A stretch of DNA of 64,000 nt from Caecitellus pseudoparvulus (GCA_965644315.1 CBFFRQ010000053.1:496001-560000), one strand, 5' to 3'; shown: positions 1-64,000, counted from the stretch's first letter. Translations and numbers: made by a program. The notes: generated by a model not told the origin, from the letters alone.

Positions 1-2
1 TT

Positions 3-3000
3 CAAGGTGGAGACCTTGGGAAGAGCGCCGTAGCGCGGCAACTGGATCTCTCCATCATTCACCAAGCTGAAGCGGAAGGTGGAGACAGCGCTTCAACCCC
101 CCGTGGTGAAAGTGCAGTGCCTGCGAACCAGAGAATGGTCCGCAGTGGCCGTGGAAGCCGAAGCGGACTTCAGCAGGCGCAACGCAGGTCACGTGGACGG
201 CGTACCCAGCGCCTTCGCAGGCTAGTGGCCGCTGCCAGGAAGCGACCTGGTGGGGCTGCAGCTATTTACAATGCCAAGGTAGTGAACACGCTCCCTGGCA
301 GCGCACCGTTTGATGGCAGTGCCCTGGGAGAAGAGCAACGAGCGCGAATCAGCCACCTGGCGCGAAAGAGTCGCTTCGACATGCCCAAAGAGTTCAGAAG
401 GCCACAGAGCATGGTGGAGAGGTACATGGGCGCAGTATCAGCCCGAGGCTACGCAAAGGTTGCTGACCATTGGCTGGCCGCGCTCACTGAAGTGCAGGGG
501 GAGCTGTCTGCCCCAGACATTGGTCTTCCTTTCTGGGGCATGCCAGGCATCCCTCCAGACATCTCGCGAAGCATGACAGCCCGATCTTCTCACCTGCATC
601 CCGATGGGGGCTTTTCGGGCTTCTGGGGCACGCACGCGCGGCCGCGAACTCTGCAGCCCTTCTCCCAACCTAGCCTTTGGAGTGCAGTGCAGACTCCAGC
701 ACTGGACACGTCTGGCATGTTCCCTGGATTCCAGCGCACAGAGGCGGGTGGCACGGCTAGCGCCCATGCCCCCACACCTGAAAGCTCAAACTTCAAACGC
801 AGGACGGTGCATATTCATGGCCACACAAGGTTCGAACTTGACGTAGACACTTCCCTCTTGTACCACGTTGCAGCTGGCCCGCCCCTCATCTCCGGCGAGA
901 CCCACATGCCGTACTCTTCAGGGAGGCCTGTGGATGTCCTTTTCCTTCCTGACATTTTTGATGACATGGGTACGATTCTAGGTGATATGGACCCGCTGCT
1001 TTCTGCTCTTCCTGGGAGTCGCTTGCTGGTTGCACACTACCCTGGGATGCCTGGGACATCATGGAATGAGCATGCACACGAAGGCACAGACGGAGCATCA
1101 CGGGCCCTTGACCACATGGAAGAAGTGCAGCAAATCCTCATTGATCGCCTTGGCCGAAGCTTTCGTGGGGCAGCACGCCCAGAGGCTGACACAGCGGTGG
1201 ACAAAATGAGTGTGACGAGCAAGAGTGCGTCGGCTGGTGCTCCAGCTGAAGTGCAGGAACAAAAACTGGGAACACGAAAGTGGCTCTCACCGGCATTCTT
1301 GGTGAGCGCCATTGCAGCGCTTCTAGACCACGTCCAGGCTGCAGGTGAGTGGGGACCTGCCCAAGCTCAAGATGCTGCAGGTCGAAAAGCGCAGGCTGCC
1401 AGTCATGAGCTGGGCCGGGATGTCGTGCTGGTTGGCTCGGGCTTCGGAGGGCACTTGCTGACCATCCTGGCAGGTGAGGTGCTGGGTCGACGCACCCGGC
1501 GGAAAGGGAAACCAGGCATTGCACCGCAGAACCGCACGCTAGCCTCAGCAACGCGGGCGGTTGTTCTCATAAACTCGTACTCAAGGATGGACGCAGAGCT
1601 GGGGCTAGTGATGCAGCGCATCGCTGCTGTCCATGGCCCTTTGGCCGCAATGGCAGGCGTCATGGACCGCAATCGCGCCGTGGATGCCCCGCTTGGAGCC
1701 TTCGGTGGTGGGCGCCCGCGAGTGGCCAAGCGCCCCAGGAGCATTGCACCAACCGGAGCCCCAGGAACTGCAGCTTGCACAGTGGACACTCGAGCCCCCC
1801 AGCACCGAACCATCAAAAGCGGAGCTACGCCCGATGATCCCAACACCTTGCCGCTGCCGGGCTCTCCATCGCAACGCATGGGCTTGGACGGCCGATCTCC
1901 GCTAAGCTCTGTGCCACTGTCCAGCACACAGCGGAGCCTTCGGCAGTCTATTGGGGTGGGCAAGCGCAGGTTGATGTACACGGAACAAGGGGGGCGAGGA
2001 AAGTCCAAAAAGTGGCAAAAGCTCAAGCAGGCGTCCCAAAGCCTTTCTGCCCTCTCCAGCACATCCTCGGTGGGAGACACGAACACGGACCAGGCAGTCC
2101 CTGGTGCCAGTGCATCACTGCAGAGTGCTGAGGCCGTGCGCATCGTTCGGAAGGATGCCGTACGCTTGTATGACAGCATCATGTTCTCGCCTGGGTACAA
2201 GTCAGCAGTTGGTGCTGGCTTTGCTGTTGGGGAGTTTTGGAGCCGGAACCCAAGCCTTGCAGAGGCGGACCCATACCTCGACTACGGCATTGCCAGGATC
2301 TCTGATGCGGCAGCCAAGCACCCTTTTGATGCGCTGGAAGGGATCACAGCTTGCCATTTTCCTGTGCTTCTCATTGCTGGTACTGATGACGCATGGGTAT
2401 TGCCGTACCATTCGCTAAGCATTGCTCGCCGGCGTAGGGCAGCAGAGAGCAGTGCACTGGCCCTTGCCCGCGGCGCAGGGCATTCAGATCAGTCGGATGC
2501 TGAAGCCCAATGGCCGGACTTCTTGAAACAAGCTGGCCATGTCATGCATACGAAGATCCAGAAGGCTTTCTTGGATCCCCCGCCCGGTCAGGCTCTAGCT
2601 GACTTCGAGGCCACCTGTGACGCTGTCGCTGAAGGTGACGCGGACACGCTCCTGGGGACAGCGGCAGAGGAAGAAGCTAAGATGCTCTCTACTGTCCCAC
2701 GGAACAAGCGCCAACGAACTGCCAGGTTGAAAAGTGGCAGGGTCGTTCGGATCGATGTCTCTTCCTCGGAGACGGCGCTTCAGGGCTTGCGCCCAACATA
2801 TACAGCATTCCTCAAAGGGGGGCATGCTATTCTGCAAGAAAGAAAAACAGCACTTTTGAGTCTTCTACAGGCAGTCATTCTCGGCCACGAAGAGGGACCT
2901 GTAGGGGGTGGTGGGTTCGGTGTGTTGCCAAGCGGCATGAGTGTTCAAGATGCGCAAATCAGTGCTGCCGACCCAGCGGCACGCGTGCTCGAGCCTGGGC

Positions 3001-6000
3001 GACCCCCGTTGCGGGTCAATCCCCCTCTGGTGCTGGGCTCTGGCGCCTCTCCTGCCTCTCAAGAGTTGCCCTCCAAAGACACTGAACATGAGGGGGGGGC
3101 TCAGCAAAAAGAAAGGCTACTTCGCGAGCTGCGATCGCGCGGGCTTCCCACACACGGAACAGAATTTGAACTGCTAAGCTTATTGTCTGATGCCCTCGCA
3201 ACTGAAGATGGCAGCAACAGGCGCAAGGCATGGCTGGCAATCCCGAAGGACAAGCGAGAGATGGTGAAGCAAAAGCAAGTGTTGGCTCAGCACAGAGTCC
3301 AATACCGTGCAAGGCAGCGAGAAGCGCAGCTGCGCGGCCAAACGTTGACCCTGGAAGAGGCAAAAGCTCAGGTGGATGCTGAGCGGGAGCAAGGGGAACG
3401 AGAGGACGAGGAGCGTGCGCGCATGGCTGAGGAGGAGGCACTGACTCGCCTTTCCGCCGCCAGGAAAGCCAGGGAAGCTGCCGAGGAGCGTGAGGCTGCA
3501 CTTCAAGCCGCAAAACTCGCAGATTTGCGCTCTGGCCTTGTGTCACCCGCGCGCGAGACATCTGCTGCTGCTGCTGAGGCCGAAGCAGCCGAGGCGGGAG
3601 CCAAGGCCGCGGCACTTGCGATGCTGCGGAGCAGGAAAGAGGCGGGCGCAGAGCCACACCTGGCCAGTTTTGAAGAAGCAGCCCGCAACATTGAAGTGAA
3701 ATTGAAGGGGGAACAGGCAGGTGGATACTTCCTGAGCAGTGACAATGCTCACGAGTTTGGCGTGGGCGGCGCTCGTTTGCTACAGGATGCGTCAGCCTTG
3801 CGCTCCAGGAAGAAGGCAGCACTCAGGCGCTGGCAACGCTTAGATCAACGCGTCAAACTGATAGAGGCGGAAGTGGCCAAAGCCAAGGCAGCGGTTCACG
3901 TCATTGACCGGTCGCTGGCTGCAGCCCAGCGCGAGAAAGACGCCATGCTGCGGACCCTTGCCCGGCATGGCAACACGAAGGCACAGCACAGCATCCTCGT
4001 GCGCACCATTGCCGAGGAAGTGTTTGAATTGAGGGAGCGGCGAGAGAGCAAAAAACGCGCGCAGAAAGCCTTGGCTGGGCAGATGGAGTCCGCGCTGCTC
4101 GAAATGGACGTCATCGGCTCATCAGCGCACGCGGTCGTTGCCAAAGCCCGCAACATTGAGGACACCTTAGGGAAGGCCCGCGTAAAAGCAAGCCAGATGA
4201 TCGTCTCTAGGCGCGCTAAAAAGGCAGAGGCTCTGAAACTGAAGGAGGGCAGCTTGGACGCCGCTCGCGCGGCTGCCTCAGAAATGGGTCGCCTGAAGCT
4301 ACGTATGGCTGCTGTCGTCAAAGAGTTTCAGCGCGTCAAGAAGGTGCACAAGAAGTACGTTGACACTAACTTCTATCACATGGGGTATCCGCAGCGCGTG
4401 CCAACGAAGGTGCTGCGCCGACACCTGCGAGGTCGCATCAGGCACATCAAGGAGCGGAAGGAGGAGCTAAGGAACACCTCCGCCAAAGCACGAGCGGCTG
4501 TGAGCGAAGCTGAGGCAACGATCCAAGTCACTACCGAGGAGGTCGGCCTCCTCAGTAAGCTTTTGCAGCTCATCGTTGACTGCATTTCAGCCGGGCCTCC
4601 GAGCGCAGAAGATCTGCGTGAGGAACTTCGCCTAGACACCCCAGCAGCTGGGCCCTCACAAGGCACGGAAGACGCAAGTGGCGAGGATCAGCAGCAAGGA
4701 AGTTTGGCTATGATGCCCCGTAGAGAGCGCAACGTGGTTTGGCGGTCCAGCACCCTGCATGCACTCCGTGAGACCAACGTATTTGCAGAGGCCATCCTGT
4801 CCGCTGAACCACCAGAAGTGCTGGCAGCATTGGGAGCCAGATTCGTTTCGCCAAGGATTCCTGACAGCTTAAAGTCAAATCCCGTCATTGTTGACGCTCT
4901 TCACACACTCTTTGGGGGGGGGGCGCGCGTACGGGATGACTGCAAGCTTGCCATGGTGACGAGGTGGAAACCCGCTGTGGAGCGACTGCCAGAGGAGAAG
5001 CGGTGGGTGGCCATGGACAGGCATCTCCACCCCCAAGCGTACGAGCAACTGACCGACGAAGATAGGCAAACCATGGAGCGCGACCCGCTGTACCGATGCA
5101 CAATCCCGGTGGACGTGCTTAAGCGACTTGCGAGCCTGCCAGCGTCACCCCTCACCGCCCTTGCATTCATTACAGCCCCAAGCCACGTTGAGCTGCACCG
5201 CCTGCTGGGCAAGTTCACTCATGGTGTGGGAGAATCAACTGAGCGGCTGCGTGACATGTCTCTGGGCGCCAAGGCCATGGCGGCGGCGGCCGTCGCTCGA
5301 GGTTACATGGCACGGACCAAGCTCCCGTCCAACCGCACGCCTGAAGAGCGGGACTGGGTCAGTCTCGATCAAGTGTACCGCCCGAATCTATACTTGGATG
5401 TTGCAGACATGGACGACCTGGACCCATTGTTGGGGGCGGCGCTACACGCTGAAGAGGGATATAGGCGCCGAGGAGCAGGGCACCGTCGGAGGCACTCGTT
5501 CTCCGGCGCAAGTCTCAGCCAGCAGGCTGGACAAGCGCCAGGCCATCGCAACAAAGGTACACACGGGAGTCGTGCAGAAGAATCCTTTCAGGCAAGCTTG
5601 TCTGATGACGAGGAGTTCCGGGCACTGCACAGCGCACTTCCTGTCGGCGAGCCGGGAGTGCCGGCCGCGTGGGCAGAGCCCTCATCCTCACGCCCGCCAT
5701 GGGAGGATGGGCTGGGCAAAACGCCTAGATTTAACCCGGCCCTGGATAGCGACCTATTCTCAGTGGACCCGATGACAGCCAGGTATGGCCAACCGGGAGT
5801 GGCAGATCCAAGGGGTGCCAAGCACATGTTTCACAAGCTCATGCACTACAAGTTTCGCCGGGAGAGAGCTGCGAAAGCGGCCCGGGAGCGCATCAAGGCG
5901 GAAAGAAAAGCTGCGTGGCTGAAAGCCAAAGCGGACGCTGAAATGGCTTCCATTGCTGCGGAAGAAAAAGCACTGATAGGCGGGGTGTCGGTGGGCGACA

Positions 6001-9000
6001 TGCGCAGGCGTCGGGCTTTCCGGCGTCCACCAGCTGGAACTCTTGGCGATCACTACACGCGGGAGCAACTCCACACAATCTTGTTGACCCCAACTGCAGA
6101 GCTCAGCAGCGAGCGAGATAGGCGGGCTCAAATGCTCTTGCGCACGTACGGCTCAGACGGGGGCCGGGCCATCCACGACCTCGCTGCATCCCACTCAACA
6201 CCTGTTGTGTATGGCATCCCCGAAATAGCTGAAGCCCACGAAGTGCTTGCAGAAGAGCTTCGGTCACGAGGCGAAGTGTCTGTCATTCCCCAACTTGCGT
6301 TTGCAGACGAAGACGGCAGTAGAGACAACATTGGATGCATTGCGCTGGGAGCAGCTCAAGGAGGTGTTCTTGTCCGTTCCACAAAGAACCTTGTCCTTCT
6401 CGAGACGAGAGACGTGCCTTTACAGCCAGGCTCAACAACGGAACATGCTTTCTCCGTCCCAGGCAGCGTCAGCGATGCCGTCGCCTTCGGGCCTCGAGGC
6501 TGGGACGGCATTCCTGGAGCAGCTCGTCGGCAGATGCAAGCAGCTGGACTGCCTGTGCACGAGGTCCCACATGAAGCAAACAAACAACCTGGTTCATATG
6601 AAAAGGCAAGAAGCAGGGATGGTGCCTTTGCCACAAGCAGCCTGGACGGAGCTGCTGGCCGCCAGTGGAGTGAACAGTCGAGGATGGCTGCCCAGCATGG
6701 TTCACGTGGCTCGGGAACACTCGGAGCTTCGAAGATGCATGAACCAAGTGGTGCCTTTGCTGAAGCTGTGGGAGCAGCCCAAGAGTTCAACAAACGCCTT
6801 GCCACTGCAGAACGGCACACTTCCACTCCCGCCCATGGGATGGAACGTGTGGCGTTTGAGTCCGCTGCAGGACAACTAACCACACACGCGCTCAGGCTCG
6901 AAGGAGTCGAAAGCAAGCCCTTCATCATCAAGCATAGACACCCAGCAGCAGTACCCCCTTTATCCGTTGCAGGAGTAAGGGGAAGTACCGCAACCAGAAC
7001 TGAAGGCACGCCCCCCTCCCACGCTGCTCCCCCGAGCACCAGGCTGGGAACGAGCGGAGGACACTCGTCGATTTCACGGGCTGGCACCGCAGCGCTACTG
7101 AATGGTGAAGTGCCTCAAGCATACACCAGACTTGTAGGTGATCCTTCGTCGGTTGGTGCTGCAGCGGGTGCATCAGAGCTTGAAGCAGGCGCAGTCGGCG
7201 CGGAGTCACTTCCACCTGACGCAGCGGCGCCGGCCGGTATTGGCGACATAACATGGCTCCATGTCGGCGCTGAGCCCTTGCCGGCAATCGTGAGAAGGAA
7301 GCTTTCAGGAGAAGAAGACCCCGCAGAAGCCCTCAAGCGCGAGGAACGTAAGCGGCAACGTGCAGAGGCGATGAAGCGCCGCGCAGCCAAAGCGTCCGCA
7401 ACTGGACAGACCCCGCCAGACGAAGACACCGGCGACAGTGTTGCTGCGTGGGAGGATGAGAACCTTGTCAACGACTTTGAGCGAGAGACTGGCTGTCCAG
7501 GCATTCGGCCGCTGATCTCTGACTTGACAGTGACCATCACGTTCCACGGCGCGTTCTCAGGCAAGAGCGCGGAGTACATTCTGGGCCGCCTACAAGCAGC
7601 ACTTTACCGTGAGCCATTTGACCCCATTCCGGAAGTCCCAACGAACTATCATAAAGAAAGCGGGGTGTGTCTACCAGAACGTGTCACGTCACCCACAACC
7701 GCATCGGCGGGCGCAGGCTTGCGGCCGAGAGCTCTTGCTGGTGACAGCAATGCCTCAACTGCTCGCACTGTGCAGGGAGCAGATTGGCAGGCAAGCAGGG
7801 AAGGCCAACACCCTGGATCACCTTCTGCTGGAACTGCTTTTCCGTTACCTCCTTCAAGAGGCCCGCTCATTACACCTGGCGACCTGGACGCCCACTTAGA
7901 TGCACGCGCAAGGTCCGCAGTGCTGCAGGGTGAAGTGCACGGAACTGCCCGGGCTAGCAAGGGCCAGGGACCAATTGGTCTGCCTGGCATTGATGGAGGG
8001 GGCAGTGCAGAGTACACAATCGTGGCATCTCGGCCAATTAGTCAGGGGGGGAGCCAAGTTGGAAGCCGTGGGCACCGCGTGCACGCCGGGGCCCTCCAAG
8101 CGGTGCATGGTGTGCGGACACCGAGCAGGCCACACATAGACCAAGCATCGTCCACCACACAGGAAGGCTTCCCTGTCCTTCCTTGGCAAGCGAACCAGCA
8201 TGAGGAGCGCCAGCACACGGCATTCCACGCAGCGCTGCCATCTGACCGGAGGGAGTGGCTTGGGCCCGTAGGGATCCCCACGATTCCTCTCTCCGATGAA
8301 CACGCATACTGGCTTGCCAATCCAAACATCGCCCGTTTCGGTGAGCAAAGGCATGAACAAGAACCCGATCGAGCTGTGCGCGGTGGTGGCCCTGACCTCG
8401 ATGAGGATGGCTTCGGCTTGCAGGCTGAACAGGACCCGCGCGCTCCAAGAAACCTTGGGACGGCCGACACTAAACAACTAAGACGACATGGCTTGTTGAG
8501 TCCGGGTGGCGACAGTGTGTACACTGACGTGCGAGGCGGGCTGTACCCGGGCTCGCGACGGCAACGAAGGGGCCCACCACTGTACACCGGACCACCAGTC
8601 GACGTGTACGGTGTTCAGCCACTTCCACCAGACGCCAGCAGCGCGTCTGACGGTACAATACCTGCACACCGCCTTCCTCCACTTGCACGCCCGCTGCCAC
8701 AGATACAAGGCGTGCCCGCGGATCAGATAGTGGCCAGCATGCGCTGGCCCGTGGGGTACGCAGTGTCTGCAGAGTGCAGACCGAACACGCGAGGCGCGAT
8801 AGGCAAGATCACCATTCGCCATGAGCCATCCACGGCGCCAGTGCTGCCGGGGCAGTACAGTGTGTGCATCAGGGGTCTCACTCCAGGGAGTTACAGCGTC
8901 AGTGTTGTGGGCACTGTGGTGTACTCCGCTCGAGATGTGCTTGAGGGCGCTGTGCGTCGACTGAAGCAAGTGAGTGCTCGCGTTCCTCTGTGCCGTGCCG

Positions 9001-12000
9001 AACTGGGAGACATTCGTCAATCGTCCCGACTGGGAGAACGAAAACGTGCCCTCGTCCAAGATTTGATCCTGCGAACAGAGGAAGAGCTGAGCAGAATGTC
9101 GCACAGGACCGCTGCGTTGCGCCGGGCGCTGGAACGTGGAGTGGTGACGCGCGGGGATCTCGGAGAGGACGCCCACAACGAAAGCCTTGACCTTGCAGAT
9201 GGTGACGTGGAAGTCATTGGGGATGGTGCATCCGTCGGCACTGCATCCGGCTCCGATTTGGGCTTGAGCGATCTTGAGAGTAGCGACGGAAGCCTGTCCA
9301 GTGCCACCTTCGAGTCAGACACGGACTCTGAATCAGGCCTTTCTTCAGCCCAGTCGGCGACTGACAGCTCATCAGCAGCAAGTTCTTCACGTTCCTCAGA
9401 GCTGGATTCTGCCTCAGACAGTGAGACTGCCTCTACTTCGTCAGGCTCAAGTGAAGAGCGTGCTCGTGAAGCAGGGCTGATGGCCAAGAATCCCAGCGAA
9501 GTGGGTGGAACTGGGCAACGGCTGATCCAGCGGCAAAAGGCAAGAGCAGCAAAGATGGAGCGAGGGAGGGCCGCAGCTGTCCGCCTCGTCGAGCGGGGAA
9601 GGGCCCGGCGCACTGCTGCCGCTCGGGCCATGCAGCGCCGCCTTCGAGAGCAGCTGCCTGTCACGGAGCTCGTTCGAAGCTTGGTTCAGCGGCAGCTCAC
9701 TCAGCTGGAGGCAAGCTTTTCGACCCATGTTCGGCTGCTGAACATGCGGGAGGATGAGCTGCAGCAGATTGAAGACGGGCTTGATGCTCTGGAGGCTGCG
9801 GCACATGCACGGCGTGCCGAGATGACCCAGCTCTTGAGCCGCCTGAGGGAGTTCAAGCGACACCTCCCAAGAGCCTTAGAAGCTATGAAACTCGAACTTG
9901 GGCGCCCCAAGGAATCTGACCCGCATGCCCAAGCACGCAAAGAGCTGGCAAGCAAGTTGGGAGCGGAGCAGGTGCCCGGCCAGGCAGAAGTGGATGCACT
10001 CATCAGCAAAGGCTACGAGCAGCTGCTCCAGTATGATATCGAGCCAAGTGCTGAAAGTATTGCCTACAATCAGTCATCAGGGCCTGGGACCAGCTCGTCG
10101 TTTGCGGCGGGCCGCACGGGGACAGGTCCGAGGGCGCCGGCAGCAGCACCTCGAGCTGAAGAAGAGCACGAGGCCGTGCAAGAGCATCCATTAGACAGTG
10201 ACTTGGATTTCTTGCGCTACGGTCCTGAAATACTCAAGTGGAGACTGCAGCAACAGACCAAGTCCAAGCAGGCGGCGGAGGAGACTACACCAGCGGCCCG
10301 GGTCCGAGCAAAAGCCCTGCATGAGCTGACAAGGGAAGAGAAGCAGTGGATGTCTCTAGACCTCGTCTTGTACCCAGAGCTGTACGCCGAGAAGCTAGAG
10401 GAGGACTCGGATGATGAAATGGATGAGTTGATGTCGGCAGGCATCGCCATCTCCCGTGCGAACGAAGCAAGGAAGCCTAGGCAATTGCGATTGCCGCCCC
10501 GCAACCCAGCCATTGCACAAGCCATGACACTCGCCGGGTCTGCAAAGCAAGCTGAAGCGACTCCTCAGCGTGGTGCGCTGGTGGAATCAGGAGACGAACC
10601 AGGCACCTCCGCATCTATCCAGTACATGCACGAGGAGACGCTCTCGTCACCGTATGCAAGTGGCGCCGTGACAGGTGAAGCAGGGGGTTCAGAAACTGTC
10701 GTTACCGCGGGTGATGGTGCGGATGTAGGAATCCTTGCAGACTTGGATGAAAAGCCCGTGTCAAGGAGCCAAGGAGAGGCGGGTACGACGTTCCACGCGC
10801 TCAACAGGCTACAGCGGGTGCTGCCTGCGTGCAGGTACACAAGGCACGAAATCATGCGCATTCTACAGGTCCCTGTGCAGCAACTCAATAAAGCAGAACG
10901 TGGTGTGCGTTTACTTCTGCAGAAGTACCACGACAACGCTGCAAGAGTCCGCGCGAATAGGGAAGCTGCCGGCGACGGGACCGTGCCAAGCATGCCCAAG
11001 GAGGACAGCACGACAACTCTGCAAGCTTTGTACGCCAGAAAGGCGACTGGGGGTGATGATTCTGACTCAGATGCTGATGGTGCACCTGATCAGGGTCCCA
11101 CTGCGCCTGGCACGCGGACGCTGCCGAGCCGCTTGAAGCTTGGACCGCACGAGGTGCACCGAAGTGCTTCCCACCACATGCGAGCATACGCAGCCGTGCC
11201 TATTCCCAACGGGGCTCCCGAGAAGTTGCGATCCCTCTTGCTGCAGAAAACCAGGGTCCTGAATGAACGCTGGTCGATGCACATGCAGAGAACCCTGCGC
11301 GGGCATGACCAGCACCAGAACCAGGGAGCCAAACGCCTCCATGATTTCCTCCATGCACAACGCAACACGGGCACAAGAAAGCCCTGCGCCCCTGAGCAGC
11401 CCAGCGAGAGGGCCAAACCAGGTTCAGAAACAGAAGAAATTCCAGGTGTGCCAGACCGACACCGGAAAGATGCAGAGGCAGCAGCTGGCACAACGCTGGG
11501 CATGGCACGCTCGCATGCTGTGCCACTGAGCCGCCGAGCACCCCACCGCTCTGTTGACTTCTCCAAAGGATTCGAAGACGCTGCGCAGGGTGATGTTGAT
11601 GAAGTCTGCCGGAAACTTCTTGAGGAGTTGGATCGAGCGGCAGCTACGGGCGCGCCGTACATGGAGAGTTCCGCATTGCATGGGATGACACAGCGATATG
11701 CCACCGACGCACTGCAGAAGGAGCTCAGCATGGCCCTTGACCGACTCCTCCTAGCACAGGTGTTCGAACGGGAGGCAATTGAGGCGGCGCTCATCGCAGA
11801 GCAAGATAGCATGTATGCCCAGGATGCCGCTGAAAAAGCAGCGGAGCAGGAAAAGGCCCTCGCTGACGAGCGAAAGAAAGCCATGCAGAGGCTGGAGGAT
11901 ATGGAAGCCAAGCGGGCAAAAGCAGCTGTAGAAGAACTGGCCTTGCTGGGGAAGGGAGTCGAACTGACTGAGGAGGAGCATGCCGAGCGTGTGGAGCTGG

Positions 12001-15000
12001 CTGCCGCCGCTGCAGCTTTAGTCGCGGAAAGGGAGGCGCTGCAGGCTGCCATGGCAGACAAAGACATGGACTTCGGGGATGGTGATTCAACTGTGATGTC
12101 TACCGCAACAGCATCGGGGGGCAGCGTCGCAGGAGACGACCACGTTCTTGGGGGCGCAGACCCGCTGCAAGAGGTTGGCCCCTTGGCTAAGTGGGGGGAC
12201 CCCGACAAGCCCCTTACTCCACGTCGGATCGAGCGGCAACGCATGATAGACCTCATTGCACGCGAAAAGGCCAGGGCAGCTGCCCGCAACTTGCTGTCGG
12301 GGGACGGCACGGGGCGCGTGACGGCAGTGCAGCGGCGCAGGAAAGCTGAGCTCATGGCCATGCTTCAGGAGGGAATCCTCGTTGCTGAGGACGACCCTGA
12401 GGGTCGAGATATTGGAATCCCGGGTCTCAAAGTAAAGGACAAGAGCAAGCAGTCCTTGGCCCCCTGGTCTCCAAGCATGCCAGTGGAAGCTGCCACAGCC
12501 CGCTTGCTGGTCGTTGAGAAGGAGCTGCTTCGAGTGAGGACTCTGCCTGAGGACACCGGTTTCGTTGAAAGCAGAGTGCTGCTCTCTTTTCTGCGAGGAG
12601 GGCCGTCAAAAGTCCCCTACTTGGATGCAGTGTTCGAGCTGGGGTACGAAGTCGCAGAGCTGCAGAATGCTCTGCGCCTCAATGATCTTGACCGTGAGCT
12701 GCACAGAGGCTACAGCAGCACCAAGGACTGGATGACGACCTCTGTCTTGCATGGAACCCCCCAACAAGTTTGGAGGCTCAATGCCTTGGAGGCTCTTGAG
12801 CGGCAGGCAAATCGCATCATTGCCCGCCAAGTCGCCACTGGTCTCATTGAGGATGCACTGTCTTGGATGCTGGAGGGTTGGATTTTCGGCGAGCGCAAGT
12901 CTCACATGGCGACCCAGGGGTTTGTTCCATCTTTGAAAAAGGGTGGCGTGCTACGCCCGGGCGAAGGGAGCTCAAAAGCGGCAGTGGAGTTCTCCAAGGA
13001 AGGGCCAGCTGCGAGGGCCATGGCCATGGATGCCGCCCGCGGTCTTGAGCCTGCGACGGAAGATGCCGCCTTTGATGCTAATATTGTCGCCGCGGAAGGC
13101 ATTGTCCAACGGGATCCCCGAGGAGACAGGTTTCCTTTCGCGCACGCTGCTGTTCAAGCTGACGCTGCCCAGCAGCAACTCGAAGCGTACCTTGAGGGAA
13201 GTTTGGCAGCGGAGCAGCATGAGAGCCAACGCTTCTACACCCCACATGGAGAAATGCTCCATGAAGGTGGCATGGAAGGGGTATCGGAAGCCTCCATCGG
13301 GGCTGGAGGTGGTGGCTTGGGAGTGGACATGGAGGGTGTGCCAATGCGGGCAGATTCAGGAGCGCCAGCACCCTCACACGCAGCCACTGGCTCTAGTGGG
13401 CATTTAAAGCACGGTGGGTCACACCAGGGTGAGGTGATCTCTCGTGAAGGCACCGCTAACAGGCACGGTATGGCAACGCCAGTGGCCCACGGACTCCACC
13501 CGCCCCGCTCGTCTGGGGCACCGGACTCAGCATTCACCGCAGCTGGTGGTACAGTGGGTTTAAGTGAGGACGGGCACTTTCCAACCACACAGCTGTCACA
13601 GGGTGACTGGCAGGCAGCAGCCGCTGGGATCGGGGTCAGCAGCACAAACGCCACCTTGAAGCGAGTGAAGGGTGGCACGGAATGGCGAGAGCAACCGCCG
13701 GCTGCGAGCAAACAGGAGGCGGCAGCAGCGCTCTTGAAGCGGCAAGGGCCCTTCCGGGACAAAAAAGGTGCAACGTCGGTATTGAAAGCAGCAGCTGGAG
13801 ATGAAGACAGCAAAGGACACTTAGGGGTCGTTGGAGGGGACGGCCGCATGCGTGTTGAGGAGCGCTGGCAAAACATTCACAAGGCTGTCGCTGCTCGGAA
13901 CGCCATCCGCATCGCCGTATCAGCGTATCAAAAAGTAGACAAGACCATGGATGAAACAGAGCGCACCCTGAAGTACGGCATTTTCTGCATGGCGCTTGTG
14001 TACTTCAGAGCCATGACTCAGTTGAAGGAGCAGCAGGCTATTCTCTCTGGGGCTCAAGACGAAGCTTTCCTCACAGGAGGTGCTACGGGGGGGCAGCAGC
14101 ACACACAGCAGACAGCCGAAAGGTGGAAGATGGAGCTGGCAGCGGGGCGTCGAGCGGAACGGCTGCATACCATGGCTTCCGTAGACTCACGAGCCCTGGC
14201 AGGTTTCACTAGAAAGGCTGAGAAGGTGCGCGAGCGTCGATTCAGGGCCCACCAAGCTGCAGTGAGTCGGAATACGCTGTTCACTAACCGGCGATTGGCC
14301 GCTGGCACCATTCAGCGCATTTGGAGGGGCTACGTGGACCGGGCCCGGGTAGCGGAGATCCGGGACGATCGACTTGCAGCAATTCGACAGGCGGCGCTGG
14401 AACAAGAGGCCGCAACTGCCATCCAAGCTGTGTACCGAGGCCACTTAGCAAGAGCATTTGTGCAGCATCAGCGCGAGGAGATGGCAGCCTTCTTGCGCAA
14501 GCTTCGGCGGCAGGAGGACGAAGAGCTGCAAGCTGAGTTTTACCAGCAGAACGCAGTGGCACGGACGAAAAAACGCATTGCGGACTACTACAAGCAGCGC
14601 ATACTGCGGCGGCAAGCCATGGCTCGTCGCATGCGTCGCAACTTGGCAGCTGATGTCGTTGAGTTGCCACCAGACGACGGAGATGGTGCGGTAGTCATGG
14701 CACAAGGTGCGATCGAGGATGCCCGCGAGCAGGCCGAGGACAGAGAGCGGGACGAGTGGGCAGGGGTCACAGCGAGTGGGCTGCAAGAGCTCGGCAGAGA
14801 CAAGACCTTCTTCAAGCTCATCACTGCAGATGATCTGCAAGCCGCCACTAAGTCTCGCCTGGTGCAGGAGGAGGCAGCGCATGCGCTTGCCGCAGCTGAC
14901 GAGAGGAGCTGGCGCGCTGCCAAGGCTGCTGCGGCAGAAGCAGTGGCTGCTGCAGCGCAGCAGGAGGCCGACGAGCGGGTAAAGGCTGAAGAGGCTGCTG

Positions 15001-15071
15001 CTGCAGAGCAAGCCGAGGTTCAGGCGCTGGAGGAGGAGCAAGCCTGGCACACCAGGGCCGTGTCTCATTGA
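3..15071 (+). CDS. Giant intronless protein (>5,000 aa, 5'-truncated by window): alpha/beta-hydrolase-fold domain, coiled coils, internal repeats, two C-terminal IQ motifs
   Basis: The frame is open from position 3 to TGA 15069-15071; the ORF-track start at 117 is an internal GTG. Hydrolase-like motifs: VLFLPDIFD, VVLVGSGFGG, VLLIAGTDD, GGHAIL (about 930-2890). IQ motifs: IQRIWRGYVDR and IQAVYRGHLAR (about 14300-14460). The last four residues and the stop come from the transposon TIR. Confidence 0.85.
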   Translation, partial: QGGDLGKSAVARQLDLSIIHQAEAEGGDSASTPRGESAVPANQRMVRSGRGSRSGLQQAQRRSRGRRTQRLRRLVAAARKRPGGAAAIYNAKVVNTLPGSAPFDGSALGEEQRARISHLARKSRFDMPKEFRRPQSMVERYMGAVSARGYAKVADHWLAALTEVQGELSAPDIGLPFWGMPGIPPDISRSMTARSSHLHPDGGFSGFWGTHARPRTLQPFSQPSLWSAVQTPALDTSGMFPGFQRTEAGGTASAHAPTPESSNFKRRTVHIHGHTRFELDVDTSLLYHVAAGPPLISGETHMPYSSGRPVDVLFLPDIFDDMGTILGDMDPLLSALPGSRLLVAHYPGMPGTSWNEHAHEGTDGASRALDHMEEVQQILIDRLGRSFRGAARPEADTAVDKMSVTSKSASAGAPAEVQEQKLGTRKWLSPAFLVSAIAALLDHVQAAGEWGPAQAQDAAGRKAQAASHELGRDVVLVGSGFGGHLLTILAGEVLGRRTRRKGKPGIAPQNRTLASATRAVVLINSYSRMDAELGLVMQRIAAVHGPLAAMAGVMDRNRAVDAPLGAFGGGRPRVAKRPRSIAPTGAPGTAACTVDTRAPQHRTIKSGATPDDPNTLPLPGSPSQRMGLDGRSPLSSVPLSSTQRSLRQSIGVGKRRLMYTEQGGRGKSKKWQKLKQASQSLSALSSTSSVGDTNTDQAVPGASASLQSAEAVRIVRKDAVRLYDSIMFSPGYKSAVGAGFAVGEFWSRNPSLAEADPYLDYGIARISDAAAKHPFDALEGITACHFPVLLIAGTDDAWVLPYHSLSIARRRRAAESSALALARGAGHSDQSDAEAQWPDFLKQAGHVMHTKIQKAFLDPPPGQALADFEATCDAVAEGDADTLLGTAAEEEAKMLSTVPRNKRQRTARLKSGRVVRIDVSSSETALQGLRPTYTAFLKGGHAILQERKTALLSLLQAVILGHEEGPVGGGGFGVLPSGMSVQDAQISAADPAARVLEPGRPPLRVNPPLVLGSGASPASQELPSKDTEHEGGAQQKERLLRELRSRGLPTHGTEFELLSLLSDALATEDGSNRRKAWLAIPKDKREMVKQKQVLAQHRVQYRARQREAQLRGQTLTLEEAKAQVDAEREQGEREDEERARMAEEEALTRLSAARKAREAAEEREAALQAAKLADLRSGLVSPARETSAAAAEAEAAEAGAKAAALAMLRSRKEAGAEPHLASFEEAARNIEVKLKGEQAGGYFLSSDNAHEFGVGGARLLQDASALRSRKKAALRRWQRLDQRVKLIEAEVAKAKAAVHVIDRSLAAAQREKDAMLRTLARHGNTKAQHSILVRTIAEEVFELRERRESKKRAQKALAGQMESALLEMDVIGSSAHAVVAKARNIEDTLGKARVKASQMIVSRRAKKAEALKLKEGSLDAARAAASEMGRLKLRMAAVVKEFQRVKKVHKKYVDTNFYHMGYPQRVPTKVLRRHLRGRIRHIKERKEELRNTSAKARAAVSEAEATIQVTTEEVGLLSKLLQLIVDCISAGPPSAEDLREELRLDTPAAGPSQGTEDASGEDQQQGSLAMMPRRERNVVWRSSTLHALRETNVFAEAILSAEPPEVLAALGARFVSPRIPDSLKSNPVIVDALHTLFGGGARVRDDCKLAMVTRWKPAVERLPEEKRWVAMDRHLHPQAYEQLTDEDRQTMERDPLYRCTIPVDVLKRLASLPASPLTALAFITAPSHVELHRLLGKFTHGVGESTERLRDMSLGAKAMAAAAVARGYMARTKLPSNRTPEERDWVSLDQVYRPNLYLDVADMDDLDPLLGAALHAEEGYRRRGAGHRRRHSFSGASLSQQAGQAPGHRNKGTHGSRAEESFQASLSDDEEFRALHSALPVGEPGVPAAWAEPSSSRPPWEDGLGKTPRFNPALDSDLFSVDPMTARYGQPGVADPRGAKHMFHKLMHYKFRRERAAKAARERIKAERKAAWLKAKADAEMASIAAEEKALIGGVSVGDMRRRRAFRRPPAGTLGDHYTREQLHTILLTPTAELSSERDRRAQMLLRTYGSDGGRAIHDLAASHSTPVVYGIPEIAEAHEVLAEELRSRGEVSVIPQLAFADEDGSRDNIGCIALGAAQGGVLVRSTKNLVLLETRDVPLQPGSTTEHAFSVPGSVSDAVAFGPRGWDGIPGAARRQMQAAGLPVHEVPHEANKQPGSYEKARSRDGAFATSSLDGAAGRQWSEQSRMAAQHGSRGSGTLGASKMHEPSGAFAEAVGAAQEFNKRLATAERHTSTPAHGMERVAFESAAGQLTTHALRLEGVESKPFIIKHRHPAAVPPLSVAGVRGSTATRTEGTPPSHAAPPSTRLGTSGGHSSISRAGTAALLNGEVPQAYTRLVGDPSSVGAAAGASELEAGAVGAESLPPDAAAPAGIGDITWLHVGAEPLPAIVRRKLSGEEDPAEALKREERKRQRAEAMKRRAAKASATGQTPPDEDTGDSVAAWEDENLVNDFERETGCPGIRPLISDLTVTITFHGAFSGKSAEYILGRLQAALYREPFDPIPEVPTNYHKESGVCLPERVTSPTTASAGAGLRPRALAGDSNASTARTVQGADWQASREGQHPGSPSAGTAFPLPPSRGPLITPGDLDAHLDARARSAVLQGEVHGTARASKGQGPIGLPGIDGGGSAEYTIVASRPISQGGSQVGSRGHRVHAGALQAVHGVRTPSRPHIDQASSTTQEGFPVLPWQANQHEERQHTAFHAALPSDRREWLGPVGIPTIPLSDEHAYWLANPNIARFGEQRHEQEPDRAVRGGGPDLDEDGFGLQAEQDPRAPRNLGTADTKQLRRHGLLSPGGDSVYTDVRGGLYPGSRRQRRGPPLYTGPPVDVYGVQPLPPDASSASDGTIPAHRLPPLARPLPQIQGVPADQIVASMRWPVGYAVSAECRPNTRGAIGKITIRHEPSTAPVLPGQYSVCIRGLTPGSYSVSVVGTVVYSARDVLEGAVRRLKQVSARVPLCRAELGDIRQSSRLGERKRALVQDLILRTEEELSRMSHRTAALRRALERGVVTRGDLGEDAHNESLDLADGDVEVIGDGASVGTASGSDLGLSDLESSDGSLSSATFESDTDSESGLSSAQSATDSSSAASSSRSSELDSASDSETASTSSGSSEERAREAGLMAKNPSEVGGTGQRLIQRQKARAAKMERGRAAAVRLVERGRARRTAAARAMQRRLREQLPVTELVRSLVQRQLTQLEASFSTHVRLLNMREDELQQIEDGLDALEAAAHARRAEMTQLLSRLREFKRHLPRALEAMKLELGRPKESDPHAQARKELASKLGAEQVPGQAEVDALISKGYEQLLQYDIEPSAESIAYNQSSGPGTSSSFAAGRTGTGPRAPAAAPRAEEEHEAVQEHPLDSDLDFLRYGPEILKWRLQQQTKSKQAAEETTPAARVRAKALHELTREEKQWMSLDLVLYPELYAEKLEEDSDDEMDELMSAGIAISRANEARKPRQLRLPPRNPAIAQAMTLAGSAKQAEATPQRGALVESGDEPGTSASIQYMHEETLSSPYASGAVTGEAGGSETVVTAGDGADVGILADLDEKPVSRSQGEAGTTFHALNRLQRVLPACRYTRHEIMRILQVPVQQLNKAERGVRLLLQKYHDNAARVRANREAAGDGTVPSMPKEDSTTTLQALYARKATGGDDSDSDADGAPDQGPTAPGTRTLPSRLKLGPHEVHRSASHHMRAYAAVPIPNGAPEKLRSLLLQKTRVLNERWSMHMQRTLRGHDQHQNQGAKRLHDFLHAQRNTGTRKPCAPEQPSERAKPGSETEEIPGVPDRHRKDAEAAAGTTLGMARSHAVPLSRRAPHRSVDFSKGFEDAAQGDVDEVCRKLLEELDRAAATGAPYMESSALHGMTQRYATDALQKELSMALDRLLLAQVFEREAIEAALIAEQDSMYAQDAAEKAAEQEKALADERKKAMQRLEDMEAKRAKAAVEELALLGKGVELTEEEHAERVELAAAAAALVAEREALQAAMADKDMDFGDGDSTVMSTATASGGSVAGDDHVLGGADPLQEVGPLAKWGDPDKPLTPRRIERQRMIDLIAREKARAAARNLLSGDGTGRVTAVQRRRKAELMAMLQEGILVAEDDPEGRDIGIPGLKVKDKSKQSLAPWSPSMPVEAATARLLVVEKELLRVRTLPEDTGFVESRVLLSFLRGGPSKVPYLDAVFELGYEVAELQNALRLNDLDRELHRGYSSTKDWMTTSVLHGTPQQVWRLNALEALERQANRIIARQVATGLIEDALSWMLEGWIFGERKSHMATQGFVPSLKKGGVLRPGEGSSKAAVEFSKEGPAARAMAMDAARGLEPATEDAAFDANIVAAEGIVQRDPRGDRFPFAHAAVQADAAQQQLEAYLEGSLAAEQHESQRFYTPHGEMLHEGGMEGVSEASIGAGGGGLGVDMEGVPMRADSGAPAPSHAATGSSGHLKHGGSHQGEVISREGTANRHGMATPVAHGLHPPRSSGAPDSAFTAAGGTVGLSEDGHFPTTQLSQGDWQAAAAGIGVSSTNATLKRVKGGTEWREQPPAASKQEAAAALLKRQGPFRDKKGATSVLKAAAGDEDSKGHLGVVGGDGRMRVEERWQNIHKAVAARNAIRIAVSAYQKVDKTMDETERTLKYGIFCMALVYFRAMTQLKEQQAILSGAQDEAFLTGGATGGQQHTQQTAERWKMELAAGRRAERLHTMASVDSRALAGFTRKAEKVRERRFRAHQAAVSRNTLFTNRRLAAGTIQRIWRGYVDRARVAEIRDDRLAAIRQAALEQEAATAIQAVYRGHLARAFVQHQREEMAAFLRKLRRQEDEELQAEFYQQNAVARTKKRIADYYKQRILRRQAMARRMRRNLAADVVELPPDDGDGAVVMAQGAIEDAREQAEDRERDEWAGVTASGLQELGRDKTFFKLITADDLQAATKSRLVQEEAAHALAAADERSWRAAKAAAAEAVAAAAQQEADERVKAEEAAAAEQAEVQALEEEQAWHTRAVSH

Positions 15072-15072
15072 G
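15056..15072 (+). repeat. Left terminal inverted repeat
   Basis: GGCCGTGTCTCATTGAG, preceded by TSD CAG; matches the reverse complement of 20049-20065 at 15/17 positions. Confidence 0.9.
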
Positions 15073-15246
15073 GCCAGCGGAGGCCTCTGAATCGAGAAAA
15101 TCTGTGAAACGAGAATGCATTTTTTGAAGTTCACGGAAAAGTGCTGCAGGCAGCATGTTTTGTCACCTTGACACTAACAGAGGATGTTAGACTTGAACGG
15201 CCGCTCTGTCGTGTGCAACAGAGCGTTGTTTATCGAGCCTATTAGC

Positions 15247-15259
15247 ATGCGGAATTTGC
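15247..15259 (+). repeat. Subterminal inverted repeat ATGCGGAATTTGC (partner at 19890-19902)
   Basis: A perfect 13-bp inverted copy GCAAATTCCGCAT lies at 19890-19902; both copies are 160-190 nt inside the element ends. Confidence 0.7.
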
Positions 15260-15374
15260 CACTTGCTGGCAGTGGTTTGTGTACCATGGCGAGCAGTGCA
15301 GATATGGATATCAAACTCTACTTTTAAACTATTCACAGTAAGTTGTGAGCATACTCTTGGAATGATTTGCTGCC

Positions 15375-17595
15375 ATGTCTGGCCGCAAGCGCCCCCGGAA
15401 TGCACGCGTTCAGGCAGATGCGCCGACGAGTGGCAAAAGAACCGCAGTTGAAGGCTCGCAAGCGGACACACATGCACTGGTCCGACAGTTCCTTCAAGGT
15501 AACGCACCGACTTCCCGACTGCGGACGGGCGCGAGGCTCGGGGCAGCAGGACGGGTGTTTGAGCTGCCTGCAACGCCTCCAGGAAGCGAACTCGCTGCGC
15601 AAGAATCACCCGCCATCGCAACGCCTACCAGACCAGTCCGGATTGCTGCCCTTACAGCAAGCATTGCCAGGAGGATGAAGACAAACGCTAAGGAACAACT
15701 GGAAGCTTTCGGTTCGTTTTCATTTCCGCTGTGTGAAACTCCGAAACGCTTCTCGCAAACACGCCTTCCTGACTCTGCCCGCAGACGAGGTCGTTGACAT
15801 GAGTGGTGATGAGGGCAAGAGTGACAGTTCAAGTCCTGACTTGGAGAGTGGTGGTGTGTCCTGGACAGCTGGCAGCCCTTCCCCACCACGGAGTGCTGCT
15901 GGTGCCGTCGGCGCGACACCAGCTGCCACTTCCCCTGCCCGTGCGTTGATGCGTCTCGACTCAGCGAGCCCAATTCCGTGGGCCTCTACTGATCGAGCTC
16001 TGTTGCAAACACCGTCCAAGAATGGGGTGCAGACGCACCCTGACAAGAAGGAGTTCGCCACCTTGATGCCGTCGTCGACCTGGGCTGCCTTTGGAAACAA
16101 AGCAAGTGCATGGAGAATGTCTGGAGCTATCGTTCGTCTGGGTGTTCGTGAGGGTACCATTGACTACTCATCTCTTGGGGGTCGTGTTGTCTCGTCGGGT
16201 GAGCCATGCCCGGAAGGCTCTGACAGAAGCCTGTTCCGGACTTTTGCCACACAAGGGAGCAACAAGATGCGAAGTGGCATTGTGGGCAAGAGCCTAGCTC
16301 ACAAATTCTTGCCGTTGCTGCTCACTGCCTTCGAGGAGCATGACACGAACATGCTAGGAAGGCCATGGCCGGAGCGAGACGACTCAAAGTACATGGTGTT
16401 GGTTTCAACACCAGGTAGTGATTCCCAAGAAGCCTTCCTGTCGTGGTCAGGCTTGGTCCTGGTTTCAAGCCTCCTTCGTGAGGCTCTGGTTCCAGCTTCA
16501 GGTACTTGGGCCAGCCTCGAAACGTTGAAGAAACAGGTTGACATCATCAACGGGTCTGAGGGCAGAAGGACGGGAAGCGGGGGGGCAAGCGAACCCACAG
16601 CCCCTAGCCACCCTGGTGCTCCCTCTCTTGATTTAAATGGAAAGAAGTACACACGTTGGGACATCACGAAGGTGGGGTGGAGCAGGGCACGAAACGCAAG
16701 CGCCGCTGCGCGCTTGCGCTTCCAGCGCCTGCGGTGTAGCGTAACGAACAAGGAAATGTGGTTGCCTGTGGGACCAACTGATGACTTGCGCTATCCACCC
16801 CTGAACGGTGGACTGCTTCCGGGCGAGCTGATGAATTATGCAAGCGTGTGCCAAGGCAAAGCCAGGCCAAAGGCAACGATGTCTTCAGTGCCTCGCAACA
16901 TCACCAACGGGATATTTGCAGAGGCTAGATCTGAAGGATCACACACAGTAGCCTCGCTGTTGGCGAGTGGCAGGCCCGCTGCGTTGCCCACTGAAAGTCC
17001 GCGACAGGGCGGAGAGTACCTATCAGGTGCGGGGAGTGGAACGAGCACGGGAAGCCGTGTTGCTGCTGTTGCAAAAGCAACTGGAGCCCTGGATGGAGGT
17101 CGCCTGGGGTCTGGCACGTCACCACCAGCCGCAGGCATGCGTGACATCGTTGCCCGTTTGGCAGATTCGCTGGAGAAACGACAGGTTGCTGAAGAGGCAG
17201 CACGGGAACGACAAGCACAACAGGACGCCTCACTTCTTCAGTTTTTCCAGCAGTCCTTGCAAGTGCAGCAGCCCGCACCTTCGCTTTCGGTGCCTGCACC
17301 AGGTGCTGCTGCCGCACATAGTGAGCGTGCGGTAGATGCAGCGATATCAGGTGTAATTACAAGAGTGCAGGGGTGGTTGGACCTAAGCATCATTGACGGT
17401 GACCTTAGCATGCAAGAGCAGGTTCAGACTGTTTTGGAGCAGCTGCACAGCGGAAGTGTGCCTCCAACCTTGCGTGGCATGCCACCGCACCCGCTGTCAG
17501 ACGCAGACAAGGAGCTGAAGGTCGCACGCGCCCGACTTCAAATGGTTACAGCCCTGAAGAAGCGTAGTGTTGCTGGGCAACCCATGCAGTCATGA
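15375..17595 (+). CDS. Transposon accessory protein (ORF2), 715 aa, exons 15375-15711 + 15785-17595; positional equivalent of the Harbinger Myb/SANT DNA-binding protein
   Basis: The two ORF-track ORFs join in frame across a 73-nt intron (GTTCGT donor at 15712, CCTGAC branch, GCAG acceptor at 15784). The N-terminus MSGRKRPR is NLS-like. Trp-spaced helices and RRTGSGG only weakly resemble trihelix/Myb proteins. Confidence 0.75.
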
Positions 17596-17710
17596 ACATG
17601 AGACAACACACTGCATTATTGACTGCCAACAGAGTCACCTTCCCAGTCACTCCCTTCATCACCTTCGCCGGCAGCCCCAGGCTGTTCAGGTGCTTGCAGG
17701 TGCAGAAGGG

Positions 17711-19444
17711 CTAGCTCTTCAACTCTCTCGCGGCACCACTGGGCAGTGCCCACCATGATGGAGCGATACTGAACCCCAGCATACTTGAAGATGGTGTGGG
17801 TGGAAGCTGGCCAAGCGCCAGCTCCAGCACTTGCGTCTTCCATCCCATGGCACTCGGCATACTCCATGAAGGGGGCTGCGCCTCAAGCAAGTCCTCTACC
17901 ACCTTTGCCGTTGCTTCTTCCAGCAGGTCACCCCAGACAGTCCCCGGCGCTGTCACATCAAGGGCATGCCACACAGATGCCCGCAATGGCAGAGCTCGCA
18001 GTACAAAGTTATGCAGTGCTACAGCTACACGTAGACGCAGTGCAACTGCTGCTGGCCCAAGGTTTCCATTCGCAGTGTTGTTCAAGATGCGGAACCTGTT
18101 CTTGAGCTCTCCAAATGCACATTCTACCTTAACTCGAATGTGCAAAAGTGCATCGTGGAAAATTGTCACCAAATGATTCGGCTGCACCACATCAGTGTCC
18201 CGCTGGTCGAACGGAAGAAGTAAGAATGTGTACCCCGGACGAAATCCCGAGTCTGCTGCCAATGTATATGGGAGTGGACAAGGACGTAAGCTTGGGTTCC
18301 CGACCATTGCCGCAAACATGGGAGACCTTATGAGCTTCCCCCGATCGCTTTCGGCACCAGCATACCCAATGTCTGCTTGCCAGAAGAGTCCGTGGCCACT
18401 TACCATGCACTGGGCACTAACCGAAGCCACGCCATCCTTGTTTATGTATACGCCCTTTCCACTATCTTCACTGATGTAAGCACGCACATGTGTATCATCC
18501 ACGCTGCCTGCTACGCACGGCAGCTGCATGCCTGACAGGGCAAAGTTCAATCGTACACTCTCCATCCACTCCCCAGAATCTGGTGCTGGCATGTACACCT
18601 GCTGTTCAAACATGCTGGATGAGATAGACCGCAAGAAAACCTTTAGGATTCGACTGCATGTGGACTTCGATGCCCCAGTGAACGCTTCTTGTCCAGCTCT
18701 CATGTTGAAACCCTTGCACATATAATGCACTCCAAGGCAACAAGCCTCCAGCCAACTGAAAGTGCATCCTTGGCCGCAGAATGATGAGTCCACAGCACCC
18801 CACCAGTCTGCCACTGATGGCTGTTGCTGCACCATGGGACGCTCGCATGCCCCAAGGCGACTGCAGTGCTCGTGCAGACAGTCTTCCCTGTGGCGCCGAA
18901 GCTGTCTCTGCCAGGTCCTGTGCTCTTGTGAGTCTGGTTCCTCTGCAGGTTCATCACCTGCAAGCTCCACAGCGTGGGCCTCTACTTCCACGGGTAGGAT
19001 CGAATGCATGACCCACCTGTACCAGAGTTTTGGTGCAGAAGATTTCATGAACCACACCGATAGAGCTAAAATAGTGTTCACACCAACAGAGCACAACTGC
19101 TTCATAGTATACTGCAACACCGTATGTGGGGTTGTGCAAACCTCGTGCTCTTCGAGAGGCACTCCATGTTGCCGTGCCACCCACGTCCTCACACCGGATG
19201 CCAAACCTGCAAGAGGATTGGTGCGGCCACGTGCGCTGGCCCTCACGCCCTCCTCCAGAGCACAGTCTTCATCGAAGCACGGTAGTGGCACGGCCTGCTC
19301 GTGTCCATCTTCATCGGCCATTGCTACCACTGCCAGCAACAGTGCTGCTTCTGTGGCAATAAGTGCTTGGAGCGCTTGCAACCTACGGACATGCTGCCGC
19401 CGGCGCAACAGTAAAAAGGAAACCAGGAATTGCATGCCAGACAT
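17711..19444 (-). CDS. Harbinger/PIF DDE transposase (HARBI1-like, DDE_Tnp_4 plus HTH)
   Basis: Motifs: HTH LGVHYMCKG..FTGASKSTCSRI; VAGSVDDTH (D1); VSAQCMV; GAESD; LAADSGF (D2); RVKVECAFGELKNRFRIL (E); LHNF. The ORF is uninterrupted; first ATG at 19444. Confidence 0.93.
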   Translation of the reverse strand: MSGMQFLVSFLLLRRRQHVRRLQALQALIATEAALLLAVVAMADEDGHEQAVPLPCFDEDCALEEGVRASARGRTNPLAGLASGVRTWVARQHGVPLEEHEVCTTPHTVLQYTMKQLCSVGVNTILALSVWFMKSSAPKLWYRWVMHSILPVEVEAHAVELAGDEPAEEPDSQEHRTWQRQLRRHREDCLHEHCSRLGACERPMVQQQPSVADWWGAVDSSFCGQGCTFSWLEACCLGVHYMCKGFNMRAGQEAFTGASKSTCSRILKVFLRSISSSMFEQQVYMPAPDSGEWMESVRLNFALSGMQLPCVAGSVDDTHVRAYISEDSGKGVYINKDGVASVSAQCMVSGHGLFWQADIGYAGAESDRGKLIRSPMFAAMVGNPSLRPCPLPYTLAADSGFRPGYTFLLLPFDQRDTDVVQPNHLVTIFHDALLHIRVKVECAFGELKNRFRILNNTANGNLGPAAVALRLRVAVALHNFVLRALPLRASVWHALDVTAPGTVWGDLLEEATAKVVEDLLEAQPPSWSMPSAMGWKTQVLELALGQLPPTPSSSMLGFSIAPSWWALPSGAARELKS

Positions 19445-20048
19445 GGTTGTATGATCTGTGCAAGACAATACGGGGAGTCTTTTCTCACAGTGCCTTGTTC
19501 GGCCTGTCTCAACCAAGACTCATTTCGATTTCCGCGAAACTCGCCTTGCGGGAAGTGCAAGCCTTCGAGGTGAAAATTGTGAATTGCAACCCTGGGACGC
19601 TGATCGTTTGATCGGTAGTTCGACACTGTGAAAGACACATGGGGGCTGGAGTGCTGGTTGCGCCGGTGTCGAATGCGGGTTTGTGAGCACCTCGATGACG
19701 ACGCAGGCCCTCTGTTCGTAATCGACAGACAACTCACCCGAATCGAAAGAGGGTGATCACCAAAACGGCCCGATTCCTCGAAATTCGGCCCACACTTCAT
19801 AAAAATTTGCATTGGATCACGAAAGTGTACGAATACGCGCAAGTAGACTGGAACATAAGACAGCAGCCTCCTTTTACAAACGTGGGCAAGCAAATTCCGC
19901 ATCCAGTTTGCATCACAGACCCAACCTTTCAAGCACACTCTGACAAAAATAATGTATGCATTCGTTATTTTATACTCAGTACATTATCACATACAACTAT
20001 CGCCAACATGCCCTCCTGACAAGCTCAAAAACGAACCCCTCCTAACCA

Positions 20049-20065
20049 CTCAATGGGACAGGGCC
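20049..20065 (-). repeat. Right terminal inverted repeat
   Basis: CTCAATGGGACAGGGCC, followed by TSD CAG. Confidence 0.9.
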
Positions 20066-20650
20066 CAGGGTGGGAGGCTTGTGAAGCGGAGGCAGCAGCG
20101 CAAGTGCGGCAGGCCCCACGGCAACCAAGAGAATGGTCGAAGCGTGCAGTGGATGCTGTCTGGGGGGGGTGCGGTATGACCCCTGTGTGCGCCCTGTTCA
20201 ACAAGGCATGCCTTGCGTCCCTCACACCAGAACCAGAGGAAAGGGAGGGAACTTGGCGTGGCGCGAAGCGGCTCCCAGTCGGAGGGCGCCACTGCAATGC
20301 TGCTCAACATACAAACTCAATGCAGCCGAACATCAGCGTGTGGGAGTGGCCTGTACAACGCACTTCCTCCTAACATCTACGCGTGAGCCCTGGCGAGGCT
20401 GCCGGGGGCTCAACCAGCGAAGTTTTGCCGGGCAGGGGCACTTCCGAGTTGCAGGCTGCCGCGCGCACTTGTTGAGCTTCAGGAGCTCACAGGTGTGCAG
20501 CGCAGACCTGTCCTCGGAGGCACTGAGCCTTCTTGTCGTGCGTTCGCGTGACGGGTCGTGGGACTCCCCGCAGTTGGAGCACGGATCCACCCCCAGCCAA
20601 GCCAAAGCAGCGTTTCAGGCACCCCGCGAAACGACCTGCGCTCGCCCAGC

Positions 20651-23600
20651 ATGGCTTTTCAGACACCCCAGCAGGCCCCCAGGGGGACCCCTACGCACCC
20701 TCCAACGATGGGCCCGGAGTTCCCACACAAGTTGCTCCTTCACACCTATGCTTGCCAGGGGGGGAAATGGGCGCCGTTGGAGCCAGTGCAGCAGCTTGGC
20801 GGGGCGCGCCCTGCCCCGCCTCCCGTGCGCCTCAAGTCCCTCAAGGTCCTGACCTACAACGTATGCTTCGAGTGCCATAGGAAGGACATCAGGTGAGGCC
20901 GGCTGCCCACGGCTTGTTTGCCGAGATTGTGGGCAGCTCCAGCCCACACACGACTGTGTGTCACCGCACCACCTCCTGCCGCTCGCCCCGCAGGGAGCAA
21001 AAGCTGATCAGCCTCATGTTTGACGCTGACGCAGACTTCCTGTGTCTGCAGGAGGTTACACCCGGGTTCATGAAGCGCTTGTTTCAGACACGCTGGGTGC
21101 AGGAAGCGTACGTTGCCTCAGATGGCCCTCGAGGGCGGACAGTGGCGCAAGGCAAGCGCGGCGCGAGTCTGCAGTACGGCTGCGTCATCTTGGCCAAGAA
21201 GCACTGGCGGCCGTCCTTTACCGCGTGGGCTTTGCCAGGCAGGCTTTGCCGCCACCTGATCACGGCGCAGTGCTGCGCCATGCCGGAGAGGGCCGTCCCC
21301 GGCGTGGTGGTGGGCGGGCATGACCTGCCCGAGCCGGAGCCTGGCTCTGCTACGCCGTGCGCCGCCCCTGCGGCTTGCCTGCCGAGCCCAGCTGGGGACA
21401 TGCTGCACGAAGCTGATCGTGGCACCCCCAGCCCGCCTTGTCGCCAGCCTGAAGTTGACCCCCAGGACTGCCTCAGCCTCGTCATCGCCACGAGCCACCT
21501 GGAGAGTGGCAAGGGTGCCACGAAGTTTCGAGAGGAGCAGCTAGTGCACATCTTTGGACTGCTGGGGCTCTTGAGCGAGGACACGACCAGGTCTGCGGCC
21601 ATATTCATGGGGGACTTCAACTTCTCGGATGGCTGGCCAGAGGAGCGGCTCCTCAGCCCCGACTTCAGAGACGTGTGGCTGGAACGCCACAGGGCGGAGG
21701 ATGGCTTGACCATGACGTCTCAAGGCACATACAAAGACTGGCGGCCGGACCACATCCTCTTCCGGTCGCCCACCCCCCGTGGGCTGCCAGCTGACCCCAC
21801 CGAGTTCTTGATGGAGCCCAAGTCCATTCACATCATTGGTAAAGATCCTCTGCCCCTGCAGCCTCATGAGGCCCCATCCGGCCTAGACAGGTTCCTCACC
21901 CCCTCTGACCACTTTGGGCTGGTCGCTTCTCTGTCGCTGCAGCGCGGCATTCCCATGGTGAACGAGGTGGAGGAGGGGGAGGGGGAGGGGGAGCAAGTGG
22001 GTGGTCCCCTGGCCCCCGGCTTCCCCTCAGCAGGCAGCTCCATGACCGTGGAGGGTGCAAGCGCTGTCCCCCCCGGGACCTGGGACAGTGCTCGAGGCCC
22101 CAGTGCTTTCAGTGGCGCATCAAAGGCGGGGGCAACCCCTAGTGCATCGGGGGACACCCTCCCCCCCCTCATGCGCAGGGCGAGCGAGCACCACCTTGAC
22201 TTCCCTGCATCTGCCTTGGAGGGGTGTGAGGGAGGGGTCCACTCGCCTATGCCCGGGACGGGCGTGTGTGATGCTGGGCACCCCACGACGCCCCTCCTGG
22301 GTGCCATGAAGGGCACTTGCCCACCCTCCGCGGCTTGCCTAACGCCAGCGGTGCCAGTGCCGGTACACACGCCTGTCGCCAAACCGCAGCAGTACACTCT
22401 GGATGGCGGGCTGATCGACATCAGTCCGCCTGAGCGCGCCCGCCGCCCCTTGGCGCTGACAGCAGAGGCTCAGCGCCTGCAAGATGCGGGCGATGGCCCC
22501 TGTTCCTCTAGCCTGGCCCTGCAGCGTCTGGACGACGCATCTGGCAGTGGCGGGCGCGGCGTAGACCTCAACTCCACGCAGCCCGAGTTGAGGAGCCGCT
22601 TCCAACTGACGAACAGTGCCGCTCCAGCCAGCAGGTTGGAGCTGGGCACTCCCACGCCTGAGGTCCCGTCTCATCGGCTGTTGGGGAAGCTGGTGTCTCC
22701 CCCCACGACACACCGGGCATCTGCCCGTTGCCTGGATGCGGGCAGGTCGCGCCTCCGGTCCACTGGGCAAGGGTTTGGCCGGCTTGGCGCACAAACAGTG
22801 CTGCACGCCGGCCACACGAGCCTCACACCCGCCATGCAGGGCCTGCAGCTGTCGCAGAGCAGCCGAAGCTCCCCTGGCCGGAGCGTGGAGGAGAGGGCGG
22901 GGTCTGTGGAGCGCAAGGCCGCCCGCAACGGCGACGACCCGCATGACGACGACCTGGACGTGTCTGGTGACACCGAGCTGCTGCAGGTGGATGGCGACGA
23001 CCTGGGCCACTTGGCCCTGCAGCAGCACCCGCAGGTGTCCCCCTCACGGGTGTGCGGCATGGGCAAGGGTGCACCAGAGTCTGATTTCGCGTGGGCGCCG
23101 GCGCCGCACTCCGTGCACGGCGAGGGGACCGACTCCATGGACGTGCTGGGCCCTTTGGACGGCGCAGACCTGGCCAGCCGGAGCCTGGAGTTGCCGAGCT
23201 CGGCGCAGTTCGAGACAGACCTGGGGCTGGCTGTGCGTACCCAGGGCCTGGACATGGGCGTGGCAGCGGCCAGCGCTCCCGTGTCGGGGCACAGCGTAAG
23301 CAGCCTGTACACGCCGCACTTCGCAGCGGATGGGGGGACGCCTGCCAGCTTCTCACCTGCCGTGACGCCGGTGGCCAAGCATGAGGGGGCGCCCTACGTA
23401 CGACCCCAGCGGCACTCTGCAAGCTTCCGGGCGGAGGACAGCTTCCAAGACTTGCAGCAAGACAGCGAGCTGGCCAGCATCCCGTTCGTGCAGCACGACT
23501 CTGGGGCATCAGCCCACCTTCCACAGCGGCCTAGCTCGGCCAGGAGCACCGCCTCTTTCCAGTCCAGCCTCGGGGGCAAGCGCCGCGGCCGCTCTGAAGC

Positions 23601-24372
23601 GCGCATTGACGAGACCTCCCAGCAGCAGTTCTTTTTGGCCCCTCGCACGGCGACGCTGCGCCCGGGTCCGGAGATGCTGCGCAGCGGGGCCCAGACACCG
23701 GGTGCCAGAAGCCAGCAGGCTGAAGTGCTGAGTTTTGACGGCAGTGGGCAGTCCCTGCGGCGGAGCAAGTCCCAGTATGCGCTTGATGGACGGGAGCGAG
23801 CACGGACGTCTACGTCGGTGGGGATGGGTGGAGGCTTTCCCGATTTCCATCCAGCCGACGTGTCCCCTGAGTTGGCACACGATTTTGACGCATCCGGAGC
23901 CAGCAGGCCCATGGTCGCCACCGACTCGTCGGAACCCGACGCTCACCCCGTGTCGGTGACAGGCGACAGCTATTCCCATGGCTCCCCTTTTAAACACCAT
24001 CGGAACCTCAGCCGTCTCGACTGCGGCTCCTCGTGCAGCGCGCAGCTGTGTGAGCCGGCCTACTCTGCAAAGCCAGCCCTGATCGCGGGACAGAGCTCCC
24101 TGTCAGGGGCTGCGCCCGCTGCGAGTAGGGCTGTGCTGGCGCACCCAGTAGCATACCACAGCAGGGGTGGGCACACCCGGACGCACTCCCAGGCCACAGA
24201 GGAGGATTTGCAGCTGCCCGCTCAGCCACCCGCTGCACCGGCGCCAGCAAGTGCTGCCGGCGCCATGCCAGGGGGTGTCTTGACACAGGTGAACCCTAAC
24301 ACTGTTCCATCGGAGACTGGGACCAGCGGCTGCACGCCAGCCAAGCACCGACCCCGGCAAGGCACTGCGTAG
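20651..24372 (+). CDS. TDP2: Endonuclease/exonuclease/phosphatase (EEP) protein, TDP2-like, with long disordered C-terminus; intron 20893-20993
   Basis: Motifs VLTYNV, LCLQEV, ATSHLES, FMGDFN, DHILF and PSDHFG. The GTGAGG...CGCAG intron restores the frame. Confidence 0.7.
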
Positions 24373-24574
24373 GAGCAGGTCTTGCCAACCACCGACGTGG
24401 GAATGTTTGCACCCCCCCTGCCTGTGCAGCCGGGTGCTCTGGACAGGCGAGTGTGACTGCCTTCCCGCTGCACACACGCCAATTTCAGAATGCATGCTCA
24501 CCAGGCTCCATTGCTCCTGGCATGTCCACGGCAGGCACGCGTCAGCTCTCCGCCTCCGGCACGGAAGCCTGAGC

Positions 24575-26425
24575 ATGGCAGCGGCCAGTCGAGCTGCCGC
24601 CCTCAGGGGGCGGCTGGGCTCACGCCTGGCCTTCGCAGTCACGCCCGCCCAATATTCGAGGCGTTTGTCCAGTGTTGGCGCGGTGCCGCTCACTGAGCCT
24701 CTGCCAGGGTGCGTGTGCTGCGGTAATACTGCGTGTGCCGTGCAGCCCCGAAAACCGCACCCCGCCGCGGCACAGCTTGCCTGAGCTGAAGCCTGCAGGG
24801 GCACTGCCCAAGCCAGTGACCCGTGTGACCACCCTGCCCAATGGACTGCGAGTCGCGACTGAGGAGTCGTATGGACAGGTGTGTGTTGCCTTGACCTGCG
24901 CGGCGCCGGCTGGCAGCGAACCAACTGCTCTGGCTCACGCAGGTGGCCTGTGTCACGGCCTTCGTGGCTGCCGGCAGCATGTACGAGTGGCCTGACTCAA
25001 CAGGCGTCTGCCACTTACTGGAGCACACAGCCTTTAAGTCCACGGCCAATGACTCTGCTGACGCAGTGTGGGGCAAGGCCACGGAAGCAGGCATCTCCCT
25101 CTCAGCGGCCAACTCGCGGGAAGTGCTCTCCTACCGCGCGGACTGCGTGCGGGACTCCATGCCGCTGGCCCTGGGCCTCCTGGCTGACACCCTGTCCTGC
25201 CCCCTCATCACTGATGCTGAGGTGCAGGTTGCCAAGGTAAGGCGAGGATTGCAACGCTGCCGCTGTGCAGTGGTGTCACCGGCCCCCCTCCACCTCGCTC
25301 CCCACGCAGCAAATCGTTGAGTTCCAGCACTACCAGGCCAATGACATGCCGCAGCAGGTGGTGCAGGAGCTCCTGCACGCTGCTGCGTTCGGCAGTGACT
25401 CCGCGTTGGGGCGGCCGCTGATGGCTCCCCTGGAGGCCCTGCCCGCCCTCACACCCCAGCACCTGCACGACTTCCGCTCCAAGCACTTCACACCAGACCG
25501 CATTGTGCTAGCTGCGGCGGGTGTGGACCACGACGCCTTCGTTGCCGAGGTTTCCGCGCATTTCGGCGGCCTGCAGCCCGGCAGCCACTTCGCCAGCGGC
25601 GCGCCCTCCACCTCTGCGCCCAGTGGCAGCGACGGCACCGGTGCAGGTGGACTGGACGGCAGCTTTGCAGACCCCAGCCGTGCCACGGCGTCCTCCACTT
25701 GGCCCCGGCCGCCGCAAGACTACGTCGGCGGCCTGGTGTCGGCAAACATGCGGCAGAACAACGGGCAGCCCCTGGACTTCTCCCACATGGTGGTGGCCTT
25801 CCCCACCGTGGGGTGGACGGATGCGGACGTTGTGCCCATGTGTGTGCTGGACACCCTCCTGGGGGGGGGCTCCTCCTTCAGCGCAGGGGGGCCGGGCAAG
25901 GGCATGTACTCCCGGCTGTACCGACAAGTGCTGAATTCGTTTGCGTGGGTGGACGCAGCCAACGCCTTCACCCTGCAGTACGACCACCATGGACTGTTCG
26001 GCATGTACGGCAGCGCTGCCCCCCGCGACATGCCGCTCATGCTGTCAGTTCTTGCCGACCAGCTGTCGAACCTGCGCAGCCGGCCCGTGTCTGAGACAGA
26101 GCTCTCCCGTGCGCGCAACCAGCTGACCTCCTCCGTCATGATGAATCTGGAGATGAAGAGCATCCAGTGTGAAGACATTGGGCGGCAGGTGCTGATTCTG
26201 GACAAGCGCGTGGAGCCGACGGACCTCGTCCGGCGCATTCAGGCCGTGACGGCGGCGGACCTGCAGCGGGTGGCCACGGAGGCCCTGTCCAAGCCGCCCT
26301 CTGTGGCCTTGCTGGGGGAGTGCCACGGCATGCCAGACTACGATGGCATCCGGGCGCTGCTGGCGGAGGGCAAGAGCCGCTCATACATGGACATCATGGA
26401 CCGTTTCATGCAACGGGGCAGTTGA
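24575..26425 (+). CDS. PMPCA: Mitochondrial-processing peptidase alpha subunit (M16B); introns 24709-24775, 24879-24942, 25237-25309
   Basis: Arg/Ser/Ala-rich presequence, TTLPNGLRVA, and the alpha-specific glycine loop GGGSSFSAGGPGKGMYSRLY, also MNLE..CEDIGRQ. Confidence 0.92.
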
Positions 26426-26588
26426 GCCAGGGTGGCACCGCCCCCGCGCCAGCAAATGCAACATGCCCACCTTCGTGCGGCAGACGAGTGTGTGCGCTGA
26501 GCGCAGCGACAGGTTCAGCACGGTGCGGCGAGCTGCGCACGCCACCCATTGTGGGGTGTTGAGCGCCAGCCAACCTTGCACTTCAGCC

Positions 26589-29500
26589 ATGTCTGGCAAA
26601 GGCCGCATGCACATCCGCCGAAGCAACCTGTCTGGAGTTGCGGGAGATTCGTGGAGGTTTGAACTGCATGGAGGGACTGCGCACGCAGTGGATGGCAGCG
26701 AGTACAGCGGCTCCCTGGCGAAGCGGTGAGGCTGCCTGCGGAACTCGATCAACACGCCGGTGGGCCAAGGCACGCCCCTTCCGCACCGCGCCGTTGTGCA
26801 GGCGCTCGGGCGTGTTTTCCTATGAATGGAACGACAAGTGGTGTGTCCTGCACCCCGCCTGCCTGCTGTACTACTTCGACCATGAGTCGAATTCGACGCC
26901 TGGTGGAGTGCACCTGCTCACGTCACGCACAACAGTCCAGGTGCACCCCCAGCACGGGGACCGGACATGGGTCCTTGAAGTGCACGTGGACCCCACAGAC
27001 GCTGCTGCACGCAAGTTCCTCTTCCAGGCAGACTCGGAGGCGGAGGCGCGTGCGTGGGCAGACGCCATCGCCCGTTTCCACAGCACCGACAGGCTAGTGT
27101 TTGAGCAGGCCGAGACTCAGGAACAGCTGCAGGCAGCCCAGGATGCCTTGGAGACGGCCACTGCAGCTGTGAAAGACATGGAGGTGCGGCGTGATGCTGC
27201 CCTGCAGTCCCTGGGCGCAGCGCAGGATGGCATGCATGAGGCCAGCACCGCGCTGCGTCAACTGTGCAGGGAAGCCGACGCCGCCGCCGACGAGCTGGCG
27301 AAAGCCGCCATGGCTGCCTACACCACGGCTCGCAGTGGTATGGTGGGGGAGGTGCACAAGCCCCTGCTTCCGCCGCCGTATGTGCCGACTGCCAGTGCCG
27401 AGCAGCCCAGCACGCCGGTTGTGCAGGCGGCGGCTGGCGGGCGCCAAACACGCAGCACGAGCTGGAGCGATGACATGGCCAGCAGCACCAAGGAAAGGGG
27501 TGGGAGGCCTGCAGGCGACGTGGATGACCGCGCTGCCCTTCTCTCCCGCACAGCCGGGCGCCTGCTGCAAGCTCGCACGGAACGAGGCAAGGAAATTGGT
27601 GGCGGCGGTGGCACGGACCGCTCTGAGGGGCACGCCATCGGTGTGGACGATGTCGCGGCTCGCCTGCCGTCCGGCGCCGCCATGGACTTGGAGGTGATTC
27701 CATCAGCTGCCTCGGGCAGGCAGGCCCTGCTGGTCTCGTCGCAGCACGGCAAGGAGCTGTCGCAAGCTGCCGTGTCGGCGAGCGCGACCAGCACTGGTCC
27801 CGCGGCCGCTGCCGGCGCGGGTGTCGACGCAAGCAGCGATGCAGCCTCCTCTGCAGCGACATCAACCGTTGTGGCACCAGGCGGGCAGTCTGCCCTGCTG
27901 GCCCCCGTGCGCAACGCCACCAGCGCGCTGAATGAGCGCCTGTTGAAACTGCAGCGCCTCGTGGCGTACGTTACCGCACACGCCATGCCGTGGTGGGCAG
28001 CCCAGGCACGGCAGCAGACACTGGCACTTGCAGAGCAGGGTGCGAAGCTAACCAAGTACAAAGGCGCCATTTTGAAGCTTGCGCACAAGGCCAAGGCGGC
28101 GCGTGCGGCAGCTGGCAGGCGGAAAGCGGAAGCCATCACCCTGCGCGCATCCCTGCTGAGCCTGCAGGCCCAGCTGTCAGCGGCGCACCGCGCACATGCG
28201 GCAGTGGCGCGGGCAGGTGGTGCAGGGGACGACGCCAAGCTGCAGGCCGCCCTGGAGGCCACCCTGCGGCAGCTGTACGCCCAGCACGCCTTCTTCACCC
28301 GTGTGCTGGGCGGGCTCACGACGGACGTTGCGGAGAGCTTGGGCATGCCGTCCCCTGGCCGCCCCCGCTCCCGCTCCATGGACAACGCGCCATCGCCCCA
28401 GCATGCAGCCGCGCCGCTGCCCCCCCATGCCCACATGCTGGGGGTGGGGGCCGGGTCCGCGGGGGCCGCCCACCGTGTCCGCTCCCGCTCCTCCTCCCTC
28501 GGCAGGCAGGTGAGCGCGCCGCCCCCATCACCCTGCGTGCGCACAGCCCTGGACGGCGCAGCTCGCCAGGCTGCAGCCCAGCAGGAAGCCGAGCGCAAAG
28601 GAAGGGGGGGACACCTGTCCATAGCCCCCCTGCGCATCCCCCAGCCTGGCGCCAGCAGCCCCCACCACCGCCAGGACTCCCTCCTGGGGCTGCACGCGGC
28701 GCTGCGCAGGGCCCAGACAGGCCTCCGCGACGCATTTGAGGGGTCCGTGTCCCAGCTCACCACAGCGCCCGTGTACGGCGCGCTGGTGTCCAGCGCCATG
28801 CAGCCGCAGGGGGGGGGCGCCACATCCTCCCTCCCGCCGGCAGCAACCCCGAGGCAGGCGGGGCGGGGCAAGGAGCGCACGAGCCCAAGCAGTGCCCACC
28901 ACCCTGCCCCCTCGCGCCCAGAGCCACGCCCCGCTCCCAGGCCGCGAGGCACGTGGGTCCTGCGGGTGGTGGAGGCGCGGAACCTGCCCCTGCCGCACAC
29001 GTGGGCACCGGGGCATGCGCCGGCCGCCTCCCCCGCCCGCAGCAAGCGCCCCTCGTGGATGGGCGGCAGCTCCGCGCCCCGCACCAGCACCAGCGGCACG
29101 GCAGCCGCCTCCGGACCGGCTGCCTGGGGCGTAGCCCTGGATGGCGTGCCACCCAGCCTTGTCAAGGCCCTCACTCTCACTGGCACGCCCATTGCCCAGG
29201 CAGCCCTGTGCCATGGCGGGCAGGCGCTGTGCCTGACGGGCGGCGCGCCCCTAAGCCACGAGCGCGTGCCGGGGGATGGGGGCGGATCGGGCGGGGAGGA
29301 TGCCGGCTGGCATGCCGAGTGGGACGCTGACGTCAGCGCGCCGGAGGCATCCCTCGGGGGCGATGTCCTGCGCCTGGCAGTGCACGTGGCGCCCGAGCCT
29401 GCTCCGGCGGGGTCCCCCCCCGCCCAGGGCGGGGTCCACCTGGGCGCAGTGCTGGGTGCGGCGGCGGTGGATGCCTCTTCCTGCCGGGAGTGGCCCTGGC

Positions 29501-30435
29501 AACCCCACGCGCTGTGGGTGGAGCTCAAGGCGCCAGAGGGGGGCTCCGCAGCCAGCGTGGAGGGCAGGCCCACCATCCCCCGCCTGGCCCCCTCATCTGC
29601 CTCCGCGCAACGCCCCGCCTCCCTGCCCACCTTCCAGGCCCTGGACGACCTGGGCGTGGGGTGTGCCGTGCCGTGCGACGCTGCGCCGTCCCCCGCGGAG
29701 ATCCCCGTGCCGGTGGGGAACCTGCCGTATTACGTCACCAAGGCCCAGCTGAAGCAGCTGTGTGCCACGCCAGGCATCCTGCCAGAGGCGGTGGGCGCCA
29801 TGCCATCCTCTGGCAGGTGGGCCGCCCCCACCCTACCACCTTGCCCTGCCGGCAACGTGCCCTGCCTGCTGCTGCAGGTGGCGTTCTGCCCAGCCGAGGC
29901 ACCTGCCACCGGCCTGCCCCGGGCGGTGCAGTGGTTCATGGAGCGGGAAGCGGCGGCGGAGGCGGAGCGGGGCCTGCCACCGGACGCCCCCCTGCGGCAG
30001 GCCATCACACACAGCCTGGAGGAGGAGATGCACTCGGCAGGTGGGGCGCAGGGGGCGGAGGCAGGGCAGTCAGGCAGTGCTGACGCCCAAGCGAGCGCGC
30101 AGCCAGCTGGCTTGGAGGCGGCTGTGGGCGTGAGCGAGGAGGAGGGGGGCGGGCGCCCCCGCTCCCTGTCGGCGCTGTCTGCCATCTCCGGTGTGTCTTT
30201 GGATGGGCATGACCTGCACGGGCTGATGGAGGAACCAGTGGTGCTGCCACCCCTGCCGCCGCATGCGGCCACTGCCGCAGGGGCGACACCCACACAGGGG
30301 GGCCTGGCCTCCGATGCTACGGCCGAGGAGGTGCGGGAGCTGAAGCACAAGCTCAAGGTGCTGGCCAAGGCGTACAAGACCCTGCAGGGGCAGCACAAGG
30401 CCGTCGTGGCAGAGCTGGCGCGAGCCAAGGCCTGA
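26589..30435 (+). CDS. PH-domain coiled-coil protein with degenerate C2-like segment; intron 26726-26801
   Basis: Spliced PH domain YSGSLAKRRSG..WNDKWCVL..LLYYF..FLFQADSEAEARAWADAI. WVLRVVEARNLP resembles a C2 first strand. Coiled coils are present. Confidence 0.75.
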
Positions 30436-30593
30436 CTTGTGCGGCGCGCTGGGAAGCACTCGCAGACGCGAGCCGGCGGCAAAATGCACCGGACAGTGCC
30501 CTTTCCGCACGCAACGAATGGAAGACGTGCACCCAGGAGACGCTGCGTGCCTGTGCCAGTGACACGCCTGCCCCGCTACGCGCGCCAGGCGCC

Positions 30594-32117
30594 ATGGCCG
30601 CAGAGGAGAGCAAGGTGGAGAAGACCGGCGATGAGGTGGCGCAGGAGCTGCTGGAGGCTGACCTCGCCCTGGGCAAGCGCATGAAGCTGGCCCAGCTGGT
30701 GCACGTGCTGCGCTGCCCTGAGGAGTATGCGCCCGACAAGGCTGCAGTGAAGGAGCAGGTGATGGAGCTGGTGCAGGAGCGAGGTACGTAACGCCGGCCA
30801 CCACGCCCGGCGCCTCGCGAAGTGCGACGGAGGTGCTTCACCGGCGCACCTTGCCACGCCGACGCAGAGATGGCCCCCTACTATCAAGCCCTGGCGGATG
30901 AGTTTGCATGGCCACTGGACAAGGCGCTGCTGAGCTCCCTGTCGTGCGTGCTGAGGAGTGGGCCATGAAACGCGGCGTTTCGCGTGCACGCAGCCGGAGC
31001 CTCTGCACGCCTGCGCAGGGATGCGAACGCCAAGCGCCTCGGTGAGCTGGACGAGAGCATTGAGAAGAACAAGGAGTTTGGGGATTCAGAGGTCTTCGAC
31101 GCGTCATGCGCCAAGGCCGAGTACTTGGCCCAAATCGGCGACAGTGTCAGTGGCGTTGCGTGACGGCTCACCCTGGCTGCGGCTGAGCGTCACTCGCACC
31201 CGCCGCGCGCCTGTGCAGACCGGCGCACTGGAGGCGTATGAGGCTGTGGACTTGGCCCACACCAGCTCCGGGCAGCGTGTGGACGTGCACATGGCCAAGG
31301 CCCTCATTCACATCTTCGAAGGCCAGCAGAGCGAAGCTCAGGCCAGCATCGATGCAGCGAACGCGTGCGTGGTGCAGCTGCCCCGCGCCGCACACGCCGG
31401 CGCATGCACCCGTGTGTGCACACTCACTCACCCCGCCCCCGCAGACTCAACGACAAGGGCGGGGACTGGGACCGGCGCAACCGCCTGAAGGTGTACGGCG
31501 CGGTGGTGGACATGGCAGGCCGGGACTTCGAAGCCGCCAGCGGGAAGCTGCTGGACGTCCTGGCCACCTTCACCTGCTACGAGATCTGCGACTACAACAC
31601 CTTCGTCCTGTACGCCGTGCTCATGGCGCTCGTGACGCTGCCCCGCACACAGCTGAAGGCGCGGGTGGTGGACTCGCCCGACGTCCTCAGCGTCATCCGA
31701 GACATCCCCCACCTGGCGCCGCTGCTGAACTGCCTGTACTCGGCAGACTACGCAGGCTTCATGGCCGCCATCGTGGCCGTGTTCCCTGCCCTGCAGCGGG
31801 ACCGGTACCTGGCCCCCCATGCGTCGTACTGGGTGAGGGAGGTGCGTGTGCGGGCCTACGGGCAGTACCTGGATGCGTACAGGTCCGTGACGCTGCAGTC
31901 CATGGCCAAGGCCTTTGGCGTGGCGGCGGGCTTCCTGGACGCGGAGCTGTCCCGTTTCATCGCCGCGCGCCGCCTGCACGCCAAGATCGACCGGGTGGGG
32001 GGTGTCGTGCACAGCACCCGGGCAGAGCCCAAATCCGCACAGTATGCAGCCCTGCTCAAGACGGGGGACTCCCTCCTCAACCGTGTGCAGCGCCTGTCTC
32101 GCGTCGTGAGCGTGTGA
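30594..32117 (+). CDS. PSMD6: 26S proteasome lid subunit RPN7; introns 30784-30867, 30944-31018, 31146-31218, 31365-31444
   Basis: MAPYY, AEYLAQIGD, GGDWDRRNRLKVY, YRSVTL..MA.AFGV and LHAKIDRV (PCI domain). All four introns join in frame. Confidence 0.95.
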
Positions 32118-32120
32118 GGA

Positions 32121-32128
32121 AATGCATT
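32121..32128. terminator. Candidate bidirectional 3'-end/polyadenylation motif AATGCATT
   Basis: Palindrome filling the 10-nt gap between convergent stops; it recurs at other 3' ends. Confidence 0.45.
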
Positions 32129-35100
32129 TACACAGCCCCTTCCCCCTGCGCTGAGGGGGGTGTGCTGGGGACAGAGGGGGGGGGCTCATCGCCCGCCTCC
32201 CTTCCCCCCTCTGTCCCAGACGGCACGGCACTGTCCACTGCCCACTGCTGTAGGCCAGTGTCACTGCGCAGGGACGTGTCACCGCCGATGCTGGGCGAGC
32301 CTTGGGTTGAGTGCGCCAGCAGGCGCTGTGTCAGGCCTGTCAGGGAGGGGGAGGAGGGGGGGGTGGCATCCCCCCCCTCACTCCCCTCCGCCCCCACGCC
32401 GTGCCTCGCAGGGCGGTGTGTCCGGAACCCACCCCCCGCCGCAGTGCCTGCCTGGCTCTGGCGAAGGGGAGGGGGCACCCCCCCCTCACCCCCCTGCTCC
32501 ACCGCCACGGGGTACCCCGCCCCCATGGCCGCGCGCTGCAGCCTGCCGAGACCACGGGGAGCCACACCCCCCTGCGCCGGCCCCTGGCCCACACCCACCA
32601 CACTGGCCGACGCCGCCATGCTGCGCCGCTGCCCCTCGCTCCACGCCAGGTACGCCGCACTGACGGCGGTGGCCTGGCGTCTGCGCGAACTGGGCAACTC
32701 GGCGATGTTGCCGCCCAGCACAGGCCCCATGCGTGCCGAGCGCATGTTCGCGGCATATGCTTGCCCCGTCAGCACCGACGTGCTGAGCTGCAGGGGGTCC
32801 CGCCCGCCGTGGGCTTGCAACCCCCCCCCGCCCTCCTCCTCCTCCTCCGAAGCAGCCACCAGCAGGTCCTGGATGCGGGTGACAGCCTCCCCCGCGCCGC
32901 CCCCCCGTGGGGACCCCCGTGCCATGTACGCCGCGGCAGCGTACAGTGCCGCCCCTGCCTCCTCGTCGTCTGAGCTGAGGTGCAGGGCGGCTGAGAAGGA
33001 GTCCGTGGACAGGGTGGGGCGGACCCGGGCCCCCCCCTCCGGCGCCAGTCTGTGCCGCAGCGGGCTGGGGCGGCGGCCCTGGGCGCTGCGACGGGTGTAG
33101 GAGAAGCGGTCTGTGGAGGCAGAGGGGGCGAGGAGGGGCGCGCTGGCGGTGGGGGGGGCACTGGACAGCGCCAGGGTGATGTGGGACACCTGGTGGGGAG
33201 ACAGCGCCCCCCGACCTGCGATAACCGCCTCCGTGGACACGCCTGGAATGCGCAGGCGGTGCAGGGCTTGGCGTGCCGCCTCCACTCCAGGAGGGGGGGG
33301 CTCTGGCGCCTGGTGGGGGGGGGGCAGGCTGGACGTGCCCACCACGGCCAACCCCTCCAGACCCGGGGCAGGGCCGGGGTTGCGGGTTGAGGGGGGGTCG
33401 GGACCGCCCTGGTGCGGCAGGGGGTGGGGCGGGGAGGCCGTGGGGGGGACCGGCACACCGTCCCACGTGAGGGGCCGTCGGGGGGTGTGCGAGGGGGGGG
33501 GCTGTCCCACGTGCACCCCTCCCTCGCCGGGCAGGCTGAGCAGCAGCCCCCCCCCCTCTGACGTGACCACCTGCACCCCCTGCGCGGCCAGCGCCTGTAC
33601 CAGGGCTTCCCGTTCGGCAGGGTGCAAGAGACCCCCCCCCCACAGGGCGCGAGAGGCCCCCCCCCCCTCCCCCCCTGAGCACGCCACGATGGCAGACGCC
33701 AGGGACAACAGGGCCGTGTCCACACCAGTGGCATGCCAGGCCGCCACGTCGGCGGGGTCCCCCCCCGCAAGTGCGGCGGAGAGGGCACCCGCAGAGGGAT
33801 GGGCGGGGGCGGTGTCCGCGGAGGAGGGTGCCGGGGGCGGCAACAGAGCCGCCAAGGCCCCCACCACTGGTCGCACTGCCTGGGGGTCGTCAGGTTGGTG
33901 TGGGGCAGGGGTGGCCTCCTGGGGGGCAGGGGGGCGGGGTCCGCCCACCGCAGTGCCCTGCACTCCCGCCCACACCCCCTGCAGCAGGGCCGGCAGCTGG
34001 ATCCCACCACCACCACCCTCCTCCCCCTCCTCCTCTTCGTCGGAGTCCTCCCCCACGTGCTGCAAGCGGCCAACAGGGGGGGGGCCGGCCCTGCTGCCCA
34101 GCGCCACCCCCACCTGCCGACCCTGTGACGCAGCCTGCAGGAACGCTAGGGCCTTGGCCCGATCGGACGGGAGGGGGGTACGGGGGCGGCCGGAGATGCC
34201 GGCGCCCCCCCCCAGGAGGGTGGGTATGCCGGCCAGGGGGGGGGCTGGGGCGGACCCCGGTCGCATGCCGCCCGCGGACCGGCGCCCGTCACCCCCCCCC
34301 TCCCCCAGCCTGAGGGGGGTCCCTTCCCCACTCACCTGCACCGGGCTCGCCCCAGGCAGGTCGGACCCCCCCTGGGGCAGCACACCCGTCTGTCCCTTGC
34401 CTGGCGCCCGGGGGGCCGGGCTCCCCAGACTGCCCCACACATCCCCCCGCACCCCCTCCGCCCCCATATCCTCCACTGCGGCCACACCAGGGGGCAGGCT
34501 GTCGTCCAGAAAACTGCGCTTGCGGCCCAGGGAGCCACCACCACCTGCTCCGGGGGTGGGCTCATCTCCCACCCGGGACCGGCGCCGCAGTCGGTCTGGG
34601 GCGGTGATGTCTGCACCTGGACCGGGTGTGCCCTGCAGGGGGCCACCCTTGCCCCTCCCCCCGGAAGACGGCATGGTGGGGGCGGAGGGTGACCCGGCCA
34701 GGTCGCTGCGACCAGGCGTGTCGGGCCCCACCCCGCCGCCGGCGCCTGGGGGCAGGGAGCGCCGTCTGTGGACACCCGCCACTGCGGCGCTGTACACGGC
34801 CGCCTGCCCCGCCGGATCCCGGGCGGACCCGTCAGCCGCGAAGAGATTTCTCCGCCGCAGGCTGGGCGGCAGTGCGGACAGGATGTCGTTGGCGGGGGCG
34901 GCGGCGTCCTCCGCCGCCTCGCTGGCCTCGTCGCCGAACACGGCCTCCTCGTCGGCGGCCTGGCGGTCCACCAGGCGCAACAAGTGCTGAAACCGATCGC
35001 CCGGCACCCCCGCCTCCTTCAGCGCGTCACGCAGCTCCCACACGGCGTGCTCCAGCAGGGACACTCGCGCCTTCAACGCAGCACGGTGGGCGTCGCGCGC

Positions 35101-37630
35101 CTTCAACTCATGCCGCAGCACACTCGCCTCAGCTGACCGCGCAGACACGCTGTCTTGCAGGGCACGCAGGGTGGCTTCCGAGGCGGAGGGGGCGAGGCGG
35201 CGCCCCCCCGCCCCCTCCCGCCGCCGGCGCCCTCCGTCGCTGCGGCTGTCGTCGCTGGTCGCGTGCGACCCCCCCACTGCAGCGGAGGGGGCCTTGGCGC
35301 CCCCCCGCCCCCCCCGTCGGCGGCGTCTGCCCTTCCCACCTCCACGGCAGCGGGCACCACTGCCCACACTGCTTGAGGGTGTGGCGGCTTTGTCCAGCAT
35401 CGCTGCCCACTGGTCCTCCATGCCTGTGGTGCGGTGGCGGTGGGCGCGGCCCAGGCGGACGGGGGAAGCGGCGGGCATGGGCCCACCCGGCGCCCCCTCG
35501 GCACTGGCGTGTGACTCCAGGCCAGACAGGCCCCCCCCCGCTGTCTCTCCCTCGGAGTGGGAGTCTGAGAAACTCCCCGACCGGGTCAGGGTGCCGGCCT
35601 CACCCGCGTCCCCCCCCGGACCGGACCCGGTCATGTAACCGTCCAGACCGCTGGTGTCGGCGCGGGGGGGGAGGGGTGTGAAGCCCCCCCCCCCGCCGGA
35701 CACACGCCCCCCCACCCCCAGCGGCACGGAGCCGATGCGGGGCGCCGGGGCCCGGGCGTCGGACCCGCCCCCCACACTGTACTCACTCTGGCTGGCGCGG
35801 CGCCGACGGAAGGGGCGAGCGGAGGGAGGGTCGACCCCCCCTCCCGTGCCGGGGCCGGGGGAGGTGACCAGCGCAGGCCCCGGGCCGGATAGGAAGGCGG
35901 CGGAGTCCACTGCGGAGAGGGGGTGTGGACCCCCCCTCCCCCCCCCCTCAGAGTCAGTGGAGGAGGGTTGGGATCCCCTGCTGGAGGGGGGGTGGGAGGC
36001 GGGGGACAGACGGGTAGCGTCGCCCCCGCCCCCCTCACCTCCAGAGGGGGGGCGCTGCGGCAGCCGGCGGGAGGGGGGCTGCCGCCGGGTCCGCTCCCGG
36101 CGCCGTCTGGGAGGGGGGGCAGCACCCCCCTCCGGTTGTGACCCACCAGCACTGCCCCGCGCCGCCGCCTCCCCTGCAGAGGAGATGTCGCTGCCGGCGG
36201 AGGAGGTCGGTGGGCGTGCTGTGCGGGAGGGGGAGCGGACAGGGCTGCCTTTGACGGTCAGGTGAGTGCTGTCGTCGATGCCCAGCAGTGCCCGCAGAAT
36301 GGGCACCTGGGAAGGCAGGAGTGGCGAGGAGAGGACGGCGGAGATGACTTCGGGGGGCGTCAGGGGCTCCTTACGCCCGGCCCGCTGCTCCGCCTCAATT
36401 ACCGCAGCAGCCACGACGCCAGCGTTGTCGTACTGCGCCGCCAGCTCCGCGACGCGCAGCAGGTGGCGCTGCTTGGACTTGGACGACGTGATGATCTTGC
36501 GCTGGCGGGCGACGTGGTCCCGCAGGCGGCGCAGGCGCTTGTTGGCTTGCTTCACCGTTTCGCGGTGCGTTGCCTTGGCCACCACGCGAGCCCAGCGGAA
36601 GAAGGCGATGTCGGAGCGGTGGTACGCCAGCTGCGACAGCGCAGCGCGCAGCTTGCGCTTGTCCTCCAGCAGCTCCAGGCGTGCCAAGTCCCGCTCTGCC
36701 GCCCGGCGGTTCATCTCCCGCTCCAGACGCAGCACCTCCTCGCTCATGATGAGGCCTTCGCTGAAACGCCGCAGCTGGGCGATGGAGCGGTGCAGGGAGC
36801 CGGCCAGCGTGCCCATCGTGCGGTGCAGCCCCGACATGAGCACCACCATGCGCCTGTGCACGCCGGAAGGCAGCCCAGCCAGCGCTGTCAGCACGTGCTG
36901 CCACTCCTGCAGCCGCTGCACTGCCCGTTGTGCCGCAGCACTGTCGGCGAGGGTGGTCTCGCACAGCTCGATGTACTCGCCATTGCGCGCGCCGTCCCGC
37001 GGCATGCTCCACGCAGAGTCCACAGAGGACGCATCTTCCTCGTCTGCTGCGTCCCACGCTGCCAGGTCGATGGGAATGGTGCCCAGTATGCCGCCTGCGT
37101 CGCCGGCGACACCTGCGGCGTTTTCGCCGTTTGGCACCTGCAGCGCAGCTGGCTTGCCGAGTGGCGCCTTGCGTTTCCGGCGCGCCCGACGGCGACGAGG
37201 GCTCGACTGTGTGCTGCTGCCCTGTGGCGCTGCGGTGGGCAGCGCGCCTGGCCCTCTCGGGCTCGACCCACCCAGTCCCAGATCCATGTAGTCGCCGAGA
37301 GAGGAGGAAGGGGGGGGGGCGGTTCCACCGTGCGAGGGCGGCGTGGGCGCAGCCCTGGCCACACACCCACTGCCCTGCGAGCCAGAGGGCTTGGAGGGCG
37401 CGTGAGGGTGTGTGTTTTTGACGTGTATTGCCTTGCACCTTTCAATGCCGCCTCGGTGCAGGCGCAGCTGTGTGGCAGACGCGTACTTGCACTTGGCAGC
37501 GTGCGTGCTGAGGCTTCGCGAGGCTGACCTGCCGGGAACAGGGCAGCAGCCGGAGCGTCCCCCACTGCGCCCACACAGACGCCGCCCCCGGCCTATTCAC
37601 TGGCGCAGCTTCCTTCCAGAAGCCCGGCAT
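32128..37630 (-). CDS. Hypothetical protein with N-terminal coiled coil and long Gly/Pro/Ala low-complexity region (start uncertain; possible exon 37630-37487, intron 37486-37375)
   Basis: Open frame of about 1,750 codons with coiled-coil segments (LRLEREMNRR, LRHELKARDAH). A GTACGC...CGCAG intron links it in frame to ATG 37630. Confidence 0.65.
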
Positions 37631-38319
37631 GTGCAGGTGATGAGTGTGAGAGCGAATCAGGGGCGCCCAGCCACTTCACCACCACCTGCTGAACACGTCA
37701 TCGGAGCCAAAGCGGCGGCACACAGCGCAAACGCCGCGCACGGGGTGAAAACATCTCGTACATGCCTGTCCACCGCCCCAGGCCCCCTTGGAGCCTGCCA
37801 TTGCGCCCCCTGGCGGGAACGAAGCTCGCGTCGGCCAGCCAGCCTAACCCGCCGACGCCGCCGCCGCACAGCCGCCGCCCCAACCCGCCACCAAAAAGCA
37901 CCCTGGCGCAAGCCGTGCACAAAACCTGACCAGGACATGCATTCAAGCTGTTTCCCCGCACGCGGAGGCGTGCTGGCGCTCTGTGCGCTGCAGCGCGGGG
38001 CAGTGCGCCCCAGTGCAGCCTTCCCACCGAAAACTTGTTTGTGGGACGAGTCCTTGCCCCAACCTCGCACCCTTGTTGGCAGCGGCCGCCAGCCCCCCCA
38101 ACAAAAGAATGCATTCTGCACACTTTTTCACATTCATTTCAGTCCGTTCAGCCCTCCTATGTCGCCCTCACACCCTCCCGGCCAGCCCAGATACGACCCA
38201 CTCTCAAGTTTCAGCAGCAGCTGAAAAGTTGCAACAACCTGCCCCCGCCTGAACTGCACGTCAGAGTCGACCAGACACCCCGCGCACACAGCGACACCCA
38301 AGACAGACCCACCCTCAGC

Positions 38320-39438
38320 ATGGCAGCCTCCCAGTCTTTCCAGCAGCCCGGCCTCCTGGGCCTCACGCCCCAGGGTGGTGTTGTGTACAAAGAAGATGCC
38401 AACGAGGACTGCACCCTCGTATCTGTCACATGCCCCCGCACCGACGCCACTGGGCAGCGCACCAGCGGCAAGGCACAGCAGAACATCGTCCTCAGCTTCA
38501 CCCAGCAGCTGCCAGCGTCCACCCTAGCCAGCTTGGACCGGGCGGTGGCGCCGCTGAGCGATGCGGCGAGGAGTGGCGCCTCCCTCGACACCGTCTGGCA
38601 GCGTGCTGCCGCCTTCAAGGAGGTGCAAAAACTTGTTGAGCTGGAGCTGGTGAACGCTGCGCAGCAGCCGGTGCTGGTGGCTGCCGCAGAGGAAGTTGAC
38701 AAGACGGCCAGGGTTGTGCCGGTGTACATGGCGGTGTACACAACCACCCAGCAGGCGGGCAGTGTTTCGCACGTGTTGGGGCGTGCCGAGCCAAAGCGCG
38801 GCGGGGGGCGGCGCGCAATGTGCCGAGGCGTGCGCAAGCATGCAGACTTGTTGCAGGACCTGCGGGGCATCGGCCTGCTGACCCCCGGCACCCTCGTCAT
38901 GCTGCTGAACCTTCACCGCCTGCCCTGCTCACGCAACCACGGCGGGCTGGCCTTCCAACTTCGCGCCCATGTGCAAGGCATCGAGGCGCCCCAGTGCACG
39001 CCTCTCTTCCGCACACTGCGCGTGCGCAAGACAGGGGGCAGCAAGCGGTCCATCAGCAGCACTGCGGCGTGCAAGGACTTGGAGGTGGACATGGAGTGGG
39101 CGAAGCGCCCTCGCGTGGAGGCGCCCACAGTGCACGCTGACGGCGTCGAGAAACTCGGCTCCAGATTCGGACTGCCCCTCACCATCAGCGGCGACAGCGC
39201 AAATGCCATCAGTGCCCCCTCCCTCAACGCTGTGTGGTGCCAAAGCACCGAGTCCAACCCTGTTGGCATCAACCCTGGGGAGGGCACGCCTCCGCAAACG
39301 CTGTTCGAACCGGACGCTGGGCTGGCAGGCATGCAGGCACTGGACACCATGCAACTGCTCAGTCACTTCTCCTTGGACGTCATGAGCAAGGAAATCGGCT
39401 GCCTACATGGCATGGCGTCAGTGTCCAGCGGGCTCTGA
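38320..39438 (+). CDS. Hypothetical protein, possibly a beta-sandwich DNA-binding transcription factor
   Basis: Strong coding-like codon usage from ATG 38320; segment PCSRNHGGLAFQL...TPLFRTLRVRK followed by the basic NLS-like KRPR. Confidence 0.6.
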   Translation: MAASQSFQQPGLLGLTPQGGVVYKEDANEDCTLVSVTCPRTDATGQRTSGKAQQNIVLSFTQQLPASTLASLDRAVAPLSDAARSGASLDTVWQRAAAFKEVQKLVELELVNAAQQPVLVAAAEEVDKTARVVPVYMAVYTTTQQAGSVSHVLGRAEPKRGGGRRAMCRGVRKHADLLQDLRGIGLLTPGTLVMLLNLHRLPCSRNHGGLAFQLRAHVQGIEAPQCTPLFRTLRVRKTGGSKRSISSTAACKDLEVDMEWAKRPRVEAPTVHADGVEKLGSRFGLPLTISGDSANAISAPSLNAVWCQSTESNPVGINPGEGTPPQTLFEPDAGLAGMQALDTMQLLSHFSLDVMSKEIGCLHGMASVSSGL

Positions 39439-40676
39439 GCCTCCCCCGTACCTTTCCTGAACCCAGCGCTTCTCACTTAGCCGGCCTCCCAATTCAACCG
39501 GCTTGATGCTCGCGTGACATGCCCCTGTGCGCTTTGCAGGACGCTTTCACTCGCTCCAAGGCGCTGCAGATCCCCCCTTGGCCGGGGCAGGCGGGCCCGT
39601 TTCGCATTGCTCTGGGGGGTGGTGAGAGACGCGCAGAGAACTTGGTGCTGCTACTGCTACTCCGCCGTGGGGGGAGTCGTACTGAATTGCGGAGAAACCA
39701 CCCCTCCAATCGCCCCAGCGACAGCACCCAGCAGGCTTGGCGAGGAAGCCCCAAACCAGGAAGAGCGCGTTGTGCTGGGGGGCTCCTGCCCTGGCGCTGG
39801 GAAGGGCAATGGATGCGGGCGGGCCAGAGGCCAGTGAGCAGGCGAAGCAGCCGGACATGGCGCGCCGTCCCTACACGAGCGGACGCCACGTACCACGTCG
39901 GCCTCCGCGTGATTGGGGGAAAGTAGGTTTTTGCCTATCCTGGAGGTAACCGTACGCGTGGCGTTTGTGCGGGGGAGGCGGGCGTGGCAGGAAGGAGGTG
40001 CGGGACGTGAGACCCCGCCCTGCACTCGCCCGGCTGTGTTGACTGCTAACGGCCCGTGCACAGCGCACCCTGCATCATGTCTGCTTCACTGGCACTATAC
40101 ATCAGTACACGCAAGCTCCAGGCGCGGAATGGCGAGCGCACAGCACCCGACAGAGCACGGCTCCGCTAGGACGGAGGCAGCGCCACGCGCCCACCAACAA
40201 TGAACCCTGCGCACGCAGCCAGACGAGGCGCGCACCTGACAAGGCAAATTCCTGGTCAATACATGTTTAGAACTTGGCCCCTTCTTGCTTTGCAGGCCAT
40301 GAGGGCCACCCGGCCTCGCCACGCAGCAGTTGGTGAGAGGGCGCGTGGCTCCAAGCCGGCTCGGGCGCCTGGCGCAAAGTTTTCAGGCAGCGCTCATGCC
40401 CTCATTCTGCGTCGCAGCCAGCACGCCGGCGCTGGGAGCGGGCTGCGATGAGGTGTCTGGTGAGCTACCAGGCAAACAATGTGTATTCTGACCGACCGCC
40501 TTCAAGTGCACCGCTGCACAGGGCGTGTTTGCCGCGCTGCGTGGCGCGGCGGCCGTGAAAGCAGTACGTGCGCAACAAGTATGCCCACCTGCACCATGTG
40601 CGCTGCCGCGCTCTCAGGGTGGGGCGCAGCAGGACAGAAACAATGCATTCTTGAGGTCCGCATGTCCAGCGTCGCG

Positions 40677-43600
40677 TCACTTGCCACCACTCGCTGCCGC
40701 AGCAGGGGTTCGGAGCCAGGGGTGCTGCAACGCTTGCCGCGCAGTGAGGCGCCGCGCAGGGTCCTTCGCGAGGAGGCCCCTGACAAAGGCAATGCCGCTG
40801 TCAGACCACTCTGTCCACACTCCGCCTGAGAAGTCCAGGGGCACCGTCAGAATGCGCTGCACGATGCTCTGCTGGTCCTCGCCATCGAAGGGCAGGCGGC
40901 CCCGCACCACGAGGTAGAGAATGACCCCCACACTCCACAGGTCCGCCTCCATGTGGTAGCCCTTCATGGACAGCACCTCAGGGGCCACGTACGTCAGTGT
41001 GCCGCAGGGCATGGTCATGAGCTCGTCGGGGTGCACGAGTTTGCTGAGCCCGAAGTCGGCGATTTTGATGTTGTGCACTGCCGCACCACAGAGGATGTTC
41101 TCGGGCTTGATGTCGCGGTGCACGATGCCGAGGGAGTGCAGGTACGCGACAGCGTCCACGAGGGGCTTGGCCAGTTGCCTGGCTTCGTCCTCTGAGAAGC
41201 GCGAGCGGCCGACGATGTTGTCGAACAGCTCGCCGCCTGTGATGAGCTCCATGACGATGTACATGGTGTCCCGCGTCTCGAACACGTCCTCCAGCCGGAT
41301 GATGTGCGGGTGCTGCACCAGGCGCAGGATGGCGATCTCCGTGCGCAGCAGCTCCCGCTCGCCCTCCTTCAGGGAGGCCTTGTCAATCACCTTCACTGCG
41401 ACGCAGTTCTGCGTTTCGCGGTGGGTGCCCTGCAGCACCCGGGAGAAACGCCCCTTGCCCAGCTCCCGCCCCAGCAAGTACACCTGCTCGAAGTCCACTG
41501 TGCGGCAGGCACGCGTGAGTAGGGCCATCCACTCGTCCCGCGACGCTGCGTCCTTGCAGTACAGCGTGCGGTCCTGGTCGCCGTGGGCGGAGGCGGTGTG
41601 GATGGAAATGCCGAAGAAGCCCCGCGCCATACTGTCGTTGCACTGCTTCACGAAGGAGCCCTCCAGGAACAGGCTGCCCTTGGGCATGTGGCTGTCCTGG
41701 TCCTTGTACCAGTACAGGAAGTTCTGGCACAGGTAGTACCACCGCCGCGTCATCTGCCCCGTACGCCGCCCCTTCTTCCACAGCTCCCCCTCGTGCTCCA
41801 GCATCTCTGCGCCCTGCATGGCCAGGGCACGGGCGGCGCCTGCGCCCAGCCCCGCCATCTGGCTGGCCCCACCCTCCGCAGCGCCCCCCGTGGACCGCAC
41901 TGACGCCCGGTCGTCGCCGCCCCACCCCGCGGCAGCGGAGGTGGACCCCGCCCCGCCGCCCACGCCCACGCTGCGGTCGTCAGCCGCGACGTGCCCTGAC
42001 GCCACCAGGGTCGCTGCGACGACGGAGTCGCCCCCGCCCCCGCCCCCACCTCCGATCAGCTCCTTCACCGCTTCGGAGGTCATCTCGCCCACTGCGTCAG
42101 ACTGGCTCATGGAGCGGCCGCGGCCGTGGCCGTGGCCGCCGCCGCCCCCCCCGTGTCCCCCCCCCCCTCCGCTGTCCCCGCTGTCCGCAGACATGGAGCG
42201 CTGGCGGCGGGGGGCGTGTCCAGCGAAGGCCGCTGTCCCATGCTGTGCCGCCCCTGCCGCTTGCTCTGCCAGGTGCAGGTGTGCCGCTGCCAGCTGGGCA
42301 TGCGTGTCTGCCGTGCCGGTGAGGTGGCCTGACGACCCCGCCACAGCCGCTGAGCGGAGGGCGGAGGGGGTGAGGGCGAAGTGAGGGGGGTGCAGGGGGG
42401 GTGCGCCCCCCCCTGTGGAGCCCCCCCCCCACGACGGCGAGTCCAGCACCGACGAGCTGAAGCCATGCCCTGTCGTGACGGGCGTGGAGAGGGACGTGTC
42501 GGACGCATGCCGGGCGGCGGCCAGCTCCCACAGCTCCGCCTGGGACCCCAGCGCACGCCCCGACTGCACGGTGCTGGCGTCATCCTGGACGGACCCGGAG
42601 CGGGGGGACTCCACGTCCTCCCCCCTCTCCGCGCCCACACTGCCCATGAGGAAGGGGGAGGAGAGGCCCCCGCCCCCCCCCCGGCCGGGCGTGGTGGAGG
42701 AGCCGGGGGACCCTGCCCCCCCCCCGCGAGGACCAGTGGGGGGGTGGTGGGCCCCCCACCCCACCAGGCCCGGTGCCACACTGACCCAGTCCTGGGGCCC
42801 GTGTGGCTGCCCGCAGGCAACGCAGCAGCGACGGCGCAGCGCGACAGAGGGGGGGGACACCGCCCCCCCCCCCGCCGCCCCCGCCAGAGGCACCGCCTTG
42901 GGGTCCACCGACAGGGCCGACGCCAGGGCGGGTGAGGGACCGTACAGGTCGTGCCCGCGTTGCCGGGTGAGCATGCGGATGCCGTCGGCGCCGGCAGCCC
43001 CCCCCCTGGGGTTGGGCGGGAGGGGGGGTGTGGACCCCCCTCCCGGCGTGCCCCGGCCGCCGGCGCTGGGGGAGGCGGTGCGAGGCAGGAAGGGGGGGGT
43101 GCTGGGCAGGCCCCCGCCGCCGCTGCCGCTGCCGCCGCTGCCGCCGCCCCGTAAACCAGGGGATGTGCGGGGGGTCGTGGAGTGCTTCTCCCACGCTTGC
43201 TGGGCGTCGAAGGCGATGCCTCGGGCAGTGCCCCGTCCCCCGCTGCCGCTGGGAGGGGGGGTGGTGGAGGGGGCGGCAGGGAGGGACTTACTGTGGCGGC
43301 CGTGGGGGGATGCGCCCGCCATGGAGGGGGGGGGCACGGGGCGGTCTGTGGGGGGTGCCGTGGCAGCCCCCTGCTGCACCCCCCCCTCCCCAGCCTGGGC
43401 CGGCGGGCTGCGCACGTGTTGCAGGGACAGGTGGGGCTTGGCGGAGGGGGGGGTCGTGCCCCCCTCCTCCCCCCCTGCTCGCACAGCCGCCGCTGGCAGA
43501 GCCCGAGGTCGTGTGGCGCCCAGAGGCAAGTCCCCCGCACTGCCCTCTCGGCACAGGCTGGAGGGTCCCGTGGAGTCGTCGCAGACCCCCCCTCCCGGCA

Positions 43601-45256
43601 GGCCGGAGGGGGGTGCCGGGCTGTCCCCCCCCCCCTCCTCCCCCTCGTGCTCCTGGATGACTGACGTCACCAGTGAGCGAGCTGCCCGGGAGGAGAGGGC
43701 AGGGCGGGTGCCGGGGGGGGGCGTGCCTGGGCGCATGGGGCGGCCTGCCGCCGTCGTAGTGGCGGCGGCGGAGGTGGCGGTGGTGGTGGTGGACAGCAGG
43801 GGCGGCGGGAGAGCGGGGGCCAGTGGCAGGGCGGAAGCGGACTCAACCTCGGGCACACGCGGGGACAGCAGCCAGCCCTCATCTGGCCCCCGCCACTCTG
43901 CGTGCATGCTGTCCATGAGCATGGGTGCGCCAGACACGGGGTGGTGCCGCATGGCAAAGCCACAGGACATGCACCGCAACGCAGCGGTGGCGGCGGAGAA
44001 ACGCCCCCCCACGCCAAGCTCCGCTTGCAAGTCCCCTGAGCCGTCCCGTTCCCTGCCACCCCCCCCTGTGCTGTTGACAGAGCCCAGCAGGCTCTGCTGG
44101 GCGGTGGCGATGGCAGTGGAGATGTACTCCTGGCTGGGCGGCGGCAGGGCGCTGCTTGCGCTGGAGCTGGCGCTGCCAGTGTTGGAGGGCACTGACTTGG
44201 CGCGCAGCATGGGGGAGGGCGACGTGGGGGGGCCCTGCTGCCCTGGTGCTGACGAGCTGCGCAGGCTGAGCGGCGGCACGCCGGAGGGCGCTGGCACGGC
44301 AGCGGACAGCGGCGTGCCCACGCCCACGACGCTGCGCCGTTTCGTGCGCGTTGCGTCAGGTCCCGCCTCCTCCACCGCCGGCTTGTCCCCGAAGGGGAAC
44401 ACGGAAGACAGGTACACGACGATGCCAGGGTGTTGCCCCAGGCACCGTTCGAACTCCTTGGCCTTCATCTTGCCGTCGTGTGCGGCGTTGAAGGTCTTGA
44501 ACAGGGAGCGCACGAGCGCGTCCACCATGGCGGTGTGGGGCTTGTCCTCGGGCTCCGCCGCCAGGCTGTCCCGGTAAATGACGGACAGCACCGCCCCCGG
44601 GATGTGCGACAGCAGAGTGCGCAGGTCTTGCGGGGAGATGTACCCTCGCCTGCGGGGGAGCGGCGGGAGCGGTGGGAGGCGGCAGGCATCACGCAGACAC
44701 CAGTGCCACGCACCTGCGAATGTCAAAGAGGCGGAAGATGAAGCCGGCGCGCTCCTCAGGCGTGCCGCGGCAGATGGTGGCCAGTCCCACGATGAAGTCC
44801 TCGTACACCAGCTTGCCTTGCCCGTTCGTGCTGTCAAAGACGGCAAAGAGTTGCTCTGAGGCGGCGCGTGGAGGCCAGCAAGTGCGCAGGCTGCAGTAAC
44901 ACGCAGGCGGCGAGGCGGCCACGCACCCCCCAGCAGCCCCGGCAGCGGGAACACCATCAAAAACGTCTCCTTGTCCACTGTCTGGCCATCTTCACTCCTG
45001 CTGGTCAAGTCCTGCAGGAGAGGCGGGGAGGGGGGCGTGGTGGTGGCCTGCCGTTGCGGCTTGCCACGCAACCACCTTGGCACGCACCTTGAAGAGCGCC
45101 TGGATGCTCACGCGCTCCGCAGGGGTGACTGCGCAGCAGGGAGGGGGGGAGTGTGCAGTCACTGGCCAGTCAGTTCGCCGGCGGCCTGCGCCACGCACAG
45201 GAGTCAGAAGCTGCCCGGACTGCTGCCGACTTGCTTTTGCTGGGACCGGTGCCCAT
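40677..45256 (-). CDS. CAMK-group protein kinase with N-myristoylation motif, N-terminal EF-hands and PH domain (CDPK7-like architecture); four 5' introns
   Basis: Starts MGTGPSK. Spliced EF-hand region LFAVFDSTNGQGKLVYEDF / FIFRLFDI. PH domain EGELWKKG..RRWYYL..RDEWM. Kinase motifs GKGRFSRV, VAVK, HRDIKPEN, DFG, CGTLTYVAPE, DLWSVG. Confidence 0.9.
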
Positions 45257-45507
45257 GGAAGCTCCAAGGCGCCACCTGCACAAGAGCTGGCAGTTGAAAC
45301 GGCCGAGGTGGAAGGCAATGTAGCATTTGCAGTGTGTATGCTTGACTTTGAGCAGTGTGAATTGCCGCGCGGGGCGGCATTGTGCGCGCAACGCTGGTGG
45401 CCTGCTTCGAATGTCAAGTGCAGTGCACTTGGCGCCGATCAGAACCGTGCGGTTGGAGGCGCTGCCGGGCCGCCCCTGGTCCTCCCTGCCAGCCGCCCGC
45501 ACACCGC

Positions 45508-48276
45508 TCACTCTGCAGCCGAGCTCCCCATGCCCTGCACGTGCTGCAGCAACGCATCACACAAGACTGGCGACCTGTGCCGGCTCCGCGCAGCCTGCAC
45601 CGCTTTCACGGCGTGGGCTGGGTCAACCTCGGCATACACCCGCGCCGCCGCCGCCGCCGCCGCCTGCATGTCCGCCTCTGGGTCATCCATGTGCACCAGC
45701 AGCGCCTCCAACGTGTACTCGACAGGGCCGCCCATCATGGCGCCTGGCGCCGCGGCAGCCGGCAACGCCGCCAACGCACCACACGCGCACTGCCGCACCT
45801 TGTCTGACGCGTCGTCCAGCCGCTTCAGCAGCTCCGGGTACAGCCGCCGGACACCGCTGTCGTCCAGGTGCCTGGGCATGGCAGGCAGCAGGGCTGCCAG
45901 GCACAGGACGGAGATGTGGCGGGTGGTTTCGTCGTCGTCTGACAGGGTGCTGGTGAGCTGTGGCGCCAGCTGGCTCCACACCGTCACGGCGTGGTGAGGG
46001 GGGAGGTGTCCCCCCTCCACCACCCCATGCAGCGCCGCCATGGCCACTTTGCGCACCGTGGAGGCCACTGCACCCACCTGCCACGCCAGGTTGGGCGTCA
46101 GGGCGTCTCGCACCAGCACCGGCCCCGCCAGGGCCATGGCGGACTTGGCGTGGGGGGGCACATCCCCCCCCCCATACGCCCCCGCCAGGGTGTCCACGAG
46201 GGCTAGCTGGGCCAGGCGTAGGTCCGCGTCGCGGCTGGGCGACAGGCTCAGCGTCAGCAGCTCCACCAGCTCCGGCAAATGCTGGGCAAATGCCAGGGGC
46301 GCCAGGCGCACCGCCGCATCAAGCTCACACCGCAGGGGGTCCCCCCTGCTCCACGCCGCGGCAACGGGGCCCTGCTGCAGGGCCAGGAGGGCGGGCGCTG
46401 CGACCGCGAGCAGGTCGCTGTGCGACCCCGCCCCCGTCGCGGCGGCCAGCGCCTGGATGGCCTCCTGCGCTGCCGCCACCACCTCCGGACTGTGCCCCGG
46501 TCGCAGCAGGTGCAGGCCGGTGCGCAGCAGGGCCAGTGTACCCGGGGCGGAGGGGGCGAGGTCCGGTCCCCCCACCTCCACACAGGCCGCTAGGGCGGCG
46601 AGGAGGGCCGAGGGCAGGGAGGGGGGGGTGGTCTGCCCCAGGGCGGGGTCGGCCAGGGCGGTGGCCGTCGCGAGCAAGTGCTCGGCAAATGCCTCCCCGT
46701 CCATCCCCGACACGCTGTTGGCCAGCACCCCCAGCGCCGCCGCACGGTGCTCCAGCCCCCCCATCCCACTCACCTCCCCCCGCACCTGTGGCAGTAGCGC
46801 CAGCAGCAGCACGCCAGGCGGCAGGAACGCCCCAATGAGCGCCGCACAGTCCTTCACTGCCGCCACCACCGCCGCCTCCTCGTCGCCCGTCGCTTGGCAG
46901 AGGGCGGGCAGCACCTCCCCCAGGGCGTCGGCAATGCCCCCCTCCACGTACACCAGCGCACTGCGCAGGGCCCCCGCCGCCCCCACGCGCGTGTCAGCCT
47001 TCCAGTCCGCCACCCCCTCCACACAGCGGGCCAGCACTGCAGGCAGGTGGTGCCGCACCAGCCGCCGGGCAGACGCCGGGGGGCGCCCTGAGAAGGGGGG
47101 TGGCAGCACGATGTCGTCGTACCCGGGGGGGGGGGGCGTGTCCGGGACATGGCCCGAGGGGGCGGGGGGGGTGGGCCCACCCCCCGCCCCCTCCACTGGC
47201 GCTGCAGCCTCAGCCGCCACAGCCAGGTCGGGGGGCGGGGCGTCCCCATCGGAGGGGGTGGGCCCATCGCCCCGCATCACCAGCGCATCAGCCGTCCCAT
47301 GCAGCGCCGCCAGGGCCGCACCCCCCACCTCCCCCGCCGCATCCGCCGTTGCCGTGAGCAGCAGCGTGAGGATGGCGGGCGTGTGACTCCGCGCGGCTGG
47401 CGGCGGCAGTGACTCCAGCCACCCCCCCAGCACCCCCGCCAACGCCTGCCGCACCGACGCCGTGCGATCCAGCAGCCGAGGCGTCAGGCCCGGCAGTACC
47501 GCCTCCCCCAGCAGCTTGTCCGCCGCCCCGCCACACAGCGGCAGCAGGCGCCCCAGTGCCCGCACCGCCTCCCCTCGCACCTTGCCCCGCTGGTGGCCGG
47601 TGTTGGCCAGAGTGGACTTCACGAGGGGGGTCGCCACACTGGGAATGTGCCGCGGCACGGCGGTGGCCAGCGCCTGCACTGCCTTGGCAGCGGCCACCTT
47701 AACGGCTGGGAAGGCGTCGGCAGCCACGCGGGCGAGGGTGGTGGCGACACTGTCCAGCCCGGCAGCCACCTCGTCCCGGCTGCTGCGTTGCACGAGCAGG
47801 AACAGCAGCAAGTCAACCAGCTTCAGTCGCAGCTCCTCAGAGGGCTCCCCGAAGGGGGAGCTGCCGATGCGCGCGGCAAAGGTGGGCAGTGCCTGCCGCA
47901 GTGCCACACCCAGGCTGTCGGCGGAGCCGGGCAGCTGGGCCAGAGCCAGGTACAGGTCCAGCGCATCCTCCCGCACGCGCTCCACGGGGTCTGAAAAGAG
48001 GCCCACCAGCGCACTCCCGAGGGAGGCTGTGAAAAAACCTGCTGCATGGTCTGGCTGTGTCTGTGCGCGTGACGTGCAGCGGGGGCGCGTGTTTTGCCTG
48101 CGGGCGCCTGACGCGGAAATTGCAGCACACACCGACGCTGCTGTCAGCTCCCTGCTCAGCTTCTTGAGAGCACTCTTCCGGGTGCCGAGGGCGGGATCAG
48201 CGAGACAGTTCACTTCCCGGGCGAACTTCTTGCTCAGCCCGCCATCACCTCCCGACCCTGCTTCGTCTGCGGCCAT
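45508..48276 (-). CDS. DNAAF5: Dynein axonemal assembly factor 5 (HEATR2), HEAT-repeat protein; one 5' intron near 48060-48130
   Basis: REVNCLADP..RKSAL, EPSEELRL, DWKADTR, YPELLKRLDDASDKVR and LLVHMDDP. Confidence 0.8.
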   Translation of the reverse strand: MAADEAGSGGDGGLSKKFAREVNCLADPALGTRKSALKKLSRELTAASVCAAISASGARRQNTRPRCTSRAQTQPDHAAGFFTASLGSALVGLFSDPVERVREDALDLYLALAQLPGSADSLGVALRQALPTFAARIGSSPFGEPSEELRLKLVDLLLFLLVQRSSRDEVAAGLDSVATTLARVAADAFPAVKVAAAKAVQALATAVPRHIPSVATPLVKSTLANTGHQRGKVRGEAVRALGRLLPLCGGAADKLLGEAVLPGLTPRLLDRTASVRQALAGVLGGWLESLPPPAARSHTPAILTLLLTATADAAGEVGGAALAALHGTADALVMRGDGPTPSDGDAPPPDLAVAAEAAAPVEGAGGGPTPPAPSGHVPDTPPPPGYDDIVLPPPFSGRPPASARRLVRHHLPAVLARCVEGVADWKADTRVGAAGALRSALVYVEGGIADALGEVLPALCQATGDEEAAVVAAVKDCAALIGAFLPPGVLLLALLPQVRGEVSGMGGLEHRAAALGVLANSVSGMDGEAFAEHLLATATALADPALGQTTPPSLPSALLAALAACVEVGGPDLAPSAPGTLALLRTGLHLLRPGHSPEVVAAAQEAIQALAAATGAGSHSDLLAVAAPALLALQQGPVAAAWSRGDPLRCELDAAVRLAPLAFAQHLPELVELLTLSLSPSRDADLRLAQLALVDTLAGAYGGGDVPPHAKSAMALAGPVLVRDALTPNLAWQVGAVASTVRKVAMAALHGVVEGGHLPPHHAVTVWSQLAPQLTSTLSDDDETTRHISVLCLAALLPAMPRHLDDSGVRRLYPELLKRLDDASDKVRQCACGALAALPAAAAPGAMMGGPVEYTLEALLVHMDDPEADMQAAAAAAARVYAEVDPAHAVKAVQAARSRHRSPVLCDALLQHVQGMGSSAAE

Positions 48277-48456
48277 GCTCGGGAAGCCAAAACCGACACT
48301 CGAAACGCCGAGACGAAACGCCGCGCACAGCACTTGGGCGGCTGCTGCAAAACAACACAACGTCAGAAGCCCCGGACCTCGCACGCTTTCGGGCAGACAC
48401 CGTCGTACTGGGATCTCGTGTTTGTGTATTTTCTCAACCCACCCCCCTGTGCAGCC

Positions 48457-49179
48457 ATGCAGCAACCTCCTGTGCCAGCGGAAGCTGCCACCGATGCTGG
48501 TTTTGAAGCGGGCTCAGGCGAGGCAGAAGACCGCGGCCTGCGCCGCCGCCGTCGCGTGCGAGTGCAGGTTCCCGCCCAATGCCTCCCTGCACGTGTCGTG
48601 GCCGCGGCAGCTGCGTCAGGCGGCGCAGCCACGCCTGACGCTGAGCCCTCCCAGCGACTGCGCAGGGCGGCGGCTGCGCAGGAGGAGGCAGCCTACCAGC
48701 GCCTACTGGGCAACAGCCTGGCATCTGTGAGTGCCTGCGCAGTGGGTGGCGCTGCTAGGCGTGTTCAGGCCCCCGCACACGCCGCCGCGTTTCTCGCCGT
48801 CGCAGCTGTCCCCCACAGCCCCGCGGAGTGGTGGGCCCAGTGCCCTGCGGGAGATCACGCCGCAGCTGAGTCTGGCAGTGAACATTCTCGTGTCTGTGCT
48901 GGGCACGGGGGCTGGCGTCACGTGGCTCACGAGCAAGGTGGTGCCTGATGACTTGGCGGTGCGTTTCATTCAAAAACCGCCCCGTCCCACCACACGCAGT
49001 GCCCCTGCGTGTGTGAGCCTGCAGGCATAAACCCCCCTCACCCCCCCCCTTCCTCTCCTCAGGTGTGTCTCGCTGTGGGCATGGGGGCTGCCGTCACGCT
49101 GCTGCTGGTGGAAACCATCCTCCTCCTCACCCGCATGGAAACGCTGGACAAGCGCGGGCCCACCCCCCCTCCGCCCTGA
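48457..49179 (+). CDS. TMEM199: V-ATPase assembly factor VMA12/TMEM199-like; introns 48727-48805, 48959-49062
   Basis: EEAAYQRL followed by two TM helices (QLSLAVNILVSVLG.., AVGMGAAVTLLLVETILL). Confidence 0.65.
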
Positions 49180-49182
49180 CCC

Positions 49183-49734
49183 TCACCCCCCCTCTTCCTC
49201 CTCGCCCTCGCTGGCCTCTTCAAACTCCACGGACAGCAGGAGAGAGCAACCTGTGCAGGGCAGCGTGACGGACCCCGCCGCGCCCAGCCCTGCCTCCTGC
49301 ACGGCATACCGCCCCCCACACCGACAGGCGCTGAAGTACTCCCTGCGCACGCCGTCCCACTGCATGTCGTCCAGGTCCACGGTGGCCGCTGCGCCGCCCT
49401 GGTCCGCCGTGCTCGCCCGAGCCTGGGCTGCAGCCACCGCGGCATCGTATGTCGCTCGCGCAGAGGCATCCCCCAACACTGCATACGCCGCTGCGATGCT
49501 CGCCATCATGTCGGCTTTGCTGCTACGTTCGTCCTCTGGCGCCTGTGTCGTGCAGGCGGGGGGCGTGGCAGGTCAACGCGGGGCAGACAGCGTCCAATTT
49601 CCGCGCCTCACGCTGGTCTGTTTGTCAGGGTGCAGCGCCCGGGCCAGCTCCCGATACCGCACCGTAACTTCCCTTGCTGTGCAGCTTGCCTGCAGTCCCA
49701 ACGTCGCATAGTGATCTGGCATGCCCGCCGCCAT
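49183..49734 (-). CDS. DPH4: Diphthamide biosynthesis protein 4 (J-domain plus CSL zinc finger); intron 49611-49543
   Basis: DHYATLG, LHPDK, AYAVLGD..R.TYD, then CRCGG..CTGCSL. Confidence 0.9.
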
Positions 49735-50142
49735 GCCACACCCACACAAGCCAACGCCAGAACTTGGCACCAGGCGATTCTGGCTTGCCAAGTGCACGGG
49801 CCACCGCACCAATCCTGGCGTGGATGGCGCGTGTTTGCCGCGGTTGCTCAAGTGGGGAGGAACACGCACACCTGGCCTTGCTGCTCGGCGGCTCCGAGCC
49901 GTAATTCGGGCTTTTGTGCCATTGCAGCAAATGAATCTCGGATTCCACGAGTCTCCAGCTCTTGACAGTCACGAAAGTCAGCTCCACGGCACCTACCAAC
50001 GTGGTGCTCAGACCAATTTGTACATTGTACTCACTGACCCTCCACTCACACGCCCGACACACAACCACCTACACACCCCCACGGGCCCGGTCTCCTCGTG
50101 TTTTGCCAGCAGCAGGACGCCCTCCTCGGTGTGCCAGGCGAC

Positions 50143-52801
50143 ATGGACCCCATAGCGGCGCCACTGGCTGTCATCGACAAGCTCTTTGAGCAAGCCGTGG
50201 CCAGCGCAGGCGGCGGACTGCCCCCTGAGGACTTTGGCGTGGAAGGGCACTTCAAGAGCTTGATCAATGATGGCAACTTCGCCCACGTGAGCACGCACGG
50301 CGCGGCTGGTCCACCCTGCGGCATTTGAACGGCGAGCGACACACACGCCAACACAGGTGCCCCTCGTGACCAAGGGCCGCATGGACTTCGGGAAGCTGGC
50401 ACCAGGCACACTAGTGCGGTATCGGGGCATGGTGCAGGACACCTTTGACGTGGAGTTCTACCCCACTGCGTACCGGGTGCAGGACGGTCAAGGCAGTGCG
50501 TGGCTGGGTTGCCAGTGACACAGGCAGGACAGCCTGCTCAGCACACACGCTCCGCCGCCCGCAGACACCAAGCTGGTGAACGCCAAGTACCATGACGACC
50601 TTGACATTCCCGATGGGTGCACTGCAGAGGAGGTGGGGAAGGGCAGCCGGTGCGTGCTTGCGGAAATTGAGCCGAGCACCTGGCGCAGCTGACACGCAGC
50701 TGCTCCACGCCTCGCGCGGCTGCCACGATGGCGCCCCAGACGTTCACATCCCACCAACTCCCCACTGCGCAGAATCCCCGTGTACCTCGTCCCCATTCCC
50801 GGGCACACACACTGGGCCAGGGCCGAGGCGGGGTTGCTGGACGCGCCGGTCCAGGCCGCTGGCGCCTCCCGCGCCCGCAAGCGCAGAGCAGCTGTCCTGG
50901 AGGGGGAGGAGCAGGGCGGCCCGGACGCGGAGGGGGATGATGCTGAGGCGGGAGATGCCCAGCTAGAGGGCGACAGCAGCGGCGGCGGCGGCGCTGAGGA
51001 TGCCGCCAAGCGTGCCAAGGTGGTGGCCCCCGCCGCCTCAGCTGCCGCTGCAGGCGAGGGCGGGGCCGGCGGCCTCCTGGCCACGTCAGGTCGGGCCCAG
51101 GCCCTGGGCGCGACGGACGCAGAGGCCAACAGTACAGAGCCCATGCACCACGCGGCGGAGGTGGCGCGGCACAACCCGCTGCCCGACACGCCCGGCATGC
51201 CCGCCCTGGTTCGCATGGCGTCGGGCAACCAGCCCCTGCTGGTGGGGGACATGGTGGAGGTGTACGGCATCCTCAGCTCCGCCCCGGACGCGAGCCTGGT
51301 GGGGGCCGGCGTGCCCCAGGAGGGCGACACGCCGGAGGAGGCCGCCATGCGAGCCGCGTGGGCCATGGACCGGGAGACGGCGGCCAAGCGCCCCTCGGCA
51401 TCCCTCGTCGTGCGCCTGACGGGGCTGCTGTACCGCAAGCTGAACCCGTCAGAGCCCATGCTGCGGGTGCCTCTGCAGCGCCCCGGCGCCTTTCGCCTGC
51501 GGGGCACGACGGAGCACGAGGTGGCGGCGGCAGTGGCGGCAGGAGGAGGGGGGGGAGGGGGGGATGCGGCCGCCGCCACCAAGGCAGCTGAGGCAGCCTT
51601 GCAGCGGGAGATGGGTGACACGCAGGAGTGGCAGGCAGCAGCCAGCACTGCGCTGACGGGGTGGCTGCCGACGCTGGGGGTGCCCCTCATGCAATTGCGC
51701 AGCAAGTGCGTGGAGTACTTCGCCGCCGTCCTGGGCGGCGATGCCCTCGCAGGGGAGTGGGTGTTGCTGCACCTGCTGTCCGGAGTCACCACCCGCGTTG
51801 GCGGCAACGCAGTGGGCACGCTGCACTTGAACATCACGGGGTGCCCAGATGCGTCCGGCAGCGCCCCGACAACGCCTGCCCCTGGGGGCGGCCCCCCCTC
51901 CGCGGAGCCCCCCACTTGTGCGCCCATGCCGCCCGGCACACTCGTGTCCCACCTGTCCCCCACAGGCCGCGCCGTGCACGAGCGGGTGGCAGCGGTGCTG
52001 CCACGTGCCGCCGCCCTGCCCCTCACCATCGCCCACCTGAACGCGCTGCTGCTGTTCCCACGCAAGGACTACGTGACGAACCGCCTGCTGGCGGGTGCGC
52101 TGCAGGCGCCGCCGGGGACACAGTACGTCCTGGACGAGACGGTCATGCGGGGGGGCACGCTGCTGCCTCGAGGCATCGACAACCACCGCGCGCTGTCCGA
52201 GATGCTGGCGTCGGGCACTCTCGCGTATGACTTCGGGTACTTCCCTCAGGCGTTCAACGTGGACCTGCCCACACTCATCCTGTCGCACACTCGCTCCCTC
52301 TTCACAACCGACGCTGAGCTGCCGCTGGACCCCGGCGCAGCGACGAGGCTGGCGGCGGCGGGTGGGCCCACCCCCCCCGCCCCCGAGCCCGGCCTCATCC
52401 AGGCCGCCCGTGTCTACCTCGCCTGTGCACGGGCCCTGCCGTATCAGTTGGAGGGCGGCATGGAAGCACGGGTGGGGGCGGACTGGACCACCGCCCGGGG
52501 GGCCAACCCCAAGCTGGTGGCGGGAGACCTGCACCGCTGGCTCACCCTGGCCCGCCTGGTGTCTGTGTCGTGTGGCGAGGGCACCCTCACCCCCACGCAC
52601 TGGGCGGCGGCGCTGGCGCTGGAGGATGCGCGCCTGAAACGCATCACGGCAGCGGGGCCGGTGGAGGACCCACGCCGCCCCGCGGAACCCGCCTCTCCCT
52701 CCATGCCCGCTGCCAGCGGCGGCCCCACCACAGGCGCCTCGACGCAGGGCACAGCCGGGTCGAGGCGAGCAGGGGGTGGCGGAGGGCTGCCTTCCGTGTG
52801 A
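50143..52801 (+). CDS. MCMBP: Mini-chromosome maintenance complex-binding protein (several 5' introns between about 50287 and 50770)
   Basis: PLAVIDKLF, LVRYRGMVQD.FDVEFY, YLVPIPG..W, LGGDALAGEW.LLHLLS, PRKDY..NRL.AG.LQ, LDET and LHRWLTLARL. Confidence 0.88.
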
Positions 52802-52994
52802 GTGGCGCGGCTGCCACTGGTTGGCCAGGGGTCAGCTTGGCACAATAATCCACCCACCCACATGTGCACTATCGCTTCCGGGCATCGCGCACGCCCTGCA
52901 CTCGCTGTGGCCCATGCTGTGCGAGCTGCCTCGCTAGCCAGCCTGCGGAAATTGCTTGCACCTCTTCCTGCCTGCGCCGGCACGCCCTGCACAC

Positions 52995-55900
52995 ATGGCG
53001 TCGGGACAGGCGCCGCCCAGGGCACAGGCCGCCATCCAGAAGGCCATTGAGTCCCTGGCCAAGCCCGAGTTCCTGCCTGCTGTCGCAGATGTGCGTGCGC
53101 AGCGTGCGCGTGCCTGGCTGGCTGGCCCCCTCGACGCACCACACCGCACCTCGTTTGCAGGCGCTCAACGCGTGCGCCGCCGCGGGGCCCGAGGTGGGCA
53201 CTGGCATCTTCAACGCCTTTTGGAGCCACGTGCAGTCCTCTCGCAAGGCAGGGCGCCATGTCGCCGACAAGGAGCGTGCGGCACTGCTGCGGTACCTCCT
53301 CGCCGCGGCTGGCGGCATGGGCCTGCTGCACCCGTCCGACCCTGCCGTGCGACCAGGCCAGCGCGACCAGGCGCCGCCCCCCGACACCTCCTTCCTGGAC
53401 AACTGGCACACCTTCACCCTGGCCTCCCTGCCTTCCAACCGCCGCTCCCTTCGTGCCGCCTTGCACCGCTTCGTGCCCATGCTCATGCTGCACGACACCA
53501 ACTTCGCGGGGGCGCTGCTGGCGGAGCGTTTCCACTCGGTGGGCCGGGGGGGCGGCGGCGGAGGGGGCGCGCCCCGCCGACCGCCCTCTGCAAGTGACTC
53601 CCTGGACACAGCCCTGGGCCTGTCCCTGCTGCCGCCGGGTCTGGCGGGGCAAGGCCTGCCTGGATCGGGGTCCCCCCTGCCCCCCCTCCGCCCTGAGGCA
53701 CCCCCCCCCTGCAAGCATGCCAGACACCGGTGGCGGCGGCGGCGGCGGCGGCCTGGAGGCGGCTGCCGCACACACCCTCGTGCAGCAGCTGCTGCAGCCC
53801 GCCAGCGCCGGCGTGAACGACTCGTTCCTCTCCATCCTGCGGCGCTACGGGGGGCAGCGCCCAGGGCAGCTCATTCAATTGCTCAGCAAATACCTGAGGT
53901 CCTCCACCACCCGGTACGCCGCCCTGGGGGTGCTGTTCCGCCTGCTCACGGGGCGGCCCACGGGGCTGGAGCTGGCACTCACCCTGGGTCCGCCTGCCCT
54001 CCCACACCTCATCTCTGCGCTGCACAGCAGCACGGCGGCGGTGGCGGAGGGCGTGCTGGCGGCGGCGGGGGTGGATGTGCTGTCCACGGGTGGCAGCTCT
54101 GCCTCGGGCCTGCGGGGGGGGGAGGGCGGTGCGGGCGCCGGCTCCCGCGGACAGCGCCTGCCGTCAGACGACAGTGCCCTGCCGACGCGCCGACCTCACC
54201 GCTGGCGCCAGGCCAGTGAGCCCCCCGTGCCCTCCAAGGCGTTGTTGCAGGGTCTGCGGCAGGCAGCGGGTGGTGGTGGGGGGGGTGCCGGCGCGGCCCC
54301 CTCCACGGACCCCCCGTCCACCCCCCCCCTGTCGTCTCCCCCCACCGTGACCTCCTTCAGCGCGGGTATCCGGGCTCTCGTCGCGGAGCCCACTGCAGCG
54401 CTGGGCGTGCCGCAGTACCACCTCTCCTGCACAGCCCTGGCGGTGTGGGTGCTGGTGATCCTGGCCCCCGCCTGTCTGCCTGCTTTGACCCCCCACGCAC
54501 CCCCCTTCACACGCGCCATCACACGGGCAGGCGCCCTCACAGCCGTGCTCATGAGTTACTCGGGTCCAGGCAGCCGGACCCCCCCCCGCCAGCCCACCGA
54601 GGGGGGGGGTGAACCGGGCAGCGAGGGGGGGTACCCCTCCCTGGGCGAGCTGCAGGCGGGCCTGGCACACCTGGGCATGCACGATGCGTGTGTGGTGCTG
54701 CTGGGCACCGCCTTCGCCGCCTTCCCCCACACCACCCTGCCCGTGCTGCAGACAGCGGTGCATGACTTGCGAGGGGAGGTGGGCGCCGGTGCCACGGCAC
54801 CCCCCTCCCCTGCAGCAGACGCTTTCATCCTCTGGTGCGCCAAGGGCCTGGCGCCGGTGGCAGGGTCCGCCGTCGCGACGCTGTTGGACACGGACGCCTT
54901 TGAGGAGGGCTCTGCCTCCCGCTGGACCTTCGTGGACCAGGGCAAGTGGTACTTGGACCTCCTGCACAGCTTGACGTGGGGGCAGGTGCAGGTGGAGCGG
55001 CAAGGCAAGGGCGGACGGCGGTCCAAGACAGTGTACAGTGACAGCAGCGGGGGGGAGGGAGAGGTGGCGGCGCCTGTGGTGGCGCCTGCGGCGGAGCAGG
55101 GGGCCGAGGGCGGCGACACGTTTCACGGCGACGCCGGGCATGGCGAGCGGCAGGAGGCGCGTGTGGCAGCGGTGGGCGGCGGCAGCACAGACGCAGAGAG
55201 CATTGCAGTGAGCGTGGAGGCGGCAGACGCTCTGGAGGGGGACCCCCTGCGGGCGCAGTGGAACCGTTTCCTCATGGCGTCACACGTGAAGGTGCGGAAT
55301 GTGATCACGGCAACGCTGCGCAAGTACTTGAGCACGGAGCAGCGCGAGCAGCCACAAGGGCGAGCAGAGGACGCAGCAGCTTCCACACCACTGGAGGAGG
55401 TGTTCTACCCGCCTGGCCTGCCGCGCAACAACGTGCCCCTGCTCATGCACGAGTTGGCGTTTGAGCGGCACCTGCGCCAGCTGCAAACGCGCCGCACCCG
55501 TGCCGTGCAGGAGGAAGCCACCCGCCTGGCGACGTCTGCACAGTCCCTTGCAGCCATGCAACACCGCGTGGAGCAGCTGACGCGGGAGTGTGCCGCTCTG
55601 CGAGCGCAGGTGCAGGAGCGTGACGAGGAGCTGGCTAACGCACGAGCCGGGGCCGCTGCGACAGCTGCCGCGCTGGCAGACGCGGAGAGCAAGGCGTTTG
55701 AGCCGGCTGCAGAGCCCGAACCCGCCCTTCCATCACCAATTCTACCCATTGAGCCGCCCAGCGCCCCGGCCGCCGCGGACAGTGCCGCTGGCGACGATGG
55801 CGAGCTGTCGCGCCTGCGTGCGGAAGTGGGCATGTTGCGCACGGCACTGCAGGACGCCAGGGGCGACTTGGCGCGGTGGGCGGAGTATGAGCACGTTGTG

Positions 55901-56206
55901 CTGAGCCCGCTCAAGGCGTTTGCAGCGGAGAATGGGCTGGTGATCAAGGATTTGGCGCCGGGCGTGCCGCCGGGTGCTGCGTCCCCCGCCTGGGCAGGCG
56001 GCGACAGGGCTCGGCGGGGCTCGGACATTGGCTTGGCAGGCACGCCTGCCTCCTCCAGTGGCGGCAGCAGGCGGGCGGGCATGTCCACCTCCTCCGTGGC
56101 CCTGCAGACGCCGGGGCGGGAAGGCAGCGTCGGCACCAGCACCCCTGCCTCAGCTGCCGAGCGCATGCTGAAGGGCCTCGGCCGCATGGGGGGGTTCCTG
56201 GGGTGA
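52995..56206 (+). CDS. TSC1: Hamartin (TSC1)-like protein; intron 53091-53160; apparent 1-nt frameshift near 53700
   Basis: ILRRYGGQRP..LSKYL..RYAALGVL, LGTAFAAFP and LLMHELAFERHLRQ followed by a coiled coil; these resemble the conserved hamartin N-domain and coiled-coil entry motifs. Confidence 0.6.
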
Positions 56207-56412
56207 GGCTGGGGGACAGTGCATGCATGCCAGCCCGCCGTGGCAGGGTGGTGCGAGCTTGGCGTCGCGCTGCCGCGCTCGCTGCAACGATGCCTGGACG
56301 CAGCCTTGCGCTCGCGCCAGGCCAATTCACAACACACGCGCATCACGCTGAAGTGCCAACCCGGGCCACATGTGCAGGCGTGCTTTGCGTTGCTTGCAGC
56401 CCCCCTCGTGCC

Positions 56413-57290
56413 ATGGCACGCTTCGTCATGGCGGCCCTGGCCCTGGCGGCCTGTGCTGCCAGCGCCAACGCTCTGTTCTTCTACGTTGTGGAAGGGCAGC
56501 AGCGGTGCTTCATTGAGGAGGTGCCTGCTGACACGCTGGTCATTTCTACGTACCAGAACCCCGACTTCAAGCCGTACGGCGACCCCGGCTTCACAGAGAC
56601 TGTGTGTGGCCGCGAGCGGATATTGACGCGGCTGGTGTGAAACGCCGTTGCCCCATCACCTCCCGCCACAGGGCATTAGGGCCATGGTCACCGACCCCAC
56701 TGGAGCTGTCGTGCTGCAGAAGATGACCAACAAGCAGGTGCGAGGCGACCAGGGCCGCTCGCTGCCTGCTGCAGGCGTCACTGTGCCACCTTGCCCAACG
56801 TCCGCAGGGCCGCTTCGCCTTCACATCTGTGGCTGGCGGCGAGCACATGCTGTGCCTGAGCACCAACAACACACGGTGGTTCGGGACTCCCCGCAAGTTT
56901 GTGAGTGGCGCGCTGCCGTGGATGCGGCTGCGGCGGCGGCATGGCTTCCCTCGGCTGGCACGGCACACCCTGCCCCTTCGCACACCTGCGCAGAAGTTCG
57001 ACCTGCGCGTGGACGTGGGGGAGACCACCATTGACTACACGGAGGTGGCGAAGAAGGAGCACCTGAGCAGCCTGGAGGTGGAGATTCGCCGCCTGAACAA
57101 CAAGGCCAAGGACATCATGTCCCAGCAGGCGTACCAGCGCGAGCGGGAGATTTCCTTCCGCGACACAGCCGAGTCAACCAACGCACGGGTGCAGTGGTGG
57201 TCCATCGGCCAGACGGTCATCATGATCGCCTCTGCCACGTGGCAGGTGCTGCACTTGAAGGACTACTTCCGCAAGAAGAAGATCGTGTGA
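56413..57290 (+). CDS. p24/TMED (emp24/gp25L) cargo receptor, alpha-type; three introns
   Basis: Signal peptide, RCFIEE, GRFAFTS..GEH.LC, FRDTAESTNARV.WWS, a TM helix and the FRKKKIV tail. Confidence 0.92.
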
Positions 57291-57292
57291 GC

Positions 57293-57300
57293 AATGCATT
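57293..57300. terminator. Candidate bidirectional 3'-end/polyadenylation motif AATGCATT
   Basis: Fills the 9-nt gap between the convergent p24 and NTF2-like stops. Confidence 0.45.
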
Positions 57301-58169
57301 CAGCCTGGCACGCCTGGCCCTGCCGTCGCAGCGGCCGCTGCCACTGGCGCAGGCGCCACCGGCACGACGCTGGCGCCGGACCGGAACTCGCTTTGGGCAA
57401 TGAGCCAGGACTGTGTTGTGGGATGTTCTTGCAGGACGGAGGCCCACTGGAAGGGCACCTGCGTCGTGCCTGCCACCATGGTGCCAGTCACGCGCAGGAG
57501 GATGGTGAAACGCAGCATGGGCTCCTGGCCCTCAGCCTTGTGCAGCGTCAGCCCCAGCGGCTCCGTCGCGATGGCCAGGGAGTCTGTGAGGATGCCCGCC
57601 GACACCTCCATCACTGACGCCAGCAGGCTGCGGCAAAAGGCCTGCGTGTCACAGGCAGTGCCCTGGAAGGAGCAAGCGGCGGTGGGTGAGAAGAAATTCA
57701 GCAGCTGGTCTGCCACGGAGGGGGTTTGGGACACCGCCGCCGTGATGCCCAGCGTGGACTGCGCCACGGCGTTGCCCACCTCCGACGCCACCTTGGCCGC
57801 CAGCTCGTGGTGGTCAGGCAGCAGGCGGCCTGCATCCAGAGCTGCCTGGACCACTTCCTGGCGCCGAGTCAAGTTGCGCTCCTTGATGCGTTCCCGCTGC
57901 TCCTGTGCCTTGGAATCCAATTCCCTGCTTCGGCTCCCCCCTGACTGCACGCGGTCTCGCCCATGGGGCTCTTGGCTGGACTGCGAGCGCCGGGATGAGC
58001 GCCGCGTTTCGCTCCCGTTTCGGCGAGGCCGACTTGACGCTGCAGCTGCAGCGGCAGAGCCACTGGCTGCAGACTGCTCCTCCTTCTCCAAGTCCCGGGA
58101 GCGCCGTTCGACACGTTCCTTTCGTGCAGCGGCAGCTGCTGCGGCTGCCTCTTTCAGCCGTGCAGACAT
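57300..58169 (-). CDS. NTF2-like domain protein with Arg/Ser-rich coiled N-terminus (start uncertain)
   Basis: LLNFFS..A..SFQG, LLRVTG, F....VL and WLIAQSEFR follow the NTF2/NXT1 pattern. Confidence 0.5.
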   Translation of the reverse strand: MSARLKEAAAAAAAARKERVERRSRDLEKEEQSAASGSAAAAAASSRPRRNGSETRRSSRRSQSSQEPHGRDRVQSGGSRSRELDSKAQEQRERIKERNLTRRQEVVQAALDAGRLLPDHHELAAKVASEVGNAVAQSTLGITAAVSQTPSVADQLLNFFSPTAACSFQGTACDTQAFCRSLLASVMEVSAGILTDSLAIATEPLGLTLHKAEGQEPMLRFTILLRVTGTMVAGTTQVPFQWASVLQEHPTTQSWLIAQSEFRSGASVVPVAPAPVAAAAATAGPGVPG

Positions 58170-58673
58170 GTCCAGTCGGCCACGCAGGCTGGCTTGCGCA
58201 AGCAACTGCTGCAGGGCTCAGGGGCCAGGCAACACGCCAAGGGCAGTGAGACGCGTCACCCCACAGGCGAAGGGAGGGGTTCGTCCCACTCCTCCCCGTG
58301 CTCCGGCGAGCCGCAGCTGCCTGACGTGCGCTTATTTGGCTGAATTGTGCCTGGCGTGCGCTGGTTGCAACTCATCTTCGCTTTTTTGGCGCCTGTGTGG
58401 GTATGCAGCTCCTTGCGCAGTCACCCCCCTCCCTGGCATACACACCCAGCCCACACGTGTCAATTTCGAACACCCCCTCACCGCTCGCCACGCTCAGCGC
58501 CGCCAGCCGCCTCTTCGCACACCGTGAGCCGCACGCCAGCACCAGCGTCGGGGTTGAAGCAGCACACCGGCGGTCCACGCACGCGACCTGCAAGGCTCTG
58601 AGACGGGACCGGCCAGCGCGCAGTTGGTCGTCACCCGATTCCCCCCTGCAGCGAACATCACTGGCTGGCAGGC

Positions 58674-60286
58674 ATGGCAACTTCACGAGGTGTGTGCTGC
58701 CTGTGCCAGGTCGCTGCGACGCACCCCGCCTGCAGCTCCAACCCAGCCGTCCCTGCCGTGGAGCGGCAGCCTGCGGCGTCAGGGCACGCACGCCTCCACA
58801 CTGGCACTTCCTCCTCCTCACCCCCCCCTTCACAGCTCTCTTCTCGTCCAAGGTCGCTCCAGGGGTGCGCGCGGCCGAGGCAGGCTGCCTGCAGCTGCAG
58901 ACCGTGCAAGCACGCCCCCCACCCCCCTCGCAGGCACAGGAGGCCAAGGCCACCGGCAGCACGGAAGACGAGGACGCCTTCTTGAAGCGCATGGCCGACA
59001 CGGCGGACGCAGTGCGGCGGGGGGGCAGCGAGGCCCCCCTGTCTGACGCCGACCACCAAGCTGCCTTTGCCGCCCGGTCTGCCGTGGAGCAAGAGGTGAC
59101 CAAGGCGCTGGACACTGCCGTGCCGACGGACGGCGAGGTGGACGTGTACAACGCCCAGGTGGTGCCGGCGACAGCCCGGGACCGCAAGCGCATGTTGGCT
59201 GAGGAGGTGCTGCGCTTCAGGTGAGGAGCTGCAGTGCAGTTGCAGGCGCAGGCAGGCAAGTGCACGTGCGCTGCGCCGCTGCCACGCCACCGCAGGCAAA
59301 AGATCGAAGACGTGCAGGAAGAAGTAGAGCGCTTGCAGCTGTCCAACCGGGAGTTGATGAACAAGGTCATGACGGCGCAGGCGGACAACGACGACGCCCG
59401 CCTGCAGCTGGCCAAGAGCGAGGCTGCGCAGGAGACGGCGGAGCAGGCACTGTCCGACGCGCAGATCGAGCTGGACCGCGTGTCCAAGGACGCGACGGCC
59501 GCCGAGAGCGAGGTGGCGCGCCTGACAGCGGAGGTGTCGTCCACCAAGGCTGACATCGCGGCGGAGGAGGCGGCCATGGAGCGTGAGGAGGGGGAGCTGG
59601 CTGACCGCCTGGCGCGCATGGAGGCGGAAGCGCAGGAGCGGGAAGACGCCCTGCAGGCGGACATTGCCGCGGCACACTCCACCTTGGAGGCTGCCCGGGC
59701 GGAGGCGGTGGAGCTGGACTCCCGTCTGGCGGGGCATGCGGCGGTGGCGGCTGAGTCCACGCGCCTCCGGTCGGCCCTGGTGGCGGCCAAGGCGTGGAAC
59801 CTGCACAAGAGCCTGGTGAAGACCATCAAGGACAGCAAGGCGGAACAGGTGCGCCTGCAGGCCATCCTGGTGCACGCTCAGGAGCAGCGCGCCGAGTCCA
59901 TGACTGCCCTGGAGGGCGCTCGCTCAGAGCGCGACAAGCTGAAGGCACAGCTCAGCGCCGCCCTGGCTGCTGCCAGCACTGCTGAGTCAGCCGTCGCGTC
60001 GGCTCGTCGAGACATGGCGTACGCAGCCATTGAGTCGGGGTCGCCCCGGGGCAAGTCAGGGGGGGCGCTGACGCAGGGCGGCGAAACGCCGGCTCAAAGC
60101 CCGCCGACCGAGCAGGTGCGCCGGGAGCGGGGCGCCCTGACAGACGGCACGGAGGGCATGGCTGCGGAGATGGGCGAGTTGCGGGCCATGATGGCGGAGC
60201 TGCGCGCCAGCATGGACGAGGAGGTGCAGGTGCTGACGGCGGAAGCGAAGCATGCGCAGCAGCTGGCAGCACGCGCAGCGAAGTAG
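58674..60286 (+). CDS. Coiled-coil protein of unknown function (multi-exon; 5' structure uncertain; intron 59221-59294)
   Basis: Long Ala/Glu heptad repeats. The GTGAGG...CGCAG intron joins the two ORF-track frames. Confidence 0.65.
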
Positions 60287-60312
60287 GGTGGGTGCCACAC
60301 CACGCCTCGGGC

Positions 60313-60320
60313 AATGCATT
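60313..60320. terminator. Candidate bidirectional 3'-end/polyadenylation motif AATGCATT
   Basis: Lies in the 43-nt gap between convergent stops at 60286 and 60330. Confidence 0.45.
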
Positions 60321-60329
60321 CATGCGCCG

Positions 60330-61768
60330 TCACAGGCCTCGAGCACGCTTGGCGCGTGCGGCGAGGGAGTCCAGGCCAGTCGCCACGGTGGCAGCGGCGC
60401 GGTGCGAGGCAGCTCCAGCGCCCACCACCGCCATAGCCTGCGCACTTGCCGCTGCCCGCTGGGCTTGGGTGGGCCCCGCCCCCGCACGGCTGCGCCGCTT
60501 GCCATGCGAACTGATCAGGCCTTTCATTCCAGATGCCTGTGCTTCCGAGTGCACTTGCCTGCCCCGGGCAAGCGGCGTGGGCAGGCGTGCGGCAGCGGGC
60601 GTGGTGGACAGCCGCACTGAAACGCCAGCAACGCTGCGCCGTTCCGCTGCGTGGCACAGGGCAGCAGCGGGGCCCCGAGAGAGGGCCTGCAGTGCAGCTG
60701 CCCGAGGAAGGGAGGTGAGGCCAGCCACCAGGGCAGCGGCATCATGTGGGGACCGCATGAGGGTGTGTGACTCTGCGCCTGACGTGAGCATCAACGCACC
60801 ACGGCCCACACGCCCCCGCAGCTGCCGGTGCAAGTCGCTGACGTTGGCCACAAAGAACCGCCGCAAGGTGGCGTGTCGCAGCGCTGCGGCGAAAGGCACT
60901 TCCAGCACGATGCCAGCAGCCCGCGCAGCGTCAAGGCGGGCTTTCGTGAGGGGAAAGGGCAGTTTCTCCGTCCACGGCAGGGTCAGAATGTCCACAGCTC
61001 CGCTGCTGATGGCGGCTTCCCACGCCGCCACTGAGTGTGCCTCGACAGCCACAAGGTCGTAGGAGGCGAGCACATCGCTGGCTTTGTCCTGCGCAGCAGC
61101 ACAGCGGTGTGAGTGCGGGCACTGCGTCATGGCGGCGGCAAGCAAGAAACGCACGAGTGCATGCAAGTGCTTCTCTGTCTCACGCTCCACGCGCACGGTG
61201 ATGCGGTGGTACACCCGCACACCCTCTGCAGCTTGTGCCTGGAGGGGTGCGTTGCCCAGGTGTGGAGTGGATGTGGCGGCAGTGCCCGTTTGTTTGGGCG
61301 TTGCAGCGCGGCTGGGCGAGCCGCTGGGCGGCAGCAGCATGATGTCGCCGTCGGACGCATCACTGGGCGCCGCGGCAGGGCGAGGCACCTCGGGCTCACT
61401 GAGCTCCACACCTGCCCCCCCATGCACTTGCACCAGCTGCACGGGGGCCAGCAGGCTGTCCGGCACCTGCACTGCTTGTCGGACACAGGTCTGCGACGGC
61501 ACGGAAAGCGAGGGCGGCCCGTGAGCGCACGCGCAGAGAGGCACTGCGGCTCGAGCATGCACGCACATCTCCATTGCGCAGGGGAAGGTCAACGATGCGG
61601 TTCCACGCAATGCTGTGGTAGCCGTCTGTGGCGCGGAGCTCGACAGCGTGCAGCGGCGTGCTCGTGCGGAAATCGAAAGCCACACGCACACAACCCTGCA
61701 GTCATGAGGCACTCCTGCAGCACAGCAGCCGGCGGAGCACTGCGTTCGAAGGAAATGGCAAGGTCCAT
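60330..61768 (-). CDS. RPP30: RNase P/MRP protein subunit p30 (multi-exon)
   Basis: MDL start, GYHSIAWN, RITV, YDLVAV, VDILTL..LPF, GIVLEV and LTSGAES..MRSPHD. Confidence 0.85.
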
Positions 61769-61958
61769 GAAGGCGTCCTGCCCACGGGGCAACATGGTGC
61801 TGCCCCCTGTGCCAGCCATGCTGAGTGGAGGAGGGCGTGCGTGCCTCAGACCAAGATGCTGGTTGGGCAGCTTGAGGCAAGCAGTGTCCCCTGGCTGGCC
61901 TGCCCGAGCACAGCCTGGGACAGGGGAGCAGAGCTGCAAGGTTGGATTGGCGCCGCCG

Positions 61959-63998
61959 TCACTTTGCCTGGGCCGGGCTGCGCGTGGCCTTCTCCAGGCG
62001 GGCCTCGTACCAATCCCGCAGGGTGACGAGGTCCCCCACACACACCCCAACCTGCACGAACCCCCGCCCCTGCAGAGGGCCCACGCCCTGCCGCAGCCCG
62101 AACAGCGGCACCGGCACGCCACCCCCCGCACCTTGCGAGTCCCGAGCCGAGGGGGGGTGGGGGGGGGTGTACGAGGGGGGTGTCCCCTCCCGCCACACCC
62201 CCCTCGCCGCCGCCACCCGAGCTGCAAACACCGCCGCCCCCTCCACATCGACAGGCGGCGCGGGCAGGAAGGGCAGGACGCGCGTGGTGGGCGCCAGCAC
62301 CCCCAGCGGCGACCCCCACTCCTCCATGCCTGCCAGCGCCTCCAGCACACTGTTCAGGCTGTGCGAGCGCAGCAACACATCCCCCGCTGCCGCCAGCTGT
62401 GCCCGACACATGCGGCCCAGAGCGTCCCCCACGGCGCACAGGACGCCCGAGGCGGCGGCAGTGGCGCGCAGCGTGCACTGCAGGCGCCGTGACAGGTGGG
62501 GGTCCGCCCGGTGCAGGAGGAGGGGGGTGGAGGGGGGGTATGGCAGGGCCTGAGCTTTGGCGGTGAGGGCAGCTCCCCGCGCCACCCCCCTGCCCGCCAC
62601 GACGGCGGCGAAGTGCAGGGCACGGGCCAGGCGGGGCAGCAGCATGACCGCCTCCCACGCCCAGGGGGCCGTGTCCGGTCCGGGGACCAGGGTGGACAGG
62701 GCGGTGTCCCCCCCCCCCATACCGTGCCGGGACAGCGCCCCACCGACCAGCGCCGTGGGAACTTGCGCCGCCTGGCCCAGGGCAGCCAGGGATGGGGCGG
62801 CGAGTGTGAGGGGCACCTCCAGCACCGCCAGGGGGGGGGTGCTGGTGCAGGAGGGGTCCCACGCCTGGGCTTGCTCGGACAACCAGTCCAGTGCCGCCTG
62901 CCCCTCCCCCAGCTGCATGGGGTGCGGCAGCCATGGGCGCAGCCATGCGCCCACCACGCCGCAAAGGGTGGTCAGGGGCGGGCCCTCCTGAATGCATGAC
63001 CTGAAGTCGCGCAGGAGGCCCGTGCAGCTGGCCACGGCAGAGTGCCCCCACGTCAGCAGCAGCTGCAGGCGCAGGGGGGGGTCCAGGGGGGGGTCCACGG
63101 GCTCCTCCGCCACCCCCTCCCCGTCAGCGTACAGCGCCTGCACCACCTCCCGAGGGGGGGGGCGGTAGGATCGCCTGTTGATGGCGGCCGCGTGCTGCAG
63201 GGGCGCGAACGCCGCCGCCAGCCCCGTCGCCACCCGCCCCCACTGCGACACGCCGCCCGGCGGACCCAGCACCTCAGTCACCGTGGGCGTCAGAGCAGCG
63301 GCCAAGGCGGCGTCATGGCCTGCCGTGCCCACAGCCACCACCGCCCCGCCCTGGCACGTCACGGGGCGCCGACTCAGGGCGTGGGCGTGGTCCGCCAGAC
63401 GGCGTGCCAGCGTGGACATCAGGCGCAGCCAGCACAGGTGCAGGAACAAGGCCAGTGGGCAGCCGCCCTGGGCTGCCTCCAGGTCGGGATCCGGCAAGCC
63501 ACGGAGGAGGGTGTCCCAGAGGGGGGGGTGCCCCCCCCCTCCGCTGGGGACGAGGGGGGGTGCGGGCAGCTCCACCGCCACCTTCGCCGCGTCGGCTGCG
63601 GGTCGCAGGGCGGCGCGCACCTTGGTCGCAGCAGTGGTGGACGGCGCCAGGGGGGTCTTGCGGCTCACCCGCGCACTGCGGCGACCCGCCATGCGAGCAG
63701 CAACACTGGGCGCCACGGGGGCAGTGTGGGCAGCGGCAGCGCGGAGGGGGGGTCGGTCGCACCGGCGGAGGGGGATGTCCAGGAGTGCCGCCGCCGCCTC
63801 GGGCAAATGCTGGGCAAGTGCCGTGAGCACGTGCATCGCCGCCGCCCGGCACACGGTGAGGAGGGCTGCCACTGCCTGGGAGGGGGGGGTGGCCGTGTCC
63901 CAGGGAGGGGGGGTCAGAGCCAGGTGCAGCAGGGTGGTGAGGAGGGGGGTGAGGTCCCCCCCTTCCCCCCCCTCATCCCCCCCAGGCAACGCCTCTAC
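61959..63998 (-). CDS. Hypothetical helical protein, 5'-truncated by window end
   Basis: The frame is open from the window edge to TGA at 61959; no family recognised. Confidence 0.55.
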   Translation of the reverse strand, partial: VEALPGGDEGGEGGDLTPLLTTLLHLALTPPPWDTATPPSQAVAALLTVCRAAAMHVLTALAQHLPEAAAALLDIPLRRCDRPPLRAAAAHTAPVAPSVAARMAGRRSARVSRKTPLAPSTTAATKVRAALRPAADAAKVAVELPAPPLVPSGGGGHPPLWDTLLRGLPDPDLEAAQGGCPLALFLHLCWLRLMSTLARRLADHAHALSRRPVTCQGGAVVAVGTAGHDAALAAALTPTVTEVLGPPGGVSQWGRVATGLAAAFAPLQHAAAINRRSYRPPPREVVQALYADGEGVAEEPVDPPLDPPLRLQLLLTWGHSAVASCTGLLRDFRSCIQEGPPLTTLCGVVGAWLRPWLPHPMQLGEGQAALDWLSEQAQAWDPSCTSTPPLAVLEVPLTLAAPSLAALGQAAQVPTALVGGALSRHGMGGGDTALSTLVPGPDTAPWAWEAVMLLPRLARALHFAAVVAGRGVARGAALTAKAQALPYPPSTPLLLHRADPHLSRRLQCTLRATAAASGVLCAVGDALGRMCRAQLAAAGDVLLRSHSLNSVLEALAGMEEWGSPLGVLAPTTRVLPFLPAPPVDVEGAAVFAARVAAARGVWREGTPPSYTPPHPPSARDSQGAGGGVPVPLFGLRQGVGPLQGRGFVQVGVCVGDLVTLRDWYEARLEKATRSPAQAK

Positions 63999-64000
63999 CA

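Follow-up and report, generated by a model that had tools for sequence, protein, structure and literature searches.

The window analyzed here, a stretch of 64,000 nucleotides from the Caecitellus pseudoparvulus assembly (GCA_965644315.1, CBFFRQ010000053.1:496001-560000), contains a 5,010-bp transposon at positions 15056 to 20065 (+ strand), counted from the first nucleotide of the window. Its boundaries are fixed because 16 copies in the genome share exactly this span and diverge directly outside a 3-bp repeat. In a composition scan of the window, the transposon had a G+C content of ~0.51 to 0.58, versus 0.60 to 0.77 in its surroundings. The left terminal inverted repeat (TIR) is 17 bp long (15056 to 15072, + strand, GGCCGTGTCTCATTGAG), and the 17-bp right TIR (20049 to 20065, - strand) is its reverse complement at 15 of 17 positions, with two mismatches; both were found as one inverted-repeat pair (I3) with 86% identity over 21 nt, target site duplication (TSD) included. 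The ends of rice mPing likewise start with GGCC. The TSD is CAG, present at 15053 to 15055 and at 20066 to 20068, as judged from the sequence, the comparison of copies, and an empty site described below. Taken by itself, the window copy would allow a repeat of up to 6 bp (CCAGGG); it is the other copies that set it at 3 bp. A 13-bp subterminal inverted repeat, ATGCGGAATTTGC, has its left arm 191 nt from one end (15247 to 15259, + strand) and its right arm 163 nt from the other (19890 to 19902, - strand). The window holds two exact matches to this motif, inverted relative to each other, where 0.04 would be expected by chance, and we infer that it is a candidate protein-binding site. The TIRs, the CAG TSD, and the subterminal repeat had all been described in an initial annotation made from sequence alone, and all are there.

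Transposase is encoded on the - strand. As assembled, its open reading frame (ORF), delimited by ORF scan, Pfam, and alignment, runs uninterrupted from 17711 to 19516 and specifies 601 aa from a TTG codon; the first ATG lies at 19444. Pfam matched the protein to DDE_Tnp_4 (PF13359; E = 8e-13, 48.7 bits, cutoff of 24.8) and Plant_tran (PF04827; E = 6e-5, 23.2 bits, cutoff of 22), whereas a search of the bacterial insertion sequence (IS) models of NCBIfam gave no match. The DDE domain covers aa 340 to 503, and the catalytic residues D340 (codon 18497 to 18499), D422 (18251 to 18253), and E465 (18122 to 18124) were invariant in an alignment of 15 sequences, which agrees with the open transposase and intact catalytic triad reported in the initial annotation. 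The VDDTH motif singled out there as unusual is present, but the signature is common to the four nearest relatives, and the position is variable in more distant ones too. Of the 16 listed differences from relatives 93 to 97% identical, 13 are synonymous.

The C terminus of the assembled transposase is probably shifted by a G missing from a run of five (17871 to 17875), a probable homopolymer error of the assembly. An extra G behind 17870 was present in the sole contig from the source run (X1) covering the site, at a depth of 1948/1948, the same as across the element in general, and likewise in X5, a marine metagenome run, and in X7. Two assembled copies (on contigs C45 and C3) have six G's and a 633-aa transposase ORF. 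With six G's, the probable true C-terminal coding part spans 17616 to 17870 (- strand), which is in frame only in that case; the protein then measures ~609 aa from the first ATG or 633 aa from the TTG, and its stop falls 20 nt from that of the convergent gene. This frame aligns with the C termini of relatives. All 4 differences within 17616 to 17870 are synonymous in it, and none of the 3 counted in the frame as assembled. Were the five-G run real in 14 copies, the conserved C-terminal motif would be missing from those 14.

The second gene, which we call the partner, lies on the + strand. Its putative exon 1 (15375 to 15711) comprises 112 codons plus 1 nt in a frame that stays open for 140 codons (ORF 15375 to 15797), with a basic RKRPR...KR stretch near the start. 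A putative 73-nt phase 1 GT..AG intron (15712 to 15784) would join this ORF in frame to that at 15733 to 17595, giving a main exon of 603 codons (15785 to 17595) that encodes an orphan protein and is intact in 16 copies. Other models are equally possible, one using a phase 1 donor at 15499 and another starting unspliced at ATG 15799, so the spliced form is one of three possible arrangements. The earlier description of an intact, spliced, convergent partner thus stands for the ORFs, which are present, convergent, and open in all copies, while its splicing is predicted from the sequence. Among 20 listed differences from relatives 93 to 97% identical, 11 are synonymous and 12 fall at third positions (P = 0.013), a pattern that argues that the partner gene is evolving under constraint.

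The partner had also been expected to be a Myb/SANT protein, and here our results differ. Searched exon by exon, it had no Pfam match up to an E value of 5 in either exon and no usable match in an ESM Atlas feature search. AlphaFold returned a pLDDT of 40.8 without an alignment and of 33.5 with a three-sequence alignment of the conserved part, values too poor to judge the fold. Word-index protein searches with the transposase, partner exon 2, and the three-sequence partner alignment retrieved nothing, nor did hhalign between the partner and those of two relatives (L022 and L023). Pfam searches of the relatives' partner ORFs yielded only PHD_3, far below the cutoff and in a short neighbor of one such ORF. 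Weak similarity (24% over 202 aa, E = 0.002) does link the partner to its counterpart ORF in a related metagenomic element. A Myb/SANT domain was therefore not detectable by these means, and the protein may contain a cryptic domain.

The check for other copies had been proposed with the initial annotation. Full copies in the genome number at least 16, each at its own site and 100% identical to the rest, and there are 3 fragments besides; both ORFs are open in all 16, and such a number of identical copies is far beyond chance. Read depth in the source run was ~1950 to 2000 across the element versus 83 to 100 in the flanks, which suggests a total of ~20 to 24 copies. The 20-nt left end occurred 17 times in the genome and the 20-nt right end 11 times, each of the latter within a full copy. 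A genome-wide search by end patterns for MITEs (miniature inverted-repeat transposable elements) or deletion derivatives, allowing up to 2 mismatches, recovered the full copies and, beyond them, only a single 447-bp fragment of the left end. The target was CAG at nine sites, CTG at four, CCG at two, and CGG at one, that is, CWG at 13 and CCG or CGG at 3. Each of the 23 available half-sites opened with C and closed with G, A or T standing between them in 20, and an extended or palindromic target was sought in these half-sites without finding information beyond C-W-G. The 6 copies with both flanks have perfect 3-bp TSDs.

At the window locus, the element interrupts a single-copy 4,984-aa ORF with an IQ motif (117 to 15071, + strand), which now terminates at a TGA within the left TIR. 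In the empty allele, the native stop is at 20082 to 20084 (+ strand), and the metagenomic contig carrying that allele has no listed difference in 20069 to 20084. The protein tail reads ...WHTRAVSH* in the occupied allele and ...WHTRVGGL* in the empty one. The insertion thus lies within the reading frame of the giant gene, as had been proposed, four sense codons before its native stop, and only the last four residues are altered. The further proposal that the element's ends limit damage to the host did not hold: coding damage is minimal because of where the element landed and not because of its ends. All three frames entering either end reach a stop within 4 to 23 codons, as they would in noncoding DNA. 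Other copies break genes in mid-frame: the one on C45 cuts short a dynein heavy chain, and the one on C7 falls midway in an 890-codon ORF.

Two precise empty sites were found, each with a single triplet. A 2,735-nt contig from the marine metagenome run X5 covers the window locus without the element, joining 15051 to 20065; the skip is exactly 5,013 bp, the element plus one TSD, and the flanks differ at 0 of 452 and 3 of 436 positions. At the dynein locus, a second contig of the same assembly (C54) carries an uninterrupted ORF, 99% identical, with a single CTG where C45 has the element. The dynein insertion is therefore heterozygous with an intact allele. In the sequenced strain, the window insertion appears to be fixed, and the metagenome population appears to lack it, fixation being judged from contigs built of reads, from which a rare empty allele could escape. 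Because of the empty metagenomic locus and the intact dynein allele, we conclude that the window locus is neither domesticated nor an assembly chimera and that the family moved very recently. The initial annotation called the element recent and possibly active; with at least 16 identical copies, open ORFs in all of them, perfect TSDs, and two empty sites, the sequence data indicate a family that is recent and probably still mobile.

Introns derived from transposons are known (PMC9860276, PMC12130899), and an alternative account is that the element is an autonomous introner, spliced from host transcripts as a 5-kb intron whose GT is supplied by the left TIR and whose AG comes from the right end or TSD, so that insertions in coding exons are tolerated. 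It resembles introners (PMC9860276, PMC12130899) in being a TIR-bearing DNA transposon with a short TSD, found in coding exons of an intron-poor marine protist. Suitable dinucleotides exist (GT at 15060 and 15062, AG at 20061 and 20068), and pairing 15062 with 20068 would leave +6 nt, in frame where CAG is the TSD and host gene and element share an orientation. However, the other five of six pairings shift the frame (+11, +4, -4, +13, and -2), and a CTG, CCG, or CGG TSD, present at 7 of 16 sites, supplies no AG. Five sites are reached by an ORF of 500 codons or more, in each case on the element's + strand, but this bias reaches only P = 0.06, and elsewhere the insertions face ORFs of the opposite strand or fall between genes. 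Tolerance of the heterozygous dynein insertion is already accounted for by the intact allele, and at the window locus splicing is not needed because the stop comes within five codons. Nearly all known introners are, moreover, short and nonautonomous (PMC12130899), unlike this autonomous 5-kb element with its mostly out-of-frame splice site geometry. We consider this account improbable.

Still less probable is that the assembler placed the element at the window locus or copied it to many contig ends. There is a homopolymer error of the assembly inside the element, and 10 of 16 copies stop exactly at a contig end or 6 to 10 nt before it, their right end facing outward in every case. On the other side, contigs built from the source sample's reads (X1, records 1 and 8) cross both junctions of the window copy with no branch, and a contig from a second run, perhaps of the same strain (X3, record 9), crosses the left one, again unbranched, so the test for chimeric junctions that accompanied the initial annotation turned up none. 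Both flanks of the window copy are single copy in the assembly, all 16 left flanks differ, and the read depth given above supports ~20 to 24 copies. Contig C137 starts with CAG and the right flank, as seen in the reads, of one contig-end copy; because it carries this missing flank, the contig-end copies reflect contigs cut at a repeat boundary rather than invented copies, and the element explains many contig breaks in the assembly. We had also considered the missing right flanks as a biological feature and rejected this on the evidence of C137.

That the locus is a host gene pair derived from a transposase, immobile and kept by selection, could draw on the synonymous excess in both ORFs relative to diverged relatives, but an active transposon lineage would show purifying selection too, HARBI1-like domesticated genes are single copy, lack TIRs and a TSD, and stay in place across relatives, and the 16 identical copies, which all have TIRs and TSDs and occupy unrelated sites, together with the precise empty sites at the window locus and in the dynein allele, refute it.

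We therefore favor, with a probability of roughly 0.9, the reading of 15056 to 20065 as a DNA transposon, autonomous and of the cut-and-paste kind, that belongs to the C-W-G-duplicating type of the PIF/Harbinger (PHIS) superfamily. The two-gene PIF/Harbinger identity given by the initial annotation is borne out by the DDE_Tnp_4/Plant_tran domain, the D-D-E triad, the TIRs with a 3-bp TSD, and a second gene that is present and constrained, although the Myb/SANT/trihelix domain usual in such second ORFs was not detected. The element resembles rice Ping/Pong with mPing and zebrafish Harbinger3_DR (PMC2836001, PMC9710019) in its transposase domain and triad, short TIRs, 3-bp TSD, second protein encoded by its own gene, and subterminal repeated motifs. 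It differs from them in target (CWG rather than TWA) and in that no MITE derivatives were found in the C. pseudoparvulus genome. Its transposase has ~610 to 630 aa, with an N-terminal region of ~250 aa, compared with the usual 400 to 500 in PIF/Harbinger elements, and its partner, without a detectable Myb/SANT/trihelix domain, has ~600 to 716 aa, compared with 300 to 400.

In Ping/Pong and Harbinger3_DR, both element proteins are required (PMC2836001, PMC9710019). By analogy, the ~600- to 716-aa partner would bind subterminal DNA, perhaps at the 13-bp inverted motif, and bring the transposase to the element ends; the transposase would cut at the GGCC termini and integrate at CWG with a 3-bp stagger. 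The window copy integrated four sense codons before the stop of the 4,984-aa gene, replacing VGGL* with AVSH*.

By its CWG target, the element fits the NuwaI type of PHIS. NuwaI elements have a CWG TSD, two ORFs, a mean length of ~4.5 kb, and TIRs of 12 to 61 bp and are reported only from animals (Han et al. 2015, Mob DNA 6:12, PMC4482050). The C. pseudoparvulus element shares the TSD, the two ORFs, a similar length (5.0 kb), and a TIR length within that range, whereas its host is a marine protist, its TIRs start with GGC (GGCC) rather than the GGG usual in NuwaI, its partner lacks a detectable counterpart of the NuwaI Myb/SANT domain, and 3 of 16 sites are CCG or CGG. The Pangu group, known from protists, algae, animals, and fungi and adjoining bacterial IS5, also has a second ORF without a known motif (PMC4482050). 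The element is like Pangu in this and in having two ORFs but unlike it in its TSD (CWG rather than ANT) and in matching no bacterial IS model. It exemplifies an ordinary kind of element well and does not represent a new one, and the known working of such elements is unchanged by it. The case is unusually clean, with identical copies, one locus that holds the element in the strain and lacks it in the sea, and a second insertion that is heterozygous in a dynein gene. It points to transposition now reshaping genes of a compact, almost intron-free genome, would extend CWG-targeting Harbinger-type elements beyond animals, and offers a candidate native transposon tool and a partner protein of unknown fold for study.

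The lineage is divergent, as first suggested: an exhaustive HMMER search with the transposase found only 5 of 1.8 billion protein clusters at an E value of ≤1e-30, all metagenomic. The names of 20 relative clusters point to marine (TARA) metagenomes and a few eukaryotes and include no family names. The ~250-aa N-terminal region is common only to the nearest metagenomic relatives, and related metagenomic elements pair a transposase with a convergent ORF of 500 to 827 aa without a Pfam match. It is conceivable, though we think it rather doubtful, that the element, together with its few marine metagenomic relatives, represents an undescribed PHIS clade of its own (marked by a long transposase N terminus, the DDTH motif, targeting of CWG, and a partner that is large, fast evolving, and not a Myb/SANT protein) and that it is active at present in a marine protist that can be cultured, where it could serve as a native insertional mutagen. 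In the metagenomic relatives, the TSDs can be read in more than one way, since runs of G/C obscure their limits and the flanks on either side of one contig may belong to separate copies. The TIR of the window element was sought in two other sequences (L047 and L020) and was not found there. Two of the related metagenomic elements have TIRs starting GG..G.TGT.CA, and related metagenomic TIRs begin with GGGGGG and GGCGGC.

The element under study is a unit of 5,010 bp (window positions 15056-20065) with CAG on either side. Its left end reads GGCCGTGTCTCATTGAG, and its right end is the reverse complement of this sequence with 2 mismatches. Its G+C content (0.51-0.58) is lower than that of both the giant open reading frame (ORF) at its left (~0.60) and the DNA at its right (0.64-0.77). 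The two genes are convergent, with the transposase ORF as assembled at 17711-19516 on the minus strand and the partner ORFs at 15375-15797 and 15733-17595 on the plus strand, as located by an ORF scan. The 13-bp subterminal inverted repeat described in the initial annotation, ATGCGGAATTTGC, is real: it has two exact matches, at 15247-15259 (plus strand) and 19890-19902 (minus strand), which lie 191 and 163 nt from the element ends, versus 0.04 matches expected by chance in the window. Taken together, the observations reported here identify an autonomous transposon of the Harbinger type, from a divergent marine lineage, that was very recently amplified and is probably still active.

We searched for further copies across the window's own 30.6-Mb assembly and tabulated their target sites. 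There were 16 full-length copies on 16 contigs, 100% identical to one another, plus 3 fragments. The left flanks differed in all 16, and both the transposase and the partner ORFs were open in every copy. Each of the 6 copies with both flanks present carried a perfect 3-bp duplication (CAG in four, CTG in two). Over all 16 sites the target triplet was CAG (9), CTG (4), CCG (2), or CGG (1), that is, C-N-G throughout, and 23 half-sites held no information beyond C-W-G. Read depth in contigs built from the source reads was ~1950-2000 inside the element versus 83-100 in its flanks, a ratio that corresponds to roughly 20 to 24 times this locus. End-pattern searches of the assembly returned no miniature derivatives, the sole extra match being one 447-bp left-end fragment.

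Three old fragments of the family are present on C171 (L018, 13155-16575), C87 (L017), and C23 (L019), with identities of 93%, 99%, and 84%, respectively. The first of these keeps the left terminal inverted repeat (TIR), preceded by CTG, and has lost ~28 nt near the left end (window ~15083-15112); its match to the element ends at window ~15502, just beyond 15499, a candidate splice donor. Beside different insertion sites (flanks of the C7, C60, and C61 copies; L028-L033), ORFs of 962 and 612 codons are found repeatedly. They probably represent further repeated elements, placing some copies in small contigs rich in repeats. Ten of the 16 copies are located at contig ends, at the starts of C76, C45, C90, C79, C178, C88, and C3 and the ends of C38, C43, and C18 (L005, L006, L009-L016), and in all of them the right end faces outward and the left flank is attached (10 to 0). 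Contig C137 starts with CAG and a right flank. The contig cuts fall precisely on the right boundary of the element.

Contigs from four public runs were compared with window positions 14600-20500 (5,901 letters). In X5, a 2019 marine metagenome, a contig of 2,735 nt at a depth of 16.6 covers 14600 to 15051, then resumes at 20065, a gap of exactly 5,013 bp, or the element plus one CAG. Its left flank (452 nt) has no difference from the window and its right flank (436 nt) has 3, so this locus is unoccupied in a marine organism that is the same or very closely related. In X1, the run from the source sample, contigs span both junctions with no branch; one contig of X3, a second run perhaps of the same strain, spans the left junction. 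Unbranched junctions, together with flanks that each occur once in the assembly, suggest that the insertion is fixed in the sequenced strain.

Another empty site was found within the assembly itself. Contig C45 has a copy at its start (1-8014; L011/L038) that lies inside a dynein heavy-chain ORF, just after the D6 domain; AAA_9 and D6 domains are both matched in the left flank of this copy. Contig C54 carries a 99%-identical stretch (377974-382476; L039) with a single CTG at the site and no element, and its dynein ORF continues uninterrupted over 4,510 codons to the Dynein_C domain. C54 is thus the allelic empty site for the C45 insertion, which points to heterozygous insertions, a diploid or polymorphic source, and the presence of haplotype contigs in the assembly. 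The initial annotation had weighed a domesticated locus lacking other copies and empty sites, as well as chimeric junctions; on both counts, the outcomes favor mobility. With 16 identical copies, open ORFs, and empty sites at two loci, its proposal of a recent and possibly active element is borne out.

The host ORF (117-15071) is single-copy and encodes 4,984 aa, with an IQ motif near aa 4764 as its sole Pfam match and a G+C content (~0.60) clearly below that of the downstream genes (0.64-0.77). In the empty allele it ends in ...WHTRVGGL with a TGA at 20082-84, and in the occupied allele in ...WHTRAVSH with a TGA at 15069-71, at equal length. The insertion therefore lies within the reading frame, as originally described, yet four sense codons before its end. 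The downstream ORF (20893-24372) is a separate gene with an endonuclease/exonuclease/phosphatase domain. It is unlikely that the element is spliced out of host transcripts as an intron: a GT/AG pairing of 15062..20068 would leave +6 nt, in frame, but works only given the CAG duplication, and the other five of the six pairings near the element ends are frameshifts. The further suggestion that the element's ends limit damage to the host did not hold up. Every frame entering either end stops in 4 to 23 codons, as in any noncoding DNA, and other copies disrupt genes: one truncates a dynein, one interrupts an 890-codon ORF midway, and another is in a leucine-rich-repeat protein gene, alongside one intergenic copy and one in a tandem-repeat region. 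The position, heterozygosity, and recency of insertions give a better account of why they are tolerated. The assembly contains at least 17 dynein heavy-chain genes, each as one open frame of 3,400 to 9,400 codons; its genes are for the most part free of introns and in some cases very large.

The transposase matched Pfam DDE_Tnp_4 over aa 340-503 (E=8e-13), with a Plant_tran match only slightly over its cutoff and no match to NCBIfam models of bacterial insertion sequences. We ran HMMER exhaustively against 1.84 billion representatives and obtained 424 hits; just 5 had E<=1e-30 (51% to 31% identity), and all 5 derive from metagenomes, marine or otherwise, with TARA Oceans among the sources. D340, D422, and E465 were invariant in an alignment of 15 sequences. 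The scarcity of close relatives agrees with the divergent lineage proposed initially; the VDDTH motif is less unusual than it was held to be, as DDTH is common to the four nearest relatives and the position following the catalytic D is variable further out (G, C, V, or N). Residues 1 to ~250 align with the nearest relatives only, which are themselves long at the N terminus.

The transposase C terminus depends on a G run at 17871-17875, which has five Gs in the window and in 13 other assembly copies. This is most likely a homopolymer error, because an extra G behind 17870 is present in the only source-read contig covering this part, which has whole-element depth, and in two diverged relatives (X5 and X7, another public run), because the six-G frame aligns with the relatives' C termini, and because differences from relatives are synonymous in 4 of 4 cases in the six-G frame versus 0 of 3 when read as assembled. 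Copies on C45 and C3 do have six Gs, giving a 633-aa ORF whose stop is 20 nt from that of the partner. The gene is open with either run length. The error is likely systematic, shifting the transposase C terminus, and the same type may affect other genes of the assembly.

For the partner, splicing from a GT at 15712 to the AG at 15784 would join both plus-strand ORFs in frame across a putative 73-nt phase 1 intron, predicting ~716 aa; an alternative donor at 15499 (AAG|GTAACG) has the same phase and looks better, and an unspliced reading from the ATG at 15799 gives 598 aa. With the exons searched separately, neither matched Pfam at up to E=5. An ESM Atlas search with the partner also returned nothing, and two AlphaFold runs gave pLDDT values of 41 and 34. 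Nonetheless, the partner ORF is intact in the 16 copies; its 20 listed differences from relatives fall at third codon positions in 12 cases (p=0.013) and are synonymous in 11; and a convergent ORF of 500 to 827 aa without a domain occupies the equivalent place in each of the related metagenomic elements, the one from the closest locus aligning weakly with ours (24% over 202 aa, E=0.002) around a shared F.P.L...PWPE stretch. These observations argue that the two-gene architecture is conserved. Thus, the two-gene Harbinger layout first proposed stands, but a Myb/SANT identity of the partner is not supported. Two related complete elements in metagenome contigs, L022 (633-6044; 5,412 bp) and L023 (140-5938; 5,799 bp), have perfect TIRs of 24 and 19 bp and the same convergent layout; shifting the boundary of the former by one base gives it a CTG duplication. 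Their partner proteins share 25-29% identity and a terminal Cys-rich motif that is absent from the window's partner.

In rice Ping/Pong/mPing and zebrafish Harbinger3_DR, both element proteins are required, and the second protein of Harbinger3_DR binds a subterminal motif and carries the transposase into the nucleus (PMC2836001, PMC9710019); by analogy, our element may work in the same way. In a scheme for the PIF/Harbinger superfamily based on target site duplications (Han et al. 2015), a CWG duplication defines the NuwaI group, reported from 16 animal genomes only, with ~4.5-kb elements, TIRs of 12-61 bp usually starting GGG, and a DDE protein plus a Myb/SANT protein (PMC4482050). By description, our element resembles NuwaI in target, size, and two-gene layout but differs in its host (a marine protist), TIR start, and partner protein. 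A partner without Myb has precedent in the Pangu group, where the second ORF likewise lacks known motifs (PMC4482050). The element adds a member to a known kind of transposon, rather than a new kind.

X5 holds the element only as diverged pieces (93-98%), at a depth of 4 to 8 versus 16.6 for the host flank, and a differently named organism also carries 92-99% pieces of it. The burst of 100%-identical copies may be confined to the sequenced strain. Also in X5, a ~95%-identical copy (window 18750-19527) is cut at 19527 and runs on into TTAGGG telomere repeats, suggestive of a chromosome end that healed within a copy of the element.
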